The position numbers and the translations under genes were made by a program. Below the pieces are notes generated by a model. It was not told the origin of the DNA, did not search any database, and saw only the letters and a list, made by a program, of their open reading frames with translations. 64,000 bases of DNA, taken from positions 59,759-123,758 of the IMG/VR virus record IMGVR_UViG_3300025310_000004; one strand, written 5' to 3'. This document shows positions 1 to 64,000 of this stretch, one piece after another (the stretch's first letter is position 1; each line of letters opens with the position of its first letter). The stretch comes from a virus. Lineage: Duplodnaviria > Heunggongvirae > Uroviricota > Caudoviricetes.

Positions 1-163
1 GGCTGCGTGACCTTCTCTACGAGCGTGACGCTGAGATCAGGCGGCTCAAGGAGCAGATCAAGATGGAGCACGCTTGGAAGGCGTCTGAGGTCGAACGCCT
101 CTCTGGGTCGCTCGCTCCATGCGTCTGCCCAACCTGCACGGAGCCGCTGTACGCGGACGTGAC

Positions 164-580
164 ATGAGGTTGCTGGTCTGTGGCTCGCGTGATTGGACCG
201 ACCGTCGCATCTTCGGGATCGTCCTTCGTGGCTTCTTGGATCGCGAGGGCGATGGCTTGGAGATCATCGAGGGCTGTGCTCGTGGCGCTGACGCCATGGC
301 GGAGGAGTTCGCTGAGAGGTTCGGCCTCGTCTGCCACCACTATCCGGCCAAGTGGAACGACTACCCCAAGGCCGAACGCTGGCGCGCTGGGCATGATCGC
401 AACCGTGCGATGCTTGAGCGGGGGAAGCCGGACATGGTGGTTGCCTTCAAGGACACTCTGTCGGACGATCTTCGCCGTGGTGGCACTGAGAACATGGTGC
501 GGATTGCTAAGGAGTCTGGAATCCCCACCATGGTTGTCGGATCAGGACCGTCTCTTGGTCGCCGTCCCAGCAGTCGATGA
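164..580 (+). CDS. DUF2493/SLOG-family (YspA/LOG-like Rossmann) protein
   Basis: ORF 119..580 with internal start MRLLVCGSRDW. The CGSRDW and GCARGAD motifs are typical of the DUF2493 SLOG fold. Confidence 0.5.
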   Translation: MRLLVCGSRDWTDRRIFGIVLRGFLDREGDGLEIIEGCARGADAMAEEFAERFGLVCHHYPAKWNDYPKAERWRAGHDRNRAMLERGKPDMVVAFKDTLSDDLRRGGTENMVRIAKESGIPTMVVGSGPSLGRRPSSR

Positions 581-628
581 CTGACGAACCTGTCCGACAC
601 GGCTAGCGTTAGGGGGTCGGGTTGAGAC

Positions 629-1732
629 GTGAGGATGAAGATGGCCCTGCCCCGCAAGGATGTTCCACCGCGCCAGACCGTGCGACCAGATCGCGCGACT
701 CGTGGTCCGATCCGCAGGACCTCCTCCCCATTCTCATTCGCCACCGACTCGAAGCCTGAGAAGCGCGTGCCGTTCAAGGTCCTAGCCCACGTCCACCTCT
801 ACCCACCGTCCCACAATGCTGGGGCGGAGTGGATGCTTCATGCTCTCCTGAGGTACGGCAAGGAAGTCCGTGGGTGGGACATCCAGGTCATCACCGACCA
901 CCTCCCCGAGCGTTCGGACGAGTGGCAGGGGATCAAGGTTCGCCACGATCGCAACGTTCAGCGCCTCGCGCTCGACTATCGCTTCTGCAACGTCGTCATC
1001 ACCCACCTTGATGCCACCCGCAAGGCGATCGACCTGTCGGCGAGGTCGGGGCGTCCCTTGGTGCACATGATCCATAATGACGCTCAGTTGGCCTATCACC
1101 GAGTCCAGCGACGCAATGCCGCCCTGGTCATCTACAACAGCGAGTGGATCAAGAAGGCTGTGGCCTGGCAGGGTCCTGGTGTCGTCTTGCATCCTCCGAC
1201 TCGGATTGCTGACTACGAAACTGACCCGGTTGGGTCGCACGTTTCGTTGCTCAACCTCTCTGCCGCCAAGGGCGCTTCCACCTTCTACGAAGTGGCGAGG
1301 CGAAATCCAGCGATTGAGTTCTTGGGTGTCCGTGGCTCTTACGGCCACCAAGAGCAACCACCCACCGAACTGCCCAATGTCGAGATCATCGACAACCAGG
1401 CTGATGTGGTTGGCCAGGTCTACAGTCGGACTCGCGTGCTGCTCGTCCCGAGCCACTACGAGTCATGGGGCAGGGTCGCCGTCGAGGCAGCATGTTCTGG
1501 TATCCCATCGATCTGTGCTCCAACCCCTGGGCTGCGTGAGGCTGGCGTCGCTGCCGCCTACGTCGATCCAGATGACACCGCTGAGTGGAACAAGCAACTA
1601 CGCCGACTCATGCGGAGCCAGGGCGCGTGGGAGGAGGCGAGTGGCGTCGCCAAGCAAAGGGCTGTCGAGTTGGACAAGATCGCCGAGGAGCAGTTGGCCG
1701 AAACGGCCGAAGCGATGGAGGCACTCGGATGA
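629..1732 (+). CDS. glycosyltransferase, GT4 family (GT-B fold)
   Basis: 367-aa ORF. The C-terminus VLLVPSHYESWGRVAVEAACSGIPSICAPTPGLRE matches the GT1/GT4 EX7E region. Confidence 0.7.
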   Translation: MRMKMALPRKDVPPRQTVRPDRATRGPIRRTSSPFSFATDSKPEKRVPFKVLAHVHLYPPSHNAGAEWMLHALLRYGKEVRGWDIQVITDHLPERSDEWQGIKVRHDRNVQRLALDYRFCNVVITHLDATRKAIDLSARSGRPLVHMIHNDAQLAYHRVQRRNAALVIYNSEWIKKAVAWQGPGVVLHPPTRIADYETDPVGSHVSLLNLSAAKGASTFYEVARRNPAIEFLGVRGSYGHQEQPPTELPNVEIIDNQADVVGQVYSRTRVLLVPSHYESWGRVAVEAACSGIPSICAPTPGLREAGVAAAYVDPDDTAEWNKQLRRLMRSQGAWEEASGVAKQRAVELDKIAEEQLAETAEAMEALG

Positions 1733-2427
1733 GGAAGGCAGGGCAGTACCTCATCACCGGATGCGGACACCAGGGGACCGGATGGATGGCCCGAGCGATG
1801 AACCTGCTCGGCCACGCCACGGGCCATGAGTGGGTCTACAACTTCCGCGACGAACCTCGTTGGGCGAACCTGCAGGGTGAGAGTTCTTGGCCAGCAGCAG
1901 CCAAGATCACCGAGATGCGCCGACCCATGGCAGTGATGCACCTGACCCGTCACCCCATGGATGTTGTGGCCTCGATCCACAACTCGAACTTCCTGCGATC
2001 GAACTGCACATGCGGGCATGAGCCAGATGCTCACCGAGGTGAGCCGTATGTGCAGTACGTCTTGGCCGAGTTCCCCGACCTGTGGGACATCCAGCCAGAC
2101 GAGGTGCGTGCCACGGCCTGGGTGATCATGTGGAATCGCCTTGTCGAGTCCAACGCCAAGGATCGCTTCTATCGCAAGTTCAAGATCGAGGACGTGTCAT
2201 CGCAGCCATCTGAGTTGGTACGGGCCGCCCTGTTCCTCACTGGCATCGTCCACTCCGAGGAGTTGGCCGTTGAGGTGCAGTCGTTGATCCCGAGCAACTT
2301 CAACACTCACCGACACAACCCCGAACCCATCCTCACGATGGACGATCTTCCGGCTGGGTACTGGCGCGACCAACTCCGACTCCTGATCAACGACTACGGC
2401 TATGGAGACACCGATGGAAGTCAATGA
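1729..2427 (+). CDS. hypothetical protein, weak sulfotransferase-like P-loop (ITGCGHQGTGW)
   Basis: Internal ATG at 1729 forms an ATGA overlap with the upstream stop. Codon usage is coding-like. Similarity is weak. Confidence 0.4.
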   Translation: MRKAGQYLITGCGHQGTGWMARAMNLLGHATGHEWVYNFRDEPRWANLQGESSWPAAAKITEMRRPMAVMHLTRHPMDVVASIHNSNFLRSNCTCGHEPDAHRGEPYVQYVLAEFPDLWDIQPDEVRATAWVIMWNRLVESNAKDRFYRKFKIEDVSSQPSELVRAALFLTGIVHSEELAVEVQSLIPSNFNTHRHNPEPILTMDDLPAGYWRDQLRLLINDYGYGDTDGSQ

Positions 2428-3079
2428 GGTCGCAAGGGCTTGGGAGCAGGCCGCGAAGTCCGACAAGGCGCAGGGCTACATCCACCCTGCAGGCAACCTG
2501 GGCGATGATGCCTACGAGCAGTCGGGGCAGGAGTCTGCCGTCGCTTTGATGTCTGCAGTCTCCCCTTACCTCGGGATGCTCCCAACCGACCCGAAGGTCC
2601 TCGACTTCGGCTGTGGTGACGGCAGGGTGCTCAAGTACGTCGCTCAGGAGTTCACTGACATCTGGGGGGCTGACGCTTCGGCCACCATGCTTGAGCGCCT
2701 TGCCCGTCGCGTGCCAGAGGCCAAGCGCATCCAATCGACGGCAGCAGATGGGGCGATGGATGGCATGGGGTTCAACTTGATCTACTCCTGGGCCGTGTTC
2801 ATCCACCATGACCATTCCGGCGGCCGAGACATGTTGGTGGGGCTCGCCAACGCGGCGGCACCTGGGGCGATCCTGGCCGTCCAGATTCCCTGCTACGAGG
2901 TTGCTCGCGAGCGTGATGGGTGGATCGATGTCACCGTGTGGACCGAGACGCTGATCTACGCAGCGGCCAAGAGGGCTGGGCTGGCGGTTGTCGAGTTGCA
3001 CAAGTGCCCAGGTGAGTTCTCGTATGAGAACGTCGGGGAGAACCACTTCAAGGTTCAGGTGTTTCGCAAGCAGCCTTAG
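2402..3079 (+). CDS. class I SAM-dependent methyltransferase
   Basis: Motif I VLDFGCGDGRVLKYV, followed by an acidic motif II region. Confidence 0.7.
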   Translation: METPMEVNEVARAWEQAAKSDKAQGYIHPAGNLGDDAYEQSGQESAVALMSAVSPYLGMLPTDPKVLDFGCGDGRVLKYVAQEFTDIWGADASATMLERLARRVPEAKRIQSTAADGAMDGMGFNLIYSWAVFIHHDHSGGRDMLVGLANAAAPGAILAVQIPCYEVARERDGWIDVTVWTETLIYAAAKRAGLAVVELHKCPGEFSYENVGENHFKVQVFRKQP

Positions 3080-3332
3080 GGCGTCGATTCCGACGTAGGC
3101 GAGCCTCGCGGCGTCGCTCATCTTGGTCCATGCCGCCCCAGATGCCAAAGCGCTCACCGTTGGACAGCGCTTCGTCCAGGCACTCCATCCGCACCGGGCA
3201 GCGATAGCAGATCGCCTTGGCCTCTCGGGCTAGGGCTAGATTCCGCTCAGGGAAGAAGATGCGTAGTTCTTCCCCTAGGCAAGCAGCCTCATCGCGCCAT
3301 GCGCCCATCGTCTTGGGCCTGCGGGCGGCCAT
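3048..3332 (-). CDS. whiB: WhiB-family (Wbl) transcription factor
   Basis: 94 aa with four Cys (C..x..CYRCPVRMEC) plus GIWGG and a basic C-terminal tail. Confidence 0.8.
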   Translation of the reverse strand: MAARRPKTMGAWRDEAACLGEELRIFFPERNLALAREAKAICYRCPVRMECLDEALSNGERFGIWGGMDQDERRREARLRRNRRPKAACETPEP

Positions 3333-3335
3333 GTC

Positions 3336-3650
3336 TCATTCCTGCGAGCGGCATCGCTTGCACGACCCACTGCACTTCCCGCCCATGGTCTGCACGGGCG
3401 AACGCAAAGCGAGCAACCGATGGAACTGGTTGGTCAACTCGGGCCACACCGCCTCAAGGACTGTCCTGACCACGCAGGTGTCGCACGAACATCCGTAGCC
3501 TTCATAGGCGCTGTCGTACAGCACCATGAGCGCAGCCTTGGCTGCATCTTCGGCGACTGAGAATCGCTGCCAGAAGTCGTCGTCCCACAACTCGTCGCCG
3601 AGCGCCGTGTCGAGTGAAGCGACCTCGCCGTTCTCATCTTGCATGGACAT
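3336..3650 (-). CDS. hypothetical protein (CxC..C cluster)
   Basis: 104-aa ORF with a GAAAGG SD upstream of the ATG. Confidence 0.5.
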   Translation of the reverse strand: MSMQDENGEVASLDTALGDELWDDDFWQRFSVAEDAAKAALMVLYDSAYEGYGCSCDTCVVRTVLEAVWPELTNQFHRLLALRSPVQTMGGKCSGSCKRCRSQE

Positions 3651-3671
3651 GCCTTTCAGCGTACTTGTGGG

Positions 3672-3821
3672 TCAGTCCCACATCGCGGCAGCAGATCGCC
3701 TGTAGCCAGCAGGACAGTCGCAGAGGGCGGAGCCGTTCTTCTCGTCGTACTTCAAGCCCGTCCCGCCACAGTTCTCACACCTGGGTGGCTTGGGCTGGTT
3801 GTCAGCCTTCTTCGTGGCCAT
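3672..3821 (-). CDS. small Zn-ribbon protein (49 aa, MATKKADNQPKPPRCENCGG...CDCPAGY)
   Basis: Hand-translated. GGAGG SD 6 nt upstream. CxxC...CxC pattern. Below the ORF-track size cutoff. Confidence 0.35.
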   Translation of the reverse strand: MATKKADNQPKPPRCENCGGTGLKYDEKNGSALCDCPAGYRRSAAAMWD

Positions 3822-3882
3822 CCTTGCCTCCCGGTGTCGGGCGGCAAGATACTATCGAAACCCTACCAAGGCAAGGAATGTG

Positions 3883-4245
3883 TCAAGAGAGGGCTTCGCT
3901 ATCGTCTGTCCAGCCGGACGCGTCGATTGCGGCCTCGATGATCTCGATGTGCTCGTTGGGTGGAATCGGCACCGCCTCAACGTTGAGCATGAGCCACTTG
4001 AGGGCTTCCCACATGCGGTCTGCTTCGGCGAACAACTCCTGCACATGGTGATGGTCGAGCACCGTCTCCACGACGCGTCGTGCCGCCTCTCCCTCATCCA
4101 TATCGAGGAAGTCGATGCCCGACCCGTCGGGGCGCTCAACGATGATGTCGCCCTCGATGTGGATGGGCGCTTCTCGGCTCTTGGCGAGGTCTTGCAGGGA
4201 AACAGCGATGGCGGCGATGCGGTTGAAGTCGAGCCGCCCCGTCAT
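3883..4245 (-). CDS. hypothetical protein
   Basis: Start MTGRLDFNRI. ATGA overlap with the upstream gene. The longer ORF N-terminus is out-of-frame junk. Confidence 0.5.
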   Translation of the reverse strand: MTGRLDFNRIAAIAVSLQDLAKSREAPIHIEGDIIVERPDGSGIDFLDMDEGEAARRVVETVLDHHHVQELFAEADRMWEALKWLMLNVEAVPIPPNEHIEIIEAAIDASGWTDDSEALS

Positions 4246-4427
4246 GAGCCGCTCCCGACAGGGCGCACCTTGTAGACGGGGGTCTGGGTCACGGTCGTCC
4301 CGTGGACCCTGATCTCCATGCGCTCCTCGATGATCTCGTAGTCGCCATCGGCGAACGAGCCGAGTTGCGCCATGGTGTAGAACCTGTCGAAGTCGATGAT
4401 CTCGATGGGCTTCTTCGTAGTGGCCAT
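4242..4427 (-). CDS. hypothetical small protein (MATTKKPIEIIDFDRFY...)
   Basis: AAGGAG SD before the ATG at 4427. 61 aa. Confidence 0.5.
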   Translation of the reverse strand: MATTKKPIEIIDFDRFYTMAQLGSFADGDYEIIEERMEIRVHGTTVTQTPVYKVRPVGSGS

Positions 4428-4483
4428 GGTGATCTCCTTTCGTTGGCGGAGTTGCCATGATACAACACAGGTGCGACACCGAC

Positions 4484-4505
4484 TGTCGCACCCATCGTGT
4501 AGGGT
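4484..4505 (+). promoter_or_regulatory. conserved phage promoter motif TGTCGCACCC-N6-TAGGGT (copy 1)
   Basis: Motif immediately upstream of the GTG start at 4506/4512. It forms an inverted repeat with GTGCGACA at 4471-4478. Confidence 0.5.
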
Positions 4506-5375
4506 GTGCGCGTGCAAGAAGTCGAGGCAGCAGAGCGGAAGTTGCCCAAGGGCCTGTCCCCCTCCTCGATGGAGATGTACCACCAGTGCCCAAGGCGCTT
4601 CGAGGTCCAGAAGATCGATGGTGGTTACGAGCCATCCGGGTATCCGGCCCTGCTCGGCACCTTCGTGCACCGCATCCTTGAGTTGTTGATGCAGCATCCT
4701 CCCGAGGAGCGCACCATCGAAACGGCCAAGGAGTGCGCCAAGAAGGCATGGCCTGAGACGGATGCCGACCCGGACTTCCAACTCCTGCAGTTGGATGAGG
4801 ATGCCAAGCGCAAGTTCCGTTGGTCAGGCTGGCACTCGGTGGAGAACTACTTCACCATGGAGGACCCGAAGTCAGTCGAGGTCGAAGCAACTGAGCAGTG
4901 GGTGGAGGCTCGGATCAACGGGGTGCTGATGCGCGGCATCATCGACCGTCTCGACCGCAACGACACCGGCCAACTCGTCATCTCTGACTACAAGAACGGC
5001 AAGGTCCCCGGTGAGCGCTATCGAGGCTCCAAGTGGGAGCAGTTGGCCTTCTACGCCGCGGTGGTTCAGGACAACCTCGGGATCACTCCCGTCCAAGGAC
5101 GCCTCATCTTCACCGCCCACGGCGAGGTGCTTGAAACCCCGATCAATGACGCTTCGGTCACCAAGGTCATCACCAAGGTCACCGCCACATGGTCAGACAT
5201 CGAGGCCGACTTCCATGAGCGTGGATTCAGGGCGACGCCCAACAACCTCTGCGGGTGGTGTCCGATCCTTCCGGGGTGCCCCGAAGGGATGGCGCACTGC
5301 TACATGCAGATGAAGAAGGGGCGGCTCAAGCAGACTGCTCCTGGTTACGCCGTCGTTCAGCAGTTGTCACGCTGA
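4506..5375 (+). CDS. Cas4/RecB-family PD-(D/E)xK exonuclease with Fe-S cysteines
   Basis: N-terminal YHQCPRRFE, ISDYKNGK (DxK motif), and C-terminal CGWCPILPGC three-Cys cluster. Confidence 0.75.
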   Translation: MRVQEVEAAERKLPKGLSPSSMEMYHQCPRRFEVQKIDGGYEPSGYPALLGTFVHRILELLMQHPPEERTIETAKECAKKAWPETDADPDFQLLQLDEDAKRKFRWSGWHSVENYFTMEDPKSVEVEATEQWVEARINGVLMRGIIDRLDRNDTGQLVISDYKNGKVPGERYRGSKWEQLAFYAAVVQDNLGITPVQGRLIFTAHGEVLETPINDASVTKVITKVTATWSDIEADFHERGFRATPNNLCGWCPILPGCPEGMAHCYMQMKKGRLKQTAPGYAVVQQLSR

Positions 5376-5476
5376 GCAAACCCATCCCGTCGAGAACGCC
5401 GACGGCGATGTTGGTGACGGCCTCCATCTCGGAGAGGGTCAGCGAGATTGATCCGTTGACCTGAGCCCTCTGTAGA

Positions 5477-6004
5477 TCAGCCCGCATCAGTCCCTTGAAG
5501 GTCATCTCCGTCTCGGTCATGTCGTGCCCCCAACCGTTCGTAGTCGGGGTCACCTGCCCTGATGACCAACCCGATCTCTCGGGCCTTCGCAGGGTGATCC
5601 TCGACCCAGCCATTGCAGAAGTTGCATGCCGGGACCAGATTATCCCTGTTGACCAGGCTGCCGCCGTCTGATCGCTTGCGAAGTTCGTGGATGCCTTCGA
5701 TGCGTCCTCGGCAGTGGCGAGCATCAGCCTCGCCGTAGTGCTCAAGTACCGGACCGATCTCGCAGCCAAACCCAGCCTCGACCAACTGCTTGATGAGGGG
5801 GATGCGGTCGTCCTGCATGACGCGCTGACGCTTCTCTGAGCGCTTCTTCAACTCGGTGCGCTTCAACTCGCCGCCACTCTTGAGGCCAGAACCGGACTGC
5901 AAGCCCTTCTTGGTCTTGAGTGGCGTCTTGCGCTTCGGTGGACCTGACCGCTTCACCAGACAGACTCGCCGTGCGATGCCTTGTGCAGAGCGATGGGCCA
6001 CCAC
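5477..6004 (-). CDS. HNH endonuclease
   Basis: HELRKRSDGGSLVNRDNLVPACNFCNGW HNH motif with a basic N-terminus. The alternative start at 5818 is possible. Confidence 0.65.
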   Translation of the reverse strand: MVAHRSAQGIARRVCLVKRSGPPKRKTPLKTKKGLQSGSGLKSGGELKRTELKKRSEKRQRVMQDDRIPLIKQLVEAGFGCEIGPVLEHYGEADARHCRGRIEGIHELRKRSDGGSLVNRDNLVPACNFCNGWVEDHPAKAREIGLVIRAGDPDYERLGARHDRDGDDLQGTDAG

Positions 6005-6153
6005 CCACGAGGCTTACCCTCGTCGTCGGTTCTCATCTTCCAAGTCTGACCACAGTGCTTGCACCAGCAGCGATCCGACAGGTACTTCATCCCGTAGGCG
6101 TGATCGCAGTCCTTGACTGGCGGCGTAGGCCCATAGGGGCGTCGCCCGCTCAC
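5953..6153 (-). CDS. small Cys/His-rich hypothetical protein
   Basis: 66-aa ORF with CDH..CWCKHC. It overlaps the long HNH start. Confidence 0.3.
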   Translation of the reverse strand: MSGRRPYGPTPPVKDCDHAYGMKYLSDRCWCKHCGQTWKMRTDDEGKPRGWWPIALHKASHGESVW

Positions 6154-6210
6154 GGCCTCAGCACCCTAGGGAACGAGGAAGGGGGTGAGCCGAAGCCCAC
6201 CCCCACTCGA

Positions 6211-6723
6211 TCAGAACGGTTCCTCGTTGGGGTCGTAGTCGGGCTGCGACTGACCACGACGGCTGCCGCCATCGCTGCCACGGCGGCTACCGCCGCCATC
6301 GCCGCCCCGACGACCACCACCACTGCCACGTCGTGACGACTGCTCATGGCCCTCGTCCCTCCGCTCGTTCTTGGTGATGTCGGTGGTTGCCCACCGCAGG
6401 GAGGGGCCGATGTCGTCGGCGACGACATCCACCTTGGAGCGGTTCTCGCCCGTCTCCTTGTCCTCCCAGGTGCGGAACTGCAACCGGCCCTCAACGATGA
6501 CCCGATCGCCCTTCTGGATGGATTCCGCCACGTTCTCCGCGAGGTCACGCCAAGCGGTCACGTCGAAGAAGTGGGCTTCCTCCTGCCACTCGCCATCCTG
6601 CTGCCAGCGCCGGTTGACGGCGAGGCCGAATGAAGCGAGGGCCGCTCCACCGTTGGTGAACCTCAACTCGGGGTCCCGAGTCACGTTCCCAACGAGGACG
6701 ACGCTGTTTCCTGATGCTGCCAT
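6211..6723 (-). CDS. ssb: single-stranded DNA-binding protein
   Basis: OB-fold N-terminus, Gly/Arg-rich linker and acidic tail DYDPNEEPF. Confidence 0.8.
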   Translation of the reverse strand: MAASGNSVVLVGNVTRDPELRFTNGGAALASFGLAVNRRWQQDGEWQEEAHFFDVTAWRDLAENVAESIQKGDRVIVEGRLQFRTWEDKETGENRSKVDVVADDIGPSLRWATTDITKNERRDEGHEQSSRRGSGGGRRGGDGGGSRRGSDGGSRRGQSQPDYDPNEEPF

Positions 6724-6832
6724 GCTTCACACTCCGTGATTGAGTCGCTGTTGCTTAGTCGGTGGCATCACCGTGGCGGCGACGCTAAGCCCGTGGGCAG
6801 AACGTTGTCAAGAGGTGCCACCAACACCTTGG

Positions 6833-7156
6833 TCAGAAGGGGTCGTTGGGGCCAACCTGGGGTGGCTCCACCATGGGTGGCAACGGCCCTTCGTCCAAGA
6901 CCTTCATCTCGACCTCGACATCGCGATCGAATTGCTCGCGTGTCTTGCCGAGGTGGGCGATGGTGTCGTCCACCATCTGCTGCCACCACTCCGACGCTTC
7001 GTTGTAGCCACCCACCAAGGCGGTGTTGATCACCATGATCCCGTAGGGGTGAGCGTTGGCGCGCAGGCAATCGGTGCAGTAGGCGACGCTCATGGGGACG
7101 CCGGGCACAGAAGCGACTCCGACTTCCTCATGTTCGCCGCAGACATCGCATGCCAT
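6833..7156 (-). CDS. Zn-ribbon hypothetical protein (MACDVCGEHEE...CTDC)
   Basis: Internal start at 7156 overlaps the upstream stop (TGATG). Confidence 0.45.
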   Translation of the reverse strand: MACDVCGEHEEVGVASVPGVPMSVAYCTDCLRANAHPYGIMVINTALVGGYNEASEWWQQMVDDTIAHLGKTREQFDRDVEVEMKVLDEGPLPPMVEPPQVGPNDPF

Positions 7157-7560
7157 CAGAAGGGTTCCCCCTGGTTGACCCGATCCAGGGTCAACTGCAC
7201 CCCAGGGTTGTTGGGGTGGTCGGGGTTGATCTGCACCATGGTGATGGATGCCTGCCACTGCTCTCCGCCATCGATCAGGGGGGCAAGACGCTCAGCCACG
7301 GTGCGCGGGACGTGCCCGATCATGCCCTGGTTGCCCAGGGATGGCACATGCACCTCAATGGCGTTGGCGTCGAACTCGTTGTTGGGGTTGCGGATGAGCA
7401 CTGCCGGAAGTGGCTCAGGATCGGTTCCCTGGCCGAACTTCGCTGGCGTCGTCAGGAAGCGCTCAGCCGCGATGTCATTGAGGCGGAAGATGTTACCGGG
7501 GTAGCCCGGCACGAAGGTGACGCCGACCACCTTGGTCTTGAACTGATCGGGCAGAGCCAT
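7156..7560 (-). CDS. HIRAN-domain protein
   Basis: VVGVTFV..., NPNNEFDANAIEV and GHVPRTVAERLAPLIDGG match the HIRAN consensus. Confidence 0.6.
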   Translation of the reverse strand: MALPDQFKTKVVGVTFVPGYPGNIFRLNDIAAERFLTTPAKFGQGTDPEPLPAVLIRNPNNEFDANAIEVHVPSLGNQGMIGHVPRTVAERLAPLIDGGEQWQASITMVQINPDHPNNPGVQLTLDRVNQGEPF

Positions 7561-8291
7561 CAGGACGGCCCCTCGAACCAGGAGTCGATCTCAACGAGGT
7601 CCTCAGGGGTCCACGCGTTGGGGTCGTCGGGGATGTCGTTCGCCCGCAGGAACTTGTCGAGGTCGCGACGATCACGCTCGTTGAGGCCCTCGACCTCCTC
7701 CAACAACTTGTCGAAGTCGATGGGCTTGGTGTCGCCCGACGGCTCGTCCTCCACCACCTCGGCGTCAACGATCGAGTCGTCGCCGGAGTTGATGTCCGTC
7801 TCGTAGCCCCTGGTGTCGGCAGCGGGCTGCACGTCATCGTCGGTGGCATCATGGTCAACGTCGGGACGACCATCGTCGTCGGCGTCACGGCCGCCAGCCT
7901 CGATCTCAAGCGGTGCCGGTCCCGCGGTGAGGGCCTGCCCTGACCCGATGGCCGCCACCTCAGCGTTGCGCTGACGCCACAGCACCAGGGCCTTGAGGTC
8001 CTTGAGGTCGTCGGGGTACCCAGCCTTCTTGAGTGCCCGCCCCAGGGTCTTGGTGCACGCGACGACCCACTCGTCAGGGTCCTTGCGCTTCGGTGCCTCC
8101 TTGTAGGCAACGATCGGCTCCTGACCAGGGATGTGGATGGTGCAGACGCAGAAGTTGCCATCGCCGCCGTACTCGGACGGGATGCCGATGACGGTCCCCT
8201 TCTTCAACTCGAACTCGTGGGTGGCCCGAGGATGGTCCTCAAGCAGCAGCCCCCAACGCAGTCCTGGGCTGGCAAACGTCTCGATGCTCAT
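7560..8291 (-). CDS. hypothetical protein with acidic C-terminal half
   Basis: 243-aa ORF that starts the leftward operon. Confidence 0.55.
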   Translation of the reverse strand: MSIETFASPGLRWGLLLEDHPRATHEFELKKGTVIGIPSEYGGDGNFCVCTIHIPGQEPIVAYKEAPKRKDPDEWVVACTKTLGRALKKAGYPDDLKDLKALVLWRQRNAEVAAIGSGQALTAGPAPLEIEAGGRDADDDGRPDVDHDATDDDVQPAADTRGYETDINSGDDSIVDAEVVEDEPSGDTKPIDFDKLLEEVEGLNERDRRDLDKFLRANDIPDDPNAWTPEDLVEIDSWFEGPS

Positions 8292-8417
8292 AGCGCTCCT
8301 TGTCTGGGCAGGTGAACGGGGTTACTTTAGCAGGGGGGTGTGACACCCCTCCTGAGGCCCCCTGGTCAAGTGGGGCTGGGCTACGCTGTTGTCTGAATCT
8401 GTCGAGAGAGGTGCCGC

Positions 8418-11400
8418 GTGCCACGATCTGGCCCACTGCGTCGAGTCCAACTGATGACCAACCGGCGCTTGGCGGGGTTTGCCATGGCGCGCCCACAGGC
8501 ATCGGCCTACGCCACCACTGCGGCCCTCACCAAGATCGGCGACATCAAGGCCCCCTACGGCACCGTCGAGGCGTGGCAGCGCGACGCTTACGGCTACTAC
8601 GAGGTCATCGGTGAGGTCGGGTACATCATCGGCATGACGGCCAACACGGTGGCCGCGTGCGAGATCAGGCCCATCGAGGTGGACAACGAGGTTGCCCCCG
8701 GTGGATGGCGAGAGACGGGCGATGAGCGCGTCCTGCGGGTGTGGAATGCCCTCGTTGGACCTCGCGGCGGCAAGGCCGAGTTGTATCGCAAGGCGTCCAT
8801 GAACCTGCAGATCGCGGGCGAGTGCTTCTTGCTCGGCTCGCCGATGGAGGACGAGTTCGGTCGTGAGGCTGGCATCTCCTGGGAGTTCATCTCCCCCGAG
8901 GAGTTGAAGGTCGAGAACTACGGCCGCACCATCAAGCGCAACATGGGTGGCTACGGGGGTCAGCAGATCGTTGACCTCGATCCTGACGCCCACTACATCG
9001 CCCGGCTATGGCGTTCTGACCCAAGGTTCTCAGACCGCCCCGACTGTGCACTCAAGCACGTCCTTCCCATCTGCCGTGAGGTCGTTGTTCTCACCCAGGT
9101 GGTCGATGCCATCGCCAAGTCGCGACTGCCTGCCGGAATCCTGTTCGTCCCCGACGAGATGTCGTTCGGCCCCTACGACGAGACTGAGGACGACAGCGAC
9201 AACACCGACGAGATCGATCCGTTCACCCAGGAACTCATCGACCACCTGACCGCTCCCATCGAGGATCGTACCTCGGCTGCGTCGCTGGTCCCGCTGCTCA
9301 TGCGCGGTCCGGCCGAGTTCTTCGACAAGGTGAAGTTGATCGACATTGCCAAGGAACTCGACACGCTCTACATGGAGTTGCGTCAGGAGGCAATTCATCG
9401 TCTCGCTACCGGCCTGGACGTTCCGCCCGAGATCATGGAAGGCAAGGGCGGCCTCAACCACTGGTGCTTCGATGACCAGACCGAGGTGCTCACCACTGAG
9501 GGGTGGAAGTGCCTCGATGAGTTCGAGGTCGGCGACGTGGTGCTGTCGCTCAACCATGAGACTGGCACCACTGAATGGCGTCCGTCTGTGGACATGTACG
9601 TGGCTGACGTGGTGGATGAGCCGATGTTGAGCATCGAGGGTGATCGTCATTCGTCGTTGACCACGATGGATCACCGTTGGCCCACTCTCCACAGGGTGCG
9701 GGAGAATGTGGTTGACCCCGAGACGGGTCGTAAGACCTCTCGCGTTGTCGGCCAAGAGCGCATCTGGACCACCAGCGAGAAGTTGAACTCCAACGACTCA
9801 CTGATTGTTGGTGCCCGTTCATCGGAGCAGCCCGCCGAGCAGAAGTGGTCTGACGAGTTGGTCGAGGTGGCTGCTTGGCTGTGGACCGAGGGCAATATTC
9901 GGTTCCGTCATCAACGCGTGTCTCCGCAAATCGGCATCTGGCAGTCCATCAAGGTGAATCCTGACAACGTGGCCAGGATCAGGGCGGCGTTGACCGGGGT
10001 GTTTGGACCAGCCCTTGAATCTCTTACTGATGGTGAGGTTGGTCGGCCGACCGGCGATCGCCGTGAGGCGGCCTGGGTAGAGCGGATTCAGCCAGGTCGC
10101 CCCGATATGGTTGAGTTCAGGCTCAACGCCTCGGCGGCTGACGCCCTTGTTGGGTTGTTTGACGACCCCGCCCGCAAGGTCCTCAAGTTGGATTTCATCC
10201 GCGATCTCACCGTGGCGCAGTTGGAACTGTTCATCGACACCTCCATTCGAGCGGATGGCACTGTCTTGCCAGCCGGGACCATTCACATCACGCAATCCGA
10301 CCCCGACCGGCTCGCGCCGTTGGAGTTGGCCGCCATCCTTTCGGGCCGTTCCACCCACCTGTATGAAACGAAGCAGAACGGCACCATGCTGTCGATCTCA
10401 CCAAAGACGACTTTCACCCTGAGCCGCAAGCAGTTGCGGGTTGTGGACTACACGGGTCGCATCTGGTGCCCCACGGTTCCACCTTATCACAGTGTTCTGA
10501 TTCGGCGAAATGGAAAGGTTGCATTTACTGGACAAACCGGCTACAACATCGACGCGGACTTCATCTCCAAGCACGTCTCCCCCCTCGGTGACATGCTCTC
10601 GGAGTTCCTCACCTCGGCCTACCTGCGACCCATGCTGGTGGAGTTCGAGGACATGTCCGAAGATGAGGCATCGCAGTATCGCCTCCTGTTCGACCCCAGC
10701 CGCATCACGTCGCGTACCGACACCGGCCCCAATGCTCGTGCCGCCTACGACCGCACCGAGTTGTCTCGCGTCGCCTACCTGCGTGAGTCGGGCTTTGACG
10801 AGGCCGACGCTCCTGACTACGACGAGCGCAAGGAGCGTGACCTTCGCAGCCTGATGGCCGCCGAGCCGATCATCTTCGGCCCGCAGGTGATGGGCATGCT
10901 GTACCCCGAACTTGAGGGTGAACTCACCCTGCCGGAGAGCAGCGGCGGCAACGACGGGGGCGATCCCGGCAACCCGACTGACGTTCCTGAGCGCAAGAAC
11001 GACACGGGGCCATCATCGCGTCCCGTCATCGACAACGAGACGGGTCAGGACGAGCCGATGCCACGGGGTCCATCTGGGCCTCGCATGGAAGAAACCATCA
11101 TCGATCGGCTCGCTACCGGGGCAGACGCGGCCCTTGAGCGTGCCCTTGAGCGCGCTGGCAACAGGGTGCTGTCCAAGATGAATGGTGCCCACGTCTCGAT
11201 GAAGGACCGCTTCAAGTCCACCCCCAAGACCGAGATCATCTCTGGCGTCAGCGATCGCGAGTTGAGTCAACTTGGGTTGACGCTGACCGACCTGTTCGCT
11301 GGTTCGTGGGACAACCTGGCCGTTCGCGGCAAGGGTTGGCTGCGTCAGCACTTCATCGATCAGGGCATCGACAACTTCACCGCCGACGAGAAGGCAGCGA

Positions 11401-11546
11401 TGGTCATGAACTGTCTGCTCGCACTTCTTGAGGTTGAGGCCATGTCTGCGATGCAGCGCCCCCTGAGGGTTGGGCCGAACGGCTTGCGGGTCCCCAACGA
11501 GATGATCGAGCAGGCCCTTGAGCAGCACGAGAGGATTCCGACATGA
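8418..11546 (+). CDS. portal protein interrupted by an intein (Hint + LAGLIDADG-like endonuclease)
   Basis: 1042 aa. Portal-like exteins surround an insert that begins CFDDQTEVLTTEGW and has a WCP motif near its end. Confidence 0.6.
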   Translation: MPRSGPLRRVQLMTNRRLAGFAMARPQASAYATTAALTKIGDIKAPYGTVEAWQRDAYGYYEVIGEVGYIIGMTANTVAACEIRPIEVDNEVAPGGWRETGDERVLRVWNALVGPRGGKAELYRKASMNLQIAGECFLLGSPMEDEFGREAGISWEFISPEELKVENYGRTIKRNMGGYGGQQIVDLDPDAHYIARLWRSDPRFSDRPDCALKHVLPICREVVVLTQVVDAIAKSRLPAGILFVPDEMSFGPYDETEDDSDNTDEIDPFTQELIDHLTAPIEDRTSAASLVPLLMRGPAEFFDKVKLIDIAKELDTLYMELRQEAIHRLATGLDVPPEIMEGKGGLNHWCFDDQTEVLTTEGWKCLDEFEVGDVVLSLNHETGTTEWRPSVDMYVADVVDEPMLSIEGDRHSSLTTMDHRWPTLHRVRENVVDPETGRKTSRVVGQERIWTTSEKLNSNDSLIVGARSSEQPAEQKWSDELVEVAAWLWTEGNIRFRHQRVSPQIGIWQSIKVNPDNVARIRAALTGVFGPALESLTDGEVGRPTGDRREAAWVERIQPGRPDMVEFRLNASAADALVGLFDDPARKVLKLDFIRDLTVAQLELFIDTSIRADGTVLPAGTIHITQSDPDRLAPLELAAILSGRSTHLYETKQNGTMLSISPKTTFTLSRKQLRVVDYTGRIWCPTVPPYHSVLIRRNGKVAFTGQTGYNIDADFISKHVSPLGDMLSEFLTSAYLRPMLVEFEDMSEDEASQYRLLFDPSRITSRTDTGPNARAAYDRTELSRVAYLRESGFDEADAPDYDERKERDLRSLMAAEPIIFGPQVMGMLYPELEGELTLPESSGGNDGGDPGNPTDVPERKNDTGPSSRPVIDNETGQDEPMPRGPSGPRMEETIIDRLATGADAALERALERAGNRVLSKMNGAHVSMKDRFKSTPKTEIISGVSDRELSQLGLTLTDLFAGSWDNLAVRGKGWLRQHFIDQGIDNFTADEKAAMVMNCLLALLEVEAMSAMQRPLRVGPNGLRVPNEMIEQALEQHERIPT

Positions 11547-14500
11547 GCGGCAAGCGTTGGCTGGGGGTTGAGGCTGCTGCTGCTCGGCTCAAGGCTTCCT
11601 ACGCCGCCGATCAGCCCGACCACTCCGCCGGGATCATGGCGTGCGTGCGACCGAACGATCCAGGTCGGTTTGTTGTTGAGGGCGGCACCCCCGAGGAGGA
11701 GGTGCACCTCACCTTGGCCTACTTCGGCAAGGTGACCGACGAGGAGTGGACCGATTCAGCGCGCCAGCAGATCGCCGAGGTCATCTCGGCTGAGATCGCT
11801 GCTGACCGTGAGCCGATCCATGGCGAGATCACAGCCGTCACCACCTTCGAGTTGGCTGGCGAAGATGAACCGCCTCTCGTCTTGTTGGTTGATGCCCCTG
11901 GGCTTGGGGAGATGCGTGCGGCTCTCGTCAAGTCGGTCAACTCGGCCCTGGGTTCCGACCAGGAGATCAAGTCCAATCACGACTTCATGCCCCACATCAC
12001 CTTGTGTTACGGGGCGAATGACAGCGAGGAAGCCTTTGCCGAGGGACTCATCGGCGAGAAGGTGACCTTCGATTCGGTCGAACTTGTGTGGGGTACCGAG
12101 TCCTCCGTATGGCCCTTGGGGTCAAATCGATCCGATGCCATCTCTGACTCTGAGGCCGAGAACGGGCTACGATTTGAGGACACGAATGCCCCGCAGTTCG
12201 CTGAGCCAGGTGCCCAGGAGGGTGAGATGCCTTACGAGATCGTGGAGAAGCACCCTGAGTGCAGCGCGGGCGACCCCTACGCGGTCGTCAAGTCTGACGA
12301 CGGGGAACTGATGGGCTGCCATCCCAGCCGCCAGGATGCGGAGGAGCAGATGGCTGCTCTGTACCAGGCCGAGGAGGGCAAGGAGGAGGACTCCATCGAG
12401 GCTTCGGCCGATCCGCTAGCCATCGTGATCGGCGACGAGCCGACTCGTGATGAGCGCCTAGCGGCGATCGATGAGTTCGTTGCACCGAAGAACGGTGCTG
12501 GTGGCGGGGGCGCGAGCGACGACGAGGACGAGGAGGATGACTCTGAGTCCGAGGATGAGGTGGAGATCGAGGTTGAGGTCAAGGATTCCGAGTCCGACGA
12601 CGAGGAGTCCGACGACGAGGAGGACATGGACGCCGAGGGCTCGGCTGAGTTCCAGGCCGTGGCGATCCACCACACCCCGACTTCCGATGGGCCGTGGGAC
12701 GGTCCGGCCAACGAGGCTCGTGCCAAGTCCGGCGAGAGCGAGGACTACTACCGGAACATCTTCGCGTGGCAGGACCCCGAGGGTGACCCTGAGACGAAGG
12801 CTGCCTGGCGGTTCATCCACCACGAGGTGAGCGAGGACGGCACCCCTGGTGCCGCCAACCTGCGCGCCTGCTCGACCGGCATCGGCGTGCTCAACGGTGG
12901 GCGCGGCGGGACCACGATCCCTGCCGCCGACCGCGAGGGTGTCTATCGCCACCTGGCAGCCCACCTGGCCGATGCCGAGAAGGAGGTCCCCGAGTTGACC
13001 TCCCTAGAGGGTGGCGAGGCCATGGAGGCGGAGAGCACCGCTGAGTTCAAGGCCGTCCCCTCGCACGACACCGCCACCATCGACCCGCCCACCTTCACTG
13101 AGTGGGACGGCGATGAGGCGGCCAAGCGTGCCCGGTCCGGCGAGACGCCTGACTACTACAACAAGATTTACGCGTGGGTTGACTCCAACGGTGACCCCAC
13201 CAACAAGACCTCCTACAAGTTCCCGCACCACGTCGTGTCCGAGTCCGGTGAGCCTGGTGCAGCCGTCGTCTGGGCCGTCCACTCCTCGATCGCCGTGATC
13301 GATGACTCGACCATCCCGACGAGCGACTACCAGGGGGTCTACAACCACCTCGCCAGGCACCTGCGTGATGCTGGTGTCGAGGACATCCCCGAGTTGGGCG
13401 AGGACGTTGCATCCATCGATGAGGTGCGTGCGGCGATCGCCACGATGCGCGCTCGGTTCCACGCCATGGCCGCCAAGGCCGTGCAGGAGGCTTCCGTGTC
13501 CAAGTCCGACATCACCGCATCCGACGACCTAGCCCTAGTGGGCGAGGTGGTTCGTCGTTGGTTCGAGTCCGTCGCCAAGTCCGAGGCCAAGGCCGTCGAG
13601 TCCGACGCAGCCTTCGCTGCCGATGACGAGGCAGCCATCTCCGACTGCCCCTGCCACGATGGCGTCCTAGAGGACGGGGCTACCCACACCGAGGGATGCC
13701 CCTTCGCCAAGTGCGACGACGAGATGGCCGAGGAGGCACCCGAGGGCGAGGAGATGCCCCCGGAGGACGACGAGGTTGTGGTCGGCGACTTCAAGCGCGG
13801 CGACTACGAGTGGGAGGGTGTGCTCATCGTTGAGGGCCTACCCTCCGGCGACGGCCGCATGATCGATGAGGGTGCGCTCACCTGGCGTGAGTTGCCGGTT
13901 CCCCTCATGCTGCAGACCATCAACGCTGGTGGTCACGATGGTGCTGTCATCGCTGGTTCGATCCACGAGATCGAGCGAGTCGGCCACGAGATCGTTGGCC
14001 GCGGCTACTTCGACTCTGGTGAGGCTGGCCAGGAGGCCAAGCGTCTGCTGAGCGAGGGCACCATGCGCGGCGTGAGCGCCGACATCGATTCGGTGGTGGC
14101 CGAACTGCGCGACGAGTCTGGTGCCGACGTTGCCATGGAGGATGTGTTGTTCGGCGATCCCGGCAACGTCATGGAGGTGCTGACCGAGGGTCGCATCATG
14201 GGAGCGACGATGACGCCGTTCCCCGCCTTCCAAGAGGCACACCTCAAGGTCATCGGCAAGGATGATGTCGATGAGGACATGGTGCTGGTGGCTTCCGGCT
14301 CCAAGGCCGACGGTGAGGTCTGGCGCTTCACCAGCCCCTACCCGCTGGTTGGTCGGGGTGGAGAGTCCTACAAGGTCGAGAGCCTCGTGGCATCCGGTGG
14401 CACGGTCACCGAGTTGCCGGTTATCCCGGTCCACCCGCCGCTGGCGTGGTTCGCCGCCGAGGACCCGGAACTCGATCCCAACATGCCCTTCACGGTGTTC

Positions 14501-15232
14501 CCCAACGGACGCATCTACGGCCTCGTTGCTCGGTGGGGCACTTGCCACATCGGCTTCTCGGATCGTTGTGTCCAGGTGCCGCGGCCTCACGACGGCTACG
14601 CCAACTTCCGTTGTGGTCACGTCCTGACCGCAGAGGGCACGTTGGTCAGCACCGGCCCCATCTACGCCGACACCGTGCACCCCAGCCTCAAGATGAGCGC
14701 CAGCGACGCCCAGGCGTTCTACGCTCACACGGGTTGCGCTCTGGGTGATGTCGTGCTCTACGAGGGCGAGTTCGGCATCTTGGCCGCTGGTGCGGTCAAG
14801 TCCGATGCTCCCATCGAGGCAGTCAACCGCCTGCGCGCTGCCGGGGTTTCCCCCGACTGGCGCACCATCGATCGCAACCTTGAGATCGTCGGCCTGCTGT
14901 CGGTCAACGTCTCCGGGTTCCCGGTGTCCACCGCCCTCGTTGCGGCGGCTTCGGAGATCGGTGGCATCGTTCCCACGGTCGGCGGTGAGCCGAAGTGGGA
15001 GGTCGATCGTGGTGAGTTCACGTCGCTGGTGGCCGCTGGCTCGCTGATGCCGTGCACCAACTGCGGATCGCACTCCATCGACAACGGGACGGCTCTGGCC
15101 CTCCTTGAGATGCTGAACGATCACGCCATCAAGATCGCCGAGTTGAGCGAGGTTGTGCGCCCCTACCGCATGGAGCGGCTGGTGTCTCGCTTGACCGAAC
15201 TCGGCATCGGGAGTGATCGCTCCGACAGTTAG
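11543..15232 (+). CDS. polyprotein-like fusion: 2H phosphoesterase domain, 2x ~130-aa repeats, U35 prohead protease, C-terminal domain
   Basis: HLTLAY and HITLCY H-x-T/S-x motifs at the N-terminus. Repeats FQAVAIHHTPTSDGPWDG / FKAVPSHDTATIDPPTFTEWDG. Protease block EGVLIVEGLPSGDGRMID...PLMLQ..H. Confidence 0.6.
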   Translation: MSGKRWLGVEAAAARLKASYAADQPDHSAGIMACVRPNDPGRFVVEGGTPEEEVHLTLAYFGKVTDEEWTDSARQQIAEVISAEIAADREPIHGEITAVTTFELAGEDEPPLVLLVDAPGLGEMRAALVKSVNSALGSDQEIKSNHDFMPHITLCYGANDSEEAFAEGLIGEKVTFDSVELVWGTESSVWPLGSNRSDAISDSEAENGLRFEDTNAPQFAEPGAQEGEMPYEIVEKHPECSAGDPYAVVKSDDGELMGCHPSRQDAEEQMAALYQAEEGKEEDSIEASADPLAIVIGDEPTRDERLAAIDEFVAPKNGAGGGGASDDEDEEDDSESEDEVEIEVEVKDSESDDEESDDEEDMDAEGSAEFQAVAIHHTPTSDGPWDGPANEARAKSGESEDYYRNIFAWQDPEGDPETKAAWRFIHHEVSEDGTPGAANLRACSTGIGVLNGGRGGTTIPAADREGVYRHLAAHLADAEKEVPELTSLEGGEAMEAESTAEFKAVPSHDTATIDPPTFTEWDGDEAAKRARSGETPDYYNKIYAWVDSNGDPTNKTSYKFPHHVVSESGEPGAAVVWAVHSSIAVIDDSTIPTSDYQGVYNHLARHLRDAGVEDIPELGEDVASIDEVRAAIATMRARFHAMAAKAVQEASVSKSDITASDDLALVGEVVRRWFESVAKSEAKAVESDAAFAADDEAAISDCPCHDGVLEDGATHTEGCPFAKCDDEMAEEAPEGEEMPPEDDEVVVGDFKRGDYEWEGVLIVEGLPSGDGRMIDEGALTWRELPVPLMLQTINAGGHDGAVIAGSIHEIERVGHEIVGRGYFDSGEAGQEAKRLLSEGTMRGVSADIDSVVAELRDESGADVAMEDVLFGDPGNVMEVLTEGRIMGATMTPFPAFQEAHLKVIGKDDVDEDMVLVASGSKADGEVWRFTSPYPLVGRGGESYKVESLVASGGTVTELPVIPVHPPLAWFAAEDPELDPNMPFTVFPNGRIYGLVARWGTCHIGFSDRCVQVPRPHDGYANFRCGHVLTAEGTLVSTGPIYADTVHPSLKMSASDAQAFYAHTGCALGDVVLYEGEFGILAAGAVKSDAPIEAVNRLRAAGVSPDWRTIDRNLEIVGLLSVNVSGFPVSTALVAAASEIGGIVPTVGGEPKWEVDRGEFTSLVAAGSLMPCTNCGSHSIDNGTALALLEMLNDHAIKIAELSEVVRPYRMERLVSRLTELGIGSDRSDS

Positions 15233-15291
15233 GCGCTCCATCGTCTAACATGGTCGGCGCGACCATAATGGTCTAACCAGGGGGTTCAGCC

Positions 15292-15624
15292 TTGGGGCTC
15301 GCCGACGAGATCAGTGCATCCCAGGAGAGTCTTTACCGGCGCAGCCGTTCAGCGGTTTGCTCGGTGAAGTTCATCCTCGACTATCTCTCTCCTGAGGACA
15401 GGAAGGCGCTCCAAGCCCTTCTTGACGACAAGCGCGTGTTCGGCACCTCCATTGCCGAGTTGCTCAACGGATGGGCACCCAAGGTGGAGATCGCTGCAGA
15501 AGATGAGAAGGACTCGGCGCGCTCTGCCGAACTCATTCATCTCGCTCAGTTGTGTGGCTCCATCTCCGATGGAACCGTTCAGCGCCATCGGCGCGGAAAG
15601 TGTCTCTGTGCTGAGGACGCCTGA
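15292..15624 (+). CDS. hypothetical protein
   Basis: 110-aa ORF with an AGGGGG SD. Confidence 0.45.
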   Translation: MGLADEISASQESLYRRSRSAVCSVKFILDYLSPEDRKALQALLDDKRVFGTSIAELLNGWAPKVEIAAEDEKDSARSAELIHLAQLCGSISDGTVQRHRRGKCLCAEDA

Positions 15625-16868
15625 TGGCCGACAAGCGTCTGACCGAGGACGTTCCTCAGTTGAGCATCATCAGCGACGCCAACCGGGTCGTCGCTGAGAC
15701 AGAGCGGCGAACCGTCAAGCACCCCAAGGGGTGGGAGCCTGGCGTCGCGTTCGATGGCCAAAGCGGCGTGATCTCGACCGGCCCGCGCACTGCCCCCAGC
15801 GCCCCCAGCGACAACGACTGGCTCGATCTGCTCGCCATCTGGAACCTCGACCCTGAGGTCTACGAGGTTGACCCCGACTACAACCCGGAGTTCCGAGCGT
15901 GGGACGCCAACATCGGTGGTGGAGAGGTTCAGCGGTTCTACTACTACAAGGCTCGTATCCGCCTGCGCCACCAGCGCTATGGCATCGATATGGACGAGGT
16001 GCTCGATGGCATCCGTCGGTGGAAGCGCCTCAGGGCAGTGCCCACCGGACCTCACTCGCTAGTCGTTCCTGTGTCGGACTGGCAGATCGGCAAGGGTGAT
16101 GGCGACGGCGTGCGCGGCACTGTCGATCGGATCATGACCTCCTTCGATCGGCTCGAAGATGTCATCGATGACCTCAAGCGCTCCAAGATCGGCCTTGAGT
16201 GCCTCTACTTGATCGGCATGGGCGACCTGATCGAGCAGTGCACCGGCAACTACCCGGCCCAGGCGTTCACCACCGAGTTGAATCGGCGCGAGCAGTTGCG
16301 ACTCACCTTCCGCTGCATGCGCGATGGAGCAGCACGTCTCTCGCGCAAGATGGATCGCATGGTGGTCGGTGGGGTCGCTGGCAACCACGGCGAGAACCGC
16401 ATCGACGGCAAGTTGTATACGACGCCCGGAGACAACGACGACCTGTTGGTGATCGAGATGGTCGCCAACGCTCTCTTGGAGAACGACGAAGCGTTCGGCC
16501 ACGTTTCGTTCGCCATCCCCGAGGAGAAGTTGTGGCTCGTGCTGGACATCTCCGGCGTTCCCGTCGGCTTCACTCATGGCCACCAAGCAGGACGTGGGGC
16601 TACTCCGCAGCAGAAGCAGAAGGAGTGGCTCAAGGACATGGCCTTCGGTGACCACGACATCGGCCAGGCCCGCATCGTGGTGACGGGCCACTACCACCAC
16701 TTGTCGGTGATCGATCACGGTCCCAAGGTGCACATCCAGTGCCCAGCGATGGATGGTGGGTCGCAGTGGTGGATCAACCGCACCGGATCGGACTCCTCCC
16801 CCGGCACCGCTTGTTTCGTCGTATCATCGGAGTACCGAATGGGGTTCGATCATCTCCGAGTGGTGTGA
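15624..16868 (+). CDS. calcineurin-like metallophosphoesterase (Mre11/SbcD-type motifs) with N-terminal extension
   Basis: GMGDLIE, AGNHGE, GHYHH and GH motifs. Confidence 0.6.
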   Translation: MADKRLTEDVPQLSIISDANRVVAETERRTVKHPKGWEPGVAFDGQSGVISTGPRTAPSAPSDNDWLDLLAIWNLDPEVYEVDPDYNPEFRAWDANIGGGEVQRFYYYKARIRLRHQRYGIDMDEVLDGIRRWKRLRAVPTGPHSLVVPVSDWQIGKGDGDGVRGTVDRIMTSFDRLEDVIDDLKRSKIGLECLYLIGMGDLIEQCTGNYPAQAFTTELNRREQLRLTFRCMRDGAARLSRKMDRMVVGGVAGNHGENRIDGKLYTTPGDNDDLLVIEMVANALLENDEAFGHVSFAIPEEKLWLVLDISGVPVGFTHGHQAGRGATPQQKQKEWLKDMAFGDHDIGQARIVVTGHYHHLSVIDHGPKVHIQCPAMDGGSQWWINRTGSDSSPGTACFVVSSEYRMGFDHLRVV

Positions 16869-17092
16869 TGGCTGGCGCAAACATCTTGGATCGCCTACAA
16901 AGAGACGACCATGACTGGCGAGCGCTAGTCGTCCTAGGGGCGTGCACATGGGAGATCACTGCGATCCTGTCGGGACGCCTGCCAACGATCACCGCAGTGT
17001 GGCATCGCTTTCGGACCCACCGTCTTGGGCGGCTTGGACTCTGGCTCGCTTTGGGGTGGCTGGTGGAGCACCTGTTCGGGGAGAACCGTTGA
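16868..17092 (+). CDS. small membrane protein (2 TM)
   Basis: ATGA overlap with the upstream gene. Hydrophobic segments. Confidence 0.45.
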   Translation: MAGANILDRLQRDDHDWRALVVLGACTWEITAILSGRLPTITAVWHRFRTHRLGRLGLWLALGWLVEHLFGENR

Positions 17093-17218
17093 TGGTGCCT
17101 TGCCTTGTCTGTGGGCAGGAGTATGATCCCATCCGGCATCGCTGGCTGAGCCCGTGTTGCCATGCGAAGGACACATGCTGCGAGGGGGAAGCCTGCCCCC
17201 TCCCCGAAGGGAGCACCT

Positions 17219-17815
17219 ATGCCGGAAGTCTTGATCGGAGTGGCGGGGTACGCGGGAGCAGGCAAGGACACCCTGGCTGACCTGCTGGTCGCTCACTTCG
17301 GGTTCACCAAGATGGCCTTTGCTGACCCGATGCGCGACATGGCGGCTGCCATCGATCCCATCGTGGGCTACCTCGATACCGAGGACCCCAACGAGGACGA
17401 GATCATCCGCTACACCGACGCCATCGAGTGGCATGGCTACACCGACGCCAAGGTGCTCTACCCCGAGATCAGGCGCTTCCTGCAGCGCCTCGGCACCGAG
17501 GCTGGCCGCGAGGGGCCGCTGGGTCAGGACATCTGGGTGAACGTCGGCATGGAGCGTGCCGAGGCTTACGACCGAGTGGTGTTCGCCGACACACGGTTCC
17601 GCAACGAGGCCGAGGCGATCAAGGCTCGCGGTGGGCGCACCATCCGCATCGAGCGCCCCGGCGTGGTCGCCCCCAACGACCACACCTCCGAGCATGACCT
17701 GGCGAAGTGGGACTTCGATCTGCACGTCAACAACAAGGGCACCATCGCCGACATGCTCCCGCGCCTCGAAGGCTTCTTCGCCCGCCACTTCCCCAGGGTC
17801 ATGCGAATCTCCTAG
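17219..17815 (+). CDS. P-loop kinase, dNMP kinase-like
   Basis: Walker A GVAGYAGAGKDT near the N-terminus. Resembles T4 gp1-type deoxynucleoside monophosphate kinases. Confidence 0.6.
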   Translation: MPEVLIGVAGYAGAGKDTLADLLVAHFGFTKMAFADPMRDMAAAIDPIVGYLDTEDPNEDEIIRYTDAIEWHGYTDAKVLYPEIRRFLQRLGTEAGREGPLGQDIWVNVGMERAEAYDRVVFADTRFRNEAEAIKARGGRTIRIERPGVVAPNDHTSEHDLAKWDFDLHVNNKGTIADMLPRLEGFFARHFPRVMRIS

Positions 17816-17819
17816 CCCG

Positions 17820-17841
17820 TGTCGCACCCAGGTGCCAAGGT
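17820..17841 (+). promoter_or_regulatory. conserved promoter motif TGTCGCACCC...CAAGGT (copy 2)
   Basis: Followed 7 nt later by the ATG at 17849 of a 16-codon ORF (MKRYSSSEVYSYSSSS). Confidence 0.4.
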
Positions 17842-17897
17842 GGTCCCCATGAAGCGCTACTCCTCCTCCGAGGTCTATTCCTACTCATCGAGTAGTT

Positions 17898-17925
17898 GAG
17901 CGAGCGCGTTCTCTGGCGCTCGCTC
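17898..17925 (+). terminator. perfect 10-bp hairpin GAGCGAGCGC-gttctctg-GCGCTCGCTC
   Basis: Seen directly. No U-tract follows. Confidence 0.4.
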
Positions 17926-17931
17926 TCACGA

Positions 17932-18017
17932 GAGGGTGCGCCGGAGTTGGAGAGCCGGGTTTGGCTGTAAACCAGATGGCACTGCCTGAGGGGGTTCGAT
18001 TCCCTCCACCCTCACCA
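17932..18017 (+). tRNA. tRNA-Tyr(GTA), class II, CCA encoded
   Basis: Acceptor GAGGGTG/CACCCTC. Anticodon loop CTGTAAA. T-arm GGGGG-TTCGATT-CCCTC. Confidence 0.7.
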
Positions 18018-18077
18018 CTTAGGTCCGTGGCGGAAACACTGCTCCTAGGGCAGAGAAACCGCAGCGGACCTAAGCAT

Positions 18078-18164
18078 GGAAGGTCAACCAGACAGGCGTG
18101 CTGGGACTCCCTGCTAAGGAGTTCGCCCCTTCCGGGGGGTGGGGTTCGAGTCTTCGGCCTTCCG
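18078..18164 (+). tRNA. tRNA-Ser(GCT)
   Basis: Acceptor GGAAGGT/GCCTTCC. Anticodon loop CTGCTAA. Long variable arm. No CCA. Confidence 0.6.
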
Positions 18165-18247
18165 CCGGAACGAACGTACCGATCTAGTTTTCGAGTCAGG
18201 TCAGTGAGCCTGCTCCGTACTGGAATCGGTACGGTCGTGCCGGACAT

Positions 18248-18337
18248 GGAGAGTCAACCGGGCAGGCGTACCGGCGCTCGTTGGAAGCGAGTTGGCACCT
18301 TCACGGGTGTGGGGTTCGAGTCCTCGGCTCTCCGCCA
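18248..18337 (+). tRNA. tRNA-Ser(GGA), CCA encoded
   Basis: Acceptor GGAGAGT/GCTCTCC. Anticodon loop TTGGAAG. Confidence 0.6.
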
Positions 18338-18338
18338 A

Positions 18339-18426
18339 GGAGAGTGAACCGGACAGGCGTGCCGGGACCGTCTCGAAAGCGGATCGCCCCTCCGGGGGTG
18401 GGGTTCAAGTCCTCCGCTCTCCGCCA
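18339..18426 (+). tRNA. tRNA-Ser(CGA), CCA encoded
   Basis: Anticodon loop CTCGAAA. Same acceptor as Ser(GGA). Confidence 0.55.
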
Positions 18427-18427
18427 C

Positions 18428-18515
18428 GGAAGGTCAACCCGACAGGCGTGCGGGCACCGCCTTGAAAGCGGATGGGGGCATCAGCCCTGGGGTTCGAGTC
18501 CTCGGCCTTCCGCCA
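18428..18515 (+). tRNA. tRNA-Ser(TGA), CCA encoded
   Basis: Anticodon loop CTTGAAA. Acceptor GGAAGGT/GCCTTCC. Confidence 0.55.
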
Positions 18516-19008
18516 TCTCTCGCTTGGTGAGCCGAGCGACGTAGGAGTGGTCCATGCTCAACTCCTCAGCGATCGCCCGGTAGGTCCATCCCTGGGAGCG
18601 CAACTCCACCATGCGGCGCAAGTCGTCGGGCGTCGTCCGGCGATACCCGGAGAAGTTGTCTCCCGCCGCCTTGCGGGCTCGGTACTCCCGCATGTAGGTG
18701 GCCTTCGCCGATGTCGATGGCACCCTGGGGTTGGTGGGCCTCGGCTTGCGGGTCGCGACCTTCTTGACGGGAGGGCTTGCGGCCTGCTCTGTCTTGGTGG
18801 CCTTCTTCCTCCTGGCGCACACCGAACAAGCGCAGTCGTTGCGACCTCGACACCGATGATGTGAGCCGGAGAGGCAGTTGGTGCAGGTGATCACGCCGCC
18901 ACCATAGCAATCCACTGAGACATGTCGCACCCATGATGTATGGTGTGGACCCCGACGAAAGGAGGCCCCCATGATCGACCTGCACGCTCTATTCGCACCC
19001 GACGACAT
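18481..19008 (-). CDS. Zn-finger + C-terminal HTH (sigma-70 region-4/LuxR-like) regulator
   Basis: N-terminal Cys clusters, basic linker and WTYRAIAEELSMDHSYVARL. The 3' end overlaps tRNA-Ser on the opposite strand. Confidence 0.55.
   Translation of the reverse strand: MSSGANRACRSIMGASFRRGPHHTSWVRHVSVDCYGGGVITCTNCLSGSHHRCRGRNDCACSVCARRKKATKTEQAASPPVKKVATRKPRPTNPRVPSTSAKATYMREYRARKAAGDNFSGYRRTTPDDLRRMVELRSQGWTYRAIAEELSMDHSYVARLTKREMAEGRGLEPQG
18923..18944 (+). promoter_or_regulatory. conserved promoter motif TGTCGCACCC-N6-TATGGT (copy 3)
   Basis: This copy has a ~20-nt leader with GAAAGGAGG SD before the ATG at 18971. Confidence 0.45.
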
Positions 19009-19849
19009 CCAGGCCGCTCTGGACGCTGGGCACCTGCTCTCGCAGACCCACCCCGAGTTCGACCTGACGATCTACAACTACTCGTCGCTGTGCCAGATCA
19101 GCCGCGCCTGGACCCCGGTCACCTCGTCGTGCCGGGGCATGATCGTCGGTCCCGACGGCAAGGTGCTGGCTCGGCCGTTCCCGAAGCGCTACAATCATCA
19201 GATGGCGCGATTCTCAAGCACCCCCGAAGCCGCAGCGATCGATCACGAGTTCTTTGGGACCGGGAAGCCCGAGGCTGATTGGCTAGCCGGGCTTGTGGCG
19301 GCGGATGGCTGCATCAAGAACGAGAAGTTCTGGACCATCACACAGTCGGGGGATCACGGACTTGAGTTGATTGAAGCGGTCAGGGGCATGATCAACCATG
19401 GCCTGTCTGTTGGTCACTACAAGCCCAAGCGGGGACGAGTGGCTCATTCGATCTACGTTCCGTCGGCCCAGATGGTGGCAGACCTGGCGACCAACTACAG
19501 CATCACGCCCCGTAAGAGCCTCACGTTGACTCCCCCCACATTGGACGAAAGTCGGTTCTCTAACTTCCTGAGGGGCTACATCGACGGAGACGGCACCGTG
19601 GGGAGATACTCGGTGGGGCGCTGTCCGAACTACCTGATCGTATGCTTGGTCGGAACCGAGGACTTCATCGAATCGGTACACCACCTCAACGAGTCCGGGC
19701 GCGTGAGGGAACTCAAGAGGGCCAAGAATACTTGGGAGATCAGGTTCAACGGGAATCACGCCGTTGACTTCTGTCGTCGGACATATGCGGCTGGGAGCGA
19801 CCTTCCTGTCACGACCAAGGCGAAGAAGGCTTTGGGAGCAATCGGATGA
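18971..19849 (+). CDS. LAGLIDADG homing endonuclease fused to a duplicated RNA-ligase N-terminal segment
   Basis: The first ~100 aa parallel the N-terminus of ORF 19846 (HPEFDL.IYNY...CRG.IV). Then LAGLVAADGCI and LRGYIDGDGTV dodecapeptide motifs. Confidence 0.6.
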   Translation: MIDLHALFAPDDIQAALDAGHLLSQTHPEFDLTIYNYSSLCQISRAWTPVTSSCRGMIVGPDGKVLARPFPKRYNHQMARFSSTPEAAAIDHEFFGTGKPEADWLAGLVAADGCIKNEKFWTITQSGDHGLELIEAVRGMINHGLSVGHYKPKRGRVAHSIYVPSAQMVADLATNYSITPRKSLTLTPPTLDESRFSNFLRGYIDGDGTVGRYSVGRCPNYLIVCLVGTEDFIESVHHLNESGRVRELKRAKNTWEIRFNGNHAVDFCRRTYAAGSDLPVTTKAKKALGAIG

Positions 19850-20940
19850 ATCACATTGGCGAGTTCTTGGATTTGGCCTCCCTGGATGCCCACATCGAAG
19901 CGGGCAACATCTCTCGATCCCCACATCACGAATTCGACCTCTACGTCCTGAACTACACGAACCAGGCGCAGTTCTCTCGCTCGTGGGACAACGAGACGCT
20001 TAATTGCCGGGGCCTGATTGTTGACTCGGGCGGTCTGGTCGTTGCTCGAAGTTGGGCCAAGTTCTTCAACCACACCGAGACGGCCGTCCCCAAGTACGCC
20101 CTGACCACGCCGCCCATCGTCACCGAGAAGATGGATGGCTCGCTGGGGATCATCTACCAGCGTCCCGATGGGCGCTTCGCCGTCGCCACGCGTGGCTCGT
20201 TCGCGTCTGACCAGGCCGTCTGGGCAACGCAGTGGCTCACCGTCGAGATGCCGGGGTTCATCCAGCCTGCTGGTGTGACCACCCTGGTGGAGATCATCTA
20301 CCCCGAGAACCGGATCGTTGTGGACTACGGCGACCGTGCGGAGTTGGTGCTGCTGGGTGCCATCAACATCGCCACCGGAGCCGACATCCCCCTGTGGGAG
20401 ATCGACTGGTGGCCTGGTGCTCGCGCCGAGATGCACACCGGCATCGGCCACATGGACGACGTGTACCGCTTCGCGACGGGCAACGAGAAGGAGAACGATG
20501 AGGGCATCGTGGCGGTCTGGTACCGCCCCGGCGAGCCGTCGTTCCGGCTCAAGGTGAAGCACCCCGAGTACGTCCGGCTCCACCGGATCATCACGGGCAT
20601 CAATACCAAGCGCGTCTGGGAGGTGCTGGCTTCTGGCGGCGACTTCTACGACGTACTGGATCGTGTCCCCGACGAGTTCTACGGCTGGGTCAAGGGGGTC
20701 ATCACTGACCTCCGCAACCAGTACCAGGACATCGAGGATGCGGTCTATGAGCAGTTCCAGATCATCTGCCTCAACACCGACGACGGCGACCGCAAGGGCT
20801 TCGCCGCCAAGGCCAAGGCCACGCCGTGGCCGGGGTTGATGTTCGCCCTGCTCGATGGCAAGGACATCGAGCGTGCCATCTGGGACATGATCAAGCCCAA
20901 GGCCGAGAAGCCCTTCGCTGACCAGGGTGAGGACACCTGA
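19846..20940 (+). CDS. RNA ligase (Rnl-type nucleotidyltransferase)
   Basis: KMDGSLG motif I lysine. Sits beside a Pnkp gene. Confidence 0.7.
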   Translation: MNHIGEFLDLASLDAHIEAGNISRSPHHEFDLYVLNYTNQAQFSRSWDNETLNCRGLIVDSGGLVVARSWAKFFNHTETAVPKYALTTPPIVTEKMDGSLGIIYQRPDGRFAVATRGSFASDQAVWATQWLTVEMPGFIQPAGVTTLVEIIYPENRIVVDYGDRAELVLLGAINIATGADIPLWEIDWWPGARAEMHTGIGHMDDVYRFATGNEKENDEGIVAVWYRPGEPSFRLKVKHPEYVRLHRIITGINTKRVWEVLASGGDFYDVLDRVPDEFYGWVKGVITDLRNQYQDIEDAVYEQFQIICLNTDDGDRKGFAAKAKATPWPGLMFALLDGKDIERAIWDMIKPKAEKPFADQGEDT

Positions 20941-21006
20941 TCCTCCCCTGGTCAGTGTCGCAGTGGTGTGCTACTATCACGCCACGCCAAGAGAGAGGAG
21001 ACACCC

Positions 21007-21864
21007 ATGGCACGACTCATCATCACCCGAGGTCTACCGGCATCGGGCAAGTCCACCTGGGCGATCGAGCAGATCGCCAAGAACCCCGGTCGCACCATCC
21101 GTGTCAACCGGGATGACATCCGCGCCTCGATCCATGGCGGCGGCAAGTGGTCCAAGACCAAGGAGAAGGCGACCGTTGCAGTTCGCGACGCCATGATCCG
21201 TGCTGGTCTGGCGCAGGGCCTCACGGTCATCTGCGACGACACGAACCTGCCCCAGAAGGTCGTGGACGACCTGACCTTCCTGGCGCACGAGGCCAAGGCC
21301 GATGTGCTGGTGCAGGACTTCACCCACGTCTCGCCCGAGGAGTGCATCAAGCGTGACCTCGCCCGTGAGCGCACGGTGGGGGCCGAGGTCATCATGCGGT
21401 GGTACAACGACTTTCTCAAGCCGGACATGACCGTCACCGTGGATGAGTCCAAGCCCAAGTGCGTCATCGTGGACGTGGACGGCACCCTCGCCCTCCACGT
21501 CGCTCGCGGCCCCTTCGAGTACGACAAGTGCTCGACGGACGCTCCCAATCCCCGTGTGGTCGAGTTGATCAAGATGCTCCGCTCGACCTACGAGGTGGTG
21601 GTGTGCTCTGGCCGTGAGGGCACCGATCAGTGCCGCGCTGACACCATCGAGTGGCTGCAGCGTCACGGCATCACCTTCTCGGGGTTCTTCATGCGCCCCG
21701 AGGGTGACATGCGGAAGGACGCCATCATCAAGCGCGAGATTCTGGAACGGGACATCCTCCCGCGCTGGAACCCTGTGCTGGTGGTGGACGACCGCGATCA
21801 GGTCGTCCGCATGTGGCGCGATGCCGGGCTGACCTGCTGGCAGGTCGCCGACGGCAACTTCTGA
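21007..21864 (+). CDS. pnkp: polynucleotide kinase-phosphatase (T4 Pnkp-like)
   Basis: N-terminal P-loop GLPASGKST and C-terminal HAD motif VIVDVDGTLA. Confidence 0.8.
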   Translation: MARLIITRGLPASGKSTWAIEQIAKNPGRTIRVNRDDIRASIHGGGKWSKTKEKATVAVRDAMIRAGLAQGLTVICDDTNLPQKVVDDLTFLAHEAKADVLVQDFTHVSPEECIKRDLARERTVGAEVIMRWYNDFLKPDMTVTVDESKPKCVIVDVDGTLALHVARGPFEYDKCSTDAPNPRVVELIKMLRSTYEVVVCSGREGTDQCRADTIEWLQRHGITFSGFFMRPEGDMRKDAIIKREILERDILPRWNPVLVVDDRDQVVRMWRDAGLTCWQVADGNF

Positions 21865-21870
21865 GAGCCG

Positions 21871-21912
21871 CCCCCTGTTGTAGTCCTGTCGATCAGGTGC
21901 TACAACAGGGGG
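21871..21912 (+). promoter_or_regulatory. perfect 13-bp hairpin ending 2 nt before the WhiB-like ATG
   Basis: CCCCCTGTTGTAG-(16 nt)-CTACAACAGGGGG. The 3' arm contains the AGGGGG SD. Confidence 0.4.
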
Positions 21913-21914
21913 CC

Positions 21915-22145
21915 ATGCTCGAACCTCCCGCATGGCACGCCTTCGCCAACTGCCGGGGTTGTGACCCCGACCTGTTCTTCCCCCAACGAGGTGAATCGAC
22001 CAGGGAGGCCAAGGCGGTGTGTGCTGGGTGCGTGGTGCGCGAGGACTGCCTTGCCGACAGCGTTAGTGAGAAGTTCGGCATCTGGGGTGGCCTGAGCGAG
22101 CGTGAGCGACGCCGCATCCGCAGGCGGATCGCCCTCGCTGGATAA
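21915..22145 (+). CDS. WhiB-like (Wbl) protein
   Basis: CRGC, CAGCVVREDC and FGIWGG. Confidence 0.7.
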   Translation: MLEPPAWHAFANCRGCDPDLFFPQRGESTREAKAVCAGCVVREDCLADSVSEKFGIWGGLSERERRRIRRRIALAG

Positions 22146-22157
22146 CCCCTTGCGCTG

Positions 22158-22180
22158 GTGTCGCACCCGTGTGCTAGGGT
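22158..22180 (+). promoter_or_regulatory. conserved promoter motif GTGTCGCACCCGTGTGCTAGGGT (copy 4)
   Basis: TGcTAGGGT extended -10, with the ATG at 22188 seven nt downstream (leaderless 28-codon ORF). Confidence 0.5.
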
Positions 22181-22307
22181 CGTAGACATGTTCAGGTCCA
22201 GCGACTTCCGCGAACGAGATCAGCGCCGCTCCCGGCGTTGGCGTCGCGATGCGCGACCTGAGGAGCGCAACTAACCCGTACCCCTCATATCCGGGTGCGG
22301 GAATCAT

Positions 22308-22378
22308 CCCCCCGGAGACATAGGGTGCGTCACCTGCCTCTCAAGCAGGAGAATCGGGTTCGAGTCCCGGCGGGGGGA
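22308..22378 (+). tRNA. tRNA-Glu(CTC)
   Basis: Acceptor CCCCCCG/CGGGGGG. Anticodon loop CTCTCAA. Confidence 0.6.
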
Positions 22379-22381
22379 CTA

Positions 22382-22464
22382 GGGAGTGTGGTGGTCGCGT
22401 GAGCACCATCCCGAGTCAGGAACAACACCAGTGGATCGGTGCCTGACGAGTTGGAGCACTCCCT
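22382..22464 (+). ncRNA. atypical tRNA-like element (acceptor and D-stem pair, no canonical T-loop or anticodon loop)
   Basis: GGGAGTG...CACTCCC 7-bp acceptor, with internal helices GTCAGG/CCTGAC and CACC/GGTG. Confidence 0.3.
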
Positions 22465-22473
22465 CACAACCTA

Positions 22474-22549
22474 GGTCCGTTGGTGTAGTGGTCTTGCACG
22501 TTGGCTTGTCACGCCAAAGGAATTGGGGGTTCGATTCCCCTACGGACCG
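22474..22549 (+). tRNA. tRNA-Asp(GTC)
   Basis: Acceptor GGTCCGT/ACGGACC. Anticodon loop TTGTCAC. Confidence 0.7.
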
Positions 22550-22599
22550 CGTAACTCCCTGGTGAGCCTCTCACCGAAGCGCCCAGGGAGAGAGAACAA

Positions 22600-22671
22600 G
22601 CCCCAGGAGACGTATGGCGAGTCGCCGGACTTTCAATCCGGTTGTAGCGGGTTCGATTCCCGTCTGGGGTA
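22600..22671 (+). tRNA. tRNA-Glu(TTC)
   Basis: Anticodon stem CCGGA/TCCGG. Anticodon loop CTTTCAA. Confidence 0.6.
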
Positions 22672-22684
22672 CGCAACAACACAT

Positions 22685-22754
22685 AGGCCAGCCACAGGGT
22701 GGACGGGAGTCTCCAAAACTCCTAGGCAGGGTTCGAGTCCCTGTTGGCCTGCCA
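22685..22754 (+). tRNA. tRNA-Trp(CCA) with shortened D-arm, CCA encoded
   Basis: Anticodon stem GGAGT/ACTCC. Anticodon loop CTCCAAA. Only 14 nt between acceptor and anticodon stem. Confidence 0.5.
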
Positions 22755-22755
22755 A

Positions 22756-22832
22756 GCGCCCGTGGTCTAATGGATTAGGACACTTGACTACGAATCAAGA
22801 GGCTGCAGGTTCGAGTCCTGCCGGGCGCGCCA
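22756..22832 (+). tRNA. tRNA-Arg(ACG), CCA encoded
   Basis: Acceptor GCGCCCG/CGGGCGC. Anticodon loop CTACGAA. Confidence 0.75.
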
Positions 22833-22833
22833 A

Positions 22834-22906
22834 CCCGATGTAACTCAGCGGAGAGAGTGCCGTCTTGCGAAGGCGGAAGTCGCAGGTTCGACTCCTGCCA
22901 TCGGGG
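22834..22906 (+). tRNA. tRNA-Arg(GCG)
   Basis: Acceptor CCCGATG/CATCGGG. Anticodon loop TTGCGAA. Confidence 0.6.
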
Positions 22907-22922
22907 CTTGACAACAGAACTT

Positions 22923-22997
22923 CCCCCGTTGGTGAAACGGAGATCACGGCGTCGTCCGAAGGCGCAGTTCCAGGTTCGATTCCTGGGTGGGGGGCCA
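22923..22997 (+). tRNA. tRNA-Arg(CCG), CCA encoded
   Basis: D-stem GTGA/TCAC. Anticodon loop GTCCGAA. Confidence 0.55.
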
Positions 22998-23075
22998 CCG
23001 GGTAGGGGTGACGGCTTGGAAGCACGCCGGTCTGGGGGACCGGAGGACGCGGGTTCAAATCCCGCCTACCCGACC
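22998..23075 (+). tRNA. tRNA-Pro(GGG), CCA encoded
   Basis: Acceptor CGGGTAG/CTACCCG. Anticodon loop CTGGGGG. Confidence 0.6.
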
Positions 23076-23079
23076 AGAA

Positions 23080-23445
23080 CTACTTGCGACGAAGGTACTT
23101 CCAGACTCGTGAGTCCGAATCAAACAGGTGCTTGAGGAACCATGCGAAGAAGGTCACGACTCCACCAGCGATGATCGCCGTCCAGACCGGAGACTCTCCG
23201 GCGACGTACTGGATGTGCTCGGTGAGAGTGTCGCCGCCGCTGTCGTTGATGAGCGCTGGGACCTCGATGGCGAAGAAGCCGACGACGGCGCTCACCAGCC
23301 AGATCACCCAGGCGATCGTCCAGCCCTTGCGAGGCTGATCCCCCTCGGGAGTGGGCGGCTTCTTGGCAAGGAAGGCCATGCGCCCCACGAAGGCCGCTCC
23401 ACCCAGAAGGGCTACCGTGAGCAGGGTGGTGGCGACGACATCCAT
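23080..23445 (-). CDS. small membrane protein (3-4 TM)
   Basis: Hydrophobic ORF. The long N-terminus would overlap tRNA-Arg, so the shorter MDVV start is preferred. Confidence 0.45.
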   Translation of the reverse strand: MDVVATTLLTVALLGGAAFVGRMAFLAKKPPTPEGDQPRKGWTIAWVIWLVSAVVGFFAIEVPALINDSGGDTLTEHIQYVAGESPVWTAIIAGGVVTFFAWFLKHLFDSDSRVWKYLRRK

Positions 23446-23462
23446 AGCGCAAGCGTACTCTC

Positions 23463-23534
23463 GCCCTCGTGGTGGAAGGGATACCACGGCTCTCTCCTAA
23501 AGAGCAGGTCTGGGTTCGAGTCCCAGCGAGGGCG
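23463..23534 (+). tRNA. tRNA-Arg(CCT)
   Basis: Acceptor GCCCTCG/CGAGGGC. Anticodon loop CTCCTAA. Confidence 0.7.
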
Positions 23535-23540
23535 CTACAA

Positions 23541-23612
23541 GCCTCCGTCGTCCAACGGATAGGACACCCGCCCTCTAAGCGGTGGATGCGGGTTCGACTC
23601 CTGCCGGGGGCG
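23541..23612 (+). tRNA. tRNA-Arg(TCT)-like (C33, weak anticodon stem)
   Basis: Anticodon loop CCTCTAA. The alternative register CTCTAAG would give a CTA anticodon. Confidence 0.4.
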
Positions 23613-23614
23613 CT

Positions 23615-23635
23615 GTCGCACTCAAGTAGTACGAT
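23615..23635 (+). promoter_or_regulatory. promoter motif variant TGTCGCACTC...TAGTACGAT (copy 5)
   Basis: GTG start at 23643, seven nt after TACGAT. Confidence 0.4.
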
Positions 23636-23642
23636 CTGTTGC

Positions 23643-24407
23643 GTGATCGGTGAAGTTGAGTTCGAGGTACCAGACCTTGCCGAGCCAATCAGGGCTTGGA
23701 GATGTTGGCTGCTGGATGGCGACTTCGCTACGCCCATCTTGAAGTCGCCTCAGTCTGGTGTCATCTGGCCGCCAGTGAACGGGTGGCCGAGCGCAGTGAT
23801 TCGTGATCCTGAGCGCAACTACATCACCGCGACGTGTCGGAACGTGACGGGACCTTGTGGGTCATCGCCGTCGGCATCGCGAGATGGTCACCGTGGGGTC
23901 GGTTGTGGCATCTACGCCTACAAGACCGTCGAGGACCTGGCGTGGGATTGGCCTCTTGCTGGCTTGAGCCGCTTCTCCCCCATGAACCTGCTTCCCCCAC
24001 CGTGGGCGCAAGTGGTGTGGGGCCGTGTGCTGTTGTGGGGTCGCGTGTTCGAGCACGATCGTGGCTATCGGGCTGAGTTCGCTCGCATCGACTCGTTGGT
24101 GAGCGTGCCAAACCTTGGCTTCCTGTCGGACGACAAGTTGCTTGATGTCGCCAAGTTCTACGGGGTTCCCTACGAGGTGCTCACCACCGTGTCCAAGGCC
24201 GACCTCGAAGCGGCGGCGTTGGCTCGCGAGAACGAGATGGTGGAGCGGATCAATGCCGCCTACACCAGCCTCGGGGTAGCCCTGGACAACTTGGTTGATG
24301 TGATGACGCGTGGCATGACCCAGATGGTCAAGAGCGTGGCGGATGCCATCGAGCGCTTCAATGCCACCTACGGCAAGGGCGACGACAAGGAGGATGACGA
24401 TGGGTGA
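23643..24407 (+). CDS. hypothetical protein
   Basis: The ORF-track N-terminus overlaps tRNAs, so I trimmed it to the leaderless GTG after the promoter motif. Confidence 0.5.
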   Translation: MIGEVEFEVPDLAEPIRAWRCWLLDGDFATPILKSPQSGVIWPPVNGWPSAVIRDPERNYITATCRNVTGPCGSSPSASRDGHRGVGCGIYAYKTVEDLAWDWPLAGLSRFSPMNLLPPPWAQVVWGRVLLWGRVFEHDRGYRAEFARIDSLVSVPNLGFLSDDKLLDVAKFYGVPYEVLTTVSKADLEAAALARENEMVERINAAYTSLGVALDNLVDVMTRGMTQMVKSVADAIERFNATYGKGDDKEDDDG

Positions 24408-24534
24408 GATCGGAGAGCCGGTGCGTGAGGAGCCATGGCAGGTCCCCGCACCGCCAACGCATGAGCCGGTGAAGGAGCCTTCCCCTGAGCCGGTCGAGCA
24501 GCCCGAGCCTGAGCGCCCCCTGATTCCCGCCTGA
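24394..24534 (+). CDS. small Pro/Glu-rich hypothetical protein
   Basis: Internal ATG overlaps the upstream gene end. Confidence 0.3.
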   Translation: MTMGEIGEPVREEPWQVPAPPTHEPVKEPSPEPVEQPEPERPLIPA

Positions 24535-24538
24535 TCGA

Positions 24539-24560
24539 TGTCGCACCCGGCTGCTATGTT
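24539..24560 (+). promoter_or_regulatory. conserved promoter motif TGTCGCACCC-N6-TGcTATGTT (copy 6)
   Basis: ATG at 24567, six nt after the -10. Confidence 0.5.
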
Positions 24561-24566
24561 GCAGCC

Positions 24567-25256
24567 ATGAACGTGATCCTGCAAGGGGTTGTCGGCTCAA
24601 CCGCCTACGGCCTCGCTACCCCAACTTCCGACATCGACCGCCTCGGCGTGTTCCAAGCCCGCACCTCTGAGTTGCTGGGCCTGCATCCGCCCAAGGAGTC
24701 GCGCGTCTCGACCAACCCGGACGTGACCCACCACGAGTTGGGCAAGTTCGTGAAGTTGTGCCTGGCGAACAACCCCACGGTGATGGAGTTGCTCTGGCTT
24801 GACGAGTACGAGGTGATGACCCCCCTGGGTGAGCGCCTCATCGAGCATCGTCAGTCCTTCATGTCGCAGCGCATCCGCAAGACCTACGGTGGCTATGCCC
24901 GCCAGCAGTTCGAGCGGCTGATGCGTCGTGAGGAGGCCGAGCCGGGCGCTGGCTTCGCTGCCGACCTCAAGAAGCGCACCGAGAAGCACGCCCGCCACTG
25001 CTACCGCCTCATCCTGCAGGGCACCCATGCGCTTCGCACGGGTGAGTTGCGGGTGCGGCTGACTTCTGAGGAAGTTCAGATGTGCCGTGAGGCTGGGCTG
25101 ATGGCAGCCAATGACGTGGTGGAGTTCGGCAAGTCCGTCGAGATCGCCATGGCCGAGTTCGATGCCACCCCCACGGACCTCCCTGAGCATCCCGACGATG
25201 CGGACGCGAACTCGATGCTCGTGGTGGCTCGCACGCTCGATCTCACCGCTCCCTGA
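24567..25256 (+). CDS. Pol-beta-superfamily nucleotidyltransferase
   Basis: VVGSTAYGLATPTSDIDRLGVF GS..D.D motif. Confidence 0.65.
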   Translation: MNVILQGVVGSTAYGLATPTSDIDRLGVFQARTSELLGLHPPKESRVSTNPDVTHHELGKFVKLCLANNPTVMELLWLDEYEVMTPLGERLIEHRQSFMSQRIRKTYGGYARQQFERLMRREEAEPGAGFAADLKKRTEKHARHCYRLILQGTHALRTGELRVRLTSEEVQMCREAGLMAANDVVEFGKSVEIAMAEFDATPTDLPEHPDDADANSMLVVARTLDLTAP

Positions 25257-25273
25257 GAAACTCCTTGCGCGGG

Positions 25274-25295
25274 TGTCGCACCCAGGTGCTAAGGT
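25274..25295 (+). promoter_or_regulatory. conserved promoter motif TGTCGCACCC-N6-TGcTAAGGT (copy 7)
   Basis: Upstream of a 27-codon ORF (ATG ~25340, AGGAGG SD) and the tRNA cluster. Confidence 0.45.
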
Positions 25296-25439
25296 GATCG
25301 AAGAACGCATCGAGCGTTGAGCCACAGGAGGTGACCCAAATGCGAGCGTGTACGAGCATCACAACTGAGATGACCGGCGCTGGCATGGGGATTCCCGTAG
25401 GCTCCGGTCGATTTACCGGCTGACGCTGGTAGCCCAGGT

Positions 25440-25515
25440 CGCGGCTGGGTGAAACGGTTTCCACGCCTGGCTCATAACCAGGAGACATCCGGTTCGACTC
25501 CGGTAGCCGCCACCA
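25440..25515 (+). tRNA. tRNA-Met(CAT), initiator-like (C1·C72 mismatch, A73), CCA encoded
   Basis: Acceptor CGCGGCT/AGCCGCC. Anticodon stem CCTGG/CCAGG. Anticodon loop CTCATAA. Confidence 0.55.
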
Positions 25516-25648
25516 ACCTGCCAGACCGATGATGGGACGCCCACCGAATGACCCGGAGGCGAAACCCGGAGGTCTGACTCCCGACGAGATGGTGCAGGCC
25601 ACTTGTCGGACTCGGGTGAGGGGGCTTCGGCCCCCCACCCGACACCAT

Positions 25649-25722
25649 GGGGCAGCATGTACCAAGGCGGGCGACAGTGCTTTGCAAGCACCGTGTGGTG
25701 GGTTCGATTCCCACCTGCTCCA
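25649..25722 (+). tRNA. tRNA-Ala(TGC) with G3·U70
   Basis: Acceptor GGGGCAG/CTGCTCC. Anticodon loop TTTGCAA. T-arm GTGGG-TTCGATT-CCCAC. Confidence 0.6.
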
Positions 25723-25781
25723 CTGCAGCAGGGTCACCTGCGAGCAAGCGATCATTGACAACTGAATAGGTCTACACAGAT

Positions 25782-25849
25782 GGGGCACGCGCAGGGCGCA
25801 CGCGTCGCTGGCAGCGAAGCATCGCGGGGTTCGAGTCCCCGGTGCTCCA
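25782..25849 (+). pseudogene. tRNA-Ala-like pseudo-tRNA lacking an anticodon loop
   Basis: Acceptor GGGGCAC/GTGCTCC with G3·U70 and a canonical T-arm. Only 36 nt separate them: helix TCGCT/AGCGA with a 3-nt loop. Confidence 0.4.
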
Positions 25850-26029
25850 CTGTGGGGAAGGCCGACGGACAAGGCTTAGGCCCGTGAGAGCGTCAGTACG
25901 AACGTGGGAGGACTTCGGTCCGCTTCACCACGCGGAGGCGTTCAAGCCGGGGTGGGTAGCGAGTGGTCGAGTTCTTCCCCCACCAAGGTCGTGGTACGGC
26001 TCCGGGCAACCGGGCCGCCACGGCCTCGT

Positions 26030-26104
26030 GCGGCATAGGTGTTACGGGTTGCATACCTGCCTTCCAAGCAGAGGGACGGGGTTCGAGTCCCCGATGCCGC
26101 TCCA
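26030..26104 (+). tRNA. tRNA-Gly(TCC), CCA encoded
   Basis: Acceptor GCGGCAT/ATGCCGC. Anticodon loop CTTCCAA. Confidence 0.65.
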
Positions 26105-26217
26105 ACCCCATGGATCGGAGTCGCTACCCGCTCCATGCGTCGCCCTACTGCTGACGGGGGCGTGAAGGTGATACCCCACGAGAGTGTGCACGCTCGACCG
26201 GGGCACGTCGGCTCCAA

Positions 26218-26292
26218 GCGTTCAAGGTGTTCCTGGCTGCACGCCACCTTGCCATGGTGGAGGAGGGGGTTCGAGTCCCCCTGGACGCTCCA
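26218..26292 (+). tRNA. tRNA-Gly(GCC), CCA encoded
   Basis: Anticodon stem CCACC/GGTGG. Anticodon loop TTGCCAT. Confidence 0.7.
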
Positions 26293-26293
26293 A

Positions 26294-26369
26294 GGTTCTC
26301 AGGTGTCCGGTTGGATCGGCACGACGGTCTGAAAAGCCGTAGGGCTGGGTTCGAGTCCCAGGGGAACCA
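26294..26369 (+). tRNA. tRNA-Phe(GAA)
   Basis: Anticodon stem ACGGT/GCCGT. Anticodon loop CTGAAAA. Confidence 0.7.
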
Positions 26370-26374
26370 CACAA

Positions 26375-26414
26375 GGTGTTTCCACTGTTTCCTCTGGCGG
26401 AAACAGGAAACACC
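26375..26414 (+). other. long imperfect hairpin in tRNA spacer (GGTGTTTCC..GGAAACACC)
   Basis: About 16 bp of pairing around the loop tctggc. Confidence 0.4.
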
Positions 26415-26421
26415 GAGGACA

Positions 26422-26499
26422 TGCACGGGTAGCGCCAAGCGGCAAAGGCACCTCCTTCACACGGAGGGGATCGTGGGTTCGAGTCCCACCCCGTGTACC
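26422..26499 (+). tRNA. tRNA-Val(CAC), CCA encoded
   Basis: Anticodon stem CCTCC/GGAGG. Anticodon loop TTCACAC. Confidence 0.7.
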
Positions 26500-26500
26500 A

Positions 26501-26577
26501 AGCGCCGGTGCCCGAGCGGCCTAAGGGGGCGGCCTGCAAAGCCGTACTACGGGGGTTCAAATCCCCCCCGGCGCTCC
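26501..26577 (+). tRNA. tRNA-Cys(GCA), CCA encoded
   Basis: Acceptor GCGCCGG/CCGGCGC. Anticodon loop CTGCAAA. Confidence 0.65.
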
Positions 26578-26682
26578 ATCGCAAGAACTCCCACCCGAGC
26601 ACTCGGGGGTGGATCGAGTAACAAGGACCCATCGTCCCCCGCTTCGGCCGGATCGGTGCTAGGAACCCACTGAGTGCGTCAC

Positions 26683-26762
26683 CGGGGCGTATACCCTCCG
26701 TCTGATAAGCGGTAGAAAGGTTAGTTGGTGACACGGAGGTTCAAATCCTCCCGCCCCGACCA
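26683..26762 (+). tRNA. atypical tRNA (possible Ile-GAT loop CTGATAA; D-region too short, long extra region), CCA encoded
   Basis: Acceptor CGGGGCG/CGCCCCG and a canonical T-arm. The internal region does not fold canonically. Confidence 0.3.
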
Positions 26763-26763
26763 T

Positions 26764-26925
26764 GGTGAGAGACAGGAAGGTACGAGGGTTCGATTCCCTC
26801 ACGCTCCACTCGTGGGGCGTCCGGTGGACTCCGGTGAAGTCGGTTCGATTCCGACGCCCCGTAGGGGTGATGGTCACGAATAGGGTCGCTCCCGCCGAGG
26901 TGGTTCGACTCCACCACTCTCACCA
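26764..26925 (+). ncRNA. three tandem tRNA-like T-arm/acceptor minihelices enclosed by an 8-bp terminal helix, ending CCA
   Basis: T-arms at ~26784, 26851 and 26905, spaced 54-67 nt apart. 5' GGTGAGAG pairs with 3' CTCTCACC. Confidence 0.4.
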
Positions 26926-26931
26926 GATCAT

Positions 26932-27008
26932 GCACGGGTGGCCAAGTCTGGTAAGGCCCCTCCATGACACGGAGGAAACCGCGGGTTCAAATCCCGCCTC
27001 GTGCACCA
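26932..27008 (+). tRNA. tRNA-Val(GAC), CCA encoded
   Basis: Anticodon loop ATGACAC. T-arm GCGGG-TTCAAAT-CCCGC. Confidence 0.65.
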
Positions 27009-27009
27009 C

Positions 27010-27083
27010 TGCGCCGAAGTCGATTGGCGAGACAGCGGCCTCATAAGCCGTGGTAGAGGGTTCGATTCCCTCCGGCGCGACCA
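27010..27083 (+). tRNA. tRNA-Met/Ile2(CAT), CCA encoded
   Basis: Anticodon stem GCGGC/GCCGT. Anticodon loop CTCATAA. Confidence 0.6.
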
Positions 27084-27084
27084 C

Positions 27085-27159
27085 GCACCCAAGGTCTAGA
27101 CGGCGAGACGGCGGCATGGTAAGCCGCAGAGCGGGGTTCAAGTCCCCGTGGGTGCTCCA
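27085..27159 (+). tRNA. tRNA-Thr(GGT), CCA encoded
   Basis: Acceptor GCACCCA/TGGGTGC. Anticodon loop ATGGTAA. Confidence 0.7.
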
Positions 27160-27160
27160 C

Positions 27161-27235
27161 GCACTGGAAGCATGAATGGTGATGCGGCTGTCTCGTAAAC
27201 AGCAGAACCGGGTTCGATTCCCGGCCGGTGCTCCA
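27161..27235 (+). tRNA. tRNA-Thr(CGT), CCA encoded
   Basis: D-stem GCAT/ATGC. Anticodon loop CTCGTAA. Confidence 0.75.
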
Positions 27236-27236
27236 T

Positions 27237-27308
27237 GCCGTTGGCCCTGGTGGGCGCGCCGCCGTTGTACCGCGGTTACCTCGGGTTCGATCCCTGGCGA
27301 CGGCTCCA
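27237..27308 (+). tRNA. atypical tRNA: reduced D-arm and apparent 9-nt anticodon loop (CGTTGTACC), CCA encoded
   Basis: Acceptor GCCGTTG/CGACGGC. T-loop TTCGATC. Confidence 0.35.
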
Positions 27309-27360
27309 AGCACTAGACATCGTTAGACCTGTTCAGTTGTCTGCCCTCAAGGAGACAGAT

Positions 27361-27995
27361 CATGCGAGTTGAGATTCGCCCCGGTGAAGGGGGTGAGGAC
27401 GCCCAGCGCTTCGCCAAGGAGTGCCTTTGACGCGTTCTGCAAGGCGGCCCGCCGACGTGGGCTTGAGCCAGCAGTCAGCGAGTCCGCTCGCACCATGATC
27501 TTGGAGATCGCCGACATCTCCTTCCTTGAGCCCTTCGTCGGCACCCACCGCGTGCAGCGCATCCCCAAGGGGGAGCAGCGCCGTCACACCTCGACGGCCA
27601 CGGTTGCGATCGTCGGCCAGGTAGACAATGACGACTTCATCCCCGATGAGGAAATCGAGGAGCGGTTCGATCGCGGTGGCGGCAAGGGTGGCCAGCACCA
27701 GAACACCACCGACTCGGCGGTGACCCTCACCCACACCCCCACCGGGATCACGGTCCACATCGAGGGACGCAAGCAGTGGGGCAACCGCCAGGAAGCACGT
27801 CGGGTGCTATCCGAACGGGTAGCAGCCCATCGCCGAGCAGAGGCGTTGCGGATGTGCAACGACCAGCGGCGCGCCCAGATCAACCCGGAGCGCTCCGCCA
27901 AGTCGTTCACCCACAACACTCAGCGCAACGAGGTGGTGGACCACGACTCGGGTCGGTCGTGGCGGCTCACCGAGTTCCATAAGGGCAAGTTCTGA
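27361..27995 (+). CDS. prfH-like: class-I release-factor homologue lacking domain 1 (RF-H/PrfH-like); full length requires +1 frameshift at CUU UGA C
   Basis: Frame A gives MRVEIRPGEGGEDAQRFAKECL then TGA. The +1 frame continues DAFCKAARRRG...HRVQRIP...GGQHQNTTDSAVTLTHTPTGI. AAGGAG sits 3 nt upstream of CTT. Confidence 0.65.
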
Positions 27996-28017
27996 TGTCA
28001 CAGCCATCCGCTATGGT

Positions 28018-28827
28018 GTGCCGATGGCCAGGATGCTCGTACTCGGTGACACGCACGGCGACGTGAAGTTCTTGGAGCGCGCCTGCCGGATGGCCGTGAA
28101 GTCCGACTGCGACCGCATCGTCCAGGTCGGCGATTGGGGCTTCCTGTGGCCAGGAGCGAAGAACGATCGCCTCAAGGCGATCACCAACGTGTTGGCGCAG
28201 TTCGACCTCCACATGTTCTTCCTCGACGGCAACCATGAGTGGTATGGCCGCTTGGAGGAGATGGGGGCGACCCCCGATGCTCCCCACATGGTTGCGCTGT
28301 CGGATCGGGTCGCCTACTTGCCTCGTGGCTTCACTTGGGCTTGGGGCGGCGTGACCTTCATGTCGCTTGGCGGTGCCTTCTCCATCGACCAGGACCAGCG
28401 GACCAAGTTCATCGACTATTGGCCCCAGGAGACGATCCGTTACGCGGACGCTGACCGTGCCATTGCCGCTGGGCATGTGGACGTGATGTTCACCCACGAC
28501 GTTCCCGAGGGCGTTGTCAAGTTGGAGGCGATGCTGCATCGCGCCAGTGATCACTACCGGAGGTCCTACGGGGCCAAGTGGAACTACAAGTTGGACCCCG
28601 GCAGCCGGGCCAACCGCAAGACGTTGCGCGCCGTCGTTGACGAGGTGCAGCCCTTCTTGCTGATCCACGGCCACTACCACTGGCGCTACGACGACACCTT
28701 GGTGGGCGAGGACTACACCACCGAGGTGCGCGGCCTTGACTGCAACGGCTCGGGCGAGAGGGCCTGGGGAGTCGTGGATACGGCCGATGTCTTGAGATGG
28801 AGACTTGTCGTTGACGACGACGAATGA
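28018..28827 (+). CDS. calcineurin-like metallophosphoesterase
   Basis: GDTHGD, GDWG, DGNHE and GHYH motifs. Confidence 0.75.
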   Translation: MPMARMLVLGDTHGDVKFLERACRMAVKSDCDRIVQVGDWGFLWPGAKNDRLKAITNVLAQFDLHMFFLDGNHEWYGRLEEMGATPDAPHMVALSDRVAYLPRGFTWAWGGVTFMSLGGAFSIDQDQRTKFIDYWPQETIRYADADRAIAAGHVDVMFTHDVPEGVVKLEAMLHRASDHYRRSYGAKWNYKLDPGSRANRKTLRAVVDEVQPFLLIHGHYHWRYDDTLVGEDYTTEVRGLDCNGSGERAWGVVDTADVLRWRLVVDDDE

Positions 28828-28987
28828 GGACATCCAGCAGCACCCGCTCCACCGGGTGGTGGTGGGGGCGTTGAAGGACACCATCAACATGCACGGCCCC
28901 ATCACCCCCGAGTGGATCGGGTCTGCCGCCAAGCGGATCACGGCTGCCGTGGTGGCCGAGCAGAAGAAGTCTGCGGAAACCTCTTGA
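28805..28987 (+). CDS. small hypothetical protein
   Basis: 60-aa ORF with a TTG start overlapping the upstream gene. Confidence 0.3.
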   Translation: MSLTTTNEDIQQHPLHRVVVGALKDTINMHGPITPEWIGSAAKRITAAVVAEQKKSAETS

Positions 28988-28991
28988 TCGA

Positions 28992-29013
28992 GTGTCGCAC
29001 CCGTGTGCTAGGG
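28992..29013 (+). promoter_or_regulatory. conserved promoter motif TGTCGCACCCGTGTGCTAGGGT (copy 8)
   Basis: Identical to copy 4. ATG at 29021 of a 33-codon ORF, then the Leu tRNA cluster. Confidence 0.5.
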
Positions 29014-29158
29014 TCGTAGACATGTACCGATTGCTCCCCCTCCTACGGCCACTCAAGGCCAAGCCTGGGCATCAGCGCCCGCGCCATGCTGCGCGACCGC
29101 TGAATCCCCAGCAACAGGGGTAGAGCACCTTCTCTCCCCCTGTGGCCTGAGAAGGTCT

Positions 29159-29242
29159 TGCGGGGGTGGCGTAACTGGCAGCCGCGCCGGGTTTAGGTCC
29201 CGGTGGCCGAGAGGTCGTGAGGGTTCGAGTCCCTCCTCCCGC
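29159..29242 (+). tRNA. tRNA-Leu(TAG)
   Basis: Anticodon stem CCGGG/CCCGG. Anticodon loop TTTAGGT. 15-nt variable arm. Confidence 0.65.
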
Positions 29243-29246
29243 ACCG

Positions 29247-29333
29247 AGTGCCCGTGGCGGAACTGGTAGACGCGTTGTCCTCAGAAGGCAATGTCCGCAA
29301 GGGCGTGAGGGTTCGACTCCCTCCGGGCACACC
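29247..29333 (+). tRNA. tRNA-Leu(CAG), CCA encoded
   Basis: Acceptor GTGCCCG/CGGGCAC. Anticodon loop CTCAGAA. Confidence 0.7.
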
Positions 29334-29334
29334 A

Positions 29335-29420
29335 AGTCAGCATGGTGGAATGGTAGACACGCCGTCTTGAGGGGGCGGTGGCCGCAAGGTCGTGAGGGTT
29401 CGACTCCCTCTGCTGACACC
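29335..29420 (+). tRNA. tRNA-Leu(GAG), CCA encoded
   Basis: Acceptor GTCAGCA/TGCTGAC. Anticodon loop TTGAGGG. Confidence 0.7.
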
Positions 29421-29445
29421 AAACGCAAGAAACGCAACAAGATCA

Positions 29446-29527
29446 AGCCCGAGTGGCGGAACTGGCAGACGCGCTCGTCTCAAGAACGAGTGACCTAGGT
29501 CGTGTGGGTTCGACTCCCACCTCGGGC
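29446..29527 (+). tRNA. tRNA-Leu(CAA)
   Basis: Anticodon stem CTCGT/ACGAG. Anticodon loop CTCAAGA. Confidence 0.7.
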
Positions 29528-29560
29528 ACGCAAGGCTCTTTGACAACAGAAGATCACCGA

Positions 29561-29585
29561 TACAACGGGACGGGGTGACGGCTTG
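29561..29585 (+). repeat. duplicated 5' fragment of tRNA-Pro(CGG) (CAACGGGACGGGGTGACGGCTTGG)
   Basis: 24/25 identity with 30021-30045 at the start of the intact tRNA-Pro downstream of the HNH gene. Confidence 0.6.
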
Positions 29586-29600
29586 GATTAGACGGCAACG

Positions 29601-29606
29601 CTATAA
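29601..29606 (+). promoter_or_regulatory. perfect TATAAT -10 box 8 nt upstream of HNH ATG
   Basis: Seen directly. The surrounding sequence has lower GC. Confidence 0.4.
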
Positions 29607-29614
29607 TCTAATCC

Positions 29615-30037
29615 ATGACGATCACCCAGAAGTGCAAGCGCTGCGGAAAGCGGCGTGAACACGGACTCCGACGCAATGGCAGTGCTCAGGCGTACTGCCG
29701 TCAGTGTCAGAGGGAATACAGCAAGAGTCACTACGAAACCAACAAGGGTTCGTACAACGGCAGGAGGTTGAAGCACCAACGGCAGCGACGCCAAGACGGA
29801 TACAAGATCACGAACTCGGCCAAGGATCGCCCTTGCGTCGATTGCGGGGTCAAGTACCCGACCTACGTCATGCAGTTCGATCATCGGGACCCGACGACCA
29901 AGAACTTCACGATTGCCACCCATGTTCGCAATGGTGGCTCCTTGAAGGCGCTGATCGCCGAGATCGAGAAGTGTGACGTGGTTTGTGCGAATTGTCATGC
30001 CGAAAGGACGCATCAACAACGCAACGGGACGGGGTGA
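29615..30037 (+). CDS. HNH homing endonuclease
   Basis: MQFDHRDP and CANCHAERTH HNH motif. The gene has lower GC than its flanks. Confidence 0.8.
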   Translation: MTITQKCKRCGKRREHGLRRNGSAQAYCRQCQREYSKSHYETNKGSYNGRRLKHQRQRRQDGYKITNSAKDRPCVDCGVKYPTYVMQFDHRDPTTKNFTIATHVRNGGSLKALIAEIEKCDVVCANCHAERTHQQRNGTG

Positions 30038-30102
30038 CGGTTTGGTTGCACGCCGCGTTCGGGACGCGGAGGTCGCGGGTTCAAATCCCGCCGTCCCGAC
30101 CA
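30025..30102 (+). tRNA. tRNA-Pro(CGG), CCA encoded
   Basis: Acceptor CGGGACG/CGTCCCG. Anticodon loop TTCGGGA. The 5' end overlaps the HNH stop. Confidence 0.65.
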
Positions 30103-30103
30103 T

Positions 30104-30176
30104 CGGAAGGTGGTGACAAGCGCACAGCGGCCGTTGGGGCCGCAGGACCGGGGGTAGCGTCCCGGCTTTCCGACCA
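30104..30176 (+). pseudogene. cloverleaf tRNA-like with non-canonical loops (T-loop GGTAGCGT, anticodon loop CGTTGGG), CCA encoded
   Basis: Acceptor CGGAAGG/CTTTCCG. All four helices are present. Confidence 0.35.
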
Positions 30177-30177
30177 A

Positions 30178-30249
30178 CGGGTAGGTGCCGGATGGCAAGG
30201 CACTCGGTTTGGGGCCGAGACTAAGGAGGTTCGATTCCTCTCTACCCGA
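30178..30249 (+). tRNA. tRNA-Pro(TGG)
   Basis: Anticodon stem CTCGG/CCGAG. Anticodon loop TTTGGGG. Confidence 0.65.
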
Positions 30250-30254
30250 CTTGA

Positions 30255-30323
30255 TCGATGGTGGCCGCAATTGGTAGCGGTAGCCCGACGGGGTTTGTGC
30301 GGGTTCGAGTCCCGTCCATCGAT
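30255..30323 (+). pseudogene. tRNA-like with canonical acceptor/T-arm but collapsed anticodon arm
   Basis: Acceptor TCGATGG/CCATCGA and T-arm GCGGG-TTCGAGT-CCCGT. Internal CCCGACGGG. Confidence 0.3.
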
Positions 30324-30330
30324 CAACCAT

Positions 30331-30406
30331 TCCGGGGAAGGTTGATGGCATCCTGCCCGCACTCTGAATGCGGACCACGTTGGTTCGATTCCAACCCCCG
30401 GAGCCA
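30331..30406 (+). tRNA. tRNA-Gln(CTG), CCA encoded
   Basis: Anticodon stem CCGCA/TGCGG. Anticodon loop CTCTGAA. Confidence 0.7.
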
Positions 30407-30407
30407 T

Positions 30408-30483
30408 GGTGACCGGAGCCGGATGGAGAGGCGCTTGGTTGTGACCCAAGCAGCAGGGGGTTCGATTCCCCTCGGTCACCCCA
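30408..30483 (+). tRNA. tRNA-His(GTG) with encoded G-1 and C73, CCA encoded
   Basis: G-1 + GTGACCG/CGGTCAC. Anticodon loop TTGTGAC. Confidence 0.7.
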
Positions 30484-30487
30484 TCGA

Positions 30488-30562
30488 TCGGGAGTGGTGT
30501 AACGGCAGCACGCGAGGCTTTGAACCTCGTAGGTGAGGGTTCGAGTCCTTCCTCCCGAGCCA
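30488..30562 (+). tRNA. tRNA-Gln(TTG), CCA encoded
   Basis: Acceptor TCGGGAG/CTCCCGA. Anticodon loop CTTTGAA. Confidence 0.7.
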
Positions 30563-30591
30563 ACGTCACAGCGACATGATACTATAGGAGA

Positions 30592-30744
30592 ATGCTAGGT
30601 AACCGAAAGAACCGAGGTCGCCACGGCGATAGGTACTGCCCCTACGGGTGCTGCCGCAGCCTGGTGACCGGCAAGAAGTCCAAGACCCGCCGCATCTTGC
30701 GGACCCGCGACAAGCGGGCCTGGGTCAAGGACCAGCGCAACTGA
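30592..30744 (+). CDS. small basic Cys-containing protein (50 aa)
   Basis: AGGAG SD. MLGNRKNRGRHGDRYCPYGCCRS... Below the ORF-track cutoff. Confidence 0.3.
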   Translation: MLGNRKNRGRHGDRYCPYGCCRSLVTGKKSKTRRILRTRDKRAWVKDQRN

Positions 30745-30748
30745 TCGT

Positions 30749-30824
30749 TCCGGGGTGGCCGATAGGCAAGGCGGCTCCCTGTTAAGGAGTTTCAATGTGG
30801 GTTCGAGTCCCACCCCCGGAGCCA
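30749..30824 (+). tRNA. tRNA-Asn(GTT), CCA encoded
   Basis: Anticodon loop CTGTTAA. T-arm GTGGG-TTCGAGT-CCCAC. Confidence 0.7.
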
Positions 30825-30825
30825 A

Positions 30826-30900
30826 CCCGAGATGGCGTAGCAGGCAACGCGGCTGGCCGTTAACCAGCAGTGGGGGGTTCAAGTCCTTCTCTCGGGGCCA
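30826..30900 (+). tRNA. tRNA with GTT anticodon and C33 (second Asn-like), CCA encoded
   Basis: Anticodon stem GCTGG/CCAGC. Anticodon loop CCGTTAA. Confidence 0.45.
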
Positions 30901-30901
30901 T

Positions 30902-30979
30902 CCAGGTGTAGCAAACGTTGGCATTGCACCCGCCTCTTAAGCGGACTAAACGTGGGTTCGATTCCCGCCGCCTGGACCA
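30902..30979 (+). tRNA. tRNA-Lys(CTT), CCA encoded
   Basis: Anticodon loop CTCTTAA. T-arm GTGGG-TTCGATT-CCCGC. Confidence 0.6.
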
Positions 30980-30980
30980 A

Positions 30981-31055
30981 CCGCCTCAAGCATTGATGGT
31001 GATGCACCCGACTCTTAATCGGGAGAGCAGGTTTCGAGTACCTGGGGGCGGACCA
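30981..31055 (+). tRNA. tRNA-Lys(CTT) second copy, CCA encoded
   Basis: D-stem GCAT/ATGC. Anticodon stem CCCGA/TCGGG. Anticodon loop CTCTTAA. Confidence 0.6.
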
Positions 31056-31086
31056 TGAGAACGAAACCAACGCCAACTCCAATCTC

Positions 31087-31158
31087 GGGGGTATGGCGTA
31101 GCGGTAGCGCACCGGACTTTTAATCCGAGAGGCCAGGGTTCGATCCCCTGTGCCCCCA
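31087..31158 (+). tRNA. tRNA-Lys(TTT)
   Basis: Acceptor GGGGGTA/TGCCCCC. Anticodon loop CTTTTAA. Confidence 0.6.
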
Positions 31159-31179
31159 CTGCACCCAGGAGGTGACCCA

Positions 31180-31323
31180 TGGCGAAGTATCTTCGCAAGG
31201 CGCAGGAGCGCCTGGCCAAGCGCATCAAGGCATACGAGGAGGACACCAAGGGTGCCTCTGGCAAGTCCTCCGGCCGCAAGCGGCCCGGCAGCCTCAAGAC
31301 GCGCCGCTAGATAAGGGTGTCAT
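31180..31323 (+). CDS. small basic protein (47 aa, MAKYLRKAQERLAKRIKAYEED...)
   Basis: AGGAGG SD. Below the ORF-track cutoff. Confidence 0.35.
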
Positions 31324-31339
31324 CAAGACGCGACACCAG

Positions 31340-31361
31340 TGTCGCACCCAGGCGCTAGGAT
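31340..31361 (+). promoter_or_regulatory. conserved promoter motif TGTCGCACCC-N6-TAGGAT (copy 9)
   Basis: ATG at 31369 seven nt downstream. Preceded by a GGTGTC/GACACC hairpin. Confidence 0.5.
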
Positions 31362-31368
31362 CGTCGCC

Positions 31369-31626
31369 ATGTACGGGTTCATGCTGTTCCTGGCCACGGT
31401 CGCCCTCGTAGCCTTCATTGTGGTCGCTTGCCTCGGCATCCGTTCGCAGTGGCGGGCGATGAGGGCATCCAGCGTCACGATCAAGCATGGCGAGGTTGAT
31501 CACAACCATCGAGAGATGGCTCGCCTGCTTGACGCCATGCTGGTCCAAGACGAGATGGTCCCGTACCTCAACGCTCACCACCGTGACCGCGCGAAGCAGT
31601 TGGTGGATGAGTTCCACTCCCCCTGA
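31369..31626 (+). CDS. small membrane protein (1 TM)
   Basis: MYGFMLFLATVALVAFIVVACLGI. Confidence 0.5.
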   Translation: MYGFMLFLATVALVAFIVVACLGIRSQWRAMRASSVTIKHGEVDHNHREMARLLDAMLVQDEMVPYLNAHHRDRAKQLVDEFHSP

Positions 31627-31636
31627 AAGGACCATC

Positions 31637-32542
31637 ATGAAGTACCGCTTGGCTGCGGTGTTCGCAGCACTTGTCGTCGTGCTCGCAGGTTGCACCTACG
31701 ACTCGACACAGAGCGACGAGGTGTCGTGCGCCTACGGTGGCGGCCCCTTCGAGTCGCCGCAGTTGAAGGAGGAACTCGACCCTGGATCGGGCCGCTCCTT
31801 CATCGGGGTGTTCGATGACACCTACCACTACCCGACTTCCCAGCGCACCTACGACATCAGCCCCGTCGAGGGCGAGGGTGACGAGCCGTCTCGCTCCGAC
31901 CTGATCATGGCACCGTCGTCTGACGACATCCGCATGGAGGTCGGCATGATCGTGCGGTTCAAGTTGAACACCAACATCGTGTGCGAGTTCCACGAGCAGG
32001 TCGGCCGCAAGTACGACGCCTGGACCGACGAGGGTTGGCGCAACATGCTGCGCGAGACGTTCCGTCGTCCCCTTGAGCGCTCGATTCAGGAGACGGTGCG
32101 TCGCAACGAGGGCCGCGCTCTCTACTCCAACGCTGATCTTCTGATCGAGGTCGAGCGTCAGGTCGGCACCGGACTCAAGGACAACATCAACCGCACCCTT
32201 GGTGCCGACTACTTCTGTGGCCCCGGCTTCCAGCATGGCGAGGAAGCCTGCCCCGAGTTCGAGGTGACGCTCACCCATCTGCAGCCCTCGGACCCATCGG
32301 CCCTGGTGGCCTTCGAGGCCGTCGAGATCGAGAAGGCCAACACCGCCGCGGCAGAGCAGAAGGTGCTCACCGCCGAGCAGGAGGCCCTCGCGATTCAGGA
32401 GTTGCAGGACGTGATGGCAAACGGCGGCAGCGCTGTGGCCCTGCTCGAAGCCGTGCGGTCCGGCAAGGTCACCTTCTGGGTGATCGATGGTGAGGGCCTG
32501 TCCGTGCAGGCACCTCCTCCCACGACGACCCCTGGTGGCTGA
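31637..32542 (+). CDS. lipoprotein with SPFH/band-7-like C-terminal region
   Basis: Lipobox LAGC after the signal peptide. AEQKVLTAEQEALAIQELQ region. Confidence 0.5.
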   Translation: MKYRLAAVFAALVVVLAGCTYDSTQSDEVSCAYGGGPFESPQLKEELDPGSGRSFIGVFDDTYHYPTSQRTYDISPVEGEGDEPSRSDLIMAPSSDDIRMEVGMIVRFKLNTNIVCEFHEQVGRKYDAWTDEGWRNMLRETFRRPLERSIQETVRRNEGRALYSNADLLIEVERQVGTGLKDNINRTLGADYFCGPGFQHGEEACPEFEVTLTHLQPSDPSALVAFEAVEIEKANTAAAEQKVLTAEQEALAIQELQDVMANGGSAVALLEAVRSGKVTFWVIDGEGLSVQAPPPTTTPGG

Positions 32543-33036
32543 TGAGCGACCTGGCGTCTGAGCGCACCTGCTGGGACTGCTTCTTCATGGAGCAGGTCGA
32601 TCTTGCGGCCAAGCAGTCCACCTGCAGGACGCGCCACGTTGGTGGCGTGCTGGTGCGAGGCAACCGCATCGTTGCTCAGGGCTTCAACGGCAACCTCCCT
32701 GGTCACCCTCACTGTGACCAGGGAGGTTGCGACCGTTGTGCCGACCGAGCGCGAGGCATCGGCGAGTCCGGTGAGGCCCTGGGTGCATGTCTGTGCGTCC
32801 ATGCCGAGCAGAACATCGTCTCCTACTGCGCCCGCAACGGCATCTCGATGGCCGACACCACGATCTACCTGCCGTGCAACCCGTGCTTGGACTGCATGAA
32901 GTTGATCGTCTCGGCCGGGGTGAGCGAGATCGTGTTCCGCGACCGCTACCCATCGACGTTTATCTTGGTGCGTCGCGTCGCCGAGGTGTCCGGGGTGACC
33001 ATGCGGTTCGCCTCGTGCAACTGCACCACCGAGTAG
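32542..33036 (+). CDS. dCMP/cytidine deaminase-family zinc enzyme
   Basis: HAEQN and PCNPCLDC zinc motifs. Confidence 0.8.
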   Translation: MSDLASERTCWDCFFMEQVDLAAKQSTCRTRHVGGVLVRGNRIVAQGFNGNLPGHPHCDQGGCDRCADRARGIGESGEALGACLCVHAEQNIVSYCARNGISMADTTIYLPCNPCLDCMKLIVSAGVSEIVFRDRYPSTFILVRRVAEVSGVTMRFASCNCTTE

Positions 33037-33099
33037 GTCGTTCGGATCATCTTCCGAGAAACCCCTTGCAGGTGTCTCACTCGTTTGCTAGAGTTTGCT

Positions 33100-33790
33100 C
33101 TAGTTCGCAAGACCCCAGACCGCAAGGACGGGGCACTACAACTGAATAGATCGCAGCAGCAGCGTTGCGTAGGAACGGGTTACTTCTCCTGTTAAGAGAG
33201 TGGAGAGGGTTCGACTCCCTCCGGGGCCGCCAACATGGTCCCGTGGTGTAACGGCCAGCACACTAACCGTCACCTGATCCGCCGAGTTCTCGCTGCTGCT
33301 CAATCGCACGACGACGTTGCGAAGCGTTGGGATACTTCCGGTACCACTTTCACCGGGCCTACCTCGTGGTCGAGGACCTGCACTCCGTTGCAGGAAGTGG
33401 GGTTCGATTCCCCGGCTCTCCTCCTGATGCGCCAAGTTCTCGTCGTCGCACCACCTCGGTGGCGATGCGTAGCGTTGGGATACTTCGGTAACACAGGTTC
33501 GACTCCTGTCGGCCAGAGCAATCTGGTTTGGCCCCACTTCGGAGGGGCATCGAGTCCTCGGACTCAACAGCACTCCTGATGCGCCAAGTTCACGCCACCA
33601 AGATGTGGGACGTTGCGAAGGTCCGGGTTACTTCTGGCTTCCAATCAGACCCAACACCTGTACCGACGAGTTCTCGTCCCCTCAACCGCTGGTGGCGGTG
33701 GCGATGCGAAGCCATGGGTTACTTCATCTTGGAACGAACACCTGCGGCGACCAAGTTCACGCCACTGCACCCAGCCCAACCGAAAGGAGC
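33100..33790 (+). ncRNA. tandem array of Y-RNA-like repeats with tRNA-like T-arm modules upstream of Ro60 gene
   Basis: Four to five ~150-bp units share GTTGCG(A/T)AG..GGGTTACTTC and CCTGATGCGCCAAGTTC. T-arms at ~33204, 33397 and 33494. Confidence 0.5.
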
Positions 33791-33796
33791 ACCACC

Positions 33797-35404
33797 ATGG
33801 CCAAGTTCTCGAACACCAAGCCCGCGCCGCGCAAGCGTGCGACGGCCCCGACGAAGGTGACCGGCACCCGCCTCGCTACGCACGAGGGCGGCACCGGCTA
33901 CGCCAAGGACGACAAGACGGCCCTCTACACGCTGGCCGTCACCAACATGGTCGGCGAGCCGACCTTCTACGAGTCCGGCAAGGACCGTGACGACCGCTTC
34001 CGCACCCTGGTGCGGCGCGTGACCACGCAGGACCCCACCTGGGTCGCCGGGTTCATCGGCTTCCTCCGCAACGAGGCCAACATGCGGTCGGCATCGATCG
34101 TCGTGGCTGCCGAGGCGGCCAAGACCCTGCTCGACCTGCGCGCCAAGGGCGTCGAGGTGGACGGCAACGTGCGCTCAATCATCGCTTCGGCGTGCGAACG
34201 TGCCGATGAGCCTGCAGAGATGCTGGGCTACTGGCTCGCCAACTACGGCCGCGCCCTGCCCATGGGCGTCAAGCGCGGCATCGGCGACGCGGCTGTGCGT
34301 CTCTACACCGAGCGCAACGCTCTCAAGTACGACGGCGGAAGCCGTGGCGTGCGGATGGGCGACGTGCTCAACCTGACCCACCCCACCCCTGGTGCGGCCT
34401 GGCAGTCGGACCTGTTCCGCTACCTGCTGGACCGCCGTCACGGGCACGCCGAGGGCGTGGTCCCCGAGACGCTGGCGACCATCCTCGCCGCAACCGACCT
34501 CGACGCGACCCCCGAGGGTCAGCGTCGTGCGCTCCTGCGTGAGCGTGGCCCCGAGGCTCTGGCCGACGCGGGCTACACCTGGGAGCGCCTGAGCGGCTGG
34601 CTGCCCGGCGGCATGGACGCCGAGGCGTGGGAGGCCATCATCCCCTCGATGGGGTATATGGCCCTGCTGCGGAACCTCCGCAACTTCGAGCAGGCCAAGG
34701 TGGAGAAGGCCGTCCTCAAGGGCGTGGCCGACCACCTGGCTGACCCCGAGGCTGTGGCCAAGAGCCGTCAGTTCCCGTACCGCTTCTTCTCGGCGTGGAA
34801 GGCGTCGGGCAGCACCTTCTTCGGTGCTGCGCTTGAAGCGGCGCTGGACGAGTCGGTCAAGAACCTCCCGATCTTCTCGGGGCGCACCCTGGTCGCCATC
34901 GACACCAGCGGCTCGATGCAGTCGCCCGTGTCGGGCCGCAGCCAGGCGCAGTGCTACGAGGTGGGCGCGCTGTTCGGCTCTGCCGTGGCCGCTCGCTCCG
35001 ACTGCGACGTGATCCTCTACGCGGATCGCTGGGACTGGTTCACCCCCGAGGTGTCCGTCCTGCGTTCGGTGGAGAAGGTCCGTCGTCTGATCGGCGAGGT
35101 CGGGTACGGCACCAACACCTGGCCGTCCGTCGCCCAGGCGTTCGCCAACAAGGGCGGCTATGACCGCATCGTGGTCATGACCGACTGCCAGGACCACCCG
35201 GCTCGTGGTGGCCTCTACGGCCACCGCGACACCAGCACGCTGCCGGATGTCCCGATCTACGTCTGGGACCTCCGCGGCTACGAGGCCACCAACATCGACA
35301 ACACGCCGGGGCGCTACCTGTTCGGAGGCTTCTCCGACGCGGCGTTCAAGATGATCGCTCTCATCGAGCGCGGTCAGAACGCCGAGTGGCCCTGGCTCGA
35401 CTGA
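33797..35404 (+). CDS. rsr: Ro60/Rsr orthologue (TROVE domain + vWA domain)
   Basis: N-terminal TROVE-like region and C-terminal vWA MIDAS DTSGSM. GAAAGGAG SD. Confidence 0.75.
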   Translation: MAKFSNTKPAPRKRATAPTKVTGTRLATHEGGTGYAKDDKTALYTLAVTNMVGEPTFYESGKDRDDRFRTLVRRVTTQDPTWVAGFIGFLRNEANMRSASIVVAAEAAKTLLDLRAKGVEVDGNVRSIIASACERADEPAEMLGYWLANYGRALPMGVKRGIGDAAVRLYTERNALKYDGGSRGVRMGDVLNLTHPTPGAAWQSDLFRYLLDRRHGHAEGVVPETLATILAATDLDATPEGQRRALLRERGPEALADAGYTWERLSGWLPGGMDAEAWEAIIPSMGYMALLRNLRNFEQAKVEKAVLKGVADHLADPEAVAKSRQFPYRFFSAWKASGSTFFGAALEAALDESVKNLPIFSGRTLVAIDTSGSMQSPVSGRSQAQCYEVGALFGSAVAARSDCDVILYADRWDWFTPEVSVLRSVEKVRRLIGEVGYGTNTWPSVAQAFANKGGYDRIVVMTDCQDHPARGGLYGHRDTSTLPDVPIYVWDLRGYEATNIDNTPGRYLFGGFSDAAFKMIALIERGQNAEWPWLD

Positions 35405-35476
35405 GCACAACGCTCACCATGAAGTGCATGAAGCCCCTCCCCACCGGGAGGGGCTTCTGCCGTTACAGGAGACAAT

Positions 35477-35677
35477 ATGCAACTCAACGGACACAAGATC
35501 AGGCGGCTACGCGAAGATGCCGGGATGACTGCACGGGACCTTTGCCGAGCCGCCTCGATCTCACCACCCTTCTTGAGCCAGATCGAAGGTGGCACTCGCA
35601 ACTGCTCGCCCCCGGTGGCAGCACGACTCGCAGCAGCACTTGAAGTAGCCATCGTGGACTTGAGGGAGGACGACTGA
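35477..35677 (+). CDS. XRE-family HTH transcriptional regulator
   Basis: LREDAGMTARDLCRAASISPPFLSQIEGG. Confidence 0.7.
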   Translation: MQLNGHKIRRLREDAGMTARDLCRAASISPPFLSQIEGGTRNCSPPVAARLAAALEVAIVDLREDD

Positions 35678-36138
35678 TGAAGCGACCGTGGCGCTTGATC
35701 CTTGAGGTGGGGAACCCTGATAGCCCGAGGGCTATCACTAGCAATCAGCCAGCAGAGGTGATCGAGCCAGCGAAGCCATCTCTCGACGCGGTGTGGCCGA
35801 TGTTGGTCGATGCCCGTCACAAGTTGATCGACGCCATGGCCAACGGTGCCGACTCCAAGGTGGCTGACACCAACTCGTGGATCGGTGGTGCTCTGGCCGC
35901 TGCAGCCGTCCTCACCGGCAACTCGGCAGAGGCACTGAGGGACAGGCTCTTGGCCGAGGTACCTACGCCGTCGTCCACGAACCCCTACGAGCGCCTTGGT
36001 GAGTTCCGCTCCACCGAGCGTCGTCGTCCTTCCCCTCCACCCGGAGCGCCCAAGCCGATTGACCCGGCCACGCTCACCCCTGAGGAGCGGGAAGAACTCG
36101 GGATCGTGATGCCGGAGGACGACGCGGCTGAACCATAG
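35677..36138 (+). CDS. hypothetical protein
   Basis: 153-aa ORF with ATGA overlap. Confidence 0.5.
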   Translation: MKRPWRLILEVGNPDSPRAITSNQPAEVIEPAKPSLDAVWPMLVDARHKLIDAMANGADSKVADTNSWIGGALAAAAVLTGNSAEALRDRLLAEVPTPSSTNPYERLGEFRSTERRRPSPPPGAPKPIDPATLTPEEREELGIVMPEDDAAEP

Positions 36139-36190
36139 ACATTAGCAATGGCACCCGGTATGCTTATTACATCATTTGTGCTAGGAGGTC

Positions 36191-36433
36191 GTGATGCCCA
36201 ACATCATGAGCGACACCAAGGACAACAGCACCGCTGCCATCATCGCTCGCGAGGCCATCGCTCTTGCCGAGGAACTCGATCAGATTCGGTCGATCTACGG
36301 TGACGAGTGCTGGACCACGGTGAAGCGCGCCCTGCACATGGACCCCACGTTGGAGTGGCACGACACCATCGAACGCGCCCTCACGGATTGGGAGTCTGCT
36401 CACCCACGGTTCGACCCCAGCACGATCTTCTGA
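36191..36433 (+). CDS. hypothetical protein
   Basis: 80-aa ORF with an AGGAGG SD. Confidence 0.5.
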   Translation: MMPNIMSDTKDNSTAAIIAREAIALAEELDQIRSIYGDECWTTVKRALHMDPTLEWHDTIERALTDWESAHPRFDPSTIF

Positions 36434-36632
36434 CAGTCGCAGTTGCGGGAACTTCGGATTTCTGCTCACCCATCCACACACCCACTCGGTTGGCTCGCAT
36501 ATATTAGGAACCAATCCGCTCGTGGACTAAGAACCACGGTGGTGGTAGGTCGCAACCTAGTTGCGGCAAGAGGGAACGGCGTAGCCGGGCCTTCGAGCCA
36601 GAAAGCAACCGACGCAAACCGGAGGCAACCAA

Positions 36633-38594
36633 GTGGAGCCGATTCAGATTCCTGAGGACCTCGCGGGTCTATCGGATGAGGAACTGACTTCCCTAGGCGT
36701 TGAGATCAGGGAGCGTGTCGAGGGTCTGGCCGAGGAGGCCCGCACTTCCGACGAGGCTCTGTCTCAGGTCGAGGGACTCATTTCCGACTTCGATCGGATC
36801 AACGAGGAACTCAACAACCGTGAGGAGGCCGCAGCGAACCGCTCGGCTCGCCTCGATGCCGCTCTTGAGCGGTTTGGTCCTGCCGAGGGCGAGGACACCG
36901 ACGAGGCCACCGAGGAGGCCGTCGCCGAGGAGGCCGAGCAGGACTCGGCTGACGAGGAGGCTGCAGCCGAGGAGGACACCGAGGTGAGCGAGGACGCTGA
37001 GGCCGATGCTGATGCTGTCGCCGCTTCCACCGAGGACGAGGCCACCGCCGAGTTCACCGCTGAGGACAGCACCGACACCCCGGATGAGGCACCCGCCGAG
37101 TCCACCACCGAGTTCACCGCCGAGGTGGAGGCCCCTGAGGCCGCTGCTGAGGAGTTCAACGCCGAGGACAACCAGTCCGAGGACTTCACCACCGAGGACG
37201 AGCAGTCCGACGAGTTCACCAACGAGGAGGTCACCGAAGTGGCTGCTTCTGACGACCGGACCCCCAAGGTGTCTCGCCTGCGCGAGCGTCGCCCGGAGGC
37301 TGTCGCCCCCCGCTCCCAGGTGGAGCGGGCCGGTGCCACCCTTGCGGCCCGCTTCGCTGGCGGCAACACCGTCGAGGGTCAGCCCATCGACATCCCCACG
37401 CTGGCCCAGGCCATCGTGGACAAGCGCCTAGCCATGGGCAACGTGCCCAGCGGCATCTTCGACAAGATCACCGTGGCCTCCGCCACGATGGAGTTCGGCG
37501 ATGACGTGGTTGGCGGCGGTGCCCAGGAGAACTTCTCCACCCTGCGCCGGGTCGCCGAGCGCAACACCCAGGTCCGCGAGGAGATCACCGCTCTGGTGGC
37601 CTCCGGCGGCGTCTGCGCCCCGTTGGAGCCGTCCTACGACTTCTTCCGGCTGGCAGAGGCCATGGACCCGGTTGAGCGGTGCCTCGGCACCGTCGGCGCT
37701 CCCCGTGGAGGCATCCGCTACATCCAGCCGCCGGACTGGCGTGACGCCTGCGCTGGCGTCCGGGTCACCACCGAGGCTGAGGACGCCGCTGGCTACGTCA
37801 GCCAGGGTGGCCCCACCCCTGACAAGCCCTGCGTGGCCGTCGAGTGTCCTCCGATCTTGGAGTGCCGCGTCGATGCCGTCTCGCAGTGCGTGACCTTCGG
37901 CAACCTGAACTACCGGGTGTTCCCCGAGCAGGTTGAGGCGTTCCTGGCCGATCTGTCGGTGTGCTTCTCCGAGACGAAGGAGATTTTCTACCTCGACGCG
38001 ATCGACGCCGCCTCGACCCCGGTGACCGCTGGTCCCTCCCCCTACGGCGCTTCCCGCGCTGCGGCCTACGACCTGTCGGTGGCCGCCGCCAACTACCGCC
38101 GTCGTCACCACATGTCGCCGGATGCGACCTTGACGGTGCTCCTGCCCTCCTGGGCGATCGAGTTCCTCAAGATCGACATGCTCAACGACCACTCGTTGGG
38201 CCTGGCGAACTGGTGCCTGTCCGACGCCGACGTTGCTTGCTGGTTCGCCCAGAACAACCTCGACGTGTGCTTCTACTACGACTCGGCCACTGGTGCTGGC
38301 CAGGCGTTCAACGACATCCAGGCTCCTGGTGCCATCAACCAGTGGCCTGACACCATGGTGTCGTACATGTTCGCCCCCGGCACCTTCGTCCGGCTCGACG
38401 CAGGCACGCTCGATGTCGGCCTCATCCGCGACAGCGCCCTCAACGGCACCAACGACCTGCAACTGTTCGCTGAGCAGTGGATTCAGGTCTGCAAGGTCGG
38501 CATCGAGTCGCTCCGCATCGAGCACACCCTGTGCCCGACGGGTGCGGCAACCGAGCCGGTCCCGCCGCTGGTCTGCGCTGCAGGCGTCTCCTGA
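36633..38594 (+). CDS. major capsid protein (HK97-like C-terminal region) with long N-terminal coiled-coil/acidic scaffold-like domain
   Basis: N-terminal ~250 aa are coiled-coil plus Glu/Asp-rich repeats. The C-terminal ~400 aa look capsid-like. Confidence 0.5.
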   Translation: MEPIQIPEDLAGLSDEELTSLGVEIRERVEGLAEEARTSDEALSQVEGLISDFDRINEELNNREEAAANRSARLDAALERFGPAEGEDTDEATEEAVAEEAEQDSADEEAAAEEDTEVSEDAEADADAVAASTEDEATAEFTAEDSTDTPDEAPAESTTEFTAEVEAPEAAAEEFNAEDNQSEDFTTEDEQSDEFTNEEVTEVAASDDRTPKVSRLRERRPEAVAPRSQVERAGATLAARFAGGNTVEGQPIDIPTLAQAIVDKRLAMGNVPSGIFDKITVASATMEFGDDVVGGGAQENFSTLRRVAERNTQVREEITALVASGGVCAPLEPSYDFFRLAEAMDPVERCLGTVGAPRGGIRYIQPPDWRDACAGVRVTTEAEDAAGYVSQGGPTPDKPCVAVECPPILECRVDAVSQCVTFGNLNYRVFPEQVEAFLADLSVCFSETKEIFYLDAIDAASTPVTAGPSPYGASRAAAYDLSVAAANYRRRHHMSPDATLTVLLPSWAIEFLKIDMLNDHSLGLANWCLSDADVACWFAQNNLDVCFYYDSATGAGQAFNDIQAPGAINQWPDTMVSYMFAPGTFVRLDAGTLDVGLIRDSALNGTNDLQLFAEQWIQVCKVGIESLRIEHTLCPTGAATEPVPPLVCAAGVS

Positions 38595-38640
38595 TCGCCT
38601 GGTCGCACTCGATCGTCTAGTACGATCACCTGCATGAGAT

Positions 38641-38668
38641 GGGCCGGGTGGCTTCGGCCACCCGGCCC
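38641..38668 (+). terminator. strong hairpin GGGCCGGGTGG-CTTCGG-CCACCCGGCCC after capsid gene
   Basis: Seen directly. Confidence 0.5.
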
Positions 38669-38709
38669 TCATGCGTTAGGACCGAAGCACTCAACGAGGG
38701 GATAACCGC

Positions 38710-39945
38710 ATGGGTATCGCACCTGAAACTGTCGTGGCCCCTCCGGCTACCACGCCGCCGCTGCACTCGTTGATTGCGTCGGCGGTCGTTGTCGATGAGC
38801 CGGAGGGTTCTCGGTGGGAGGCTGGCTTCTCCTTCCAGCCCGAGAACTGCATTGAGGCTGAGGCATGGAACCCATGTGGTGAGTGCAACCCAGCCATTCT
38901 CTATCTCTACATCTGCGCCGGGTCGGGCACCTTCACCGTCACTTGGTACGGCGAGTCCACCCCCGCGCTGCCCTACAACGTCTCGGCCGAGGACTTCGAG
39001 ACGGCTCTCAACGACCTGATCCTCGTGGCCCTAGGTTCTCCCGAGGTGGTCGTGGAGGTTACGGGCGGCCCTGGTGCACCCAGCGAGCCCGAGCCCTACA
39101 TCATCACCCTGTCTGGCCCCATCCTCGACACCTACTGCGAGACGGGAGTTCCTCCGGCCTTCGAGCCATTCACCACCGACGGCGATCTTGCTGATGGCGA
39201 GTGCAAGAACACCGTCTACGGTGGCACGTTCCAAGAGCCTGGTCCCTACAAGGTCAACAAGAAGTCCTACGACGGCAACCAGGATGAGGTGGACTACGAG
39301 CCCTTCATCATCGAGGTGCCCTACACCTGCTCGACGTTCGGCTTCCAGGCGGCCGACTACGAGAAGCGCGCTCGTCGGCAGTTGATGGCGACGATGCACA
39401 AGGCGTTGGAGAACGAGTTCTGGACGGGCTCGATCAACCCCACCAACCTTTCGCTGGTTGGCTCGACGCCCAACGACGACGCCCACATCCTCAACCCTGG
39501 TGGGGCGGCTGCTCCGGTTGCGGTTAGCCCCGGCGTCGCCCTCATGCTGCTGTCCCAGGCGCTCGCGAACTGCGGCTCCGGTGGACGCGGCATGATCCAT
39601 GCCACTCCGGCCACCGTTGAGCGCTGGATCAACCTCACCAACGTCCGCTGTGACGACAAGTTGATCCAGACCTGCTCGCGTGGCGACATCATCGTCAACG
39701 GATCGGGCTACCCCGGCACCGGCCCCGAGGGCCAGCCAGCGCCCGGCCCCAACGAGGTGTGGGCCTACGCCACCGGCATGGTCAACATCCGACTCGGTGA
39801 TCCTGAGGTGTACCCCAAGGAGTTCGCCGAGGCGATCGACCGCAAGACCAACACCGTGACCTACCGAGGAGAGATCGTCGCATCTGCTGTTCATGATCTG
39901 TGCTGCTCGTTCGCAGTCCTGATCGACCTGTGCGGCACGGTCTGA
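38710..39945 (+). CDS. hypothetical structural protein (Cys-rich)
   Basis: 411-aa ORF in the structural block. Confidence 0.45.
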   Translation: MGIAPETVVAPPATTPPLHSLIASAVVVDEPEGSRWEAGFSFQPENCIEAEAWNPCGECNPAILYLYICAGSGTFTVTWYGESTPALPYNVSAEDFETALNDLILVALGSPEVVVEVTGGPGAPSEPEPYIITLSGPILDTYCETGVPPAFEPFTTDGDLADGECKNTVYGGTFQEPGPYKVNKKSYDGNQDEVDYEPFIIEVPYTCSTFGFQAADYEKRARRQLMATMHKALENEFWTGSINPTNLSLVGSTPNDDAHILNPGGAAAPVAVSPGVALMLLSQALANCGSGGRGMIHATPATVERWINLTNVRCDDKLIQTCSRGDIIVNGSGYPGTGPEGQPAPGPNEVWAYATGMVNIRLGDPEVYPKEFAEAIDRKTNTVTYRGEIVASAVHDLCCSFAVLIDLCGTV

Positions 39946-39955
39946 GGGGGTCCAG

Positions 39956-40498
39956 ATGAGCCTCGGCGCTCCCATCCCAGAGTGCGTCGTCAGCCCCGGC
40001 GACAACTGCCTGCCAGTGCAGGTCATGGTGCTGTGCGATCAGCACCCACCGCCCGACGCTGGTGATGGCGCTCTCGTTCCCTTCATCCGTGAGTTCCAGT
40101 TCAACTGCGACACGGGTGCTCTGATCGGGTTCAACGACTACGACTTCGATGGTGCTCCCTACTCGGTCATCGGCACCGTGCAGGACTGCGCCGCGTCTGC
40201 TGTGGTCGATGCCGACAACCCGGTCAACATTCGACGCGAGAACTTGGTCGGCCCTTCTGCCTGGTCGCCGTCGCCTTGCACCATCGCCGTGACGGTGAAG
40301 GTGCGTGCCGTTGGTGTGGCTGGATCGGTCACCTTCACCGACGAACAGGGAATCGTCTCGGACATGTTCGTTGGTGACGAGGAGTCATGGCGTTCGCCGA
40401 GCGACGTTCCCTTCTACGGCTCCGCTACCGTCACCCTCACCGACCCCGGCGACCTCGTGACCGTCATCTGGTCCGAGGTGCCTGGATGCGCGGGCTGA
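39956..40498 (+). CDS. repeat-motif protein, paralogue of the two downstream fibre-like genes
   Basis: Shares the VLCD...NDYDFDGAPYSVIGTV motif. Confidence 0.45.
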   Translation: MSLGAPIPECVVSPGDNCLPVQVMVLCDQHPPPDAGDGALVPFIREFQFNCDTGALIGFNDYDFDGAPYSVIGTVQDCAASAVVDADNPVNIRRENLVGPSAWSPSPCTIAVTVKVRAVGVAGSVTFTDEQGIVSDMFVGDEESWRSPSDVPFYGSATVTLTDPGDLVTVIWSEVPGCAG

Positions 40499-40516
40499 TG
40501 TGGGAGGATAGGTGAC

Positions 40517-42175
40517 ATGGCAGGTGCCCCCATCCCCAACTCTGAGTGCGCTGATGGCGGCTGCCCCGAGTTGACCACTTCGATCGCCACGACGGGTCTT
40601 TGTCTCGATGACAACACGCCCATCGCGATCGTTGTCACGCGGGACTGCGATGGCGTAGTCACCGAAGATGGCTGGCTTGACCTGACCACCGGCACCTTCA
40701 CCGCTGGTCCTCCGCCGCCCGGAACCTCTGCCTGCACCACCGACAACTACGACTTCGCCCTCTCGGGCTGGCTCTGCGACATCTTGCCTGACGGCTCGGT
40801 GGCTGGCATCGCCCTAGTTCAGATCGAGCGTGACGGCTCGGGTGCTGTCATCGGCATCACCCTGATTGGTGTCGATGGACTGCCGTATGTCCCGGTCGGC
40901 ACGATGACGCGCTGCCCCGAGGATCGGCTTGCTGCTGAGGTGCTTTGCGACGCCGGAGCGGCCAACACGCCCTTCGTGCGCTTCTACACCTACAGCCCCG
41001 TCGGATCGATCCCGGCTCGTGACACCGATCTCGATGGCAACCCCTACGTCGTGGTTGGTCCGGTCGTTCGGTGCCTCACTGAGATCGATGACTCGACCCC
41101 GGTCGATGTCAACGTCACCAACACTCCGCTGCCCATCTCCGATGGTGGTGGATCGATCACTGTCGATGGGACGGTTGACGTTGGGAACTTCCCCGACGAT
41201 GCCGAGTTCTTGATCCTCTGCGACTTCCCGCCGCTGTTCCCGAACGCGACGGTGGTCCCGTTCCTACGTCGGTATGACGTGGACGATGCCGGTGTGGTCA
41301 CCACGACCGATACCGACCTCGATGGAGTGACGCCGTATGTCCCCACCGTTGGCGGGGCCGTCTCGATCTGTGATGTCGCCTACCAGGACTTCGAGCCAGA
41401 GGTGCTCTGCGACTTCGGGAACGCCAACACGCAGTTCCTTCGTCGCTACCGCGATACGGCCCTTGGTGTTCTGACCACCGACACCGACCTCGATGGCACC
41501 ACCCCTTACGTCGTGGTTGGCCCGGTTGGCACCTGCGCCGATGTGACCGGAACGGTTGATGTCGGCAACTGGCGCGATGACGCCGAGTACGCGGTTCTGT
41601 GCGACCTTGGTGCCGCCAACACGCCCTTCGTCCGTCGCTACGACGTGAGCGATACCGGAGTGGTCACCACCACGGACACGGCCCTAGACGGAACGACCCC
41701 CTACGTTGTGGTCGGCCCCGCTGGCATCTGCCCGGTGTCGGGCTCCGTTTCTGTGTCGTCGCTCCCCGAGCCCGTCAGCGTGGATGACAACGGCGGCTCG
41801 CTCACGGTGGACACCGACGGCGGGCCACTCGACGTTGCGATCGACACCGCTGCTGGCGACACGATCCGCATGGGCCGCGTGCGCCTGAACGGTGCTGGCG
41901 CTTCGTGGACCTTCGCCTCTACCGGAGGTGGACGCGTCAAGTCCGTCACCGTGATCTGCCTCGATGATGGAGTCGCTGGCGGTCCCGGCGCTGGCTCTGA
42001 CGTGACCGTGATCGACAGTTTCACCAACTCATTCGACATGAACACCGGACAGACGTTCTCTTGGTCAACCGACGCCATTGACGACGAGTTGACCGACGGA
42101 GCAGCCTTCACGGTGGTGCTCGGTCCAGGTGGGGCGAACGCCTATGTCGATGTTCTCTGGACGGAGGTGCTCTGA
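40517..42175 (+). CDS. tail fibre-like protein with ~6 tandem ~45-aa repeats
   Basis: Repeats of (V/L)LCD.G(A/N)ANT.F(V/L)RRY...TDTDLDG(T)TPYVVVGPV. Confidence 0.5.
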   Translation: MAGAPIPNSECADGGCPELTTSIATTGLCLDDNTPIAIVVTRDCDGVVTEDGWLDLTTGTFTAGPPPPGTSACTTDNYDFALSGWLCDILPDGSVAGIALVQIERDGSGAVIGITLIGVDGLPYVPVGTMTRCPEDRLAAEVLCDAGAANTPFVRFYTYSPVGSIPARDTDLDGNPYVVVGPVVRCLTEIDDSTPVDVNVTNTPLPISDGGGSITVDGTVDVGNFPDDAEFLILCDFPPLFPNATVVPFLRRYDVDDAGVVTTTDTDLDGVTPYVPTVGGAVSICDVAYQDFEPEVLCDFGNANTQFLRRYRDTALGVLTTDTDLDGTTPYVVVGPVGTCADVTGTVDVGNWRDDAEYAVLCDLGAANTPFVRRYDVSDTGVVTTTDTALDGTTPYVVVGPAGICPVSGSVSVSSLPEPVSVDDNGGSLTVDTDGGPLDVAIDTAAGDTIRMGRVRLNGAGASWTFASTGGGRVKSVTVICLDDGVAGGPGAGSDVTVIDSFTNSFDMNTGQTFSWSTDAIDDELTDGAAFTVVLGPGGANAYVDVLWTEVL

Positions 42176-43707
42176 TGCCTACGAGTGGCAGTGCAGGCGT
42201 TCCCGAGCCGCTTTCCGTTGACGTTGACGACTCGACTCCGGTCCAGGTCAGCGTGCAGGAGCCGGTGTCGGTCGATGACAACGGCGGCAGCCTGACCGTC
42301 GATGGTGCGGTCACCGTCTCGGGTGGCCCGGTGTCGGTCACCGACGGCGGTGGTTCGCTCACCGTGGACGGCACTGTGGACGTGGGGAACTTCCCATCCG
42401 ATCGCGAGTTGGAAGTTCTCTGCGACGCTGGCGCTGCCAACACAGTGTTCTTGCGGCGCTACAACGTCACCCCTGCCGGGGTGGTCACTTCCACCGACAC
42501 CCTGCTCGACGGCACGACCGCCTACGTTCCAGTCGGCCCTGTCGTCGTGTGTGCGTCGGGTGGTTCGACTGGTGACGACTTCGAGATCGTGGAGATGTGC
42601 GACTCGATCCCGCAGCAGGAGTTGTGGGCAATCCAGCAGGACGGGGCCAACTACGACCTGATCGAGACGAATCCGCTCGACGGCACTACCACGGTCCTGC
42701 TCAACAACTTCACCACTCAGAACGTCAATGCTCTTGCGTGGGTGCCTGAGCGGCGGCGGCTCTACGGACGCACGCAGTCCGGGGCCGGGGCGAACAACGT
42801 GTGGGAGATCGACCCGTATGCCCCGAGCGCCGCGGTGATCGGAACTGTCACCGGCCTTCCCGCTGGGACATGGATCTTCGGGGCTTACGATCCGCACACG
42901 CAGCGGTGGATCGTCGGCGGCAACAGCCTGCCCCTCTACGGAATCGACCTGAACACCCTCGTTGCTGAGCGAGCATCGACCTTCACCCTCCCGGCGGGCG
43001 GCTCGGGCGACATCGCCTTCGATCAGTGCGGTCGCTGCTACGTCTCGTCCGATGGGGTCATCACCCGCTACAACTCCCTGTTCGATGGTTCGCCGACGAC
43101 GATCGCCACCGTCCCCAACAACGGCTCGGGCTTCGCTGGCGCGGGCTACTGGAAGGACGGCTTCTACGTCGGCACTTTCAGCAACGGGGAAGTGTTCTCG
43201 GTCAACACGTCCACCGGCCAGATCACCACGGGCCTCGGCCCGATCGGTGGTGGCACGCTGATCGACTTCGCTGCCGATCCACGCAGTGTGTTCACCGTCC
43301 CGTTCCATCGGGTCTGGAACCTGACCGACGGCACCTTCACCGACACCGACGCGAACGGCGACCCATACACCATCGAGGGCGAGGTCGCGATCGGTCGCTG
43401 CCCCTGGTGCTGCGACTGCGGAGAGCCTGGCGACCGTCCCTACGGCAACCCGGTCGCGACGCTCGTCACGACCATCACCTCGGGTGGGTCGATCGTTACT
43501 TCCGTATCCGCTCGCCGAGTCTTGGTGTTCTTCGAGGCACAGCCGGGTGCCGGACGCGACACCATCAACGGGTCGATCCTGCCGGACACCACTACCGACA
43601 CGGTGCTGACCTTCGGAAGTCTGGATGCTCCGGGGCACGTTCCGCCGCTGACGATCGCCACTCCCGGTGGGTCCGGCCGTGAGATCATGGTGATTCAGGA
43701 GTTCTGA
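42175..43707 (+). CDS. tail fibre-like protein (N-terminal repeat units as in 40517, distinct C-terminal domain)
   Basis: The same repeat motif, then a Gly-rich beta-rich C-terminus. Confidence 0.5.
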   Translation: MPTSGSAGVPEPLSVDVDDSTPVQVSVQEPVSVDDNGGSLTVDGAVTVSGGPVSVTDGGGSLTVDGTVDVGNFPSDRELEVLCDAGAANTVFLRRYNVTPAGVVTSTDTLLDGTTAYVPVGPVVVCASGGSTGDDFEIVEMCDSIPQQELWAIQQDGANYDLIETNPLDGTTTVLLNNFTTQNVNALAWVPERRRLYGRTQSGAGANNVWEIDPYAPSAAVIGTVTGLPAGTWIFGAYDPHTQRWIVGGNSLPLYGIDLNTLVAERASTFTLPAGGSGDIAFDQCGRCYVSSDGVITRYNSLFDGSPTTIATVPNNGSGFAGAGYWKDGFYVGTFSNGEVFSVNTSTGQITTGLGPIGGGTLIDFAADPRSVFTVPFHRVWNLTDGTFTDTDANGDPYTIEGEVAIGRCPWCCDCGEPGDRPYGNPVATLVTTITSGGSIVTSVSARRVLVFFEAQPGAGRDTINGSILPDTTTDTVLTFGSLDAPGHVPPLTIATPGGSGREIMVIQEF

Positions 43708-44099
43708 TGACGCGCTACTGGAAGATCGGCAACAACACTCTCGGAACGTCGAACGACGACGTTGACTTGGCGGTGCTCGAACCGGCTGCCGAGGAGTTGA
43801 CCTTCGCCGAGTATGAGCAAGCGCAGGCCGACCTCACCGCGCTTCTCGGCAGCGCATCGCCCCCGGTTACGACTTCCCTTGCTGGTAACGGACAGTCGTA
43901 TGCAACCAACCCTTCCGCACGGAAGGTGACCGTTCAGGTCATCGCCCCCACTGGTGGCCCATCTCGGGCGCGCCCTACCGTTGATGGAACCCCGGTTGCT
44001 GGTGGCGCTGGATCGTTCGTCTACGACCAGCCTGGTCATGCGCTCGTCATCAAGACGAACGCCGGGAACAACGACGTGGTGATCGTGGAGGAGTTCTGA
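43707..44099 (+). CDS. hypothetical protein
   Basis: ATGA overlap. 130 aa. Confidence 0.45.
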   Translation: MTRYWKIGNNTLGTSNDDVDLAVLEPAAEELTFAEYEQAQADLTALLGSASPPVTTSLAGNGQSYATNPSARKVTVQVIAPTGGPSRARPTVDGTPVAGGAGSFVYDQPGHALVIKTNAGNNDVVIVEEF

Positions 44100-44566
44100 T
44101 GGCATCCGCAGACGAGATTCTCAGCCTCGACCGCTCCTACTTCCGCGTCATCGCTCGCGCCAACGGGACCCTGCAGGTCACCGCCATCGCAGCCACCATC
44201 GACCATGGTGACGAGTCGGACATCACCGACTTCGTTGAGACGCAGATGAACAACCCCGCCGTCGCCCCGATCTTGCAGGGTGGCGAGATGCGCTGGGAGT
44301 CGAGCGGCATCATCGCCTTGCTACTCACTGACCCGACCGACCAGAAGCAGGTCCTCATGCGGGACTTCCTGTTCATGGCCATGATCTCGGGTCGGTTCCG
44401 CCCCAGCGAGGGGACCCAGAAGTTGATCTGGGCCGACGCTGCTACCGGGGTGCAGCCCACCTATCCGCCCGTTCCTGACGAGTGGTGGGTTGAGTTGGAT
44501 GCGGGGACCGCTCCGCCGATGGATCAGTACGGCGCTTGGTACATGGCCTGGGTCGCTGCTCAGTAG
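44099..44566 (+). CDS. hypothetical protein
   Basis: 155 aa. Confidence 0.45.
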   Translation: MASADEILSLDRSYFRVIARANGTLQVTAIAATIDHGDESDITDFVETQMNNPAVAPILQGGEMRWESSGIIALLLTDPTDQKQVLMRDFLFMAMISGRFRPSEGTQKLIWADAATGVQPTYPPVPDEWWVELDAGTAPPMDQYGAWYMAWVAAQ

Positions 44567-44607
44567 GCCATGGTGCCGATGGCACCCGGAAGTGGGATAC
44601 TTGAGTC

Positions 44608-45567
44608 GTGGCTATCTGCTGTCCGAAGTCGATCAAGGCGTGCGCCATCAGGATCACGCGCCTGAACGCTTCTGACGTTCCCCTAGACCCACTCACCCCC
44701 AACAGCCGCATCCAGACCGCTGGGTTCATGGAGTTGAACCTGTCGCCAGACATCATCGTTGGTGAGGTCACCGACATTGCCACGACGTGCGGAGACATCT
44801 GCATCTCGCACAACGATTGCGATGTGGTCAAGGGCTTCGAGTTGGAACTCAAGTTGTGCGGCGTCCCGTTGCCCGTCCTAGAGATGCTCACCGGGATCAC
44901 GTTGCTTGATGACGGGATGGGCAACTTCGTCGGTGGCGCTCTACGGGAAGGCAAGAGCAACACCTGCAACAACGACCCCAAGATGTTGGAGTTGTGGACG
45001 AAGAACGCCGACAAGGGAACCTGCGACATCGACGGCGTGCCGACCAACCTTTGGGTGCATTGGGTTCTGCCAAGGACCATCAAGTGGGAGATCACCGGGG
45101 GACTGAACTTCACCAGGGGGCCGCTTGAGTTCACCTTGTCGGGCTACGCAGAGAACAACCCCAACTGGTATCCGTCGCTGCCTGGTTCGACCTTCCCGTC
45201 CTATGTGCCAGGAGGTGGCGATCCATCAGGATTCCCAACCGGGCCGCCTTCCCCGGTGTTGCCCGACGGCATCGCCGCCGACCCATGGACGCTCAGTGAC
45301 CAGATGGTCATTCAGCAGGCTGGCCCGTTGGCATGGAAGTGCGTCAACGCTCTCCCGTCGCCGATCAACGATTGCGACTACCTCCCCTACGAGCCACCCG
45401 GCGGCTGCACCCCAGATGCTTTCTCGGAGGACTTCTGTGGCGCTGGGGCGGTTGGCTCACCATGGGCCGATTGGGAGCGCTTCGGCGATCCCCTCGACCC
45501 GACGCTCGGCCCACTTGTTCGTTCCGGCGCTTGCAGCGTCGAGCCTGACGAGGAGGGTTGTTCGTAG
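44608..45567 (+). CDS. Cys-rich structural protein, paralogue A (MAICCPKSIKACA...)
   Basis: About 60% identical over ~260 aa to ORF 48472..49269. Confidence 0.5.
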   Translation: MAICCPKSIKACAIRITRLNASDVPLDPLTPNSRIQTAGFMELNLSPDIIVGEVTDIATTCGDICISHNDCDVVKGFELELKLCGVPLPVLEMLTGITLLDDGMGNFVGGALREGKSNTCNNDPKMLELWTKNADKGTCDIDGVPTNLWVHWVLPRTIKWEITGGLNFTRGPLEFTLSGYAENNPNWYPSLPGSTFPSYVPGGGDPSGFPTGPPSPVLPDGIAADPWTLSDQMVIQQAGPLAWKCVNALPSPINDCDYLPYEPPGGCTPDAFSEDFCGAGAVGSPWADWERFGDPLDPTLGPLVRSGACSVEPDEEGCS

Positions 45568-46778
45568 TCATGACGATCCAACGATCGATGGTCCCCATCC
45601 TCTCGGAGTGCTGTGGAGAGGTCTGTCAAACAGCGCGCCTCGGCGGCATCTGGCGTTGGGAAACCTTCACCAACTTCGAGAGTGCTCGCACACAGCGCCT
45701 CGGAATCATCTTCACCAACGGTGAGTCCTACATCTTCGACTACGAATACTTCATCGAATACATCACGATCGATGGCGGGACCTTCTACAGCGACAGCCTC
45801 GGAGGGGACTTCGAGGGCAATGTTCCGGGTGGTGGCAATTGGGATGTTGGCATCTATCGCTACTCGGGTGACGTTTACTCGCCAGACCCACCTGAGCCAC
45901 CTCTAGAGGGATCGAACTATGAGTTGTCGGTGAGTTGGTGTCCGGCTTGCGAGAACGGCATCACCTGCACCATCGAGTTCGACGGCGTTCCGTATCAGTC
46001 GTTCACGATCGAAGATGCCTGCGAGCCTCGGTACGACTTCGAGTGTGATGTCGAGTTGGCCTGCTCGCCTCAGACCGTCATCGGCAATGACATGAGCACG
46101 ACGACCGACCTGTTCGTCACGGTCACCGATTTCGGTGGCGGCCTCTACCAACTCATCATCGATGACCTCAACGCGAGTGGGCTCTGGACGGACCCGCTTG
46201 CCTACTACAGCCCTACCTATACGACGCCGACTACTCCGATTCCGAACCTCTACAGTGGCGCTGGGTTCATGTGCTACGACTGCACAACCGACCTTGGCTA
46301 CCTGTTCTCGCCATACCGGCTTTGGCACCTTGTTGACCCCAACGATGGTGATGCTCCGTACACGCTGCCCATCGAAGTCTCCGGCGCTGGATTCGGAGCC
46401 ATCTTCGGAATTAGCACGGGAGCGATCGGTCTGCAGGCTCAGATCGACTACGACTTCTCGAACCCAGATGGCGAATGCGACGACCTCAACGTGTTGAAGG
46501 CCCAGGCTCAGGCCCTCCTCGATGCCTGGGTGACGCAGTTTGGTTCCGGCAACGTCGTGCAGGTCAGGAACGCTACGGCAACATCTGTTGATTGCTATGG
46601 ATACCGCGAACAGCAACTTCCTGGCACGATCATGGATGTCGCCAATCTTGGAGTTGCCGTCAACCCGTATTTCTGCGCGGAACCTGTTCCATCGAATGTC
46701 ACCTCATTCGAGGTCGAGTGTGGTGACTTGCCGGTGAGTCCGAACATCGTTGAGTGGGTCTACAATCCACCCACCTAG
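45558..46778 (+). CDS. hypothetical structural protein
   Basis: 406-aa ORF. Confidence 0.5.
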   Translation: MFVVMTIQRSMVPILSECCGEVCQTARLGGIWRWETFTNFESARTQRLGIIFTNGESYIFDYEYFIEYITIDGGTFYSDSLGGDFEGNVPGGGNWDVGIYRYSGDVYSPDPPEPPLEGSNYELSVSWCPACENGITCTIEFDGVPYQSFTIEDACEPRYDFECDVELACSPQTVIGNDMSTTTDLFVTVTDFGGGLYQLIIDDLNASGLWTDPLAYYSPTYTTPTTPIPNLYSGAGFMCYDCTTDLGYLFSPYRLWHLVDPNDGDAPYTLPIEVSGAGFGAIFGISTGAIGLQAQIDYDFSNPDGECDDLNVLKAQAQALLDAWVTQFGSGNVVQVRNATATSVDCYGYREQQLPGTIMDVANLGVAVNPYFCAEPVPSNVTSFEVECGDLPVSPNIVEWVYNPPT

Positions 46779-46781
46779 GAG

Positions 46782-47291
46782 ATGAGCATGGCAGAGCAAG
46801 TTTCGCGACTAGGGGTCCCACCGCCCTGGCTCGATCGCGCCAAGGCTGCGGCTGAGCAGAGGAACGCCAACGCTGATCTGTTCGTTGTTGGCGCACCATC
46901 GAGCGGAACGCGCCTGTTCACCCGCCTCATGGGAGAGTCAGGGTTGACCGTTGTTCACGACCACTCGCATGGTCATGTCGATCGTCCGCTCCTCAAGGTT
47001 GTCTGCATCGAGCGCGACCGCGATGCGGTGGTCGCGTCATGCCTGGCACGAACCGACTCTCCGGTGTTCACCGCCATCACCACCCAGGCCGAAGCCGAAG
47101 CCTTCGTTGACGAGCGCCAAGCCCGAGTCCGCAACAAGTACCCCACTCGGCCCTTCGCCTCGTTCGAGGCCCTTGTTGCTGATCGCGACGCTGAACTCGA
47201 TCGCATCGCTGACGCCCTCGGGATGCCTCACTGGCAGGCGACCGAGGTGGTCACCGACGAGAACGCCAAGCATCTGCTCAAGAGGAAGTGA
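46782..47291 (+). CDS. sulfotransferase-like P-loop protein
   Basis: FVVGAPSSGTRLFTRLM PAPS-binding-like loop. Confidence 0.4.
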   Translation: MSMAEQVSRLGVPPPWLDRAKAAAEQRNANADLFVVGAPSSGTRLFTRLMGESGLTVVHDHSHGHVDRPLLKVVCIERDRDAVVASCLARTDSPVFTAITTQAEAEAFVDERQARVRNKYPTRPFASFEALVADRDAELDRIADALGMPHWQATEVVTDENAKHLLKRK

Positions 47292-47545
47292 TGGCACTTC
47301 TCGAAGCGCACATCGGTGACGATTGGACCATCACCTTGGTCAACCGCACCGGCCACCCCGAGAACTTCTTCGTCTCGGGGGCGTTGAGCGATGTCTACAT
47401 CAACCTGGACGGCAACACGAGGTACTCGACAAACCTTAGGCCGCGTCCAGAATCGACTATTGTGGAAGTGCGCCACGAAGGGCCTGATGGCCGAGTCCTA
47501 GCCCATCGGCGACTAGATCAAGAGGACGATGCAGATGTCTCGTGA
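47288..47545 (+). CDS. hypothetical protein
   Basis: 85 aa, overlapping start. Confidence 0.4.
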   Translation: MMALLEAHIGDDWTITLVNRTGHPENFFVSGALSDVYINLDGNTRYSTNLRPRPESTIVEVRHEGPDGRVLAHRRLDQEDDADVS

Positions 47546-48056
47546 AGCAACCAGGCAGGAAGTCGAGGATTTCCTTGCCACCCCACATGACGAGTTGCAG
47601 ACGGGATGGGCCAACAAGGTCCTAGAAGCCGCTGATGAGGCTCGCTTCTGGGTGACCGAGGATGGCGGCAACATCATCGGCCTTGGCATCCTGGCCAAGT
47701 TCTCCACCGAGCACGCCGATCCGGCTGGCTGGTGGATTCCGCTGGTCTGGACTGACCCCGCCTACCGGCCTGACCACTACGCGTGGGAGATGGCCGACGC
47801 TGGCATCGCGAGCCTCGCCGCCGAAGGCCACACCTTCCGCTGGAAGGACTGCATGGGTCCCGATCTCTGCGGTGGTCGATGCACGCCCTATGTGGCCAGC
47901 ATCGATCGCAGCCCCGACGACGTGCCCTACGGGCCTGGCACCGGGGGCTACCTACCTACTTCTCGTCCGTTCCGTCTCCTCAATCACAACCACACCCAGG
48001 GGTTCATCCTATATGTGGTGACCGACGAGGTTGACACTGATTGGGAGCCAGCCTGA
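47529..48056 (+). CDS. hypothetical protein
   Basis: 175 aa. Confidence 0.45.
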   Translation: MQMSREATRQEVEDFLATPHDELQTGWANKVLEAADEARFWVTEDGGNIIGLGILAKFSTEHADPAGWWIPLVWTDPAYRPDHYAWEMADAGIASLAAEGHTFRWKDCMGPDLCGGRCTPYVASIDRSPDDVPYGPGTGGYLPTSRPFRLLNHNHTQGFILYVVTDEVDTDWEPA

Positions 48057-48406
48057 TGGGTCGATACAGCCGTTACCCCGCCGTCAATCGTGAGGTTCCT
48101 TCGGAGGACCCGGAGGAACTCATCGATAGCGAGGAGGAACCGGAGGAACCGACCTACACCGAGCCGGTCGAGGTCGCTCCCGAGGTTGATGACGTTGTTG
48201 TCTCCGAGCCCGACACCGAGGTGTCGAATGAGGGCGACAACCAGGATGGGGTCGATTGGCCCTCTCCGACCGCCCTGGGTGAGATGTCAACCAGGGAGGT
48301 GCTCAAGTGGGTTGGTGACGACCCTGATCGGGCAGCCTATGCGGCAGGCGTCGAGGAGGCTGGCCGAGAGCGCAAGACGCTCCTCCGCAAGTTGCGTGGA
48401 GCATAG
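48041..48406 (+). CDS. acidic hypothetical protein
   Basis: 121 aa, Glu/Asp-rich. Confidence 0.4.
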   Translation: MGASLMGRYSRYPAVNREVPSEDPEELIDSEEEPEEPTYTEPVEVAPEVDDVVVSEPDTEVSNEGDNQDGVDWPSPTALGEMSTREVLKWVGDDPDRAAYAAGVEEAGRERKTLLRKLRGA

Positions 48407-48471
48407 ACACACCTGCAAGGGACACCAGCCTACAATGGCGGTGATCGGTCAAGCCTAGGAGGCAAAGACAC

Positions 48472-49269
48472 ATGGCAATCTGCTGCCCCAAGTCCATCAA
48501 GGCGTGTGCCATGCGGATCACGCGCCAGGACGAGTGCGACATCGCCCTCGATCCCCTAGTCCCCAACAGCCGCATCCAGACGGCAGGCTTCATGGAGTTG
48601 AACCTGTCGCCGGATGTTGAGTCTGGTGAGGACATCACCACCAAGAACGCCTGCGGCGACATCTGCATCCGTGACAAGGACTGCGACCGCCTCAAGGGCT
48701 TCGAGGTCGAACTCAAGTTGTGCGGCGTCCCCCTACCCGTGATCGAGATGCTCACGGGCGCCACGCTCCTATCTGACGGTGCCGGTGGGTTCAACGGCGC
48801 CGTCATGCGGGAGTCCAAGGACGCCGCGTGCGAGAACTCCAAGGCGTTGGAGTTCTGGTCCAAGAACGCTGACAAGGGCGTGTGCGCCGTGGATGGTTCG
48901 ATCTCGAACCTCTACATCCATTGGGTGCTCCCACGCACGATCAATTGGGAGATCAGTGGTGGCCTGAACTTCACCACCGGCCCCCTTGAGATCACCTTGA
49001 TGGGCTACGCCGAGAACAACCCGCTGTGGTTCCCGTCGTACCCCGGTGTGGACTTCCCGTCCTACGTCCCCGGTGGTGGCGATCCCACCAGCCACCCGGT
49101 CGGCCCGCCCCCGCCCGTCCTGCCTCCGCAGGTCACGGCGGACCCGTGGACCTTGGCCGACCAGGCAGCCATCCAGGCGGGCGGCCCGCTGGCCTGGAAG
49201 TGCGTCCCGGCTCTCCCGACGCCGATCGATGACTGCGGCTACGTCCCGGTCACGGCGGCTTCTTCCTGA
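48472..49269 (+). CDS. Cys-rich structural protein, paralogue B
   Basis: Same N-terminus MAICCPKSIKACA.RITR as ORF 44608. Confidence 0.5.
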   Translation: MAICCPKSIKACAMRITRQDECDIALDPLVPNSRIQTAGFMELNLSPDVESGEDITTKNACGDICIRDKDCDRLKGFEVELKLCGVPLPVIEMLTGATLLSDGAGGFNGAVMRESKDAACENSKALEFWSKNADKGVCAVDGSISNLYIHWVLPRTINWEISGGLNFTTGPLEITLMGYAENNPLWFPSYPGVDFPSYVPGGGDPTSHPVGPPPPVLPPQVTADPWTLADQAAIQAGGPLAWKCVPALPTPIDDCGYVPVTAASS

Positions 49270-49367
49270 GCCAAGCACTCCCAGCGACCGATCCAGCAGC
49301 CCCCCGCTTCGGCGGGGGGCTGTTCGCGTTACCCCGTTCCTTAGCGTCGCAGGCGCGGTATACGATC

Positions 49368-49871
49368 ATGGCTATGTACGAGCGAGTCCTTCTTCTCAAC
49401 GCAACTTACGAGCCGATCTGCGTCGTGTCGCTCAAGCGCGCCGTCGTGCTGGTCCTCGCCGAGAAGGCCGAGGTCGTCTCTGCACGCGACCGCGAGGTGC
49501 GCTCGGCCTCGTTCGTCCTAGATGCACCCTCGGTCATCCGCCTGGTGCGCTACGTCAACGTGCCGCGCTTCCGCAAGGCGTATCTGAGTCGTCGCACCAT
49601 CCTGCAGCGCGACAACCACGAGTGCTGCTACTGCGGCAAGCGCGCTACCACGATGGACCACATCATGCCCCGTAGCCGCGGCGGCCAGCACTCGTGGACC
49701 AACGTGGTTGCCTGCTGCTTCGACTGCAACCAGGCCAAGGACAACAAGACCCCCGAGGAGATGGGCTGGAAGATGCGGTACCAGCCCTTCGAGCCCGAGG
49801 GCAACCGTCGCATCGTGCTGATCGTTGGTCACCTCGACCCCGCGTGGGAGGAGTGGGTCGCGGTAGCCTGA
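49368..49871 (+). CDS. HNH endonuclease
   Basis: CCYCGK...DHIMPRSRGG...CCFDCNQAK. Confidence 0.75.
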   Translation: MAMYERVLLLNATYEPICVVSLKRAVVLVLAEKAEVVSARDREVRSASFVLDAPSVIRLVRYVNVPRFRKAYLSRRTILQRDNHECCYCGKRATTMDHIMPRSRGGQHSWTNVVACCFDCNQAKDNKTPEEMGWKMRYQPFEPEGNRRIVLIVGHLDPAWEEWVAVA

Positions 49872-49979
49872 GTTGGCCTCGTGACACCAGAAGAAGGCGC
49901 TCCATGCCGGGGGCGCCTTCTTCTGGTGTCACACCCTCATGGTGGAATAGGGTTCCCATCCGACAGAAGGGAGCCAACC

Positions 49980-50534
49980 ATGGCACGAGAGAGGGACACT
50001 CAGAGAAGCCGCCTGTACGCATCCGAGAACTTCCTGCAGGCCCGAGGGCCGCGCCACGAGACGGTCGAGGAGATGCAGGCGTATGTGGACCGGCTGCTGC
50101 GAAGCGCCTGGTTCAAGCGCCGCTGGCCCCGCACGGCAAGCGGTGGCATTGGGGTGTGCGATGGCCGAGGCAGGAGCCACGCCTGCGCCACCACCGATTG
50201 GGCGCAGCGCATCATCAAGATGCCCCGGTGGAGCCGCTCGCGGGCTGTGGTGTTGCACGAGATCGCTCACCACTGCACCGACGAGGCCCACGGGGTTCGG
50301 GACGTGGCTGCCCACGGGTGGCAGTTCGCCGCCACCCTGCTCGAACTCGTCACCCACGAGATGGGGGCCGAGGCAGGTCAGGACCTCAAGGCGTCCTACA
50401 AGGCGAAGAAGGTCCGCTACAAGGCACCCCGCCAGCGCAAGCCGCTCACCGAGGAGCAGAAGGCTGTCCTGCGGGAGAGGATGGCCGTCGCTAGAGCGGC
50501 AAAGGCCGCCAAGGTACACTCGGTGGAGGTCTGA
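49980..50534 (+). CDS. HExxH zinc-metallopeptidase-like protein (SprT-like)
   Basis: VVLHEIAHHCTDEAHG. The internal MARERD start is preferred. Confidence 0.5.
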   Translation: MARERDTQRSRLYASENFLQARGPRHETVEEMQAYVDRLLRSAWFKRRWPRTASGGIGVCDGRGRSHACATTDWAQRIIKMPRWSRSRAVVLHEIAHHCTDEAHGVRDVAAHGWQFAATLLELVTHEMGAEAGQDLKASYKAKKVRYKAPRQRKPLTEEQKAVLRERMAVARAAKAAKVHSVEV

Positions 50535-50553
50535 ACAACCACCGAGGTGTCGA

Positions 50554-51027
50554 ATGGCCGCTTCACCAGCCCAAGTCCCATGTGAGCCGTGCGTCCCCAC
50601 CGACCTTGCGCGCCTGTGGGCCAAGATCGAGAAGGCCCCCTCCGGGTGCTGGGAATGGACCGGCGGTCTGAGTGCTGGACGTTATGGGCATCTCAAGTGG
50701 GGAGGGAGGCTTCGGAAGGCCCACGTTGTGATGTACGAGTTGTACGTCGCTCGGGTTCCTGACGGTTTGGAGTTGGATCATCTCTGTGAGAACACAATCT
50801 GCGTGAATCCCAATCATCTTGAGCCGGTCACTCATGCTGAGAACATGAGGCACGCTGCCCCTCGGGTGTCTGCGGCGCTCCGGGCCATCACTGAGTGCCC
50901 TAGCGGCCATCCCTACGACGAGGCCAACACCTACATTCGGCCCAACGACGGGCATCGCCAGTGTCGGGCGTGCCAGCGACTTCGAGATCGTCGTCGTTAC
51001 CACGCCAGGAAGAAGGAGGTCGCCTGA
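50554..51027 (+). CDS. HNH endonuclease (HNH_3 type)
   Basis: GYGHLKW...ELDHLCENTICVNPNHLEPVTHAEN. Its N-terminus resembles that of the downstream gene. Confidence 0.7.
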   Translation: MAASPAQVPCEPCVPTDLARLWAKIEKAPSGCWEWTGGLSAGRYGHLKWGGRLRKAHVVMYELYVARVPDGLELDHLCENTICVNPNHLEPVTHAENMRHAAPRVSAALRAITECPSGHPYDEANTYIRPNDGHRQCRACQRLRDRRRYHARKKEVA

Positions 51028-51857
51028 TGGCCGCTCCACCCGAGCAGGTGCCGTGTAGTCCATGGACCACCCCTGAGGAGGTCCGTGAGTGCTGTGGCGG
51101 GCTAGACCCGGCCTTCGACCTGACCGACGCTATCACGTTCGCCTCGGCGATCCTGTTCCGCCTATCGGGACGGCAGTTCCCTGGCGAGTGTGAGCGCACG
51201 GTCTGGCCGTGCTCGGGGGATAATTGCGGCTGTGGCTGTGCTCAGGGTGGGGCGGTGTCCTACCTGGGCAACGACTGGTGGTGGACCTGGCACTCCTATC
51301 CGGCATGGCCCGTTCCCAACGGCTCTGGTGATGGCTTCGTCAACTGCGGTCGATGCTGCGGGGAGTGCTGCATCCCCAAGTTGGCGCTTCCCTCGACGGT
51401 CAACGAGATCGTGGAGGTGGTCATCGACGGCGTGGTGCTCGACCCGAGCGCGTACGCGATCGAGGCGTACCGCTGGTTGGTTCGTGTTGATGGCGAGGGA
51501 TGGCCCTGCACCAACGACTTGACCGGCGATGTTGGCGACCCTGGCACCTGGACGGTCACCTACCGCTACGGCAAGCCCGTGCCCGCTGACGGCCGTATCG
51601 CTGCAGCCATCTTCGCCTGCCAGATCGCTCTCAACCGTTGCGGTGGCGACTCCTGCCTCCCCCAGCGCCTCAAGGAGATCACCCGCCAGGGTGTCGATAT
51701 GGCCTTTGCCGACCCCCTAGAGTTCTTGGACAAGGGTCAGACCGGCATCTACGAGGTGGACCTCTGGCTGCAGTCGGTCAACCCCTCCAAGTTGAAGCGG
51801 CGCTCGCGCTTGCACCGCCCCGACAAGCCCAAGAACATCACGACCTACACTGGCTGA
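51027..51857 (+). CDS. Cys-rich hypothetical structural protein
   Basis: TGATGG overlap. Start MAAPPEQVPCSPW. Confidence 0.5.
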   Translation: MAAPPEQVPCSPWTTPEEVRECCGGLDPAFDLTDAITFASAILFRLSGRQFPGECERTVWPCSGDNCGCGCAQGGAVSYLGNDWWWTWHSYPAWPVPNGSGDGFVNCGRCCGECCIPKLALPSTVNEIVEVVIDGVVLDPSAYAIEAYRWLVRVDGEGWPCTNDLTGDVGDPGTWTVTYRYGKPVPADGRIAAAIFACQIALNRCGGDSCLPQRLKEITRQGVDMAFADPLEFLDKGQTGIYEVDLWLQSVNPSKLKRRSRLHRPDKPKNITTYTG

Positions 51858-52426
51858 TGGCACTCCTCAACCCCACCCACATCAACGACATGATGCAGGC
51901 CATGCTCGACGTGGCTTGCAACTGCCTTGAGAACACGCCTCTCGGCGCGCCCGCCGACTGCTACATCAGCCACAACCAACCGCCGGATGACTGCTGTGAC
52001 TTCCTGGCGATCTGGTTGGAGCGCATCCGCCCTCGCGTCGGCTTCGAGAACGCTCAATACATCACGGGCGAGAAGGTCTGGGCCAAGTGCGGTGACATCG
52101 GCGGCGTGGCCGACATTGCTCTGCGCCTCATGCGTCCGTGCTTCCCAACGCTCAAGGACAACGCCACCAATCCCTTCCCGTCGGCCACCGAGATGCAGGC
52201 GGCCACGGAGAACCTGCTGATCGATGTCCAGGTGCTCCGGTGCTGCATCTCGGCGTCGTACTGTGCCGGGCTGCTGTTCCCTGACACCCCCGACGCTGAC
52301 TGCCTCGAACTTGCCATTGGCGACATCGTTCCTGCTGGCCCTCGTGGTGGGTGCGCTGGCTGGACTCTCTACTTCGCGATCGAACTCGACTCGTGCTGGT
52401 ACGGGGACCTGCCTACATCATCTTGA
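51857..52426 (+). CDS. hypothetical protein
   Basis: TGATGG overlap. 189 aa. Confidence 0.5.
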   Translation: MALLNPTHINDMMQAMLDVACNCLENTPLGAPADCYISHNQPPDDCCDFLAIWLERIRPRVGFENAQYITGEKVWAKCGDIGGVADIALRLMRPCFPTLKDNATNPFPSATEMQAATENLLIDVQVLRCCISASYCAGLLFPDTPDADCLELAIGDIVPAGPRGGCAGWTLYFAIELDSCWYGDLPTSS

Positions 52427-52437
52427 GGGGGTAGGCG

Positions 52438-52863
52438 ATGGCAGCCAACATCAGCGTCCGCCTCGACATCGATCTCAAGATTGATCAGGCGGCCCTGAAC
52501 TTGATGCTCCAAAGCCCGCGCGGATTGGTGGGCGAATACATCTACCGCATGGGCCTACTCGCTACGGCCGAGGCGCGTCAACGCGCCCCGGTCAAGACGG
52601 GGGCGCTTAAGTCCAGCATCGGGATGATTCGTGGGGTGGGTGGCGTCCCTGCCGCCGTCGAGATCACGGCCAACATCTCCTACGCCCTGGCCGTACATAA
52701 TGGGGTCGGGGCCAGGACGATCAATGCCAAGCCAGGGGGCCTGCTCAGGTTCCCCAACAAGGCCGGGATCATCGTCTACGCTCCTCAGGTCCACCAAGGG
52801 CCTCGGGCCGCCAATCCCTTCCTCTGGGATGCCCTCGTGGATGCTGTGGCGGCCATGGCTTGA
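52438..52863 (+). CDS. HK97 gp10-family head-tail/tail-completion protein
   Basis: APVKTGALKSSI motif. Confidence 0.55.
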   Translation: MAANISVRLDIDLKIDQAALNLMLQSPRGLVGEYIYRMGLLATAEARQRAPVKTGALKSSIGMIRGVGGVPAAVEITANISYALAVHNGVGARTINAKPGGLLRFPNKAGIIVYAPQVHQGPRAANPFLWDALVDAVAAMA

Positions 52864-53336
52864 TGTCTGATAGGGTTGACATCAACAGTCCACCGAAAGG
52901 AACCAACATGAGCGACGTGCAGACCTCGGGCACCGAGGGTACCCCCGTGGATACCTCCGATTCGGCTTCCGCCGAGGTGACCGCGCAGCCCATCAAGGGC
53001 GGCGAGTTGAACCCTGAGGGCTACGAAGCCATGAAGGCCGAGGCCAAGGAGGACGACGGTACCACCGAGGTCGAGATTCGTGACCAGACCTTCAAGGTCG
53101 TCGCCAACCTCCCCGGAATCGTGCTGCTCGACCTCGGCGTTGCGTCTGACCCCTCGGCAACCCAGGGTGAGCAGTTGCGTGCCCTGCGCGAGTTCCTCAA
53201 GTCGGCTATCGCCCCCGAGGACCTCGGTCGCTTCGAGCACTTCCTCCGCACGGCTCAGCCCACTATCTACATCGATGAACTGAACAAGATCGTGGAGAAG
53301 TTGCTGGCGGTGATCGGCGGACGCCCTACCGAGTAG
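52860..53336 (+). CDS. tail assembly chaperone-like acidic protein
   Basis: Position immediately upstream of the tape measure gene. Confidence 0.45.
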   Translation: MMSDRVDINSPPKGTNMSDVQTSGTEGTPVDTSDSASAEVTAQPIKGGELNPEGYEAMKAEAKEDDGTTEVEIRDQTFKVVANLPGIVLLDLGVASDPSATQGEQLRALREFLKSAIAPEDLGRFEHFLRTAQPTIYIDELNKIVEKLLAVIGGRPTE

Positions 53337-53356
53337 TCAACTCCCTTTCGGTCTGG

Positions 53357-53644
53357 GTGTTGGCTAACATCTACGAGGTCGATGGACGCCTCGTTGAGAC
53401 GGGCCGGAGGCTGGTCGATCTATCGGCGTTGGAACTGCTCAACTTCGCCTACTCGATCTTGATGAAGGACGCTACGCAGGAGGGTCGGCAACGCATCAAT
53501 GCCGTTCTTGAGGGTCGTGTCGGGCCTAATGGGGGTATCCTGGTGGATGACGACACGCTGCCTGAGGCCCTGCAGGGGATGGAAGCGCCGTCCTGGTGGT
53601 CAGATGATCACGACCCATTCGCTGAGCAGCATAGAATCGGGTAG
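53357..53644 (+). CDS. possible second tail assembly chaperone ORF (T-like)
   Basis: Short ORF between the chaperone and the tape measure gene. Confidence 0.35.
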   Translation: MLANIYEVDGRLVETGRRLVDLSALELLNFAYSILMKDATQEGRQRINAVLEGRVGPNGGILVDDDTLPEALQGMEAPSWWSDDHDPFAEQHRIG

Positions 53645-53666
53645 TACCCTGCTCCCGAGGTAGGCC

Positions 53667-56600
53667 ATGGCGAACGTCGTCGGCTCAGCCACAATCCGCA
53701 TCATCCCTGACACTTCGGGATTCAGCGCGGCTCTGCGCGGCCAACTCAACACCCTGACGAGCCAGGTCGGCGCCATGGGTGGCCGGAACATCACCGGCAA
53801 CCTATCAACCCAACTCAACACGCTGGGCACGAGCCTAGACCGGACTGGCACCAGGGCAGCCCTCGTCGGACAGGCGTTCACCTACGGCCTGACTCGGCCA
53901 CTCATCCGTGCTGGCGAGGCCATCATCGGAGTGGCTGCCGACTTCGATGAAGCGGCCCGGACCGTGGCCGCCGTCACCATCCCCGACCCCATCGAGGGTG
54001 TCTTTGAGTCGATGGACATGTTCGAGGGACGCGTCCAGCAATACAAGGACTCGGCTCGCGAGATGGCGCGCGAAACGGTGTTCTCCTCGACCGAGGTCGA
54101 GAAGGCATACGTTGACTTGGCTCGTGCCGGTCTGACGAGCGCCGATCAACTCGAATCAGTCATCGGGACCGTCGCCAACGTGGCTCTGGTCGAGGGTGGC
54201 TCGATGGCCGATTTCAGCGACAAACTCGTCCAAATCTTCACCGGCTTCGGCGGCAACTTCGAGGAGGTCGGCGAGCAGTACGAAACCATCTTCGGTGATG
54301 TCCGAGCCACCACGGCCGATCTGACTGCTGAGTTCGAGCACATGGGCGACATCCTGGCCCTGACCTCGCAGCGCACCGTCACCGACATCACCGACCTGGC
54401 CGTGGCCTTCCGTTACGCCGGTCCCACCGCCAAGGCCGCTGGCTTGTCCTTCGAGGAGACGGCCGCCGGTCTTGGCCTGCTTGCTCAGGCGGGTTTCAGC
54501 GCCAGCATGGGCGGCACGGCCCTTCGTGGCATCATCACCCGTCTAGCCATCCCAACGAAGTTGAGTGAGGAAATCTTCGAGAAGTTCGGGATGACCATGG
54601 AGCAGGCGTTCCAACCTGAGAACGCAGCCAGGTTGCAGGACACCCTGCACTCCATGGGCGTGGCGCAAGAGGAAATCGATGAGATCATGGCTGGTGGCGC
54701 CCAGGGCTTCAGGGAGGCCCAGGACGCGATCGCCGAATATGGATTCGAGGTGTTCGACGCCGCTGGCAACATGAGGCCACTCGTTGACATCGTTGAGGAG
54801 TTCGTTGACAAGGGCGCCCGCGTTGGTGACATCAGCAAGGTGTTCGGTCAACGCGCTGGTCCCGCCTTCCAGGGCCTCATGGACAACTTGCCAGCCCTGC
54901 AGCGCTTGACCGTCGAACTCGACGGCGCCGAGGGCGCTCTCGACCGTATGGCCGAGCGGATGAAAACGTCTGCGTCGGTTCAGTTCAAGTTGCTCAAGAA
55001 CTCCTTGATCGAGTTGGCCATCGCCTTCGGTGAGTCTGGCGTGCTCAAGTTCTTCTCCGACTTGGCAGCCGATCTTCGCGACTTCGCTCTGGGGCTGGCT
55101 GACACCAATCCCCAGATTCTCAAGATCGTTGGGGCTGTGGCTGCCCTTGTCGCGGCCATCGGACCTGTCGGCCTCGTCTTTGGGCTGTGGACTCAGGGCC
55201 TTGGCAAGTTCATCCAGTTTCTTGGCTTCGTCGTGAGTGGGCCAATCGGGGCCTTCGTGGCGGCCATGACCGTCATTGGGGCCACCATCGGGTTCCTGAT
55301 CTCAAGGTCGGAGGCCCTCGGGACAGCCTTCGGCGCTCTTTTCGACTCCATTATGACGGTGGTCGGACCTATCGCCGAACAATTCGGTCGCTTCATCGCA
55401 GGGGTCGTTGGGGGTATTGGCAAACTTGCCGAGATGCTTGGCAACTACCTAGCACCAGCAGTTGCGGATACAGCGGACAAGATCAACGATTGGGTGGAGG
55501 GCGGCGGCCTATTCAAGTTCCTATCCGACTCGATCAATTGGGTGGGCGACCTAGCGAACAAGGTGTTTGACCTTTGGCAGCAGTTCAAGTTGGCTGGCGG
55601 TCTTGAGACAGTTGAGAACGGTCTCAGCGCGGTCAGGGAGGCCGCTGATCGCCTTGTCGCTATTTTCATTGATCTCTGGGATGCGTCACAACCCATCTTC
55701 ACCAATCTTCTCCCCGCTCTCAGAGATGTAGGGAGTGCCCTAGCGACTACTGTCGGCGCCGCCTTTGTTGTTGCCTGGAATGCGGCTTCTGGATTTCTCA
55801 GCGCCATTGAACTGCTTGTTGACGTGCTCAAGCCCGTGCTGGGATTCTTGGGCGACAACCTGACCAACGTCCTTCAAATCTTGGTCATGTGGTTCCTACG
55901 GACACGTTCAAGCATCGACCAAGCGGTCATTGGGTTTGGACGCCTAGGGCAAGCGGCTGATAGGTCCCTAGGCATGTTCGGGAACTTCTTTGGGGGGGCC
56001 GCTCAACGAGTCGATGGGTTCACCCTGAGGGTTTCGGACGCAGTAGCGCGTGTGTCTGTAGCCCTGACGACGATGAGCGCGAGCGCCTCGGTGGCCGCCG
56101 GTAGGTTTAGTGCGGCCATTTTCAGGATGGGGGATCGCGCCGGGTCCATCCTTAGAGGGTTGTCGAGAGGGTTCCAGACCTTCGCCAATGTGACCAAGAA
56201 TGTGATGGCAAACTCCTCAGCCATTCTTTCTGGGTTCTTCGCTGGCCAGATGGCAGCACAGGCAACCACCTTCAAGGATAAGATCGTCTCGCTGGGAACA
56301 GTATTCGTTTCGATGGCTACATCTATCGCCATGCTTCCCGGCCCCGCCGGATTGGCGTTGGCCGTCCTCACAGGCATCGCTGCCATCATGGGGAACCTGC
56401 TGGGAAAGGCCGAGGAATGGGACGCCCTCACCTTCGACATGGGCGGGAGCATCCGAACCCTTTCCGCTGAGTTCGAGAAGATGGGCACTACGGACATGCC
56501 CATTGGCCAGACTCTCGATGCCTTCAATGACCAACTTGAAGGCATGGACCCGCGCAATGTTGCCATCATGAAGAACAACATCGAGGAGTTGGGGTTCTCG

Positions 56601-59600
56601 ATGACGGACCTCGGTGAAGCCTTCATGGGCGGCGAAGAAGAAGTCGCCAAGTTCGTTGACACGTTGGGCCAGACCTTCGCTGATCAGGTCATGGCCGGGA
56701 CCATTGAGTCGGAGAGGTTTGGAATCACCGTTCGACGTTCATTCGGGATGGGCGACAGGGGGCCAGAAGAATACGCCACGGCCTGGGGGGACATTGCCAC
56801 GGAGATTGGCAAGGCCGGTGACGAACTGTTCTACGTCACCGTTAACGGCGAGAAGGTGGGGGAAGGGTTCACTGACGCGGCCGGTGCCGCTACGCGACTC
56901 AAGGAAATCTTCGACAAGGACTTCTTGGGTCAAGCCGTCAGAGACTTCGGGACCGCTATCGACGCCGCTCGTGACAAGTTCGATGCCACTCGGACCATCC
57001 AGCGATTGGTGATGGCCGAACAGACCGACCTCAACGAACGGGCCAAGGGGTGGAGCACCCGCATTGAGGAAGCCAATTCTGGCCTAGACCGAGCACGCAG
57101 CAAGATCGCCAATCTGTTCAAGGGTCCAGACGATCCGGCTGAGGCCACGGCGAGACTTTTCGAGTCAATCGATCAGAGCATCGCAAGCCTCATGATCGAC
57201 GGCAACCTCATGCTCACGCCCCCGGACCCCACGTCCCCTCAGGCCGGGGCTTGGTACGACTCCATGGAGCAAATCACGGGTAATGCCCAGCAAGTCCTTG
57301 CGGGCATTGCACTTGAAATCCCCCCCGTTGCCCCACCCGAGATCAAGCGTGCCGAGTTCGAGCGGCGCTTCGGCGAGATGCGGGCCATCTACATGAGCGC
57401 TCTGCAGCGGCCCGTTGCCGAGGGCGGTCGAGGCATGACTCAGACTCAGGCCAACGAGTTCCTCAACACGATCATGCCGATGCCGTCCGAGGAGCAGATC
57501 ACCGCGTGGCTGGGCGATCAGGACATCGTGGCTGCACAAATCCCAGATTTGGCTCGCATTTTCAACCTTCCAGCCAGCGGGGAACGCATCGATGCGTTCG
57601 TCAACATCCAGAGCATGATTACCGGGCCTCTTGACCCCAACGCCCAGGGCGACCTGGCGTCGGTGTTGCGTACCGGCAACATCGACGTACTCGCTCGCAT
57701 CAACTTGGCCTTGGAGGAGGGCGTAGGACTCCCAGCGGGGATGACCTCTGCCACCCTTGCCAACCTGTTGGCCACCGGTCAGTTGGGTATCAGCCAGTAC
57801 GATGCCTTTATCAATGTTTGGCCAAGTGTGAATGGCCTTGAATCGCTCTCCGAGCAGCAGCGATCCATCATCACGGCTGCCTTTGCTCGTGGAAATGTCA
57901 CGGACACGCAGCAGATCAATTCCTATTTGAGCGTGTTCCAGAACCCACTTCCACCAGGGTTGACCTACGACATGCTCACAGCGCTCCTTGGGTTTGATGT
58001 GATTGAACCCAAGCAGTTGACTGCCTATGTCAACCTCCTTGGTGGCGCTCTCCCCACGGGATGGAATGCAGAGAAAATCAACCAACTGCTCACCACCGGC
58101 AACATGAGCCTTGGCCAAGTTGAAGTCTTTCTGAGAGTGATCCCAGAAATCCCGGTAATCGCAGGACTTGACCCAGCCCAGGTGCAGGACTTGGTGCAGA
58201 AGATGGCAGGTAGCGGGGCTACTCAGCAGCAGATCAACGCGACCCTGAACATCATCTCAGGCGACCCGGCCAAGTTCGCTGAAATCCAGTCGATCTTGAA
58301 CGCCGGGCTTAACCCCGTAAAGATTCCGGTCTACTTCGATGTGCAGAATGCCAACCCGAACATGACTCCCCAGCAGATCGTCGAGTTGATCAACTTTGCC
58401 GCTGGGTTCAACTTCGCTGAGGGCGGCATCGTCACTTCGGAAACCTTCGCTCGCATCGGCGAGGATGGCCCCGAGGTGGTCATCCCGCTGACGAAGCCCG
58501 ATCGTGCTGCCTCACTCATGGCCGACTCTGGCCTGTATCAGTTCGCGTTCAAGACGGCCATGGCTGGTGGGGTTCCACCCGGCATCATCAACATCGCCAA
58601 TGCAACCCCCTACTCGGGGTTCGTGATCGACCCCAACGCCCTCCCGGCCCCTGCTGCCGTTGGCGGCGGTGGCCCCGTCAGCATGACGCTGCCCGGAGCC
58701 ACCGTCAGCGGAGCAGTGCCCCCCGTGACGGACGTGTTGGTGAACGTCGTCTTGGTGCTGGTTGGGGCGGAATTGGTACTGGCAACCTTCTCGGCGATCG
58801 TCAACTCTGCTCTGGCTATGGCCGGGACGATTGGGTCGGCCTTCGCCATCATGAACATCCAGACGATCGAATCGCTGCAGGGCGTCATGGGAACCCTGTT
58901 GCAGATCATCTCCATCACCCCCGCCCTCTTGGAAATGGTTGCCACCATCGGGGCGGGCTTCACTTCTATGGCATTTGTAGTGGTGACTGCGATTACGGCC
59001 ATCGTCCAGGCTTTGTCCCTCATCCCTATTGTCATGGCATCGGTTGGAGAGTCCATCGCCCGTGGCTTCTCTCGCCCCTTCAATCTCATCGCTTCGTCGG
59101 TGTGGAACCCCTTCGCCTCCTTCATCAACTCCGCAGCCACGGCTCTCGGCCTTGGTCCACTTCTCCCCACGGGTCTTTCCATCCCCGTGTTCCACAAGGG
59201 TGGCATCGTTGGCGACGCCACCGGGGATTCCTACGACGGATCGCGCAGCACCACCCAGGACGAGGTGTTCGCCCTTCTGCAGAAGGGCGAGGGCGTCATG
59301 TCCAAGCAGATGATGGCGAACATGACGGCTGCACAGATCAGCGCCTTCAAGAAGGGCGAGAAGCGTTGGTGGGCAGTTGGCGGTCCCTACGAGTCCGGCA
59401 AGGGCCAGGCCGGGACGCGGATCGATTCTGGGTACGCCTACAACTCGCCGGACATCCCGAACTTCGAGCAGACCAAGGCGTTCTACGAGGGCACCATCAA
59501 GCCGCTCATCGGATCGGTGACGACCGCCTACCCAGGCAACCTGGCCGCCAACATTGGCGGGACCTCGATGAGCCGTCTGGGCGACGCTGCCGTGGAATAC

Positions 59601-60377
59601 ACCCGCGGTTACACCGATCGGATGACCGAGGAGCAGCAGAAGTACCTCGTGCAGATCGGGCTTCCGCCGGACTTCGACATCGACGGCGCCCTCCCGGCTG
59701 GATTCGACCTTGCTGAGTGGCGCTCGTTCCTGGGGGCCAACAAGAAGCCTGGGAGTTGGCCGTTCATCGCCGCCTACCTGAATGCTGCCGGGATTCCCTT
59801 CCTGACCAACTCGACGCTACGTCCCGGTGATGTCGGCTCTTACCACGCCTCGGGTCGCGCCATCGACCTCGGTGCCCCTGGTGACGCCAACTACGACTCG
59901 CCCGGACTTCTTCGCATCAACCATGCCCTGGCCCCCCTGCTGGGCGTGCTGGCCGAGTTGATCTACTCCGGCCCCGGCGGCATCAGTGACAAGGCATACG
60001 ACGCCGGGACGATGGCGCAACACCACAACCACGTCCACGCCGCCCTGCGCGATGGCGGGATCGTTCAGGACCTCGTGTACGCCATGCTTGGCGAGGACGG
60101 CCCCGAGGTGGTCATCCCGCTGAACGACCCCAACCGCGCTCTGAGCCTGGCTCGTCGCTCGGGACTGCTGCGCACGCTGCAGGGCGCCCAGAACCGTTCC
60201 ACCTCCTACTCGCCCCCCTCGGCCGTATCGGACGCCCGGAGTGCCACCACAGGTGGCGACGACGACGGAATCCTGGGCGGCGCCGGCAACACCTACCACA
60301 TCCACGGCATCTCCTGGGACCAGGCCCGCAAGAAGATCGAGAACAGGGATCGGGCGGCCCTTCGCCGCCGCCGCTAG
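53667..60377 (+). CDS. tape measure protein
   Basis: 2236 aa with helical/Ala-rich repeats and TM segments. Duplicated motif GGIV..FARIGEDGPEVVIPL. C-terminal zinc-peptidase-like H..D...HNHVH. Confidence 0.9.
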   Translation: MANVVGSATIRIIPDTSGFSAALRGQLNTLTSQVGAMGGRNITGNLSTQLNTLGTSLDRTGTRAALVGQAFTYGLTRPLIRAGEAIIGVAADFDEAARTVAAVTIPDPIEGVFESMDMFEGRVQQYKDSAREMARETVFSSTEVEKAYVDLARAGLTSADQLESVIGTVANVALVEGGSMADFSDKLVQIFTGFGGNFEEVGEQYETIFGDVRATTADLTAEFEHMGDILALTSQRTVTDITDLAVAFRYAGPTAKAAGLSFEETAAGLGLLAQAGFSASMGGTALRGIITRLAIPTKLSEEIFEKFGMTMEQAFQPENAARLQDTLHSMGVAQEEIDEIMAGGAQGFREAQDAIAEYGFEVFDAAGNMRPLVDIVEEFVDKGARVGDISKVFGQRAGPAFQGLMDNLPALQRLTVELDGAEGALDRMAERMKTSASVQFKLLKNSLIELAIAFGESGVLKFFSDLAADLRDFALGLADTNPQILKIVGAVAALVAAIGPVGLVFGLWTQGLGKFIQFLGFVVSGPIGAFVAAMTVIGATIGFLISRSEALGTAFGALFDSIMTVVGPIAEQFGRFIAGVVGGIGKLAEMLGNYLAPAVADTADKINDWVEGGGLFKFLSDSINWVGDLANKVFDLWQQFKLAGGLETVENGLSAVREAADRLVAIFIDLWDASQPIFTNLLPALRDVGSALATTVGAAFVVAWNAASGFLSAIELLVDVLKPVLGFLGDNLTNVLQILVMWFLRTRSSIDQAVIGFGRLGQAADRSLGMFGNFFGGAAQRVDGFTLRVSDAVARVSVALTTMSASASVAAGRFSAAIFRMGDRAGSILRGLSRGFQTFANVTKNVMANSSAILSGFFAGQMAAQATTFKDKIVSLGTVFVSMATSIAMLPGPAGLALAVLTGIAAIMGNLLGKAEEWDALTFDMGGSIRTLSAEFEKMGTTDMPIGQTLDAFNDQLEGMDPRNVAIMKNNIEELGFSMTDLGEAFMGGEEEVAKFVDTLGQTFADQVMAGTIESERFGITVRRSFGMGDRGPEEYATAWGDIATEIGKAGDELFYVTVNGEKVGEGFTDAAGAATRLKEIFDKDFLGQAVRDFGTAIDAARDKFDATRTIQRLVMAEQTDLNERAKGWSTRIEEANSGLDRARSKIANLFKGPDDPAEATARLFESIDQSIASLMIDGNLMLTPPDPTSPQAGAWYDSMEQITGNAQQVLAGIALEIPPVAPPEIKRAEFERRFGEMRAIYMSALQRPVAEGGRGMTQTQANEFLNTIMPMPSEEQITAWLGDQDIVAAQIPDLARIFNLPASGERIDAFVNIQSMITGPLDPNAQGDLASVLRTGNIDVLARINLALEEGVGLPAGMTSATLANLLATGQLGISQYDAFINVWPSVNGLESLSEQQRSIITAAFARGNVTDTQQINSYLSVFQNPLPPGLTYDMLTALLGFDVIEPKQLTAYVNLLGGALPTGWNAEKINQLLTTGNMSLGQVEVFLRVIPEIPVIAGLDPAQVQDLVQKMAGSGATQQQINATLNIISGDPAKFAEIQSILNAGLNPVKIPVYFDVQNANPNMTPQQIVELINFAAGFNFAEGGIVTSETFARIGEDGPEVVIPLTKPDRAASLMADSGLYQFAFKTAMAGGVPPGIINIANATPYSGFVIDPNALPAPAAVGGGGPVSMTLPGATVSGAVPPVTDVLVNVVLVLVGAELVLATFSAIVNSALAMAGTIGSAFAIMNIQTIESLQGVMGTLLQIISITPALLEMVATIGAGFTSMAFVVVTAITAIVQALSLIPIVMASVGESIARGFSRPFNLIASSVWNPFASFINSAATALGLGPLLPTGLSIPVFHKGGIVGDATGDSYDGSRSTTQDEVFALLQKGEGVMSKQMMANMTAAQISAFKKGEKRWWAVGGPYESGKGQAGTRIDSGYAYNSPDIPNFEQTKAFYEGTIKPLIGSVTTAYPGNLAANIGGTSMSRLGDAAVEYTRGYTDRMTEEQQKYLVQIGLPPDFDIDGALPAGFDLAEWRSFLGANKKPGSWPFIAAYLNAAGIPFLTNSTLRPGDVGSYHASGRAIDLGAPGDANYDSPGLLRINHALAPLLGVLAELIYSGPGGISDKAYDAGTMAQHHNHVHAALRDGGIVQDLVYAMLGEDGPEVVIPLNDPNRALSLARRSGLLRTLQGAQNRSTSYSPPSAVSDARSATTGGDDDGILGGAGNTYHIHGISWDQARKKIENRDRAALRRRR

Positions 60378-60458
60378 GGAGAACGCCCCTGATGGCGATT
60401 TGCGCGATCATGTAGGGGATAGCGTCTCAGTTGGATCGACGCATCGAAGGCGACCACC

Positions 60459-63400
60459 GTGTATTCAGGGTACCTCTACTTCAACTCCACCGAGATCGCC
60501 AACAACCAACGCGTCGTCGCGTACCTGAACGGCAACCCGTCCCTGGGAATCCCTGGCCTCAAGAGCCCGAACCTCTCGGTGTCTCCGTCCTGTGGGTGTG
60601 ACGCACTGTGCCTCTATTGTGACCAGGGCTCCGGGGAGGGCGGTGCCTTCGTTTCTCCGAAGTTGGATGACGCCCCCTGGTACGACCCAGACGTGCCAGA
60701 TTCGGAGTCCTTCGCTGGATTCTTCATCGAGGACATCACCGGGTTCGACTCGGTAGTGAGGCGCGATTTCTCTGATGGGGCGATCTCGGGCGGATCGCTT
60801 GGGCCACTTCGCCTGTCGGGTCGCTGCATGACCGTCACCGGATGGCTGATGGCCTCCACTTGCTGTGGCGCTGAGTACGGGTTGCGCTGGCTGCAGGAAG
60901 CGCTCATGGGCAACGTGTGCGATGAGTGCGCCTACGGCGATCTCTACATGATCAAGTGCTGCCCCCCCGAGGGGGACACCTGCCACACGGTAGAAGTCGG
61001 CGCGACGGACACGGTGCCAGACACCACCGTCCCCTTCTCGGTCACCAACAACGCCGACGGCACCTACACCTTCTTCATCGATGATGCCCTGCAGGCAAAC
61101 CTGATCTCCGATCCAGACGGGCTCATCAACAACACCGATGGACCGATCCCCGCCTGCTATGGGGCCGGGAACACCTTCCGCTTCGTCCTGGCGGATGACC
61201 TGGGGGCCATCTTCACCTTCCTCATCCCGTTCGAGGCCATCACGTCTGCCGTCACTTCACCGTCGGGTAACGGGGCCGACATGACCTTCGTTGTTGACAC
61301 CAACGTCGTGGGTTCTTGTGATGACGTGGTTCGCAGCATCGAGAAGTTCACCACCCAGGTGACCGAGTACCTCTCCACCTACTCCTCAGCCGAGTTGGTC
61401 GATCTCACGTCGCCGACGCAGGTGCGGTGCTTCGAGACGCGTGAGGGCTACAACCCAGACGACTACGTTCGTCTCCTCCATCGCGTTGGCCTCACCGAAG
61501 GTCCGACGGTCTTGGAGCGCCTCGGCACTTGCTGTGAGTCCAACTGCGGATGCGTCTACCTCAAGGTGGAGTTCACGCTGTGCTCGGAGTCTCCCTACAT
61601 CTTCTCCGACATCGATTGGTGCATCGAGGGCGAAACCTTCGACTTCGATGAGTGCTACTGCCTCGACACCCGCAGGCTGTGCAACATCTGCTCCACTCAG
61701 GACGCGACCAAGTTCGTTGAGCGTGAGACGCGGCGTCCCAACTGCCCGATCACGTTGAGGTACGACCAGACGTGGTGTCCTGAGCAGTGGCCGGATGGGG
61801 TTGAGGACTGCCCTCCGGTTGACTGCCTTCTGACCATCGGAAGCCTTGAGGAGTTCGAGCCGGAGGACAACTCCGAGACGACCACTGGAACGGCAACGGG
61901 TGAGAACACCCTGTTGGTCAACCTCAATGCCGACTTCACTTGGTCGCCTATTGGCTTCAACCCCGAGGATGGGTTCCCGCCCGACTTTGCCGATCTCTAC
62001 CTGTTCAACGGCGGCAACTGCTGGCAGCCCTTCGAGAATCCCTACAGCGTCGATGGCGGCACTAGCGATTGCGACTACTTCGTAACGCTTGGGCCTCCTG
62101 GCTCCTACACATGGTCGCCGTTCTTGTGGAACCCGGTTGCCACCGGATTCCCACCCGAGCCATGCGCCATCTCGATCGTGCCAAGCCTGTGCGAGTGCCC
62201 CACCACTTCGCCTCGCCCCGAGCCGCCCGACACTGATCCCCCAACGCCTGACCCGGTGATCGATTGCGGTGGGGGCATCTGGTACAACCCCGAGGACTGC
62301 ACGCGTGGGTGCGACCCGTGCGGAGCCTGCAACACCTGCAAGCCAGACTGTGGCACCGATGGTGAGCCCATCAGGGCTCCGATCAGGTTGATCTGGAACA
62401 AGGCCAACAACACCTATCGGTTCGAGATTCTCACCTTCGTCACTGGTGCTGGCGGTGTCACCGGCTACGGCAACATCGACTGCTTCGAGATCACCGAGTA
62501 CGTCGTTGAGGGAGTGAAGCCCTGTTTGGTTCGCCTGATCTACGACGAGGGAACCAAGTCTCAAACGTGGGAACCCATTCGTTGGTCTGGATCGCTGCCA
62601 GCCCCATCGGACTGCGATTGCATCCAGATCGCTGAGATCGTTGTCAACAAGACGGAAACGCTTGATTGCGTTGATGCCACGGACTGCCCGATCAACGTGC
62701 AGTGCGATGTCGAGTGGCGTCCCGAGGACTGCACCACCCGTCAGGCCATGTGCGCGTTCTTCTACCGCCTCAACGGATCACCACCGTTCGTCCCTCCGAC
62801 TACTCCGACCTTCTCCGACGTTCCCACCAGCAACGCCTTCTACACCGAGATCGAGTGGGCCTATGCCCAGGGGCTCACTGATGGCTTCGGGGATGGAACG
62901 TTCCGTCCCGAGAACTCGGTGTCTCGTCAGGCGGCGGCTGCCTTCTTCTATCGCGACGCTGGTGAACCGGCCTTCACCCTCCCCTACAACCAGACCTTCT
63001 CCGACGTTGACCCGACCCACCCCTTCTACACCGAGATCGAGTGGGTGGCGGATCAGTGCATCTTCTTCGGGTATGGCGACGGGACCTACCGCCCTGAGGA
63101 CTGCCTGACGCGTCGCTCGGCCGCCATCACCATCTACCGATACGGTGGCGGAAAGCCTTCGTACTCTGACGTTGACCAGACCCACCCGTTCTTCAATGAG
63201 ATCGAGTGGGCTCGCGACCAGCGCATCTTCTGTGGGTACGGGGATGGCACTTTCCAGCCTGGGAACGATCTGTCGCGCCGGATCGCTGCGGTCAACTTCT
63301 ACCGCGATGCAGGGGAGCCTGCGTTCGTTCCTCCTGGCGTCCCGACCTTCTTGGATGTCCCCACCACCGATCCTCAGTACCTTGAGATCGAGTGGGCCTA

Positions 63401-64000
63401 TGCCCAGAACATCTTCGATGGTTTCCCTGGTCCGAACTTCCAGCCTGACGCCGACCTGTCGCGCCAGGCCGCAGCCGCAGCGTTCTATCGCTACAACGGG
63501 TCACCAGCCTTCGTTCCCCCTGGCGTTCCCACCTACACGGATGTCCCCCTGATCCACCCCTTCTATCTTGAGATCGAGTGGTGCACCTTCGCATCCATCA
63601 TGTTCGGCTTCGGCGATGGCACGTTCCGACCCACCGATCCGACCACGCGTCAGTCGATGGCTACCTTCTTCTACCGCAATGCTGGCAGCCCTCCCTACGC
63701 TCCTGTTGTCTACACCCCGACGCTGCCTCCCCACTTCTTCGATGTGCCTGAAACCGATCCTCAGTTCCAGCAGATCGAGTGGATGTACGACCAGGGGATC
63801 GGGTTCGGCTTCGTGGCATCGAAGTCCTGGCAGCCCATTGGTTGGGCTCTCGATCCCGATGCGGCCTTCCCTCCCGAGAACTGCAACCTCTACATCGCCA
63901 CGATCAACGGCGAGGAACCGGACACCAGCCCTATCAAGGAGTTGGTGGAGGTTCCATGGGATGAGTTCGTTCCCGACTGTGGGCCGTTCCCATCCGCCCC
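60459..64000 (+). CDS. minor tail protein with six C-terminal SLH-like repeats (3' partial)
   Basis: No stop from the GTG at 60459 to the window end. Repeats F.DV....PFY.EIEW...Q.I..GYGDGTFRP....SR..AA..FYR begin at ~62790. Confidence 0.6.
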   Translation, partial: MYSGYLYFNSTEIANNQRVVAYLNGNPSLGIPGLKSPNLSVSPSCGCDALCLYCDQGSGEGGAFVSPKLDDAPWYDPDVPDSESFAGFFIEDITGFDSVVRRDFSDGAISGGSLGPLRLSGRCMTVTGWLMASTCCGAEYGLRWLQEALMGNVCDECAYGDLYMIKCCPPEGDTCHTVEVGATDTVPDTTVPFSVTNNADGTYTFFIDDALQANLISDPDGLINNTDGPIPACYGAGNTFRFVLADDLGAIFTFLIPFEAITSAVTSPSGNGADMTFVVDTNVVGSCDDVVRSIEKFTTQVTEYLSTYSSAELVDLTSPTQVRCFETREGYNPDDYVRLLHRVGLTEGPTVLERLGTCCESNCGCVYLKVEFTLCSESPYIFSDIDWCIEGETFDFDECYCLDTRRLCNICSTQDATKFVERETRRPNCPITLRYDQTWCPEQWPDGVEDCPPVDCLLTIGSLEEFEPEDNSETTTGTATGENTLLVNLNADFTWSPIGFNPEDGFPPDFADLYLFNGGNCWQPFENPYSVDGGTSDCDYFVTLGPPGSYTWSPFLWNPVATGFPPEPCAISIVPSLCECPTTSPRPEPPDTDPPTPDPVIDCGGGIWYNPEDCTRGCDPCGACNTCKPDCGTDGEPIRAPIRLIWNKANNTYRFEILTFVTGAGGVTGYGNIDCFEITEYVVEGVKPCLVRLIYDEGTKSQTWEPIRWSGSLPAPSDCDCIQIAEIVVNKTETLDCVDATDCPINVQCDVEWRPEDCTTRQAMCAFFYRLNGSPPFVPPTTPTFSDVPTSNAFYTEIEWAYAQGLTDGFGDGTFRPENSVSRQAAAAFFYRDAGEPAFTLPYNQTFSDVDPTHPFYTEIEWVADQCIFFGYGDGTYRPEDCLTRRSAAITIYRYGGGKPSYSDVDQTHPFFNEIEWARDQRIFCGYGDGTFQPGNDLSRRIAAVNFYRDAGEPAFVPPGVPTFLDVPTTDPQYLEIEWAYAQNIFDGFPGPNFQPDADLSRQAAAAAFYRYNGSPAFVPPGVPTYTDVPLIHPFYLEIEWCTFASIMFGFGDGTFRPTDPTTRQSMATFFYRNAGSPPYAPVVYTPTLPPHFFDVPETDPQFQQIEWMYDQGIGFGFVASKSWQPIGWALDPDAAFPPENCNLYIATINGEEPDTSPIKELVEVPWDEFVPDCGPFPSA

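Follow-up and report, generated by a model that had tools for sequence, protein, structure and literature searches.

The seven units that a first-pass annotation flagged as degenerate or non-canonical tRNA-like genes fairly probably fall into three classes within a single polycistronic tRNA array of the phage, which lies amid RNA-repair genes. All seven are present on the plus strand of the window, the whole 64,000-nt stretch of DNA analyzed here. The units are thus real, as the annotation had it, but they are not the single family it proposed, since related phages split them three ways. Class A comprises tRNAs with a miniature D-arm, class B comprises non-decoding tRNA mimics, and class C comprises units specific to this phage.

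The tRNA Array and Its Detection

The array belongs to an uncultivated high-GC phage and runs along one strand. Two of its tRNA genes, which were not on the first-pass list, are given with it.

17932..31159, plus strand: tRNA array, 37 tRNAs called by ARAGORN and the non-standard units, interrupted by RNA-repair genes
18339..18426, plus strand: tRNA-Ser(CGA), class II, with one T-stem mismatch
26294..26369, plus strand: tRNA-Phe(GAA), near-canonical

Array neighbors are an Rnl1-like ligase, PNKP, the RlaP nucleotidyltransferase, an RF-1-domain protein and Ro60. The spacers between class A or class B units and the adjoining tRNAs are 1 nt long.

ARAGORN at default settings calls none of the seven flagged units. 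Covariance-model scoring, which had been proposed as a check, brings none of them to the gathering score of the Rfam tRNA model (RF00005, 29 bits). The tRNA-Ser is also missed by default ARAGORN. The tRNA-Phe is missed by default tools and scores 28.9 bits against the gathering score of 29, while its orthologs in the related contigs L002 and L044 are called tRNA-Phe. For Trp, Phe and Ile, the window has no gene other than units overlooked by default tools. Relaxed ARAGORN calls were rejected. At the 80% threshold, 30104 is called "Gln" and 30255 "Tyr" among many false calls on both strands, and the acceptor stems are poor in the Ile and "Trp" calls made with -ps90 at 26670-26863.

We scanned the window for TTCRA-type T-arms leading into a perfect 7-bp acceptor stem. 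This gave 44 units at 17,932-31,157, and along the remaining ~50 kb neither strand has a TTCRA loop with perfect stems. The flagged units are therefore more than chance matches; five of the seven (22685, 25782, 26683, 27237 and 30255) are among the 44. Over 22805-29021, the window matches an independent Logan assembly (L049) with 100% identity, indicating that the odd region is not an artefact of one assembly.

Related Arrays

Syntenic arrays were observed in eight related contigs, with RlaP protein identity of 55-89%. All of these relatives are uncultivated metagenomic contigs, and with the window they make nine genomes. An RlaP profile found 24 metagenome loci, 12 of which were scanned for tRNAs; among those the array was present only in L003. 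INPHARED phages gave no match to 25400-27400 by megablast or to the Trp unit by blastn. There is no tRNA array near the RlaP gene in Streptomyces phage JustBecause or Gordonia phage Bantam (RlaP homolog). Pattern scans of IMG/VR with the Thr unit returned only two contigs that were already known, and those with the 30255 unit and the three-T-arm RNA described below returned nothing.

Short-D tRNAs, with a D-region of 12-15 nt, are found in all nine genomes. Their types are Trp, Ala-GGC, Thr-UGU, Thr-CGT, Arg-UCU, Arg-CCU and Arg-ACG. Across the nine genomes, one gene, either canonical or miniature, fills most anticodon slots, and thus the miniature forms are not spare copies.

Class A: tRNAs with a Miniature D-Arm

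Three flagged units share this build.

22685..22754, plus strand: tRNA-Trp(CCA), 66 nt plus G73 and CCA; A1:U72; D hairpin CCAC-AGG-GUGG
25782..25849, plus strand: tRNA-Ala(GGC), 67 nt plus A73; G3·U70; D hairpin GCGC-AGG-GCGC, no 8-9 linker; anticodon loop CUGGCAG; canonical T-arm
27237..27308, plus strand: tRNA-Thr(UGU), 68 nt plus U73 and CCA; D hairpin GCCC-UGGU-GGGC; C31·C39 mismatch under a 7-nt loop

In units of this class, 66-68 nt in total, the D hairpin directly abuts the 7-bp acceptor stem and has 4 bp and a loop of 3-4 nt. There is neither the two-nucleotide 8-9 linker nor the D-arm with a 7-11-nt loop of canonical tRNAs. A 2-nt linker and N26, an anticodon arm of 5+7+5 nt and a normal T-arm follow. 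The D-region is 14 nt in 22685, as had been annotated for this tRNA-Trp, 14 nt in 25782 and 15 nt in 27237, compared with ~17-21 nt in canonical tRNAs. A 7-bp acceptor stem, a 5-bp T-stem and a 7-nt TTCRAnY loop are present in all three, and also in 26683 and 30255. All three have a 5-bp anticodon stem, with at most one non-pair each, and a 7-nt loop with U33 and purine 37.

The unit at 25782 had been described as an Ala-type G3·U70 acceptor with no anticodon loop. The G3·U70 acceptor and the canonical T-arm are there, but so is the loop, C-U-GGC-A-G. It seemed missing because RNAfold pairs C32:G38 and U33:A37, which collapses the loop to 3 nt. The annotation itself had allowed that its manual folding might be wrong and the units standard tRNAs; for 25782 the former is true and, given the miniature D-arm, the latter is not. 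The loop CUGGCAG is found in four of the five aligned Ala genomes, and also in L044, L002 and L042. In L040 the loop is AUGGCAU, and therefore 32:38 covaries from C:G to A:U. In tRNA-Ala(GGC), pairing of the Watson-Crick type at 32-38 is a peculiarity already known (PMC4238358).

Orthologs of the Ala unit are present in L044, L045, L001, L003 and L040, those of the Thr unit in L001, L002, L003 and L045, and those of the Trp unit in L002 (7079-7148) and L046 (2957-3026). Several class A orthologs are called as tRNAs by default ARAGORN, with the anticodon at position 29-31. The two Trp orthologs are called tRNA-Trp in this way, and the window copy is called with -mt. The Ala orthologs are called tRNA-Ala(ggc), and 25782 itself is called at -ps90.

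The Ala, Trp and Thr units were aligned per ortholog group. Paired cells and pairs changed on both sides amount to 96% and six for tRNA-Ala(GGC), 95% and three (two of them in the D hairpin) for Thr-UGU, and 96% and nine for the Thr-CGT type, in alignments that, like all those used here, contain only 2-5 distinct sequences; shared ancestry alone can exceed the shuffle control. When the partners were slid by 1-3 columns, 32-58% were paired. In the Trp unit, the D hairpin CCAC/GUGG is replaced with GCGC/GCGC in L046. The covariation supports a cloverleaf with a miniature D-arm. Each class A unit is the only gene for its anticodon in each genome. These units are probably decoding tRNAs of unusual build, conserved across relatives.

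As adaptors, they would be co-transcribed with neighbors 1 nt away and excised by RNase P and 3' processing, with CCA either encoded or added. Host synthetases would charge them through the retained identity elements, which are G3·U70 for Ala; A1:U72, G73 and CCA for Trp; and G1:C72, C2:G71 and the anticodon for Thr. Ribosomal use would follow. A D hairpin that abuts the acceptor stem without the 8-9 linker may strain the L-shape. To our knowledge, acceptance of such tRNAs by canonical bacterial enzymes and EF-Tu is not known. The conserved non-Watson-Crick positions 28·42 (Ala) and 31·39 (Thr) could equally well mean reduced function.

For 27237, an apparent 9-nt anticodon loop had been noted, and frameshift suppression was among the roles suggested for the flagged set. 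The arm is 17 nt long, and a 7-nt loop GUUGUAC (U33, UGU, A37) above C31·C39 is the more economical reading. A +1 frameshift-suppressor function of 27237 and related units, with the anticodon loop expanded to 9 nt, is highly improbable. No Thr-UGU ortholog has a pair at 31·39, four of five Thr-CGU orthologs also lack one, and sufJ, a suppressor derived from tRNA-Thr, has an irregular top of the anticodon loop like 27237 (PMC4238358). However, sufJ, through an inserted nucleotide, has a loop of 8 nt and an arm of 18 nt (PMC4238358), while 27237, with its 31·39 mismatch, and all its orthologs keep the canonical arm length of 17 nt. U33 and A37 are in the canonical register, the ortholog of the same type in L040 has G31:C39, and the unit is the sole Thr-UGU gene in the five genomes with the miniature form.

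Another reading is that the miniature-D-arm tRNAs mainly bait toxins that target tRNAs, host anticodon nucleases among them, and do not serve translation. The authentic anticodon loops would suit this, as would the other genes of the phage, which has the classical repair pair against anticodon nucleases (PNKP and the Rnl1-like ligase) and further tRNA-repair genes. A counter-defence role of phage tRNAs has been proposed (PMC10264068). Bait and adaptor are not separated by the sequences. Bait would need neither the synthetase identity elements nor the CCA ends that are retained, and each unit fills a unique anticodon slot, with no other phage gene for Trp. We consider a bait function in place of translation improbable. 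The decoy and decaying-copy explanations offered in the first-pass annotation do not suit 25782, 22685 and 27237, which are orthologous across phages, have intact 7-nt loops and compensatory stems, and are sole genes for their anticodons.

Class B: tRNA Mimics without an Anticodon Loop

Two flagged units and one RNA that was absent from the first-pass list are grouped here.

30104..30176, plus strand: tRNA-like RNA from tRNA-Pro; C1:G72 acceptor and ACCA; 3-bp D stem; 6-bp stem with a 4-5-nt loop replacing the anticodon loop
30255..30323, plus strand: tRNA-like RNA; normal acceptor, D-arm and T-arm; tetraloop hairpin for the anticodon arm; no CCA encoded
26763..26926, plus strand: three-T-arm RNA (class B-like), 164 nt; 9-bp closing stem UGGUGAGAG/CUCUCACCA; three T-arm hairpins

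The 30104 unit had been described as a full cloverleaf with an unusual T-loop. This T-loop, GGTAGCGT, is indeed non-canonical, and the "anticodon" loop is also only 5 nt long. The T-like arm is CCRGGG-xAGCG-UCCYGG. The unit is present in five genomes (the window, L001, L003, L040 and L042) and missing from the arrays of L002 and L046. In the alignment of the five, 99% of cells are paired and four pairs are changed on both sides. The non-canonical T-loop and the D-loop are largely conserved, with xAGCG in four of five, while the loop at the anticodon position varies in length (4-5 nt) and sequence. The best matches to a covariance model of this unit (R1), after its five members, are tRNA-Pro genes. 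By its sequence, 30104 is a derivative of tRNA-Pro.

A scan of IMG/VR for the odd T-like hairpin of 30104 gave mostly chance or coding matches. Two unrelated contig groups that matched it (L027 and L030) have no Rfam match there and reach only 30-33 bits with R1. A scan of bacterial genomes with the 30104 core gave at least 120 matches, in GC-rich genomes, and 0 of the 100 tested fit R1.

The collapsed anticodon arm noted at 30255 is a 5-bp stem with the tetraloop GACG. Its homolog, with three compensatory pairs, lies at 9311-9382 of L040, so that the unit is found in two genomes only; both copies have tetraloops, which differ in sequence. The best alignment is to tRNA-Leu minus the anticodon arm, and the unit looks like a tRNA-Leu that lacks this arm. 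The three-T-arm RNA has a homolog at 5108-5253 of L040, with two compensatory pairs in the closing stem. A tmRNA or a nested tRNA at 26684-26811 (GGGGCGU/ACGCUCC, via G3·U70) was rejected. The Rfam tmRNA model gives 25.3 bits there, no better than the 23.8-32.9 bits of ordinary array tRNAs and below the gathering score of 47, and the 3' piece is part of the three-T-arm RNA, which is conserved. ARAGORN found no tmRNA in the window.

With a loop of 4-5 nt at the anticodon-loop position, class B cannot decode. As there is no anticodon loop, these RNAs could be uncleavable competitors, as opposed to cleavable substrates of anticodon nucleases. Most likely, class B RNAs, including the 164-nt RNA, would undergo tRNA-like processing and then act as stable, uncleavable ligands of a factor that binds the tRNA body, a role suggested by their anatomy. 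The decoy explanation is thus possible for 30104 and 30255, which are conserved in structure and non-decoding, although not for class A.

Alternatively, class B may have no function in trans, and its tRNA shape may be punctuation or a spacer for processing by RNase P and a 3' nuclease. The units lie 1 nt from the flanking tRNAs, their helices are conserved and their loops are not, and tRNA-like elements such as mascRNA are processing signals elsewhere. However, pairs of tRNA-Pro genes in L002 and L046 are 1 nt and 29 nt apart with no unit between them, so these arrays do without punctuation. The non-canonical T-loop and the D-loop of 30104, as described above, are also largely conserved. Pure punctuation is therefore a possible but rather unlikely explanation.

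Small structured RNAs between tRNA genes are known from phage T4, whose stable RNAs C and D (species 1 and 2) are co-matured with the tRNAs and have no known function. Class B is likened to them by description only; it differs in being derived from tRNA-Pro or a Leu-like tRNA and, except for the 164-nt RNA, in being tRNA-sized.

Class C: Units without Counterparts, and Insertions

The two remaining flagged units are listed with the remnants of an insertion in the same array.

22382..22466, plus strand: T-arm-less unit, 85 nt, three-way junction; inserted between tRNA-Glu and tRNA-Asp
26683..26762, plus strand: aberrant tRNA-Ile(GAU); perfect acceptor, T-arm and CCA; intact CUGAUAA loop; no D-arm; ~21-nt variable region
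29566..29586, plus strand: 5' fragment of tRNA-Pro(CGG), 21 nt, upstream of the inserted HNH-like ORF; read from sequence
29615-30037: inserted HNH-like ORF; CxxC...DH...N...CxxCH motifs read by eye
30025-30102, plus strand: complete tRNA-Pro(CGG), downstream of the HNH-like ORF insertion

The absence of a T-loop in 22382 was correctly noted. The unit folds as a three-way junction, not as a cloverleaf, and has neither the T-arm nor the anticodon arm of a canonical tRNA. Its similarity to tRNA-Tyr is weak (z = 2.4). There is no homolog in any related locus, and the Glu-Asp spacer in L001, L002, L040 and L042 is 9-13 nt.

The lack of a proper D-arm in 26683 was likewise seen again. A connector of 7-8 nt takes the place of the D-arm, with a D-region of 7 nt, and the variable region holds a D-loop-like sequence. 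The anticodon stem and 7-nt loop are present. A canonical tRNA-Ile is found at this position in L001, L002, L003, L040, L042, L045 and L046. No homolog of the aberrant form is found among the related loci, of which the closest, L044 (89%), ends before the Ile locus.

Class C is probably rearrangement debris, as judged from the lack of counterparts in relatives. Both units would be phage-specific by-products of heavy rearrangement of the array. Rearrangement is also seen around the HNH-like ORF, for which a Pfam search gave no match at E <= 0.01. Similar ORF insertions are found in tRNA-Gly of L044 and tRNA-Val of L045, and insertions of the homing-endonuclease type in tRNA genes are seen in three of the genomes. 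Partial prokaryotic tRNA genes are mis-scored by annotation tools (PMC9897764), like the 29566 fragment and possibly 22382; most flagged units differ from them in being full-length and structurally conserved.

A broader version of decay would make all flagged units neutrally drifting tRNA pseudogenes without function in a fast-evolving array. Their failure with both the Rfam gathering score and default ARAGORN would be expected of pseudogenes. So would a turbulent array, with a tRNA fragment by the HNH-like ORF and several phage-specific units, and so would the two units without relatives. Yet related phages, with proteins only 57-79% identical, keep five of the seven units, and every helix of these shows compensatory substitutions. 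The class A anticodon loops are invariant or canonical, and the miniature forms are the sole genes for their anticodons. It is quite improbable that all seven are pseudogenes. The comparison of orthologous loci, another check that had been proposed, shows the defects to be conserved for these five and not for 22382 and 26683, the only two that "decaying duplicates" would fit.

Comparison with Known tRNAs and tRNA-Like RNAs

tRNA-Pyl and mammalian mitochondrial tRNA-Ser(UCN) have a short acceptor-D connection and a tiny D-loop, and they still decode. Class A resembles these compact-core tRNAs, and loosely the D-arm-reduced tRNAs of metazoan mitochondria, in the shortened acceptor-D link and the very small D-loop. 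In contrast to them, class A has no 8-9 linker whatever, covers several amino-acid families, mostly has a canonical T-loop (TTCRAnY), and usually keeps GG in the D-loop. Unlike the mitochondrial cases, the phage tRNAs must work with bacterial synthetases, EF-Tu and ribosomes. A review of compact and D-arm-reduced mitochondrial tRNAs does not mention phages (PMC7609411). In 2024, all known bacterial tRNAs were stated to be canonical, and E. coli had to be evolved to accept a D-armless tRNA (PMC11551756). No report of D-arm-truncated or miniature-D-arm phage tRNAs was found in the open-access literature searched.

The best Rfam match for 25782 is the mascRNA/menRNA family (RF01684), which has a tRNA-like fold with a reduced anticodon arm. 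The score at 25782-25848 is 30.4 bits, below the gathering score of 42.5. Since 25782 has a full anticodon loop, the match reflects general tRNA likeness only. The family is also from vertebrates, unlike this phage unit. The tRNA-like domain of tmRNA, with G3·U70 and no anticodon, corresponds to the first-pass picture of 25782, but not to the unit itself, given this loop.

YrlA-type Y RNAs are non-decoding tRNA mimics that lie next to Ro60 in some actinophages (Chen et al. 2014, PMC4201824). The window contains Ro60 and about five tandem Y-RNA-like repeats (33153-33750). These repeats have the YrlA-type fold, in which a terminal stem encloses a T-arm, an acceptor-like hairpin and a D-arm module, although their motif GCGAAG/GCGUAG is only close to GNCGAAN0-1G. 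The flagged units do not have this fold. Their acceptor ends are free, they lack a long Ro-binding stem, and they lie 3-11 kb upstream of the repeats, within the tRNA array.

Implications

A more far-reaching scenario, which we regard as unlikely though worth stating, is that an uncultivated actinophage-like clade evolved its own miniature tRNAs of 65-68 nt, with a D-arm of 4 bp and a 3-4-nt loop and without the 8-9 linker, and that these work with bacterial synthetases, EF-Tu and ribosomes. They would be kept because host enzymes or toxins that recognize tRNAs by the D-arm or elbow would miss them, and the mimics of tRNA-Pro and tRNA-Leu would be uncleavable decoys against tRNA-targeting immunity.

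Non-canonical tRNA shapes are usually seen as peculiar to animal mitochondria and to the Sec and Pyl tRNAs. If class A is charged and used, these units would be natural miniature-D-arm adaptors in bacterial translation. This would bear on tRNA recognition by synthetases, EF-Tu, RNase P and modification enzymes, and on tRNA engineering. Default tRNA finders under-report the tRNA sets of phages; in this phage, they overlook five to six decoders, among them the sole genes for Trp, Phe and Ile. The conserved mimics that lack an anticodon, found amid genes for tRNA repair, Ro60 and Y RNAs, may form a new layer in the interaction of phages with tRNA-targeting defence.

The tRNA array and its relatives

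The G+C content of the window is 62-64%. The array and the protein-coding genes among and near it are listed below.

17.9-31.2 kb, one strand: tRNA array (37 tRNAs by default ARAGORN, 30 by Rfam at gathering score)
19846-20940: Rnl1-like RNA ligase, among the array tRNA genes
20968-21864: PNKP kinase-phosphatase, among the array tRNA genes
24567-25256: RlaP nucleotidyltransferase, among the array tRNA genes
27369-27995: protein with an RF-1 (GGQ) domain, among the array tRNA genes
28018-28827: metallophosphoesterase, among the array tRNA genes
33605-35404: Ro60/TROVE protein (predicted)

With these tools and settings, none of the seven flagged tRNA-like units was called, and neither was any tRNA-Trp, tRNA-Phe or tRNA-Ile in the array. 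The scan criterion was a TTCRA-type T-arm with, immediately 3' of it, one strand of a perfect 7-bp helix whose other strand lies 45-100 nt upstream. This gave 44 units within the array, and no TTCRA-type loop with perfect stems on either strand in the rest of the window. Five of the seven flagged units are among the 44, and folding bears out most of the anatomy described in the first-pass annotation. The units are real, and the observation is more than chance. A second, independent assembly (Logan, L049) is identical to the window over 22805-29021.

Searches anchored on RlaP and on the phosphoesterase recovered eight related metagenomic contigs (L001, L002, L003, L040, L042, L044, L045, and L046). 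These carry syntenic arrays, and their RlaP proteins are 55-89% identical to that of the window. Every comparative statement here is based on these eight contigs. The units had been regarded as one family of degenerate or non-canonical tRNA-like genes. They are genuine, but the comparison separates them into three different things: Class A (25782, 22685, and 27237), Class B (30104 and 30255, with an RNA at 26763-26926), and Class C (26683 and 22382). The defects are kept in related phages in Classes A and B, but not in Class C.

The RlaP protein of the window is on record from a 171-kb metagenomic contig. No DNA-level match to 25400-27400 or to the Trp unit was found among INPHARED cultured phages. 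Protein matches are to Streptomyces, Saccharomonospora, and Gordonia phages (32-48% identity), and they suggest an actinobacterial host. Genes for tRNA/RNA repair and translation are dense around the array (11543-15232, 18971-21864, 24567-25256, and 27369-28827). This toolkit also has a 2H-phosphoesterase domain, within a 1229-aa protein, and a LAGLIDADG-like ORF; relatives additionally encode RtcB, PTH2, and ClpP (all L046) and a Thg1-like protein (L042).

Miniature-D-arm tRNAs

25782: tRNA-Ala(GGC), directly after tRNA-Ala(UGC); ARAGORN calls tRNA-Ala(GGC) at the same position in relatives
22685: tRNA-Trp(CCA), with A1:U72, G73, and encoded CCA
27237: tRNA-Thr(UGU), 1 nt after tRNA-Thr(CGU)

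These three units are very probably functional tRNAs with an unusual, conserved miniature-D-arm design. The tRNA-Ala(GGC) reads GGGGCAC / GCGC-AGG-GCGC / ACG / CGUCG-CUGGCAG-CGAAG / CAUCG / T-arm / GUGCUCC-A. It had been described as having no anticodon loop, because RNAfold extends the stem through 32:38 and 33:37. This is incorrect: the loop CUGGCAG is present, and it is identical in the window and six relatives (L044, L045, L001, L003, L002, and L042). It is AUGGCAU in L040, and the 32:38 pair therefore covaries from C:G to A:U. The part of PMC4238358 that cites Ledoux et al. 2009 gives a Watson-Crick-type 32-38 pair as a known rarity of tRNA-Ala(GGC). Across five distinct orthologs, 96% of cells are paired, six pairs are changed on both sides, and G3·U70 never varies; as a control, sliding the 3' partners by 1-3 columns leaves only 32-51% of cells paired.

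The tRNA-Trp unit shares its 66-nt build with orthologs in L002 and L046, which default ARAGORN calls tRNA-Trp with the anticodon at position 29. The D hairpin changes from CCAC/GUGG to GCGC/GCGC in L046. The build of tRNA-Thr(UGU) is kept in L001, L002, L003, and L045, with two compensatory pairs in the D hairpin (GCCC/GGGC, GCUC/GAGC, GCCG/CGGC) and one in the acceptor stem. Its apparent 9-nt anticodon loop is in fact a canonical loop of 7 nt above a C31·C39 mismatch; at 17 nt, the arm differs from the 18-nt arm of sufJ, a frameshift-suppressor tRNA-Thr (PMC4238358). In five relatives, tRNA-Thr(CGU) has a parallel miniature form with nine double-change pairs, and one member has G31:C39.

By a structure-aware parse, tRNAs with a 12-15-nt D-region occur in all nine genomes and include Trp, Ala-GGC, Thr-UGU, Thr-CGU, Arg-UCU, Arg-CCU, and Arg-ACG. 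The ARAGORN-called tRNA-Ala(UGC) at 25649-25723 is also atypical: its D stem has 3 bp and carries a 13-nt loop, and A27·C43 is mismatched. It matches no tRNA model at either Rfam threshold (best, tRNA-Sec at 25.6 bits). Non-canonical features are therefore not confined to the flagged units.

Non-decoding tRNA mimics

30104: between tRNA-Pro(CGG) and tRNA-Pro(UGG), 1 nt from each
30255: between tRNA-Pro(UGG) and tRNA-Gln; homolog at the same position in L040
26763-26926: 164-nt RNA with a 9-bp closing stem and three T-arm hairpins

Counterparts of 30104 are present in L001, L003, L040, and L042 and absent from the L002 and L046 arrays. In all five copies the acceptor is of Pro type (C1:G72) with ACCA after it, the D stem has 3 bp, and a 6-bp stem carries a variable loop of 4 or 5 nt (GUUGG, AUCGG, AUGG, GUGGG, AUGG), a variation with which no fixed anticodon can be presented. 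The T-loop had been noted as non-canonical, and all five copies indeed carry CCRGGG-(G/A)YAGCG-UCCYGG (loop UGACG in L040) in place of TTCRAnY. In their alignment, 99% of cells are paired and four pairs (three in the acceptor stem) are changed on both sides. The next-best scores on R1, a covariance model built on these copies, belong to tRNA-Pro genes (26-44 bits), so 30104 derives from tRNA-Pro.

The hairpin CCRGGG-GYAGCG-UCCYGG, the same as that of 30104, is also observed in two unrelated sets of IMG/VR contigs (L027 7072-7156, also L028 and L036; L030 3345-3406, also L032 and L033), where a closing stem's 3' strand adjoins it. On full-length R1, these contigs score 30-33 bits. Coincidence in GC-rich DNA could explain the hairpin, or it could belong to a more widespread tRNA-like motif.

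Both copies of 30255 have a normal acceptor, D-arm, and T-arm, and the collapsed anticodon arm seen earlier is a 5-bp stem capped by the tetraloop GACG or UCGG. The acceptor, tetraloop hairpin, and T-stem each contain one compensatory pair; these three pairs are suggestive of structural conservation, although not conclusive from two sequences. Both copies align best with tRNA-Leu genes lacking the 17-nt anticodon arm; the kept hairpin may thus be the former variable arm. Short T-arm pieces near 26683 are parts of the single 164-nt RNA, whose closing stem has two compensatory pairs relative to L040.

As judged from sequence, 30104 and 30255 are conserved non-decoding mimics. Tentatively, Class B RNAs could be stable ligands shaped like tRNAs, in competition for some factor that recognises the tRNA body; the leading alternative is a role purely in cis, in transcript processing. 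Stable RNAs C and D belong to the T4 tRNA cluster. These RNAs and YrlA Y RNAs (PMC4201824) are the closest analogues of Class B. Putative YrlA-type Y RNAs are present in the window too, but separate from the flagged units.

Other possible structured RNAs and an upstream motif

About five tandem ~150-nt repeats (33153-33750) lie just upstream of, and extend into, the predicted Ro60/TROVE ORF start. The terminal stem into which each repeat folds is long and bulged (5' GUUGCGAAG, 3' CAAGUUCUCG), and the branched domain inside it includes a T-arm. In the first repeat, the T-arm is followed by an acceptor-like hairpin and then a D-like arm, as in YrlA. The repeats resemble the tandem Y RNA genes reported from mycobacteriophages that encode Ro60 (PMC4201824), and Ro60 itself probably starts downstream of 33605.

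Four of the spacers that separate tRNA genes (25516-25648, 25853-26029, 26105-26217, and 26579-26682), 104-177 nt long and not tRNAs themselves, are kept in related phages with 70-100% identity. They match no Rfam family and may be further structured RNAs. The Cys-Ile spacer shows pseudoknot-like complementarity (CCCACCC...GGGGGUGG), and its loop GAGCACUC matches GAGUGC downstream.

A short motif, TTGACAA(C/T)(N)GA(A/G)AT, lies just upstream of several tRNA/RNA units in the window (22908, 25753, 29540, and 33139) and relatives (L002 7063; upstream of tRNA-Pro genes in L001 and L003). It is loosely defined, since a strict pattern search gives a single match in the window, and it could act as a processing signal or as a compact phage promoter.

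Probable phage-specific remnants

In the unit at 26683, the acceptor and T-arm are perfect, CCA is present, and the CUGAUAA loop is canonical. As first described, it lacks a proper D-arm; the D-loop-like sequence GGUUAGUUGG lies in its long variable region. A canonical tRNA-Ile takes its place in seven relatives. The 22382 unit is an 85-nt insertion in a spacer that is 9-13 nt in four relatives. It folds as a three-way junction (z = -2.1) and has no homolog in any locus compared. Its likeness to tRNA-Tyr is weak (z = 2.4), and its acceptor is the same as that of the L002 tRNA-Tyr. Both units are probably wreckage specific to this phage.

Instability of the arrays is plain to see. At 29566-30102, a 21-nt 5' fragment of tRNA-Pro(CGG) is separated from a full copy of that gene by an HNH-like ORF (29615-30037; HNH motifs recognised by eye, no Pfam match). 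Similar ORFs split tRNA-Gly(UCC) in L044 (~1900-2380) and tRNA-Val(CAC) in L045 (~3500-4090), each followed by a replacement tRNA copy. This suggests that homing endonucleases target tRNA genes and leave fragments behind, a plausible origin of the Class C debris.

Comparison with known tRNAs and decoding capacity

Rfam has no family for the odd units. The best match of 25782 is mascRNA (30.4 bits, below the gathering score of 42.5). A tmRNA identity was rejected, as the Rfam tmRNA scores of the odd units are no better than those of ordinary tRNAs. The closest functional analogues of Class A are compact-core tRNAs: tRNA-Pyl, mitochondrial tRNA-Ser(UCN), and D-arm-reduced mitochondrial tRNAs. 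Phages are absent from a review of non-canonical tRNAs (PMC7609411), and according to a 2024 paper (PMC11551756) every known bacterial tRNA is canonical. No report of D-arm-truncated phage tRNAs was found in the searched open-access literature.

Two near-canonical genes were also missed by the default tools.

26294: tRNA-Phe(GAA)
18339: tRNA-Ser(CGA)

With these, the window has 42-43 decoders covering all 20 amino acids, and units missed by the default tools are its sole sources of Trp, Phe, and Ile. Each affected anticodon has one gene per slot, and the form of that gene, canonical or miniature, may differ between phages. The window, for example, has a canonical Thr-CGU gene where L002, L003, L040, L042, and L045 have a miniature one; its Thr-UGU gene is miniature, and those of L040, L042, and L046 are canonical. 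Such replacement argues that the miniature tRNAs behave as interchangeable adaptors, not spare copies. Since the Class A units lie 1 nt from adjoining tRNAs, co-transcription with their neighbours would be hard to avoid. They are probably charged and used in translation.

Follow-up and report, generated by a model that had tools for sequence, protein, structure and literature searches.

Large tRNA arrays in phages are currently regarded as a means of countering host defences that target tRNAs. Several described classes of RNA resemble tRNAs in part, and the element reported here was compared with each of them. The mascRNA/MEN-beta RNAs and the viral 3' tRNA-like structures are tRNA mimics that use tRNA processing enzymes and do not decode; they differ from the present element in coming from eukaryotes and RNA viruses and in having a single cloverleaf-like fold. 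Minihelices made of an acceptor stem and a T-arm serve as substrates of RNase P, the CCA-adding enzyme, and TruB, while the tmRNAs (RF00023, RF04321) have a tag ORF and pseudoknots. The YrlA-class Y RNAs of bacteria carry the Ro-binding motif GNCGAAN0-1G, are located within about 4 kb of the Ro60 gene and on its strand, and arrange their modules in the order V, T, AS, D (Chen et al., 2014, PMC4201824); a structure preprint (10.1101/312249) was also used for this comparison. No description of an RNA like the one presented below was found in the literature searched.

The window, the whole 64,000-nt stretch of DNA that was analyzed and to whose positions the element coordinates refer, is part of a large actinobacteriophage genome with a GC content of ~62%. 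It contains portal, major head, and tape-measure genes, and the cultured phages nearest to it are Streptomyces phages of the family Stanwilliamsviridae. ARAGORN called 37 tRNA genes on the + strand between 17.9 and 31.2 kb, and this array is interleaved with genes for RNA repair and ribosome rescue (Table 1); in relatives of the window, RtcB additionally adjoins the RF-like gene. Further T-arm-bearing tRNA-like genes received no ARAGORN call; judging from how their positions compare with the arrays of relatives, this set probably comprises non-canonical tRNAs for Trp, Ala(GGC), Phe(GAA), and Thr(UGU) and one other gene. Neither ARAGORN nor Rfam at gathering thresholds placed a gene in the 353-nt stretch from 26579 to 26931, in which the element lies.

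Table 1. Positions of the features discussed in the text (window coordinates unless a contig is named)
Feature	Position	Strand	Remark
1229-aa ORF	11543-15232
Rnl1-type RNA ligase	19846-20940
PNKP	20968-21864
RlaP nucleotidyltransferase	24567-25256
tRNA-like genes with a T-arm but no ARAGORN call	22673-22755; 25782-25848; 26302-26369; 27236-27305; 30254-30323
Spacer between tRNA-Cys and tRNA-Ile	26579-26682		structured
Copies of the Cys-Ile spacer	L006 3166-3314; L066 2157-2304; L146 2075-2180; L152 4962-5029
Non-canonical tRNA-Ile(GAU)	26683-26762
Element: closing helix, 5' strand GGTGAGAG	26764-26771	+	perfect inverted repeat
Element: single-stranded linker ACAGGAAGGTAC	26772-26783	+	conserved; family motif GGnnGGUA
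Element: T-arm 1 (T1), GAGGG-TTCGATT-CCCTC	26784-26800	+
Element: 18-nt insertion ACGCTCCACTCGTGGGGC	26801-26818	+	window only; missing from L152 and all Streptomyces phage copies
Element: hairpin H, CCGG-TGGACT-CCGG	26821-26834	+	D-arm-like; UGG loop in most members
Element: T-arm 2 (T2), GTCGG-TTCGATT-CCGAC	26839-26855	+
Element: hairpin stacked on T2, GCCCC-GTA-GGGGT	26856-26868	+
Element: most conserved block AATAGGGTCGCTCCCGCCGA	26879-26898	+	nearly invariant in 9 members
Element: mini-hairpin GGG-TCGCT-CCC	26883-26893		within the most conserved block
Element: T-arm 3 (T3), GGTGG-TTCGACT-CCACC	26899-26915	+	one unpaired A, then closing helix
Element: closing helix, 3' strand CTCTCACC	26917-26924	+	followed by AGATCAT
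tRNA-Val(GAC)	from 26932
RF-1-domain protein (PrfH/ArfB-like)	27369-27995
Metallophosphatase	28018-28827
Y-RNA-like genes, three in tandem	~33152-33301; 33306-33449; 33458-33599		directly upstream of Ro60 ORF
Ro60/TROVE protein	33605-35404
Structured RNA in the Ile-Val(GAC) slot of relatives	L006 3391-3496; L066 2380-2485		~106 nt
Permuted two-piece tmRNA gene	L004 ~1540-1780
Copies of the non-canonical tRNA-Ile	L001 ~1506-1584 (phage Mildred21)		and 88 other phage records

A preliminary description of the window had proposed that three T-arm hairpins are enclosed here by perfectly complementary outer ends, forming one closed, tRNA-derived unit. A pattern search requiring five paired positions, G53-C61, and a loop of TTCRANN recovered three strict T-arms, all of which are canonical (5 bp, G53-C61, UUCRANY loop). 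Across the whole window, the pattern had 47 matches on the + strand and a single one on the - strand, and it is therefore specific for tRNA-type genes. The outer arms TGGTGAGAG (26763-26771) and CTCTCACCA (26917-26925) are 100% complementary over 9 nt, in agreement with the proposal, with U26763 able to supply a ninth pair of the closing helix. The 5' arm begins 1 nt past the encoded CCA of the non-canonical tRNA-Ile, and the 3' arm occupies exactly the position of an acceptor 3' strand relative to T3. In the likewise proposed CCA terminus, two Cs are engaged in pairs with G26764 and G26765, and most other members lack a CCA end, so that the proposed ending in CCA, which would not be a free tail here, is not supported. 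Rfam 15 gave no family at or above its gathering threshold for the element, and 26764-26925 had no RF00005 match even at E<=10; lax thresholds yielded only weak, partial matches inside the element, to tRNA-Sec (21.2 bits) and permuted tmRNA (17.6 bits). The expectation that tRNA finders would fail or score low was thus borne out in the window, where ARAGORN was also silent. The single-sequence fold was modestly better than that of shuffled sequences (z = -2.1), and with a z-score of only this size the window sequence alone is no proof of function.

Syntenic relatives were retrieved via the neighbouring RF-like and RlaP proteins. They have in common the array order Gly, Gly, (Phe), Val(CAC), Cys, Ile(GAT), Val(GAC), Met, Thr, Thr, and RF-like gene, and they vary in the content of the slot between Ile and Val(GAC). 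This slot measures 1-11 nt in four relatives (L005, L009, L147, and L148), 66 nt in L146, 94 nt in L007, 106 nt in L006 and L066, which hold a different structured RNA with a covarying outer helix of its own, and about 169 nt in the window, where the element takes up 161-163 nt. An independent assembly (L150) is identical to the window over 5952 bases. The closest relatives by protein, L145 (RF-like protein 89% identical) and L151 (RlaP 89% identical), are contigs that end short of the slot. Three orphan T-arms were found in the slot of the metagenomic contig L152 (NCBI JALYEI010001339.1), whose RlaP is 77% identical to that of the window. The two elements are 84% identical apart from one 18-nt indel, or 73% with the indel counted, and their helices differ by paired changes: the closing helix GGUGAGAG/CUCUCACC of the window reads GGUGAAGG/CCUUCACC in L152, and the T1 stem GAGGG/CCCUC reads GACGG/CCGUC.

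An IMG/VR scan with a motif common to these two copies retrieved L155, which is identical to the cultured Streptomyces phage Comrade. The Comrade copy has a 12-bp closing helix (UUUAUACAGAGU/ACUCUGUAUAAA) and three T-arms with different stems, together with the same linker and block motifs. Further carriers are Patelgo, Faust, TunaTartare, Sham, Stigma, and NootNoot, and blastn found the element in at least 26 cultured Streptomyces phage records; the carriers span phage subfamilies with GC contents of 51-63%. Megablast of the element region against the phage collection gave no match, and exact-word scans of IMG/VR with three window-specific strings returned nothing or only the unrelated contig L004. 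Two candidate homologues were rejected: L153, retrieved by a genome scan, proved to be a normal tRNA-Arg(CCG), and the similarity of L154, which lies in AT-rich DNA, is due to chance. The element is missing in some close relatives (MeganTheeKilla, Mildred21, L005, and L009) and is therefore dispensable in some backgrounds. Its presence in cultured, genetically tractable Streptomyces phages makes expression, partners, and phenotype directly testable.

A covariance model, R1, was built from the window copy with its insertion removed, L152, and L155. Members scored 83-172 bits, with 128 bits for the window, while elsewhere in the window and in ~925 kb of tRNA-array loci from phages no score exceeded 36 bits, the weaker matches being runs of adjacent ordinary tRNAs. 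For the alignment of nine copies, the window insertion was removed first and the sequences were then realigned with the covariance model, since MAFFT misregistered several stems. Standard pairs filled 97.9% of the pair cells, a count inflated by near-identical phages, and 19 of the 36 pairs had changed on both sides. All eight closing-helix pairs covaried and were 100% paired; covarying pairs numbered two in T1, three of four in hairpin H, two in T2, and three in T3, for which five different stems occur, whereas the GGG/CCC pairs of the mini-hairpin never varied. The covariation score was 0.533 versus 0.158 for shuffles, and the shuffled controls never reached the observed pairing, two-sided changes (by pairs or by cells), or covariation score. 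Slid registers gave at most 7 covarying pairs versus the 19 observed. Because the alignment behind the pair counts had been fitted to the model, it is biased towards the structure; the same architecture nevertheless emerged when L152 was folded by MFE without constraints. In the window copy, hairpin H fell within an insert of the model-based alignment, and its pairing was read directly from the sequence.

As read from the aligned copies, the conserved core is formed by the three T-arms, hairpin H, the mini-hairpin, and the closing helix. Its order is a closing helix of 8-12 bp across the family, a GG-rich linker, T1, the D-like hairpin, T2, the AAUAGGGUAGCUCCCGCCG block, and T3 abutting the closing helix, in an RNA of about 135-160 nt; the window copy has the helix, the linker, the three T-arms, and the block, and covariation supports this layout. 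The three UUCGAnU loops, the linker motif GGnnGGUA (its GG..GGUA invariant in the nine-sequence alignment), and the block AAAUAGGGUAGCUCCCGCCG are nearly invariant. The stated absence of an anticodon arm from all three units held, none being found in any of the 9 members aligned, and the structure and conservation agree with a closed tRNA-derived unit that is not a tRNA.

Between the window and L152, identity is 57-82% in the flanking tRNA genes, 46-52% in the spacers, and 55% at four-fold-type third codon positions in RlaP. Set beside the identity of the element itself, these values indicate that it is constrained about as strongly as functional tRNAs. Taken together, the comparative sequence evidence indicates that a genuine and conserved gene for a structured RNA, hitherto without annotation, lies within phage tRNA arrays. 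In view of the strong covariation and the purifying selection, its product is very probably a stable, functional RNA and not processed spacer.

These data bear directly on the idea that the element is non-functional debris, that is, decayed tandem fragments of tRNA genes in which the acceptor hairpins are junctions of paralogous copies. T1 with its tail does match tRNA-Ala, the T3 region matches the tRNA-Arg(CCG) of L153, a search of ~140 loci for a T-arm plus closed hairpin mostly returned junctions of adjacent paralogous tRNAs, and the slot is variable among relatives. The compensatory changes across nine copies, conservation equal to that of functional tRNAs next to spacers near saturation, and persistence across phage subfamilies of such different GC content nevertheless make debris a very improbable account, which may well describe the origin of the element but not its present state.

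The window copy differs from all others by the inserted tail of T1. T1 plus tail is 92% identical to the 3' end of tRNA-Ala(TGC) of relatives, and a 28-nt stretch over T1 and the start of the tail recurs without any difference in the acceptor piece of L004's permuted tmRNA, so the insertion is most likely, to judge by these matches, a product of recombination with a tRNA-Ala or tmRNA-type 3' end. Together with GT at 26819-26820, it creates a closed hairpin ACGCTCCA/TGGGGCGT that mimics an alanine-type acceptor stem (G3:U70, A73). The hairpin 3' of T1, ACGCUCCA-CUCG-UGGGGCGU (26801-26820), thus rests on the insertion and was found in no other member. The hairpin 3' of T2 is strong in the window and L152 and consists of weak AU pairing in the Comrade group; the four Faust-type copies (Faust, TunaTartare, Sham, and NootNoot) lack it. 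The insertion also makes the pairing of GGGGCG (26814-26819) ambiguous, with upstream ACGCTCC and downstream CGCCCC as alternative partners. Consequently, the preliminary layout of three consecutive T-arm/acceptor minihelices fits the window copy but not the family, in which only T3 with the closing helix is universal, and even in the window the three acceptor helices as drawn are mutually incompatible.

The contig that shares the acceptor sequence (IMGVR_UViG_3300020049_016458) is a low-GC phage contig, and its circularly permuted two-piece tmRNA gene was undetected by ARAGORN. Its acceptor piece ends in ...GGTTCGATTCCCTCACGCTCCA, its coding piece starts with GGGGCGTACGGGTTTTGACAGG, and its tag ends in ...ARLAA*.

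The element might also be read as an unusual decoding tRNA, with T1 as an anticodon arm (CGA), or as a two-piece tmRNA-like domain chargeable with alanine through the G3:U70 hairpin. T1, ACGCTCCA, a short loop, and GGGGCGT in the window, i.e., ACGCUCC-A followed by GGGGCGU, match the permuted tmRNA of L004 in order and sequence, and there were weak matches to tmRNA models (17.6-25.3 bits against a gathering score of 47). Both the G3:U70-type stem and these matches are explained by the tRNA-Ala/tmRNA-like tail; the G3:U70 hairpin is absent from the eight other members, the three frames read by eye include none that ends in a hydrophobic ...AA tag, there are no pseudoknots, and ARAGORN reported no tmRNA at the element. 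As for a tRNA, ARAGORN and the deposited Comrade record call the first half a tRNA-Ser. This call would require base pairing between the 5' strand and the tail that follows T2, which is possible in the AU-rich Comrade copy only, and not in the window, L152, or Faust; moreover, each of the three loops is a T-loop (UUCGA) that has a pyrimidine at position 37. With provisional assignments for the Trp-like and Phe-like genes, all 20 amino acids appear to be covered by the tRNAs and tRNA-like genes of the window array, so the element is not needed as a decoder. We therefore give hardly any credence to a role in decoding or in tagging.

The deposited tRNA-Ser(tcg) of Comrade (NC_048728.1, 77362-77443; L156 1375-1456) is the 5' half of a three-T-arm RNA in which T1 was misread as an anticodon arm with the anticodon CGA. 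The same label occurs in the records of SparkleGoddess, Belfort, and Karp; apart from these three close relatives and Comrade itself, the element is unannotated in the matched phage records. Deposited phage genomes have therefore either missed the element or mis-annotated it as tRNA-Ser. Three other tRNA-type explanations were rejected: a permuted tRNA, as there are no anticodon-stem halves; an intron-bearing tRNA, as the length of the RNA does not suffice for a group I intron and an anticodon arm is lacking; and an attP-like tRNA 3' fragment, as the acceptor part is missing in other members.

Like YrlA, the element has a terminal closing stem but no free acceptor end, and its modules of tRNA origin include a canonical T-arm and a hairpin resembling a D-arm; YrlA-like RNAs occur in actinobacteriophages too. 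Since a Ro60 protein is encoded in the window and the order T1, closed hairpin, D-like hairpin of the window copy reproduces the T-AS-D order of YrlA, the element might be a fourth Y RNA of this phage, tethering Ro60 to another factor via its tRNA-like modules as bacterial YrlA does. Several observations argue otherwise. Neither the 5' region GGUGAGAGACAGGAAGG nor any member contains the motif GNCGAAN0-1G, and the element has none of the strand motifs common to the three bona fide Y RNAs (33152-33599); the distance to Ro60 is 6.7 kb, beyond the range typical of YrlA; and no Y RNA was matched in Rfam. The hairpin corresponding to AS is the window-only insertion, a small hairpin following T1 directly in the other members, and the T-AS-D order is accordingly confined to the window. 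The element further differs from YrlA in having three T-arms instead of one and an invariant AAUAGGGUAGCUCCCGCCG block, and it lacks a conserved AS stem. All 13 of the 13 Streptomyces phage records with a Ro60 homologue were non-carriers, and no carrier appeared among the Ro60 matches. The element is thus independent of Ro60, and a Y-RNA-like effector, one of the roles suggested in the preliminary description, is quite improbable, also in view of cultured carriers that have no Ro60 gene.

The three Y-RNA-like genes of the window each have a long terminal stem, the common strand motifs GCGUUGGGAUACUUC ... CCUGAUGCGCCAAGUUC, and an internal T-arm. One contains a tRNA-like module in standard order and the others have the T-hairpin order; none reached the Rfam gathering score.

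The element also resembles tRNAs and their minihelices. All three hairpins have G53-C61 and a U54-U55-C56-R57-A58 loop, T3 is stacked with a 1-nt bulge on a helix at the acceptor-stem position, and the spacing among tRNA genes is tRNA-like. It differs from them in lacking an anticodon arm, a normally placed D-arm, and a conserved NCCA end, and in being 135-160 nt long with two extra T-arms between the acceptor strands. The T-loops may find D-loop-like partners in the GG dinucleotides of the GGnnGGUA linker, and the UGG loop of hairpin H could likewise stand in for a D-loop. No sequence or model match to mascRNA/MEN-beta or the viral 3' tRNA-like structures was found on the element, and sub-threshold mascRNA matches fell on neighbouring tRNA-like genes.

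The position of the element relative to its neighbours suggests how such an RNA could be produced. In the window and L152 it starts 1 nt past tRNA-Ile with its encoded CCA and stops 7 nt short of tRNA-Val. In NootNoot it occupies the entire interval between tRNA-Gly and tRNA-Arg, and in four further phages (Patelgo, Faust, TunaTartare, and Sham) a tRNA follows its 3' end at a distance of 3-6 nt. The neighbours differ by phage (Ile/Val, Gly/Arg, or Arg/tmRNA), a phage tmRNA gene adjoins the element in several Streptomyces phages, and in Comrade the tmRNA gene lies ~90 nt downstream. No promoter-like site and no + strand terminator-like site was found in 25200-27500 of the window. The element would be co-transcribed within the polycistronic tRNA precursor and could be released by the maturation cuts of its neighbours, namely the cut by which RNase P forms the 5' end of the tRNA that follows and the 3'-end processing of the tRNA that precedes it. 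T3 with the closing helix may itself resemble an acceptor/T-arm minihelix to RNase P, although it is not a perfect minihelix for this enzyme because of the 1-nt bulge and the helix length, which varies from 8 to 12 bp.

The alternative is a purely cis-acting element, one without a trans function that organizes the cleavage of the tRNA precursor by RNase P, RNase Z, or RNase E, or that protects the precursor. The constant location within tRNA arrays, the ends at tRNA boundaries, and the likeness of T3 plus closing helix to an RNase P minihelix substrate are in line with this main rival explanation. Against it, most tRNAs of these arrays are processed without such an element, the slot of relatives can be as short as 1-11 nt, the flanking tRNAs differ between phages, and an invariant 20-nt block with three fully canonical T-loops exceeds the needs of a cleavage signal. 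A role restricted to cis-acting processing is thus distinctly unlikely, and a trans-acting tRNA mimic remains the most likely role.

We lean, with modest confidence, towards the view that 26764-26924 of the window is a member of a new family of phage noncoding RNAs that are released by tRNA processing and act in trans as mimics of the T-arm or elbow of tRNA. The mature RNA would display three tRNA-like T-loops or elbows and might serve during infection as a sponge or scaffold for a factor that recognizes them. Candidate partners, of which there may be more than one, are host defence enzymes that target tRNAs, enzymes of tRNA modification or maturation, and RNA-repair enzymes of the phage. A more specific version, which we regard as possible but rather unlikely, is that the triple-elbow mimic excised from the array sequesters or redirects a host factor that binds T-arms or elbows, such as a tRNA-targeting anti-phage nuclease, a nucleotidyltransferase toxin, RNase P, TruB, or TrmI, as an RNA-based device for anti-defence or translation takeover. 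The mimic would then guard the phage and host tRNA pool beside the tRNA-repair enzymes of the phage. Phage genomes with such arrays also encode enzymes for tRNA repair, tmRNA, release-factor-like proteins, and Ro60/Y RNAs, and three bare T-arms under selection as strong as that on tRNAs suggest an unrecognized RNA player in the conflict between phage and host over tRNAs.

Other structured sequences were observed around the element and elsewhere in the window. The spacer between tRNA-Cys and tRNA-Ile, which is conserved in relatives and has no Rfam match, has AAGAACUCC at its 5' end and forms a helix over a long range, CACUCRGGGG / CCC(U)ACYGAGUG, in which one pair covaries and which encloses variable hairpins. 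The RNAs in the Ile-Val(GAC) slot of L006 and L066, which represent another lineage, have a covarying outer helix (CGUGAG/CUCACG versus GCAGG/CCUGC); they were rejected as members of the family, having only short strings in common with the window and being undetected by model R1. The non-canonical tRNA-Ile(GAU), which ARAGORN missed and Rfam detected with lax filters only (31.7 bits), has no normal D-arm and carries a 22-nt variable region with the D-loop-like sequence GUUAGUUGGUGAC. An unannotated copy, ~80% identical and with compensatory stem changes, lies between the tRNA nucleotidyltransferase and FtsK genes of Streptomyces BE-cluster phages. Lastly, the 1229-aa ORF adjoining the portal gene of the window is an unusual fusion, with an N-terminal RNA-ligase-like region (PHROG 2659/14859) and C-terminal portal-/prohead-protease-like regions.

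Follow-up and report, generated by a model that had tools for sequence, protein, structure and literature searches.

The gene at positions 27362-27995 (+ strand) of the stretch of phage DNA analysed here (64,000 nucleotides, referred to as the window) is very likely expressed by a programmed +1 ribosomal frameshift of the prfB type, a reading drawn from its sequence and from the analogy with prfB. Direct reading of the sequence showed that release-factor homology begins in a short open reading frame (ORF0, frame 0) and resumes in the +1 frame after it (ORF1). The original prediction had placed the split at CTT TGA C, where we also find it, and only the start needed correction, from 27361 to 27362 (ATG at 27362-27364). 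ORF0 ends in the cassette AAGGAG-TGC-CTT-TGA-C, and the +1 frame opens at GAC 27429 and runs through a GGQ motif to a stop at 27993-27995. The fused product of the two frames has 210 amino acids. The features of the locus are collected in Table 1.

Table 1. Features of the two-frame release-factor-like gene and its surroundings in the window.
Feature	Coordinates	Strand	Remarks
Upstream tRNA block, ending Val(gac)-Met-Thr(ggt)-Thr(cgt)	25440..27235	+	ARAGORN; 127 nt before the start of the release-factor-like gene
Shine-Dalgarno (SD) AAGGAG for the ORF0 start	27349..27354	+	7 nt before ATG; sequence read
ORF0, 22 sense codons, frame 0, MRVEIRPGEGGEDAQRFAKECL	27362..27427	+	First strand of release-factor domain 2 and beginning of its helix
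Internal SD-like stimulator AAGGAG	27416..27421	+	Ends 6 nt before UGA; sequence read
Spacer codon TGC, predicted in the E site at the shift	27422..27424	+	3-nt length fixed, letters variable among relatives
Slippery CTT_T	27425..27428	+	Putative P-site tRNA-Leu re-pairing CUU to UUU; CTT at 27425-27427
In-frame stop TGA followed by C, weak termination context	27428..27431	+	TGA at 27428-27430, C at 27431
ORF1, +1 frame, 188 codons and stop (DAFCKAARRRG...GGQ...KGKF)	27429..27995	+	Rest of domain 2, domains 3 and 4
Metallophosphoesterase gene	28018..28827	+	Directly downstream; Pfam Metallophos 30.6 bits, phrog_1649 146.9 bits
Downstream tRNA block, opening with four Leu tRNAs	29160..31159	+	ARAGORN

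Analysis of the shift site showed each sequence feature of a prfB-type cassette, namely the slippery CTT, a stop codon readable by RF2, the SD spacing and a C after the stop. The window contains AGGAGNNNCTTTGAC once, and 0 of 100 shuffles contain it. CTT accounts for only 11.8% of the Leu codons in this phage, and the TGA-C context is seen at only 1 of 26 natural gene stops in the window. The match to Pfam PCRF crosses the junction, spanning residues 3-81 of the fused product with 43.9 bits, and the downstream ORF taken alone matched this model only over residues 58-79 (24.8 bits). Folding of 27400-27500 gave no evident RNA stimulator beyond the prfB elements (z = -0.55). Since there is no significant RNA structure and the +1 frame offers no start codon for ∼60 nt after the internal SD, the known prfB elements are enough to account for the signal. 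Neither a promoter nor a terminator was found on the + strand between the tRNA block and the gene, in a scan with consensus E. coli-type patterns that carries little weight for an actinophage.

We compared the window with 12 independently assembled relatives (13 loci in total), drawn from JGI, ENA, Logan and IMG/VR assemblies, which have an amino-acid identity of 43-88%; GC content across the loci ranges from 37.5 to 64.5%. The arrangement SD, 3 nt, CTT, TGA and C that had been proposed for the window was read directly there and is kept in the 12 relatives. ORF0 is exactly 22 codons long in 13/13 loci, purine-rich sites likewise precede its ATG in those relatives that have upstream DNA, and CTT_T is unchanged in all 13 (entropy 0). 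The cassette stop is TGA in 12 loci and TAA in one, with TAG in none, and the base that follows is C in 12 and G in one. Ten of the 13 loci have a strong SD-like hexamer ending 6 nt ahead of the stop, (A/C)AGGAG in nine and CGGGGG in one, while one has a weaker hexamer (CAGGAC) and two a weak one ((A/C)GAGAA); an SD-like element stands at the 3-nt spacing in 11 loci. The stimulators are thus not universal, the loci L099 and L100 being without a strong SD-like element and L093 having the G after the stop. Several spacer codons were seen (TGC, TGT, TTG, TTA, CTC, TTT and TGG), and the 3-nt spacing is constant in all relatives. Outside the cassette the median nucleotide identity is only 63%, and flanking synonymous sites are free to vary across the loci. 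Upstream of the shift, variation peaks at the third codon positions of frame 0 (entropy 0.46/0.33/1.24), and downstream of it at the third positions of the +1 frame, such that the codon-position pattern passes from one frame to the other at the shift. Purifying selection acts on each half in its own frame, down to 43% identity. The fused product is collinear with 51 single-frame homologues, without gaps.

Runs of T often acquire a surplus base by error. Nevertheless, the probability that a one-base assembly or sequencing error has split a gene that is truly in a single frame is negligible, since the split falls at the identical codon in 12 other loci that differ in sample, assembler and divergence, one of which has TAA together with a differing SD-like sequence. 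In addition, the single-frame homologues differ locally (GAR CTN NNN GAY) and do not simply carry the window sequence minus one T. Disrupted frames are often pseudogenes, and pipelines of the NCBI style would flag this gene as such, but decay of a release-factor-like gene is extremely unlikely in view of the selection acting in the frames of both halves, the absence of any further disruption, the invariance of GGQ and of the decoding residues, and the retention of the start site and its ribosome-binding site. A further explanation is that ORF0 is a leader peptide and that ribosomes recruited by the internal AAGGAG initiate the downstream ORF, independently or by coupling, so that a protein truncated at its N-terminus is made with no frameshift. 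The internal element is a perfect SD, and gene callers do place starts at various TTG, GTG and ATG codons or at a downstream ATG (MILE...). However, these called starts are not conserved among relatives, and the +1 frame contains no ATG, GTG or TTG from the SD to the Met of ...RTMILE (Met 27492). The stretch between the shift site and this Met is also conserved as protein, and ORF0 encodes the conserved release-factor motif EIRPGEGGxDA, collinear with the single-frame homologues. As re-initiation can explain neither the invariant CTT_T nor the C after the stop, we regard it as very unlikely. Stop-codon readthrough was rejected, since frame 0 meets its next stop 11 codons further on and shows no homology, and transcriptional slippage appears unlikely with a T-run of only three bases.

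No match to 27300-28900 or to 20000-40000 was returned by megablast against 50,697 phage genomes, and tblastn of the fused protein against phage genomes gave only matches below 40% identity, none of them from an actinophage. The gene is absent from the cultured phages of that collection; the tblastn matches were full-length RF1/RF2 of jumbo phages, unannotated fragments labelled as phage, and one bacterial chromosome record. A search of viral contigs with the single protein found no relatives, and an alignment-based search of viral contigs found six contigs. In the metagenome search, L003 was the sole true relative and ends before the shift site, and generic patterns drew mostly bacterial RF1. 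A DNA pattern specific to the cassette gave 0 matches in 185,579 bacterial and archaeal species, represented by one genome each. We also observed that gene callers truncate all these genes, and that the close relatives in the protein collection are all without the true N-terminus.

Judging from profile matches and a confident structural model, the product is RF1-derived and comprises RF1 domains 2-4 with an altered decoding loop. The protein starts at the equivalent of RF1 residue ∼109. The absence of domain 1 and a beginning at domain 2 had both been anticipated, as had the position of the frameshift site at the start of domain 2, a place in the fold other than that of the prfB site. Among RF1 profiles, TIGR00019 gave 120.4 bits (cut-off 423.25) and NF001859 127 bits (cut-off 400), both below their cut-offs and with alignments covering only profile positions ∼108-334. 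RF1 was also the best sequence match (112 bits), and the AlphaFold model of the fused product (pLDDT 90.7) had its best Foldseek match in T. thermophilus RF1 on the ribosome (TMq 0.86). Unlike RF1 (prfA), which has ∼355 residues with domain 1 and a PxT tripeptide, the phage protein reads PKG and has a decoding loop of 6 residues rather than 8, variable in sequence. The tripeptide is indeed non-canonical, as first proposed, but the earlier assignment IPK was mis-registered by one residue, the RF1 alignment placing P68-K69-G70 against P-x-T. Features kept from RF1 are GGQ (residues 109-111), the switch-loop ERSxK, Q181, P184, H193 and T194, of which GGQ and the four single residues are invariant across the frameshifted genes. 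At RF1 position T186, 11 of the 13 frameshifted genes have G, one has R and one N, and E119 is replaced by D in all 13; T115 to E and I192 to R are further changes relative to RF1. An RF2 (prfB) identity was rejected (TIGR00020 at 87.5 bits against a cut-off of 370, PKG in place of SPF, no domain 1), as was an ArfB/ICT1-type identity (NF006718 at 30.4 bits, cut-off 100, with the match confined to the GGQ motif; domains 2 and 4 present).

PrfH (RF-H), together with RtcB2, rescues ribosomes that have been cleaved in the decoding centre. Membership in this family had been suggested for the phage protein, and a PrfH acting alongside an RNA ligase to rescue ribosomes whose 16S rRNA is damaged would be in keeping with a protein of ∼200 residues that has no domain 1, retains GGQ and has a non-canonical decoding element. 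RNA-repair genes are also found nearby, the window containing a Rnl1-type ligase, PNKP and RlaP and the relative L089 an RtcB gene 3 kb downstream, and the action of PrfH is independent of A-site mRNA (PMC9304027). The profile check against PrfA/PrfB does not bear this assignment out. TIGR03072 gave 55.2 bits (cut-off 166.65) over the GGQ domain alone (residues 85-178), against 120-127 for the RF1 models; solved PrfH chains scored 35.6 and 30.9 bits against 112 for RF1; and the fold match to PrfH ranked 50th, with a TMq of 0.66 against 0.86. In PrfH the N-terminal domain has diverged strongly from that of RF1/RF2, and the tripeptide is a conserved SXY (PMC1586002, PMC9304027), whereas domain 2 of the phage protein is clearly RF1-like, with Pfam PCRF above its gathering score, and its tripeptide is PKG. 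PrfH also forms a separate lineage, lies in an operon with RtcB, and has no reported frameshift in prfH. In the window the repair genes are not adjacent to the gene, and tblastn of the 64-kb window with the RtcB of L089 gave no match; L089 is the only relative with RtcB among those examined, with other genes between the two. We therefore hold a PrfH identity to be highly improbable, although the gene context makes a role of the protein in RNA repair or ribosome rescue plausible. A stronger contender is an ordinary RF1-type factor that boosts UAG/UAA termination for a phage rich in TAG stops (11/37 window genes, 30%), the frameshift tuning its level. RF1 gives the closest match in both sequence and fold, and the invariant Q181, H193 and T194 correspond to RF1 residues that serve in reading the third base and in stacking on the codon. 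None of the 13 proteins has the Thr of PxT, however, and this loss, together with the Asp at E119 and the shortened, variable loop, argues against the canonical readout of A at position 2. An RF1-type factor could also not feed back on a UGA sensor, and we judge this explanation unlikely, though well short of negligible.

The frameshifted genes form one clade nested in a family of short single-frame release-factor-like genes from Actinomycetota genomes, among them Actinomadura, Spirillospora, Virgisporangium and Acidimicrobiaceae. Members of the family share 38-50% identity with the phage protein, begin with xIEIRPGEGGxDA, have no domain 1, and carry P(K/R)(N/G)...RRHTS and GGQ; unlike the phage gene, all of them are single-frame and have no SD-CTT-TGA cassette at the homologous spot. 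At least one of them (L094) is a stand-alone chromosomal gene. No characterised member of the family was found in the literature searched. Another virus-encoded class-I release-factor gene whose own expression requires recoding is the eRF1 of giant viruses, for which expression via readthrough and frameshifting is mentioned (PMC5009743), but this is a eukaryotic-type factor of amoeba viruses with other signals and another protein family, and has no evolutionary relation to the phage gene.

The gene lies inside a large phage tRNA array in 9/9 loci with usable flanking DNA. An identical tRNA order precedes it in L002, L083, L084, L085, L088, L089 and L099, and a Leu block with Leu(GAG) follows it in L002, L083, L084, L085, L088, L089 and L090. 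In the window, the tRNA-Leu(GAG) at 29336-29421 can decode the CUU shift codon. The metallophosphoesterase gene directly after the release-factor-like gene was correctly recognised in the original prediction, and homologues of it (45-50% identity) are found in L089 and L002, at a distance of 2-4 kb from the release-factor-like gene. RNA-repair genes occur within 8 kb of the gene in the window.

The prfB frameshift is a textbook case of autoregulatory recoding. The phage cassette resembles it (AGGGGG-N3-CUU-UGA-C) in the order of its elements, in the slippery CUU_U, in the C after the stop, and in its SD, which ends 6 nt before the stop in both (PMC12421855, PMC10732093). Both sites are near the start of the gene (codon 23 in the phage, codon 26 in E. 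coli), and both genes encode class-I release-factor homologues. The stop is RF2-readable in both cases, being UGA, rarely UAA and never UAG, with values of 98.6% TGA, 1.4% TAA and 0% TAG for prfB (PMC12421855). The phage gene differs in being phage-encoded, in being nearer to RF1 than to prfB, and in a consensus SD-like element of AAGGAG in place of AGGGGG; prfA is not known to use programmed frameshifting (PMC12421855). The position of the shift site at the start of domain 2, where that of prfB is inside domain 1, suggests that the phage cassette arose independently. The prfB frameshift motif was found in 0 of 2,658 Actinomycetota genomes surveyed (Prince et al. 2025; PMC12421855); the cassette is kept in all phage relatives examined, and Actinomycetota, the host phylum of the phage in the window, have lost it from their own prfB. 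A prfB cassette gave only 6.6% frameshifting in Mycobacterium smegmatis (PMC12421855), so that little product may be made in an actinobacterial host except when RF2 is limiting.

The shift itself, its RF2 dependence and the product's biochemical activity are inferred, the mechanism by analogy with prfB. Ribosomes would initiate at the ATG of ORF0 and read 22 codons, which would bring CUU into the P site and UGA-C into the A site. Here they would either terminate through host RF2 or shift, the internal AAGGAG pairing with the anti-SD of 16S rRNA and tRNA-Leu slipping from CUU to UUU, after which translation would continue in the +1 frame. The resulting release-factor-like protein with GGQ would form part of a translation-maintenance module of the phage, made up of the tRNA array and RNA-repair genes. 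Because all known cassettes use a stop readable by RF2 (UGA/UAA), more of the factor should be made when termination by RF2 is slow. If UGA is a codon at which the factor acts, this would constitute feedback; otherwise the cassette would sense the termination capacity of the host. The factor resembles RF1 and not RF2, and any true autoregulation is putative. We tentatively propose, as a possibility that we rate somewhat below even, that large, tRNA-rich phages of one lineage acquired the prfB switch by independent evolution on a different release-factor paralogue, as a sensor of host RF2 termination that deploys a rescue factor. Frameshifting would then increase whenever termination or translation suffers, as under shut-off or under host defences that target tRNAs or ribosomes, and the factor, having no domain 1 and a relaxed or non-canonical specificity, would free peptides from stalled ribosomes. 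At other times its level would be held low, since the factor would be toxic.

No published description of the gene family or of its frameshift was found in the literature searched, which does not in itself prove novelty. In that literature, the prfB-type frameshift is described for RF2 genes only, and its absence from RF1-type genes is stated. The phage cassette would represent a second, independently evolved instance, on a different release-factor paralogue, at another position in the fold and in viruses. Should it act as a sensor of RF2-dependent termination, actinobacterial ribosomes would be competent for SD-stimulated +1 frameshifting, and actinobacterial prfB would have lost the motif because of the demand for RF2 and not through an incapacity of the ribosome. 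Whether low frameshifting in Actinomycetota stems from the ribosome or from high RF2 was left open earlier (PMC12421855), and the phage cassette offers a natural system for this question. The gene also points to an uncharacterised family of release-factor-like proteins without domain 1 in Actinomycetota and their phages, which may be factors for ribosome rescue or for termination with relaxed specificity, tied to phage tRNA arrays.

Direct reading of the window showed a release-factor-like gene divided between two reading frames. ORF0, translated as MRVEIRPGEGGEDAQRFAKECL, comprises 22 sense codons, and the +1 frame (GAC GCG TTC ...) continues as DAFCKAARRRG...HRVQRIPKGEQRRHTS...GGQ...KGKF. 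Six bases separate the end of the SD-like element from the UGA, the same spacing as described for prfB (PMC10732093, PMC12421855). In the 64-kb window the composite string AGGAGNNNCTTTGAC has a single occurrence, and 0/100 shuffles contained it. CTT accounts for only 11.8% of Leu codons across this phage's genes, and only 1 of their 26 natural TGA stops lies in a TGA-C context. The Pfam PCRF model matched residues 3-81 of the fused 210-aa product (43.9 bits) but only residues 58-79 when the downstream ORF was used alone (24.8 bits), indicating that the homology spans the junction. The original prediction of an SD - 3 nt - CTT TGA C cassette splitting release-factor homology was therefore correct in its layout, with the start displaced by one base (27361 instead of 27362).

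Features of the window and of related loci (window coordinates unless a locus is named)
Feature	Position	Strand	Remark
Ribosome-binding site AAGGAG	27349-27354	+	direct reading
ORF0 start ATG	27362	+	direct reading
Internal SD-like AAGGAG	27416-27421	+	direct reading
Spacer codon TGC, between AAGGAG and CTT	27422-27424	+	direct reading
Shift codon CTT	27425-27427	+	direct reading
In-frame stop TGA	27428-27430	+	direct reading
C after stop	27431	+	direct reading
+1 frame	27429 to TGA 27993-27995	+	open; direct reading
Portal gene	8418-11546
1,229-aa ORF	11543-15232	+
Ligase-like ORF	18971-19849	+	5' of ligase
Rnl1-type RNA ligase	19846-20940	+
T4-type polynucleotide kinase-phosphatase	20968-21864	+	44% identical to T4-like pseT
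RlaP nucleotidyltransferase	24567-25256
tRNA-like elements in array gaps	25782-25848, 26302-26369, 26684-26811, 26861-26923	+	sub-threshold; best 26302-26369, 28.9 bits vs gathering score 29
Weak tRNA-like match	33355-33418	+	Rfam tRNA-Sec model 26.3 bits, E 0.055
Ro60 orthologue (TROVE plus vWA)	33605-35404	+	Pfam TROVE 55 bits, phrog_850 182 bits
Major head protein	36633-38594
Major tail protein	44608-45567
2,236-aa ORF	53667-60377		size suggests putative tape-measure protein
Relative L002, Thg1-like enzyme and intein-containing RecA	1932-2702 and 6648-8498
Relative L088, tmRNA	3915-4297
Relative L089, RtcB + ClpP	9448-10611
Relative L091, cassette locus	1663-2302		AAGGAG TTA CTT TGA C

Among 5.8 billion proteins searched, about 22 were close relatives (52-88% identity); each lacked the N-terminus and began with unrelated residues followed by x-F-D-A, which is NNC TTT GAC read in the +1 frame. 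Automatic gene calling had truncated or mis-started every one of these entries (P0001-P0022), with starts put at a Met further downstream or within the +1 frame; a correct full-length sequence of the frameshifted clade is thus absent from public protein sets. We compared the DNA of 12 distinct relatives (L001, L002, L083, L084, L085, L088, L089, L090, L091, L093, L099, L100) from JGI, ENA, Logan and IMG/VR assemblies together with the window (n = 13). ORF0 was exactly 22 codons long in 13/13 loci (M-x-x-E-[IV]-[RK]-PGEGGxDA..F....L) and CTT_T was invariant. The stop was TGA in 12 loci, TAA in L001 and TAG in none, followed by C in 12 and by G in L093. Three bases upstream of CTT, the hexamer was [A/C]AGGAG in nine loci, [A/C]GAGAA in two, and CGGGGG and CAGGAC in one each, and the spacer codon varied (TGC, TGT, TTG, TTA, CTC, TTT, TGG). 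Pairwise nucleotide identity outside the cassette had a median of 63% and a minimum of 44%. Entropy by codon position was 0.46/0.33/1.24 in frame 0 upstream of the site and 0.85/0.80/1.54 in the +1 frame downstream, peaking at the third position of each, and therefore both halves are translated and selected in those frames. The same split in 12 relatives and the codon-position variation in both halves exclude an assembly error, the indel that the original prediction had wished checked, and a pseudogene. Taken together, these sequence comparisons strongly support the frameshift interpretation.

The fused product aligned without gaps to 51 single-frame homologues, where the equivalent DNA is GAR CTN NNN GAY, without the cassette. 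In a neighbour-joining tree the 13 frameshifted genes formed one clade within this short family, which suggests one origin and then long retention. GC content of the frameshifted relatives ranged from 37.5 to 64.5%; L091 (GC 37.5%) has the same cassette and a 22-codon ORF0, so the switch is not confined to high-GC phages. A cassette-specific DNA pattern matched six IMG/VR contigs only, those already found, and gave no match in species-representative genomes (one each for 185,579 bacterial and archaeal species). An N-terminal-motif pattern found 15 genuine single-frame genes in these genomes, all in Actinomycetota (Actinomadura, Spirillospora, Virgisporangium, Micromonosporaceae, Acidimicrobiaceae, Ferrimicrobium and two unclassified Actinomycetota MAGs); the one inspected was a stand-alone chromosomal gene. 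No cultured phage of the INPHARED collection carried the gene, and no report of it or its family was found in the literature searched.

Other routes to the downstream frame were considered and rejected. Readthrough of the stop codon would keep the ribosome in frame 0, which meets the next stop after 11 codons and shows no homology. Internal initiation would need a start codon near the internal SD, and in the ~60 nt past it ATG, GTG and TTG are all missing from the +1 frame; moreover, the gene-caller starts vary among relatives and are not conserved. Transcriptional slippage would have to occur on a T-run of three bases, which is probably too short. Folding revealed no evident additional RNA structure (z = -0.55), and the whole visible signal is the known prfB elements.

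We then determined which release factor the protein resembles. The NCBIfam comparison of PrfH with PrfA/PrfB models, proposed with the original prediction, ranked RF1 best (127 and 120 bits), followed by RF2 (87.5), PrfH (55.2) and ArfB (30.4). The PrfH match covered the GGQ domain only, against a cut-off of 166.65. The product fell far below every equivalog cut-off for these four families, and the protein is outside them as they are defined. Against solved structures the scores were 112 bits for RF1, 65 for RF2 and 35.6 for PrfH. An AlphaFold model of the fused product (54 input sequences; pLDDT 90.7) superposed on ribosome-bound T. thermophilus RF1 with a TMq of 0.86, whereas the best PrfH chain ranked 50 with 0.66. 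These results do not support the proposed RF-H/PrfH assignment. The proposed absence of domain 1 was confirmed, since the product starts at the equivalent of RF1 residue ~109.

Decoding residues were compared among the 13 frameshifted genes, the 51 single-frame short genes (64 in the whole short family) and seven full-length RF1 sequences. RF1 Q181, P184, T194 and GGQ were invariant in clade and family. H193 was retained in 13/13 of the clade and in 62 of the family, with Q in two. T115 and I192 were replaced by E and R, respectively, in 13/13 and 64/64, and E119 by D in 13/13 and 63/64. T186, the Thr of PxT, was G in 11, R in one and N in one of the clade, and mostly not Thr in the family. 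The P184-H193 loop had six residues of variable sequence in the clade (eight in RF1) and five to eight in the family. The tripeptide was non-canonical as predicted (neither SPF nor PxT), but alignment to RF1 gave PKG instead of IPK. Either relaxed specificity or codon-independent rescue would fit the altered loop. From sequence and model, we take the protein for a catalytically competent A-site factor that derives from RF1 and reads stop codons in a non-canonical way.

The portal, head and tail genes belong to a tailed phage. The major head protein had 860 phage-record matches, the genera listed being all actinobacterial (best, Arthrobacter phage Mimi, 36.5%), and with a window GC of 62.7% the host is almost certainly actinobacterial. 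ARAGORN found 37 tRNA genes in the window. The release-factor-like gene starts 127 nt past a Val-Met-Thr-Thr tRNA run and is followed downstream by a four-Leu block including tRNA-Leu(GAG); wherever the flanking DNA of a relative was long enough, the gene likewise lay within a tRNA array, and a tmRNA was also present in one relative. In the window ARAGORN found no tmRNA and no Phe, Ile or Trp tRNAs; Phe and Ile tRNAs are present in relatives at places matching the array gaps, which also hold a partial tmRNA-model match. The predicted metallophosphoesterase gene lies directly downstream of the release-factor-like gene and counts among the RNA-repair genes within ~8 kb of it, together with the Rnl1-type ligase, the polynucleotide kinase-phosphatase, RlaP and the Ro60 orthologue. 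In the ORF 5' of the ligase, a match to the initial ~65 residues of this ligase family is joined to a LAGLIDADG endonuclease; a homing element may thus have interrupted the ligase gene or duplicated part of it. The weak tRNA-like match ~190 nt 5' of the Ro60 gene may represent the tRNA-like module of a Y RNA that partners Ro60; no Rfam Y RNA family scored above threshold. Close to the frameshifted gene, relatives have additional genes for translation or RNA repair, namely the tmRNA of L088, RtcB and ClpP in L089, and the Thg1-like enzyme and RecA in L002; the four protein queries from L089 and L002 had no tblastn match in the 64-kb window. At its N-terminus the 1,229-aa ORF carries a 2H / 2'-5' RNA-ligase-like domain (Pfam 32.9 bits; PHROG RNA ligase), joined to stretches matching portal, protease and virion structural PHROGs, a fusion unusual for a structural gene.

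The architecture is conserved across the 13 loci, and by analogy with prfB we infer a mechanism in which CUU would occupy the P site and UGA-C the A site, with RF2 acting slowly. An SD:anti-SD duplex would promote slippage of tRNA-Leu onto UUU, and the ribosome would then translate on in the +1 frame. CUU, the shift codon, is one that the array's tRNA-Leu(GAG) can read. The clade's stop pattern (TGA, rare TAA, no TAG) mirrors that of prfB (TGA 98.6%, TAA 1.4%, TAG 0%; PMC12421855), and such exclusively RF2-readable stops argue that RF2 activity would be the input. The loop would be autoregulatory if the phage factor itself acts at UGA, and would report host termination capacity if it cannot. 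The context of tRNA array, tmRNA and RNA repair favours a role in sustaining translation under attack or shut-off.

Prince et al. 2025 (PMC12421855) report the prfB motif from 64% of 12,753 genomes and from 0/2,658 Actinomycetota genomes surveyed; its efficiency was 6.6% in M. smegmatis vs 52.7% in B. subtilis (PMC12421855). No counterpart is known in prfA (PMC12421855), the 2006 RFH paper, like its reviewers, notes that the frameshift is missing from the RF1 family (PMC1586002), and giant-virus eRF1 is the only viral release factor with recoding mentioned in the Atkins 2016 review (PMC5009743). Whereas the prfB switch sits on the RF2 gene, in phages the same switch has been re-invented on another paralogue of the release factors. 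For this window, the phage gene carries the cassette although the switch is gone from prfB in the host phylum.
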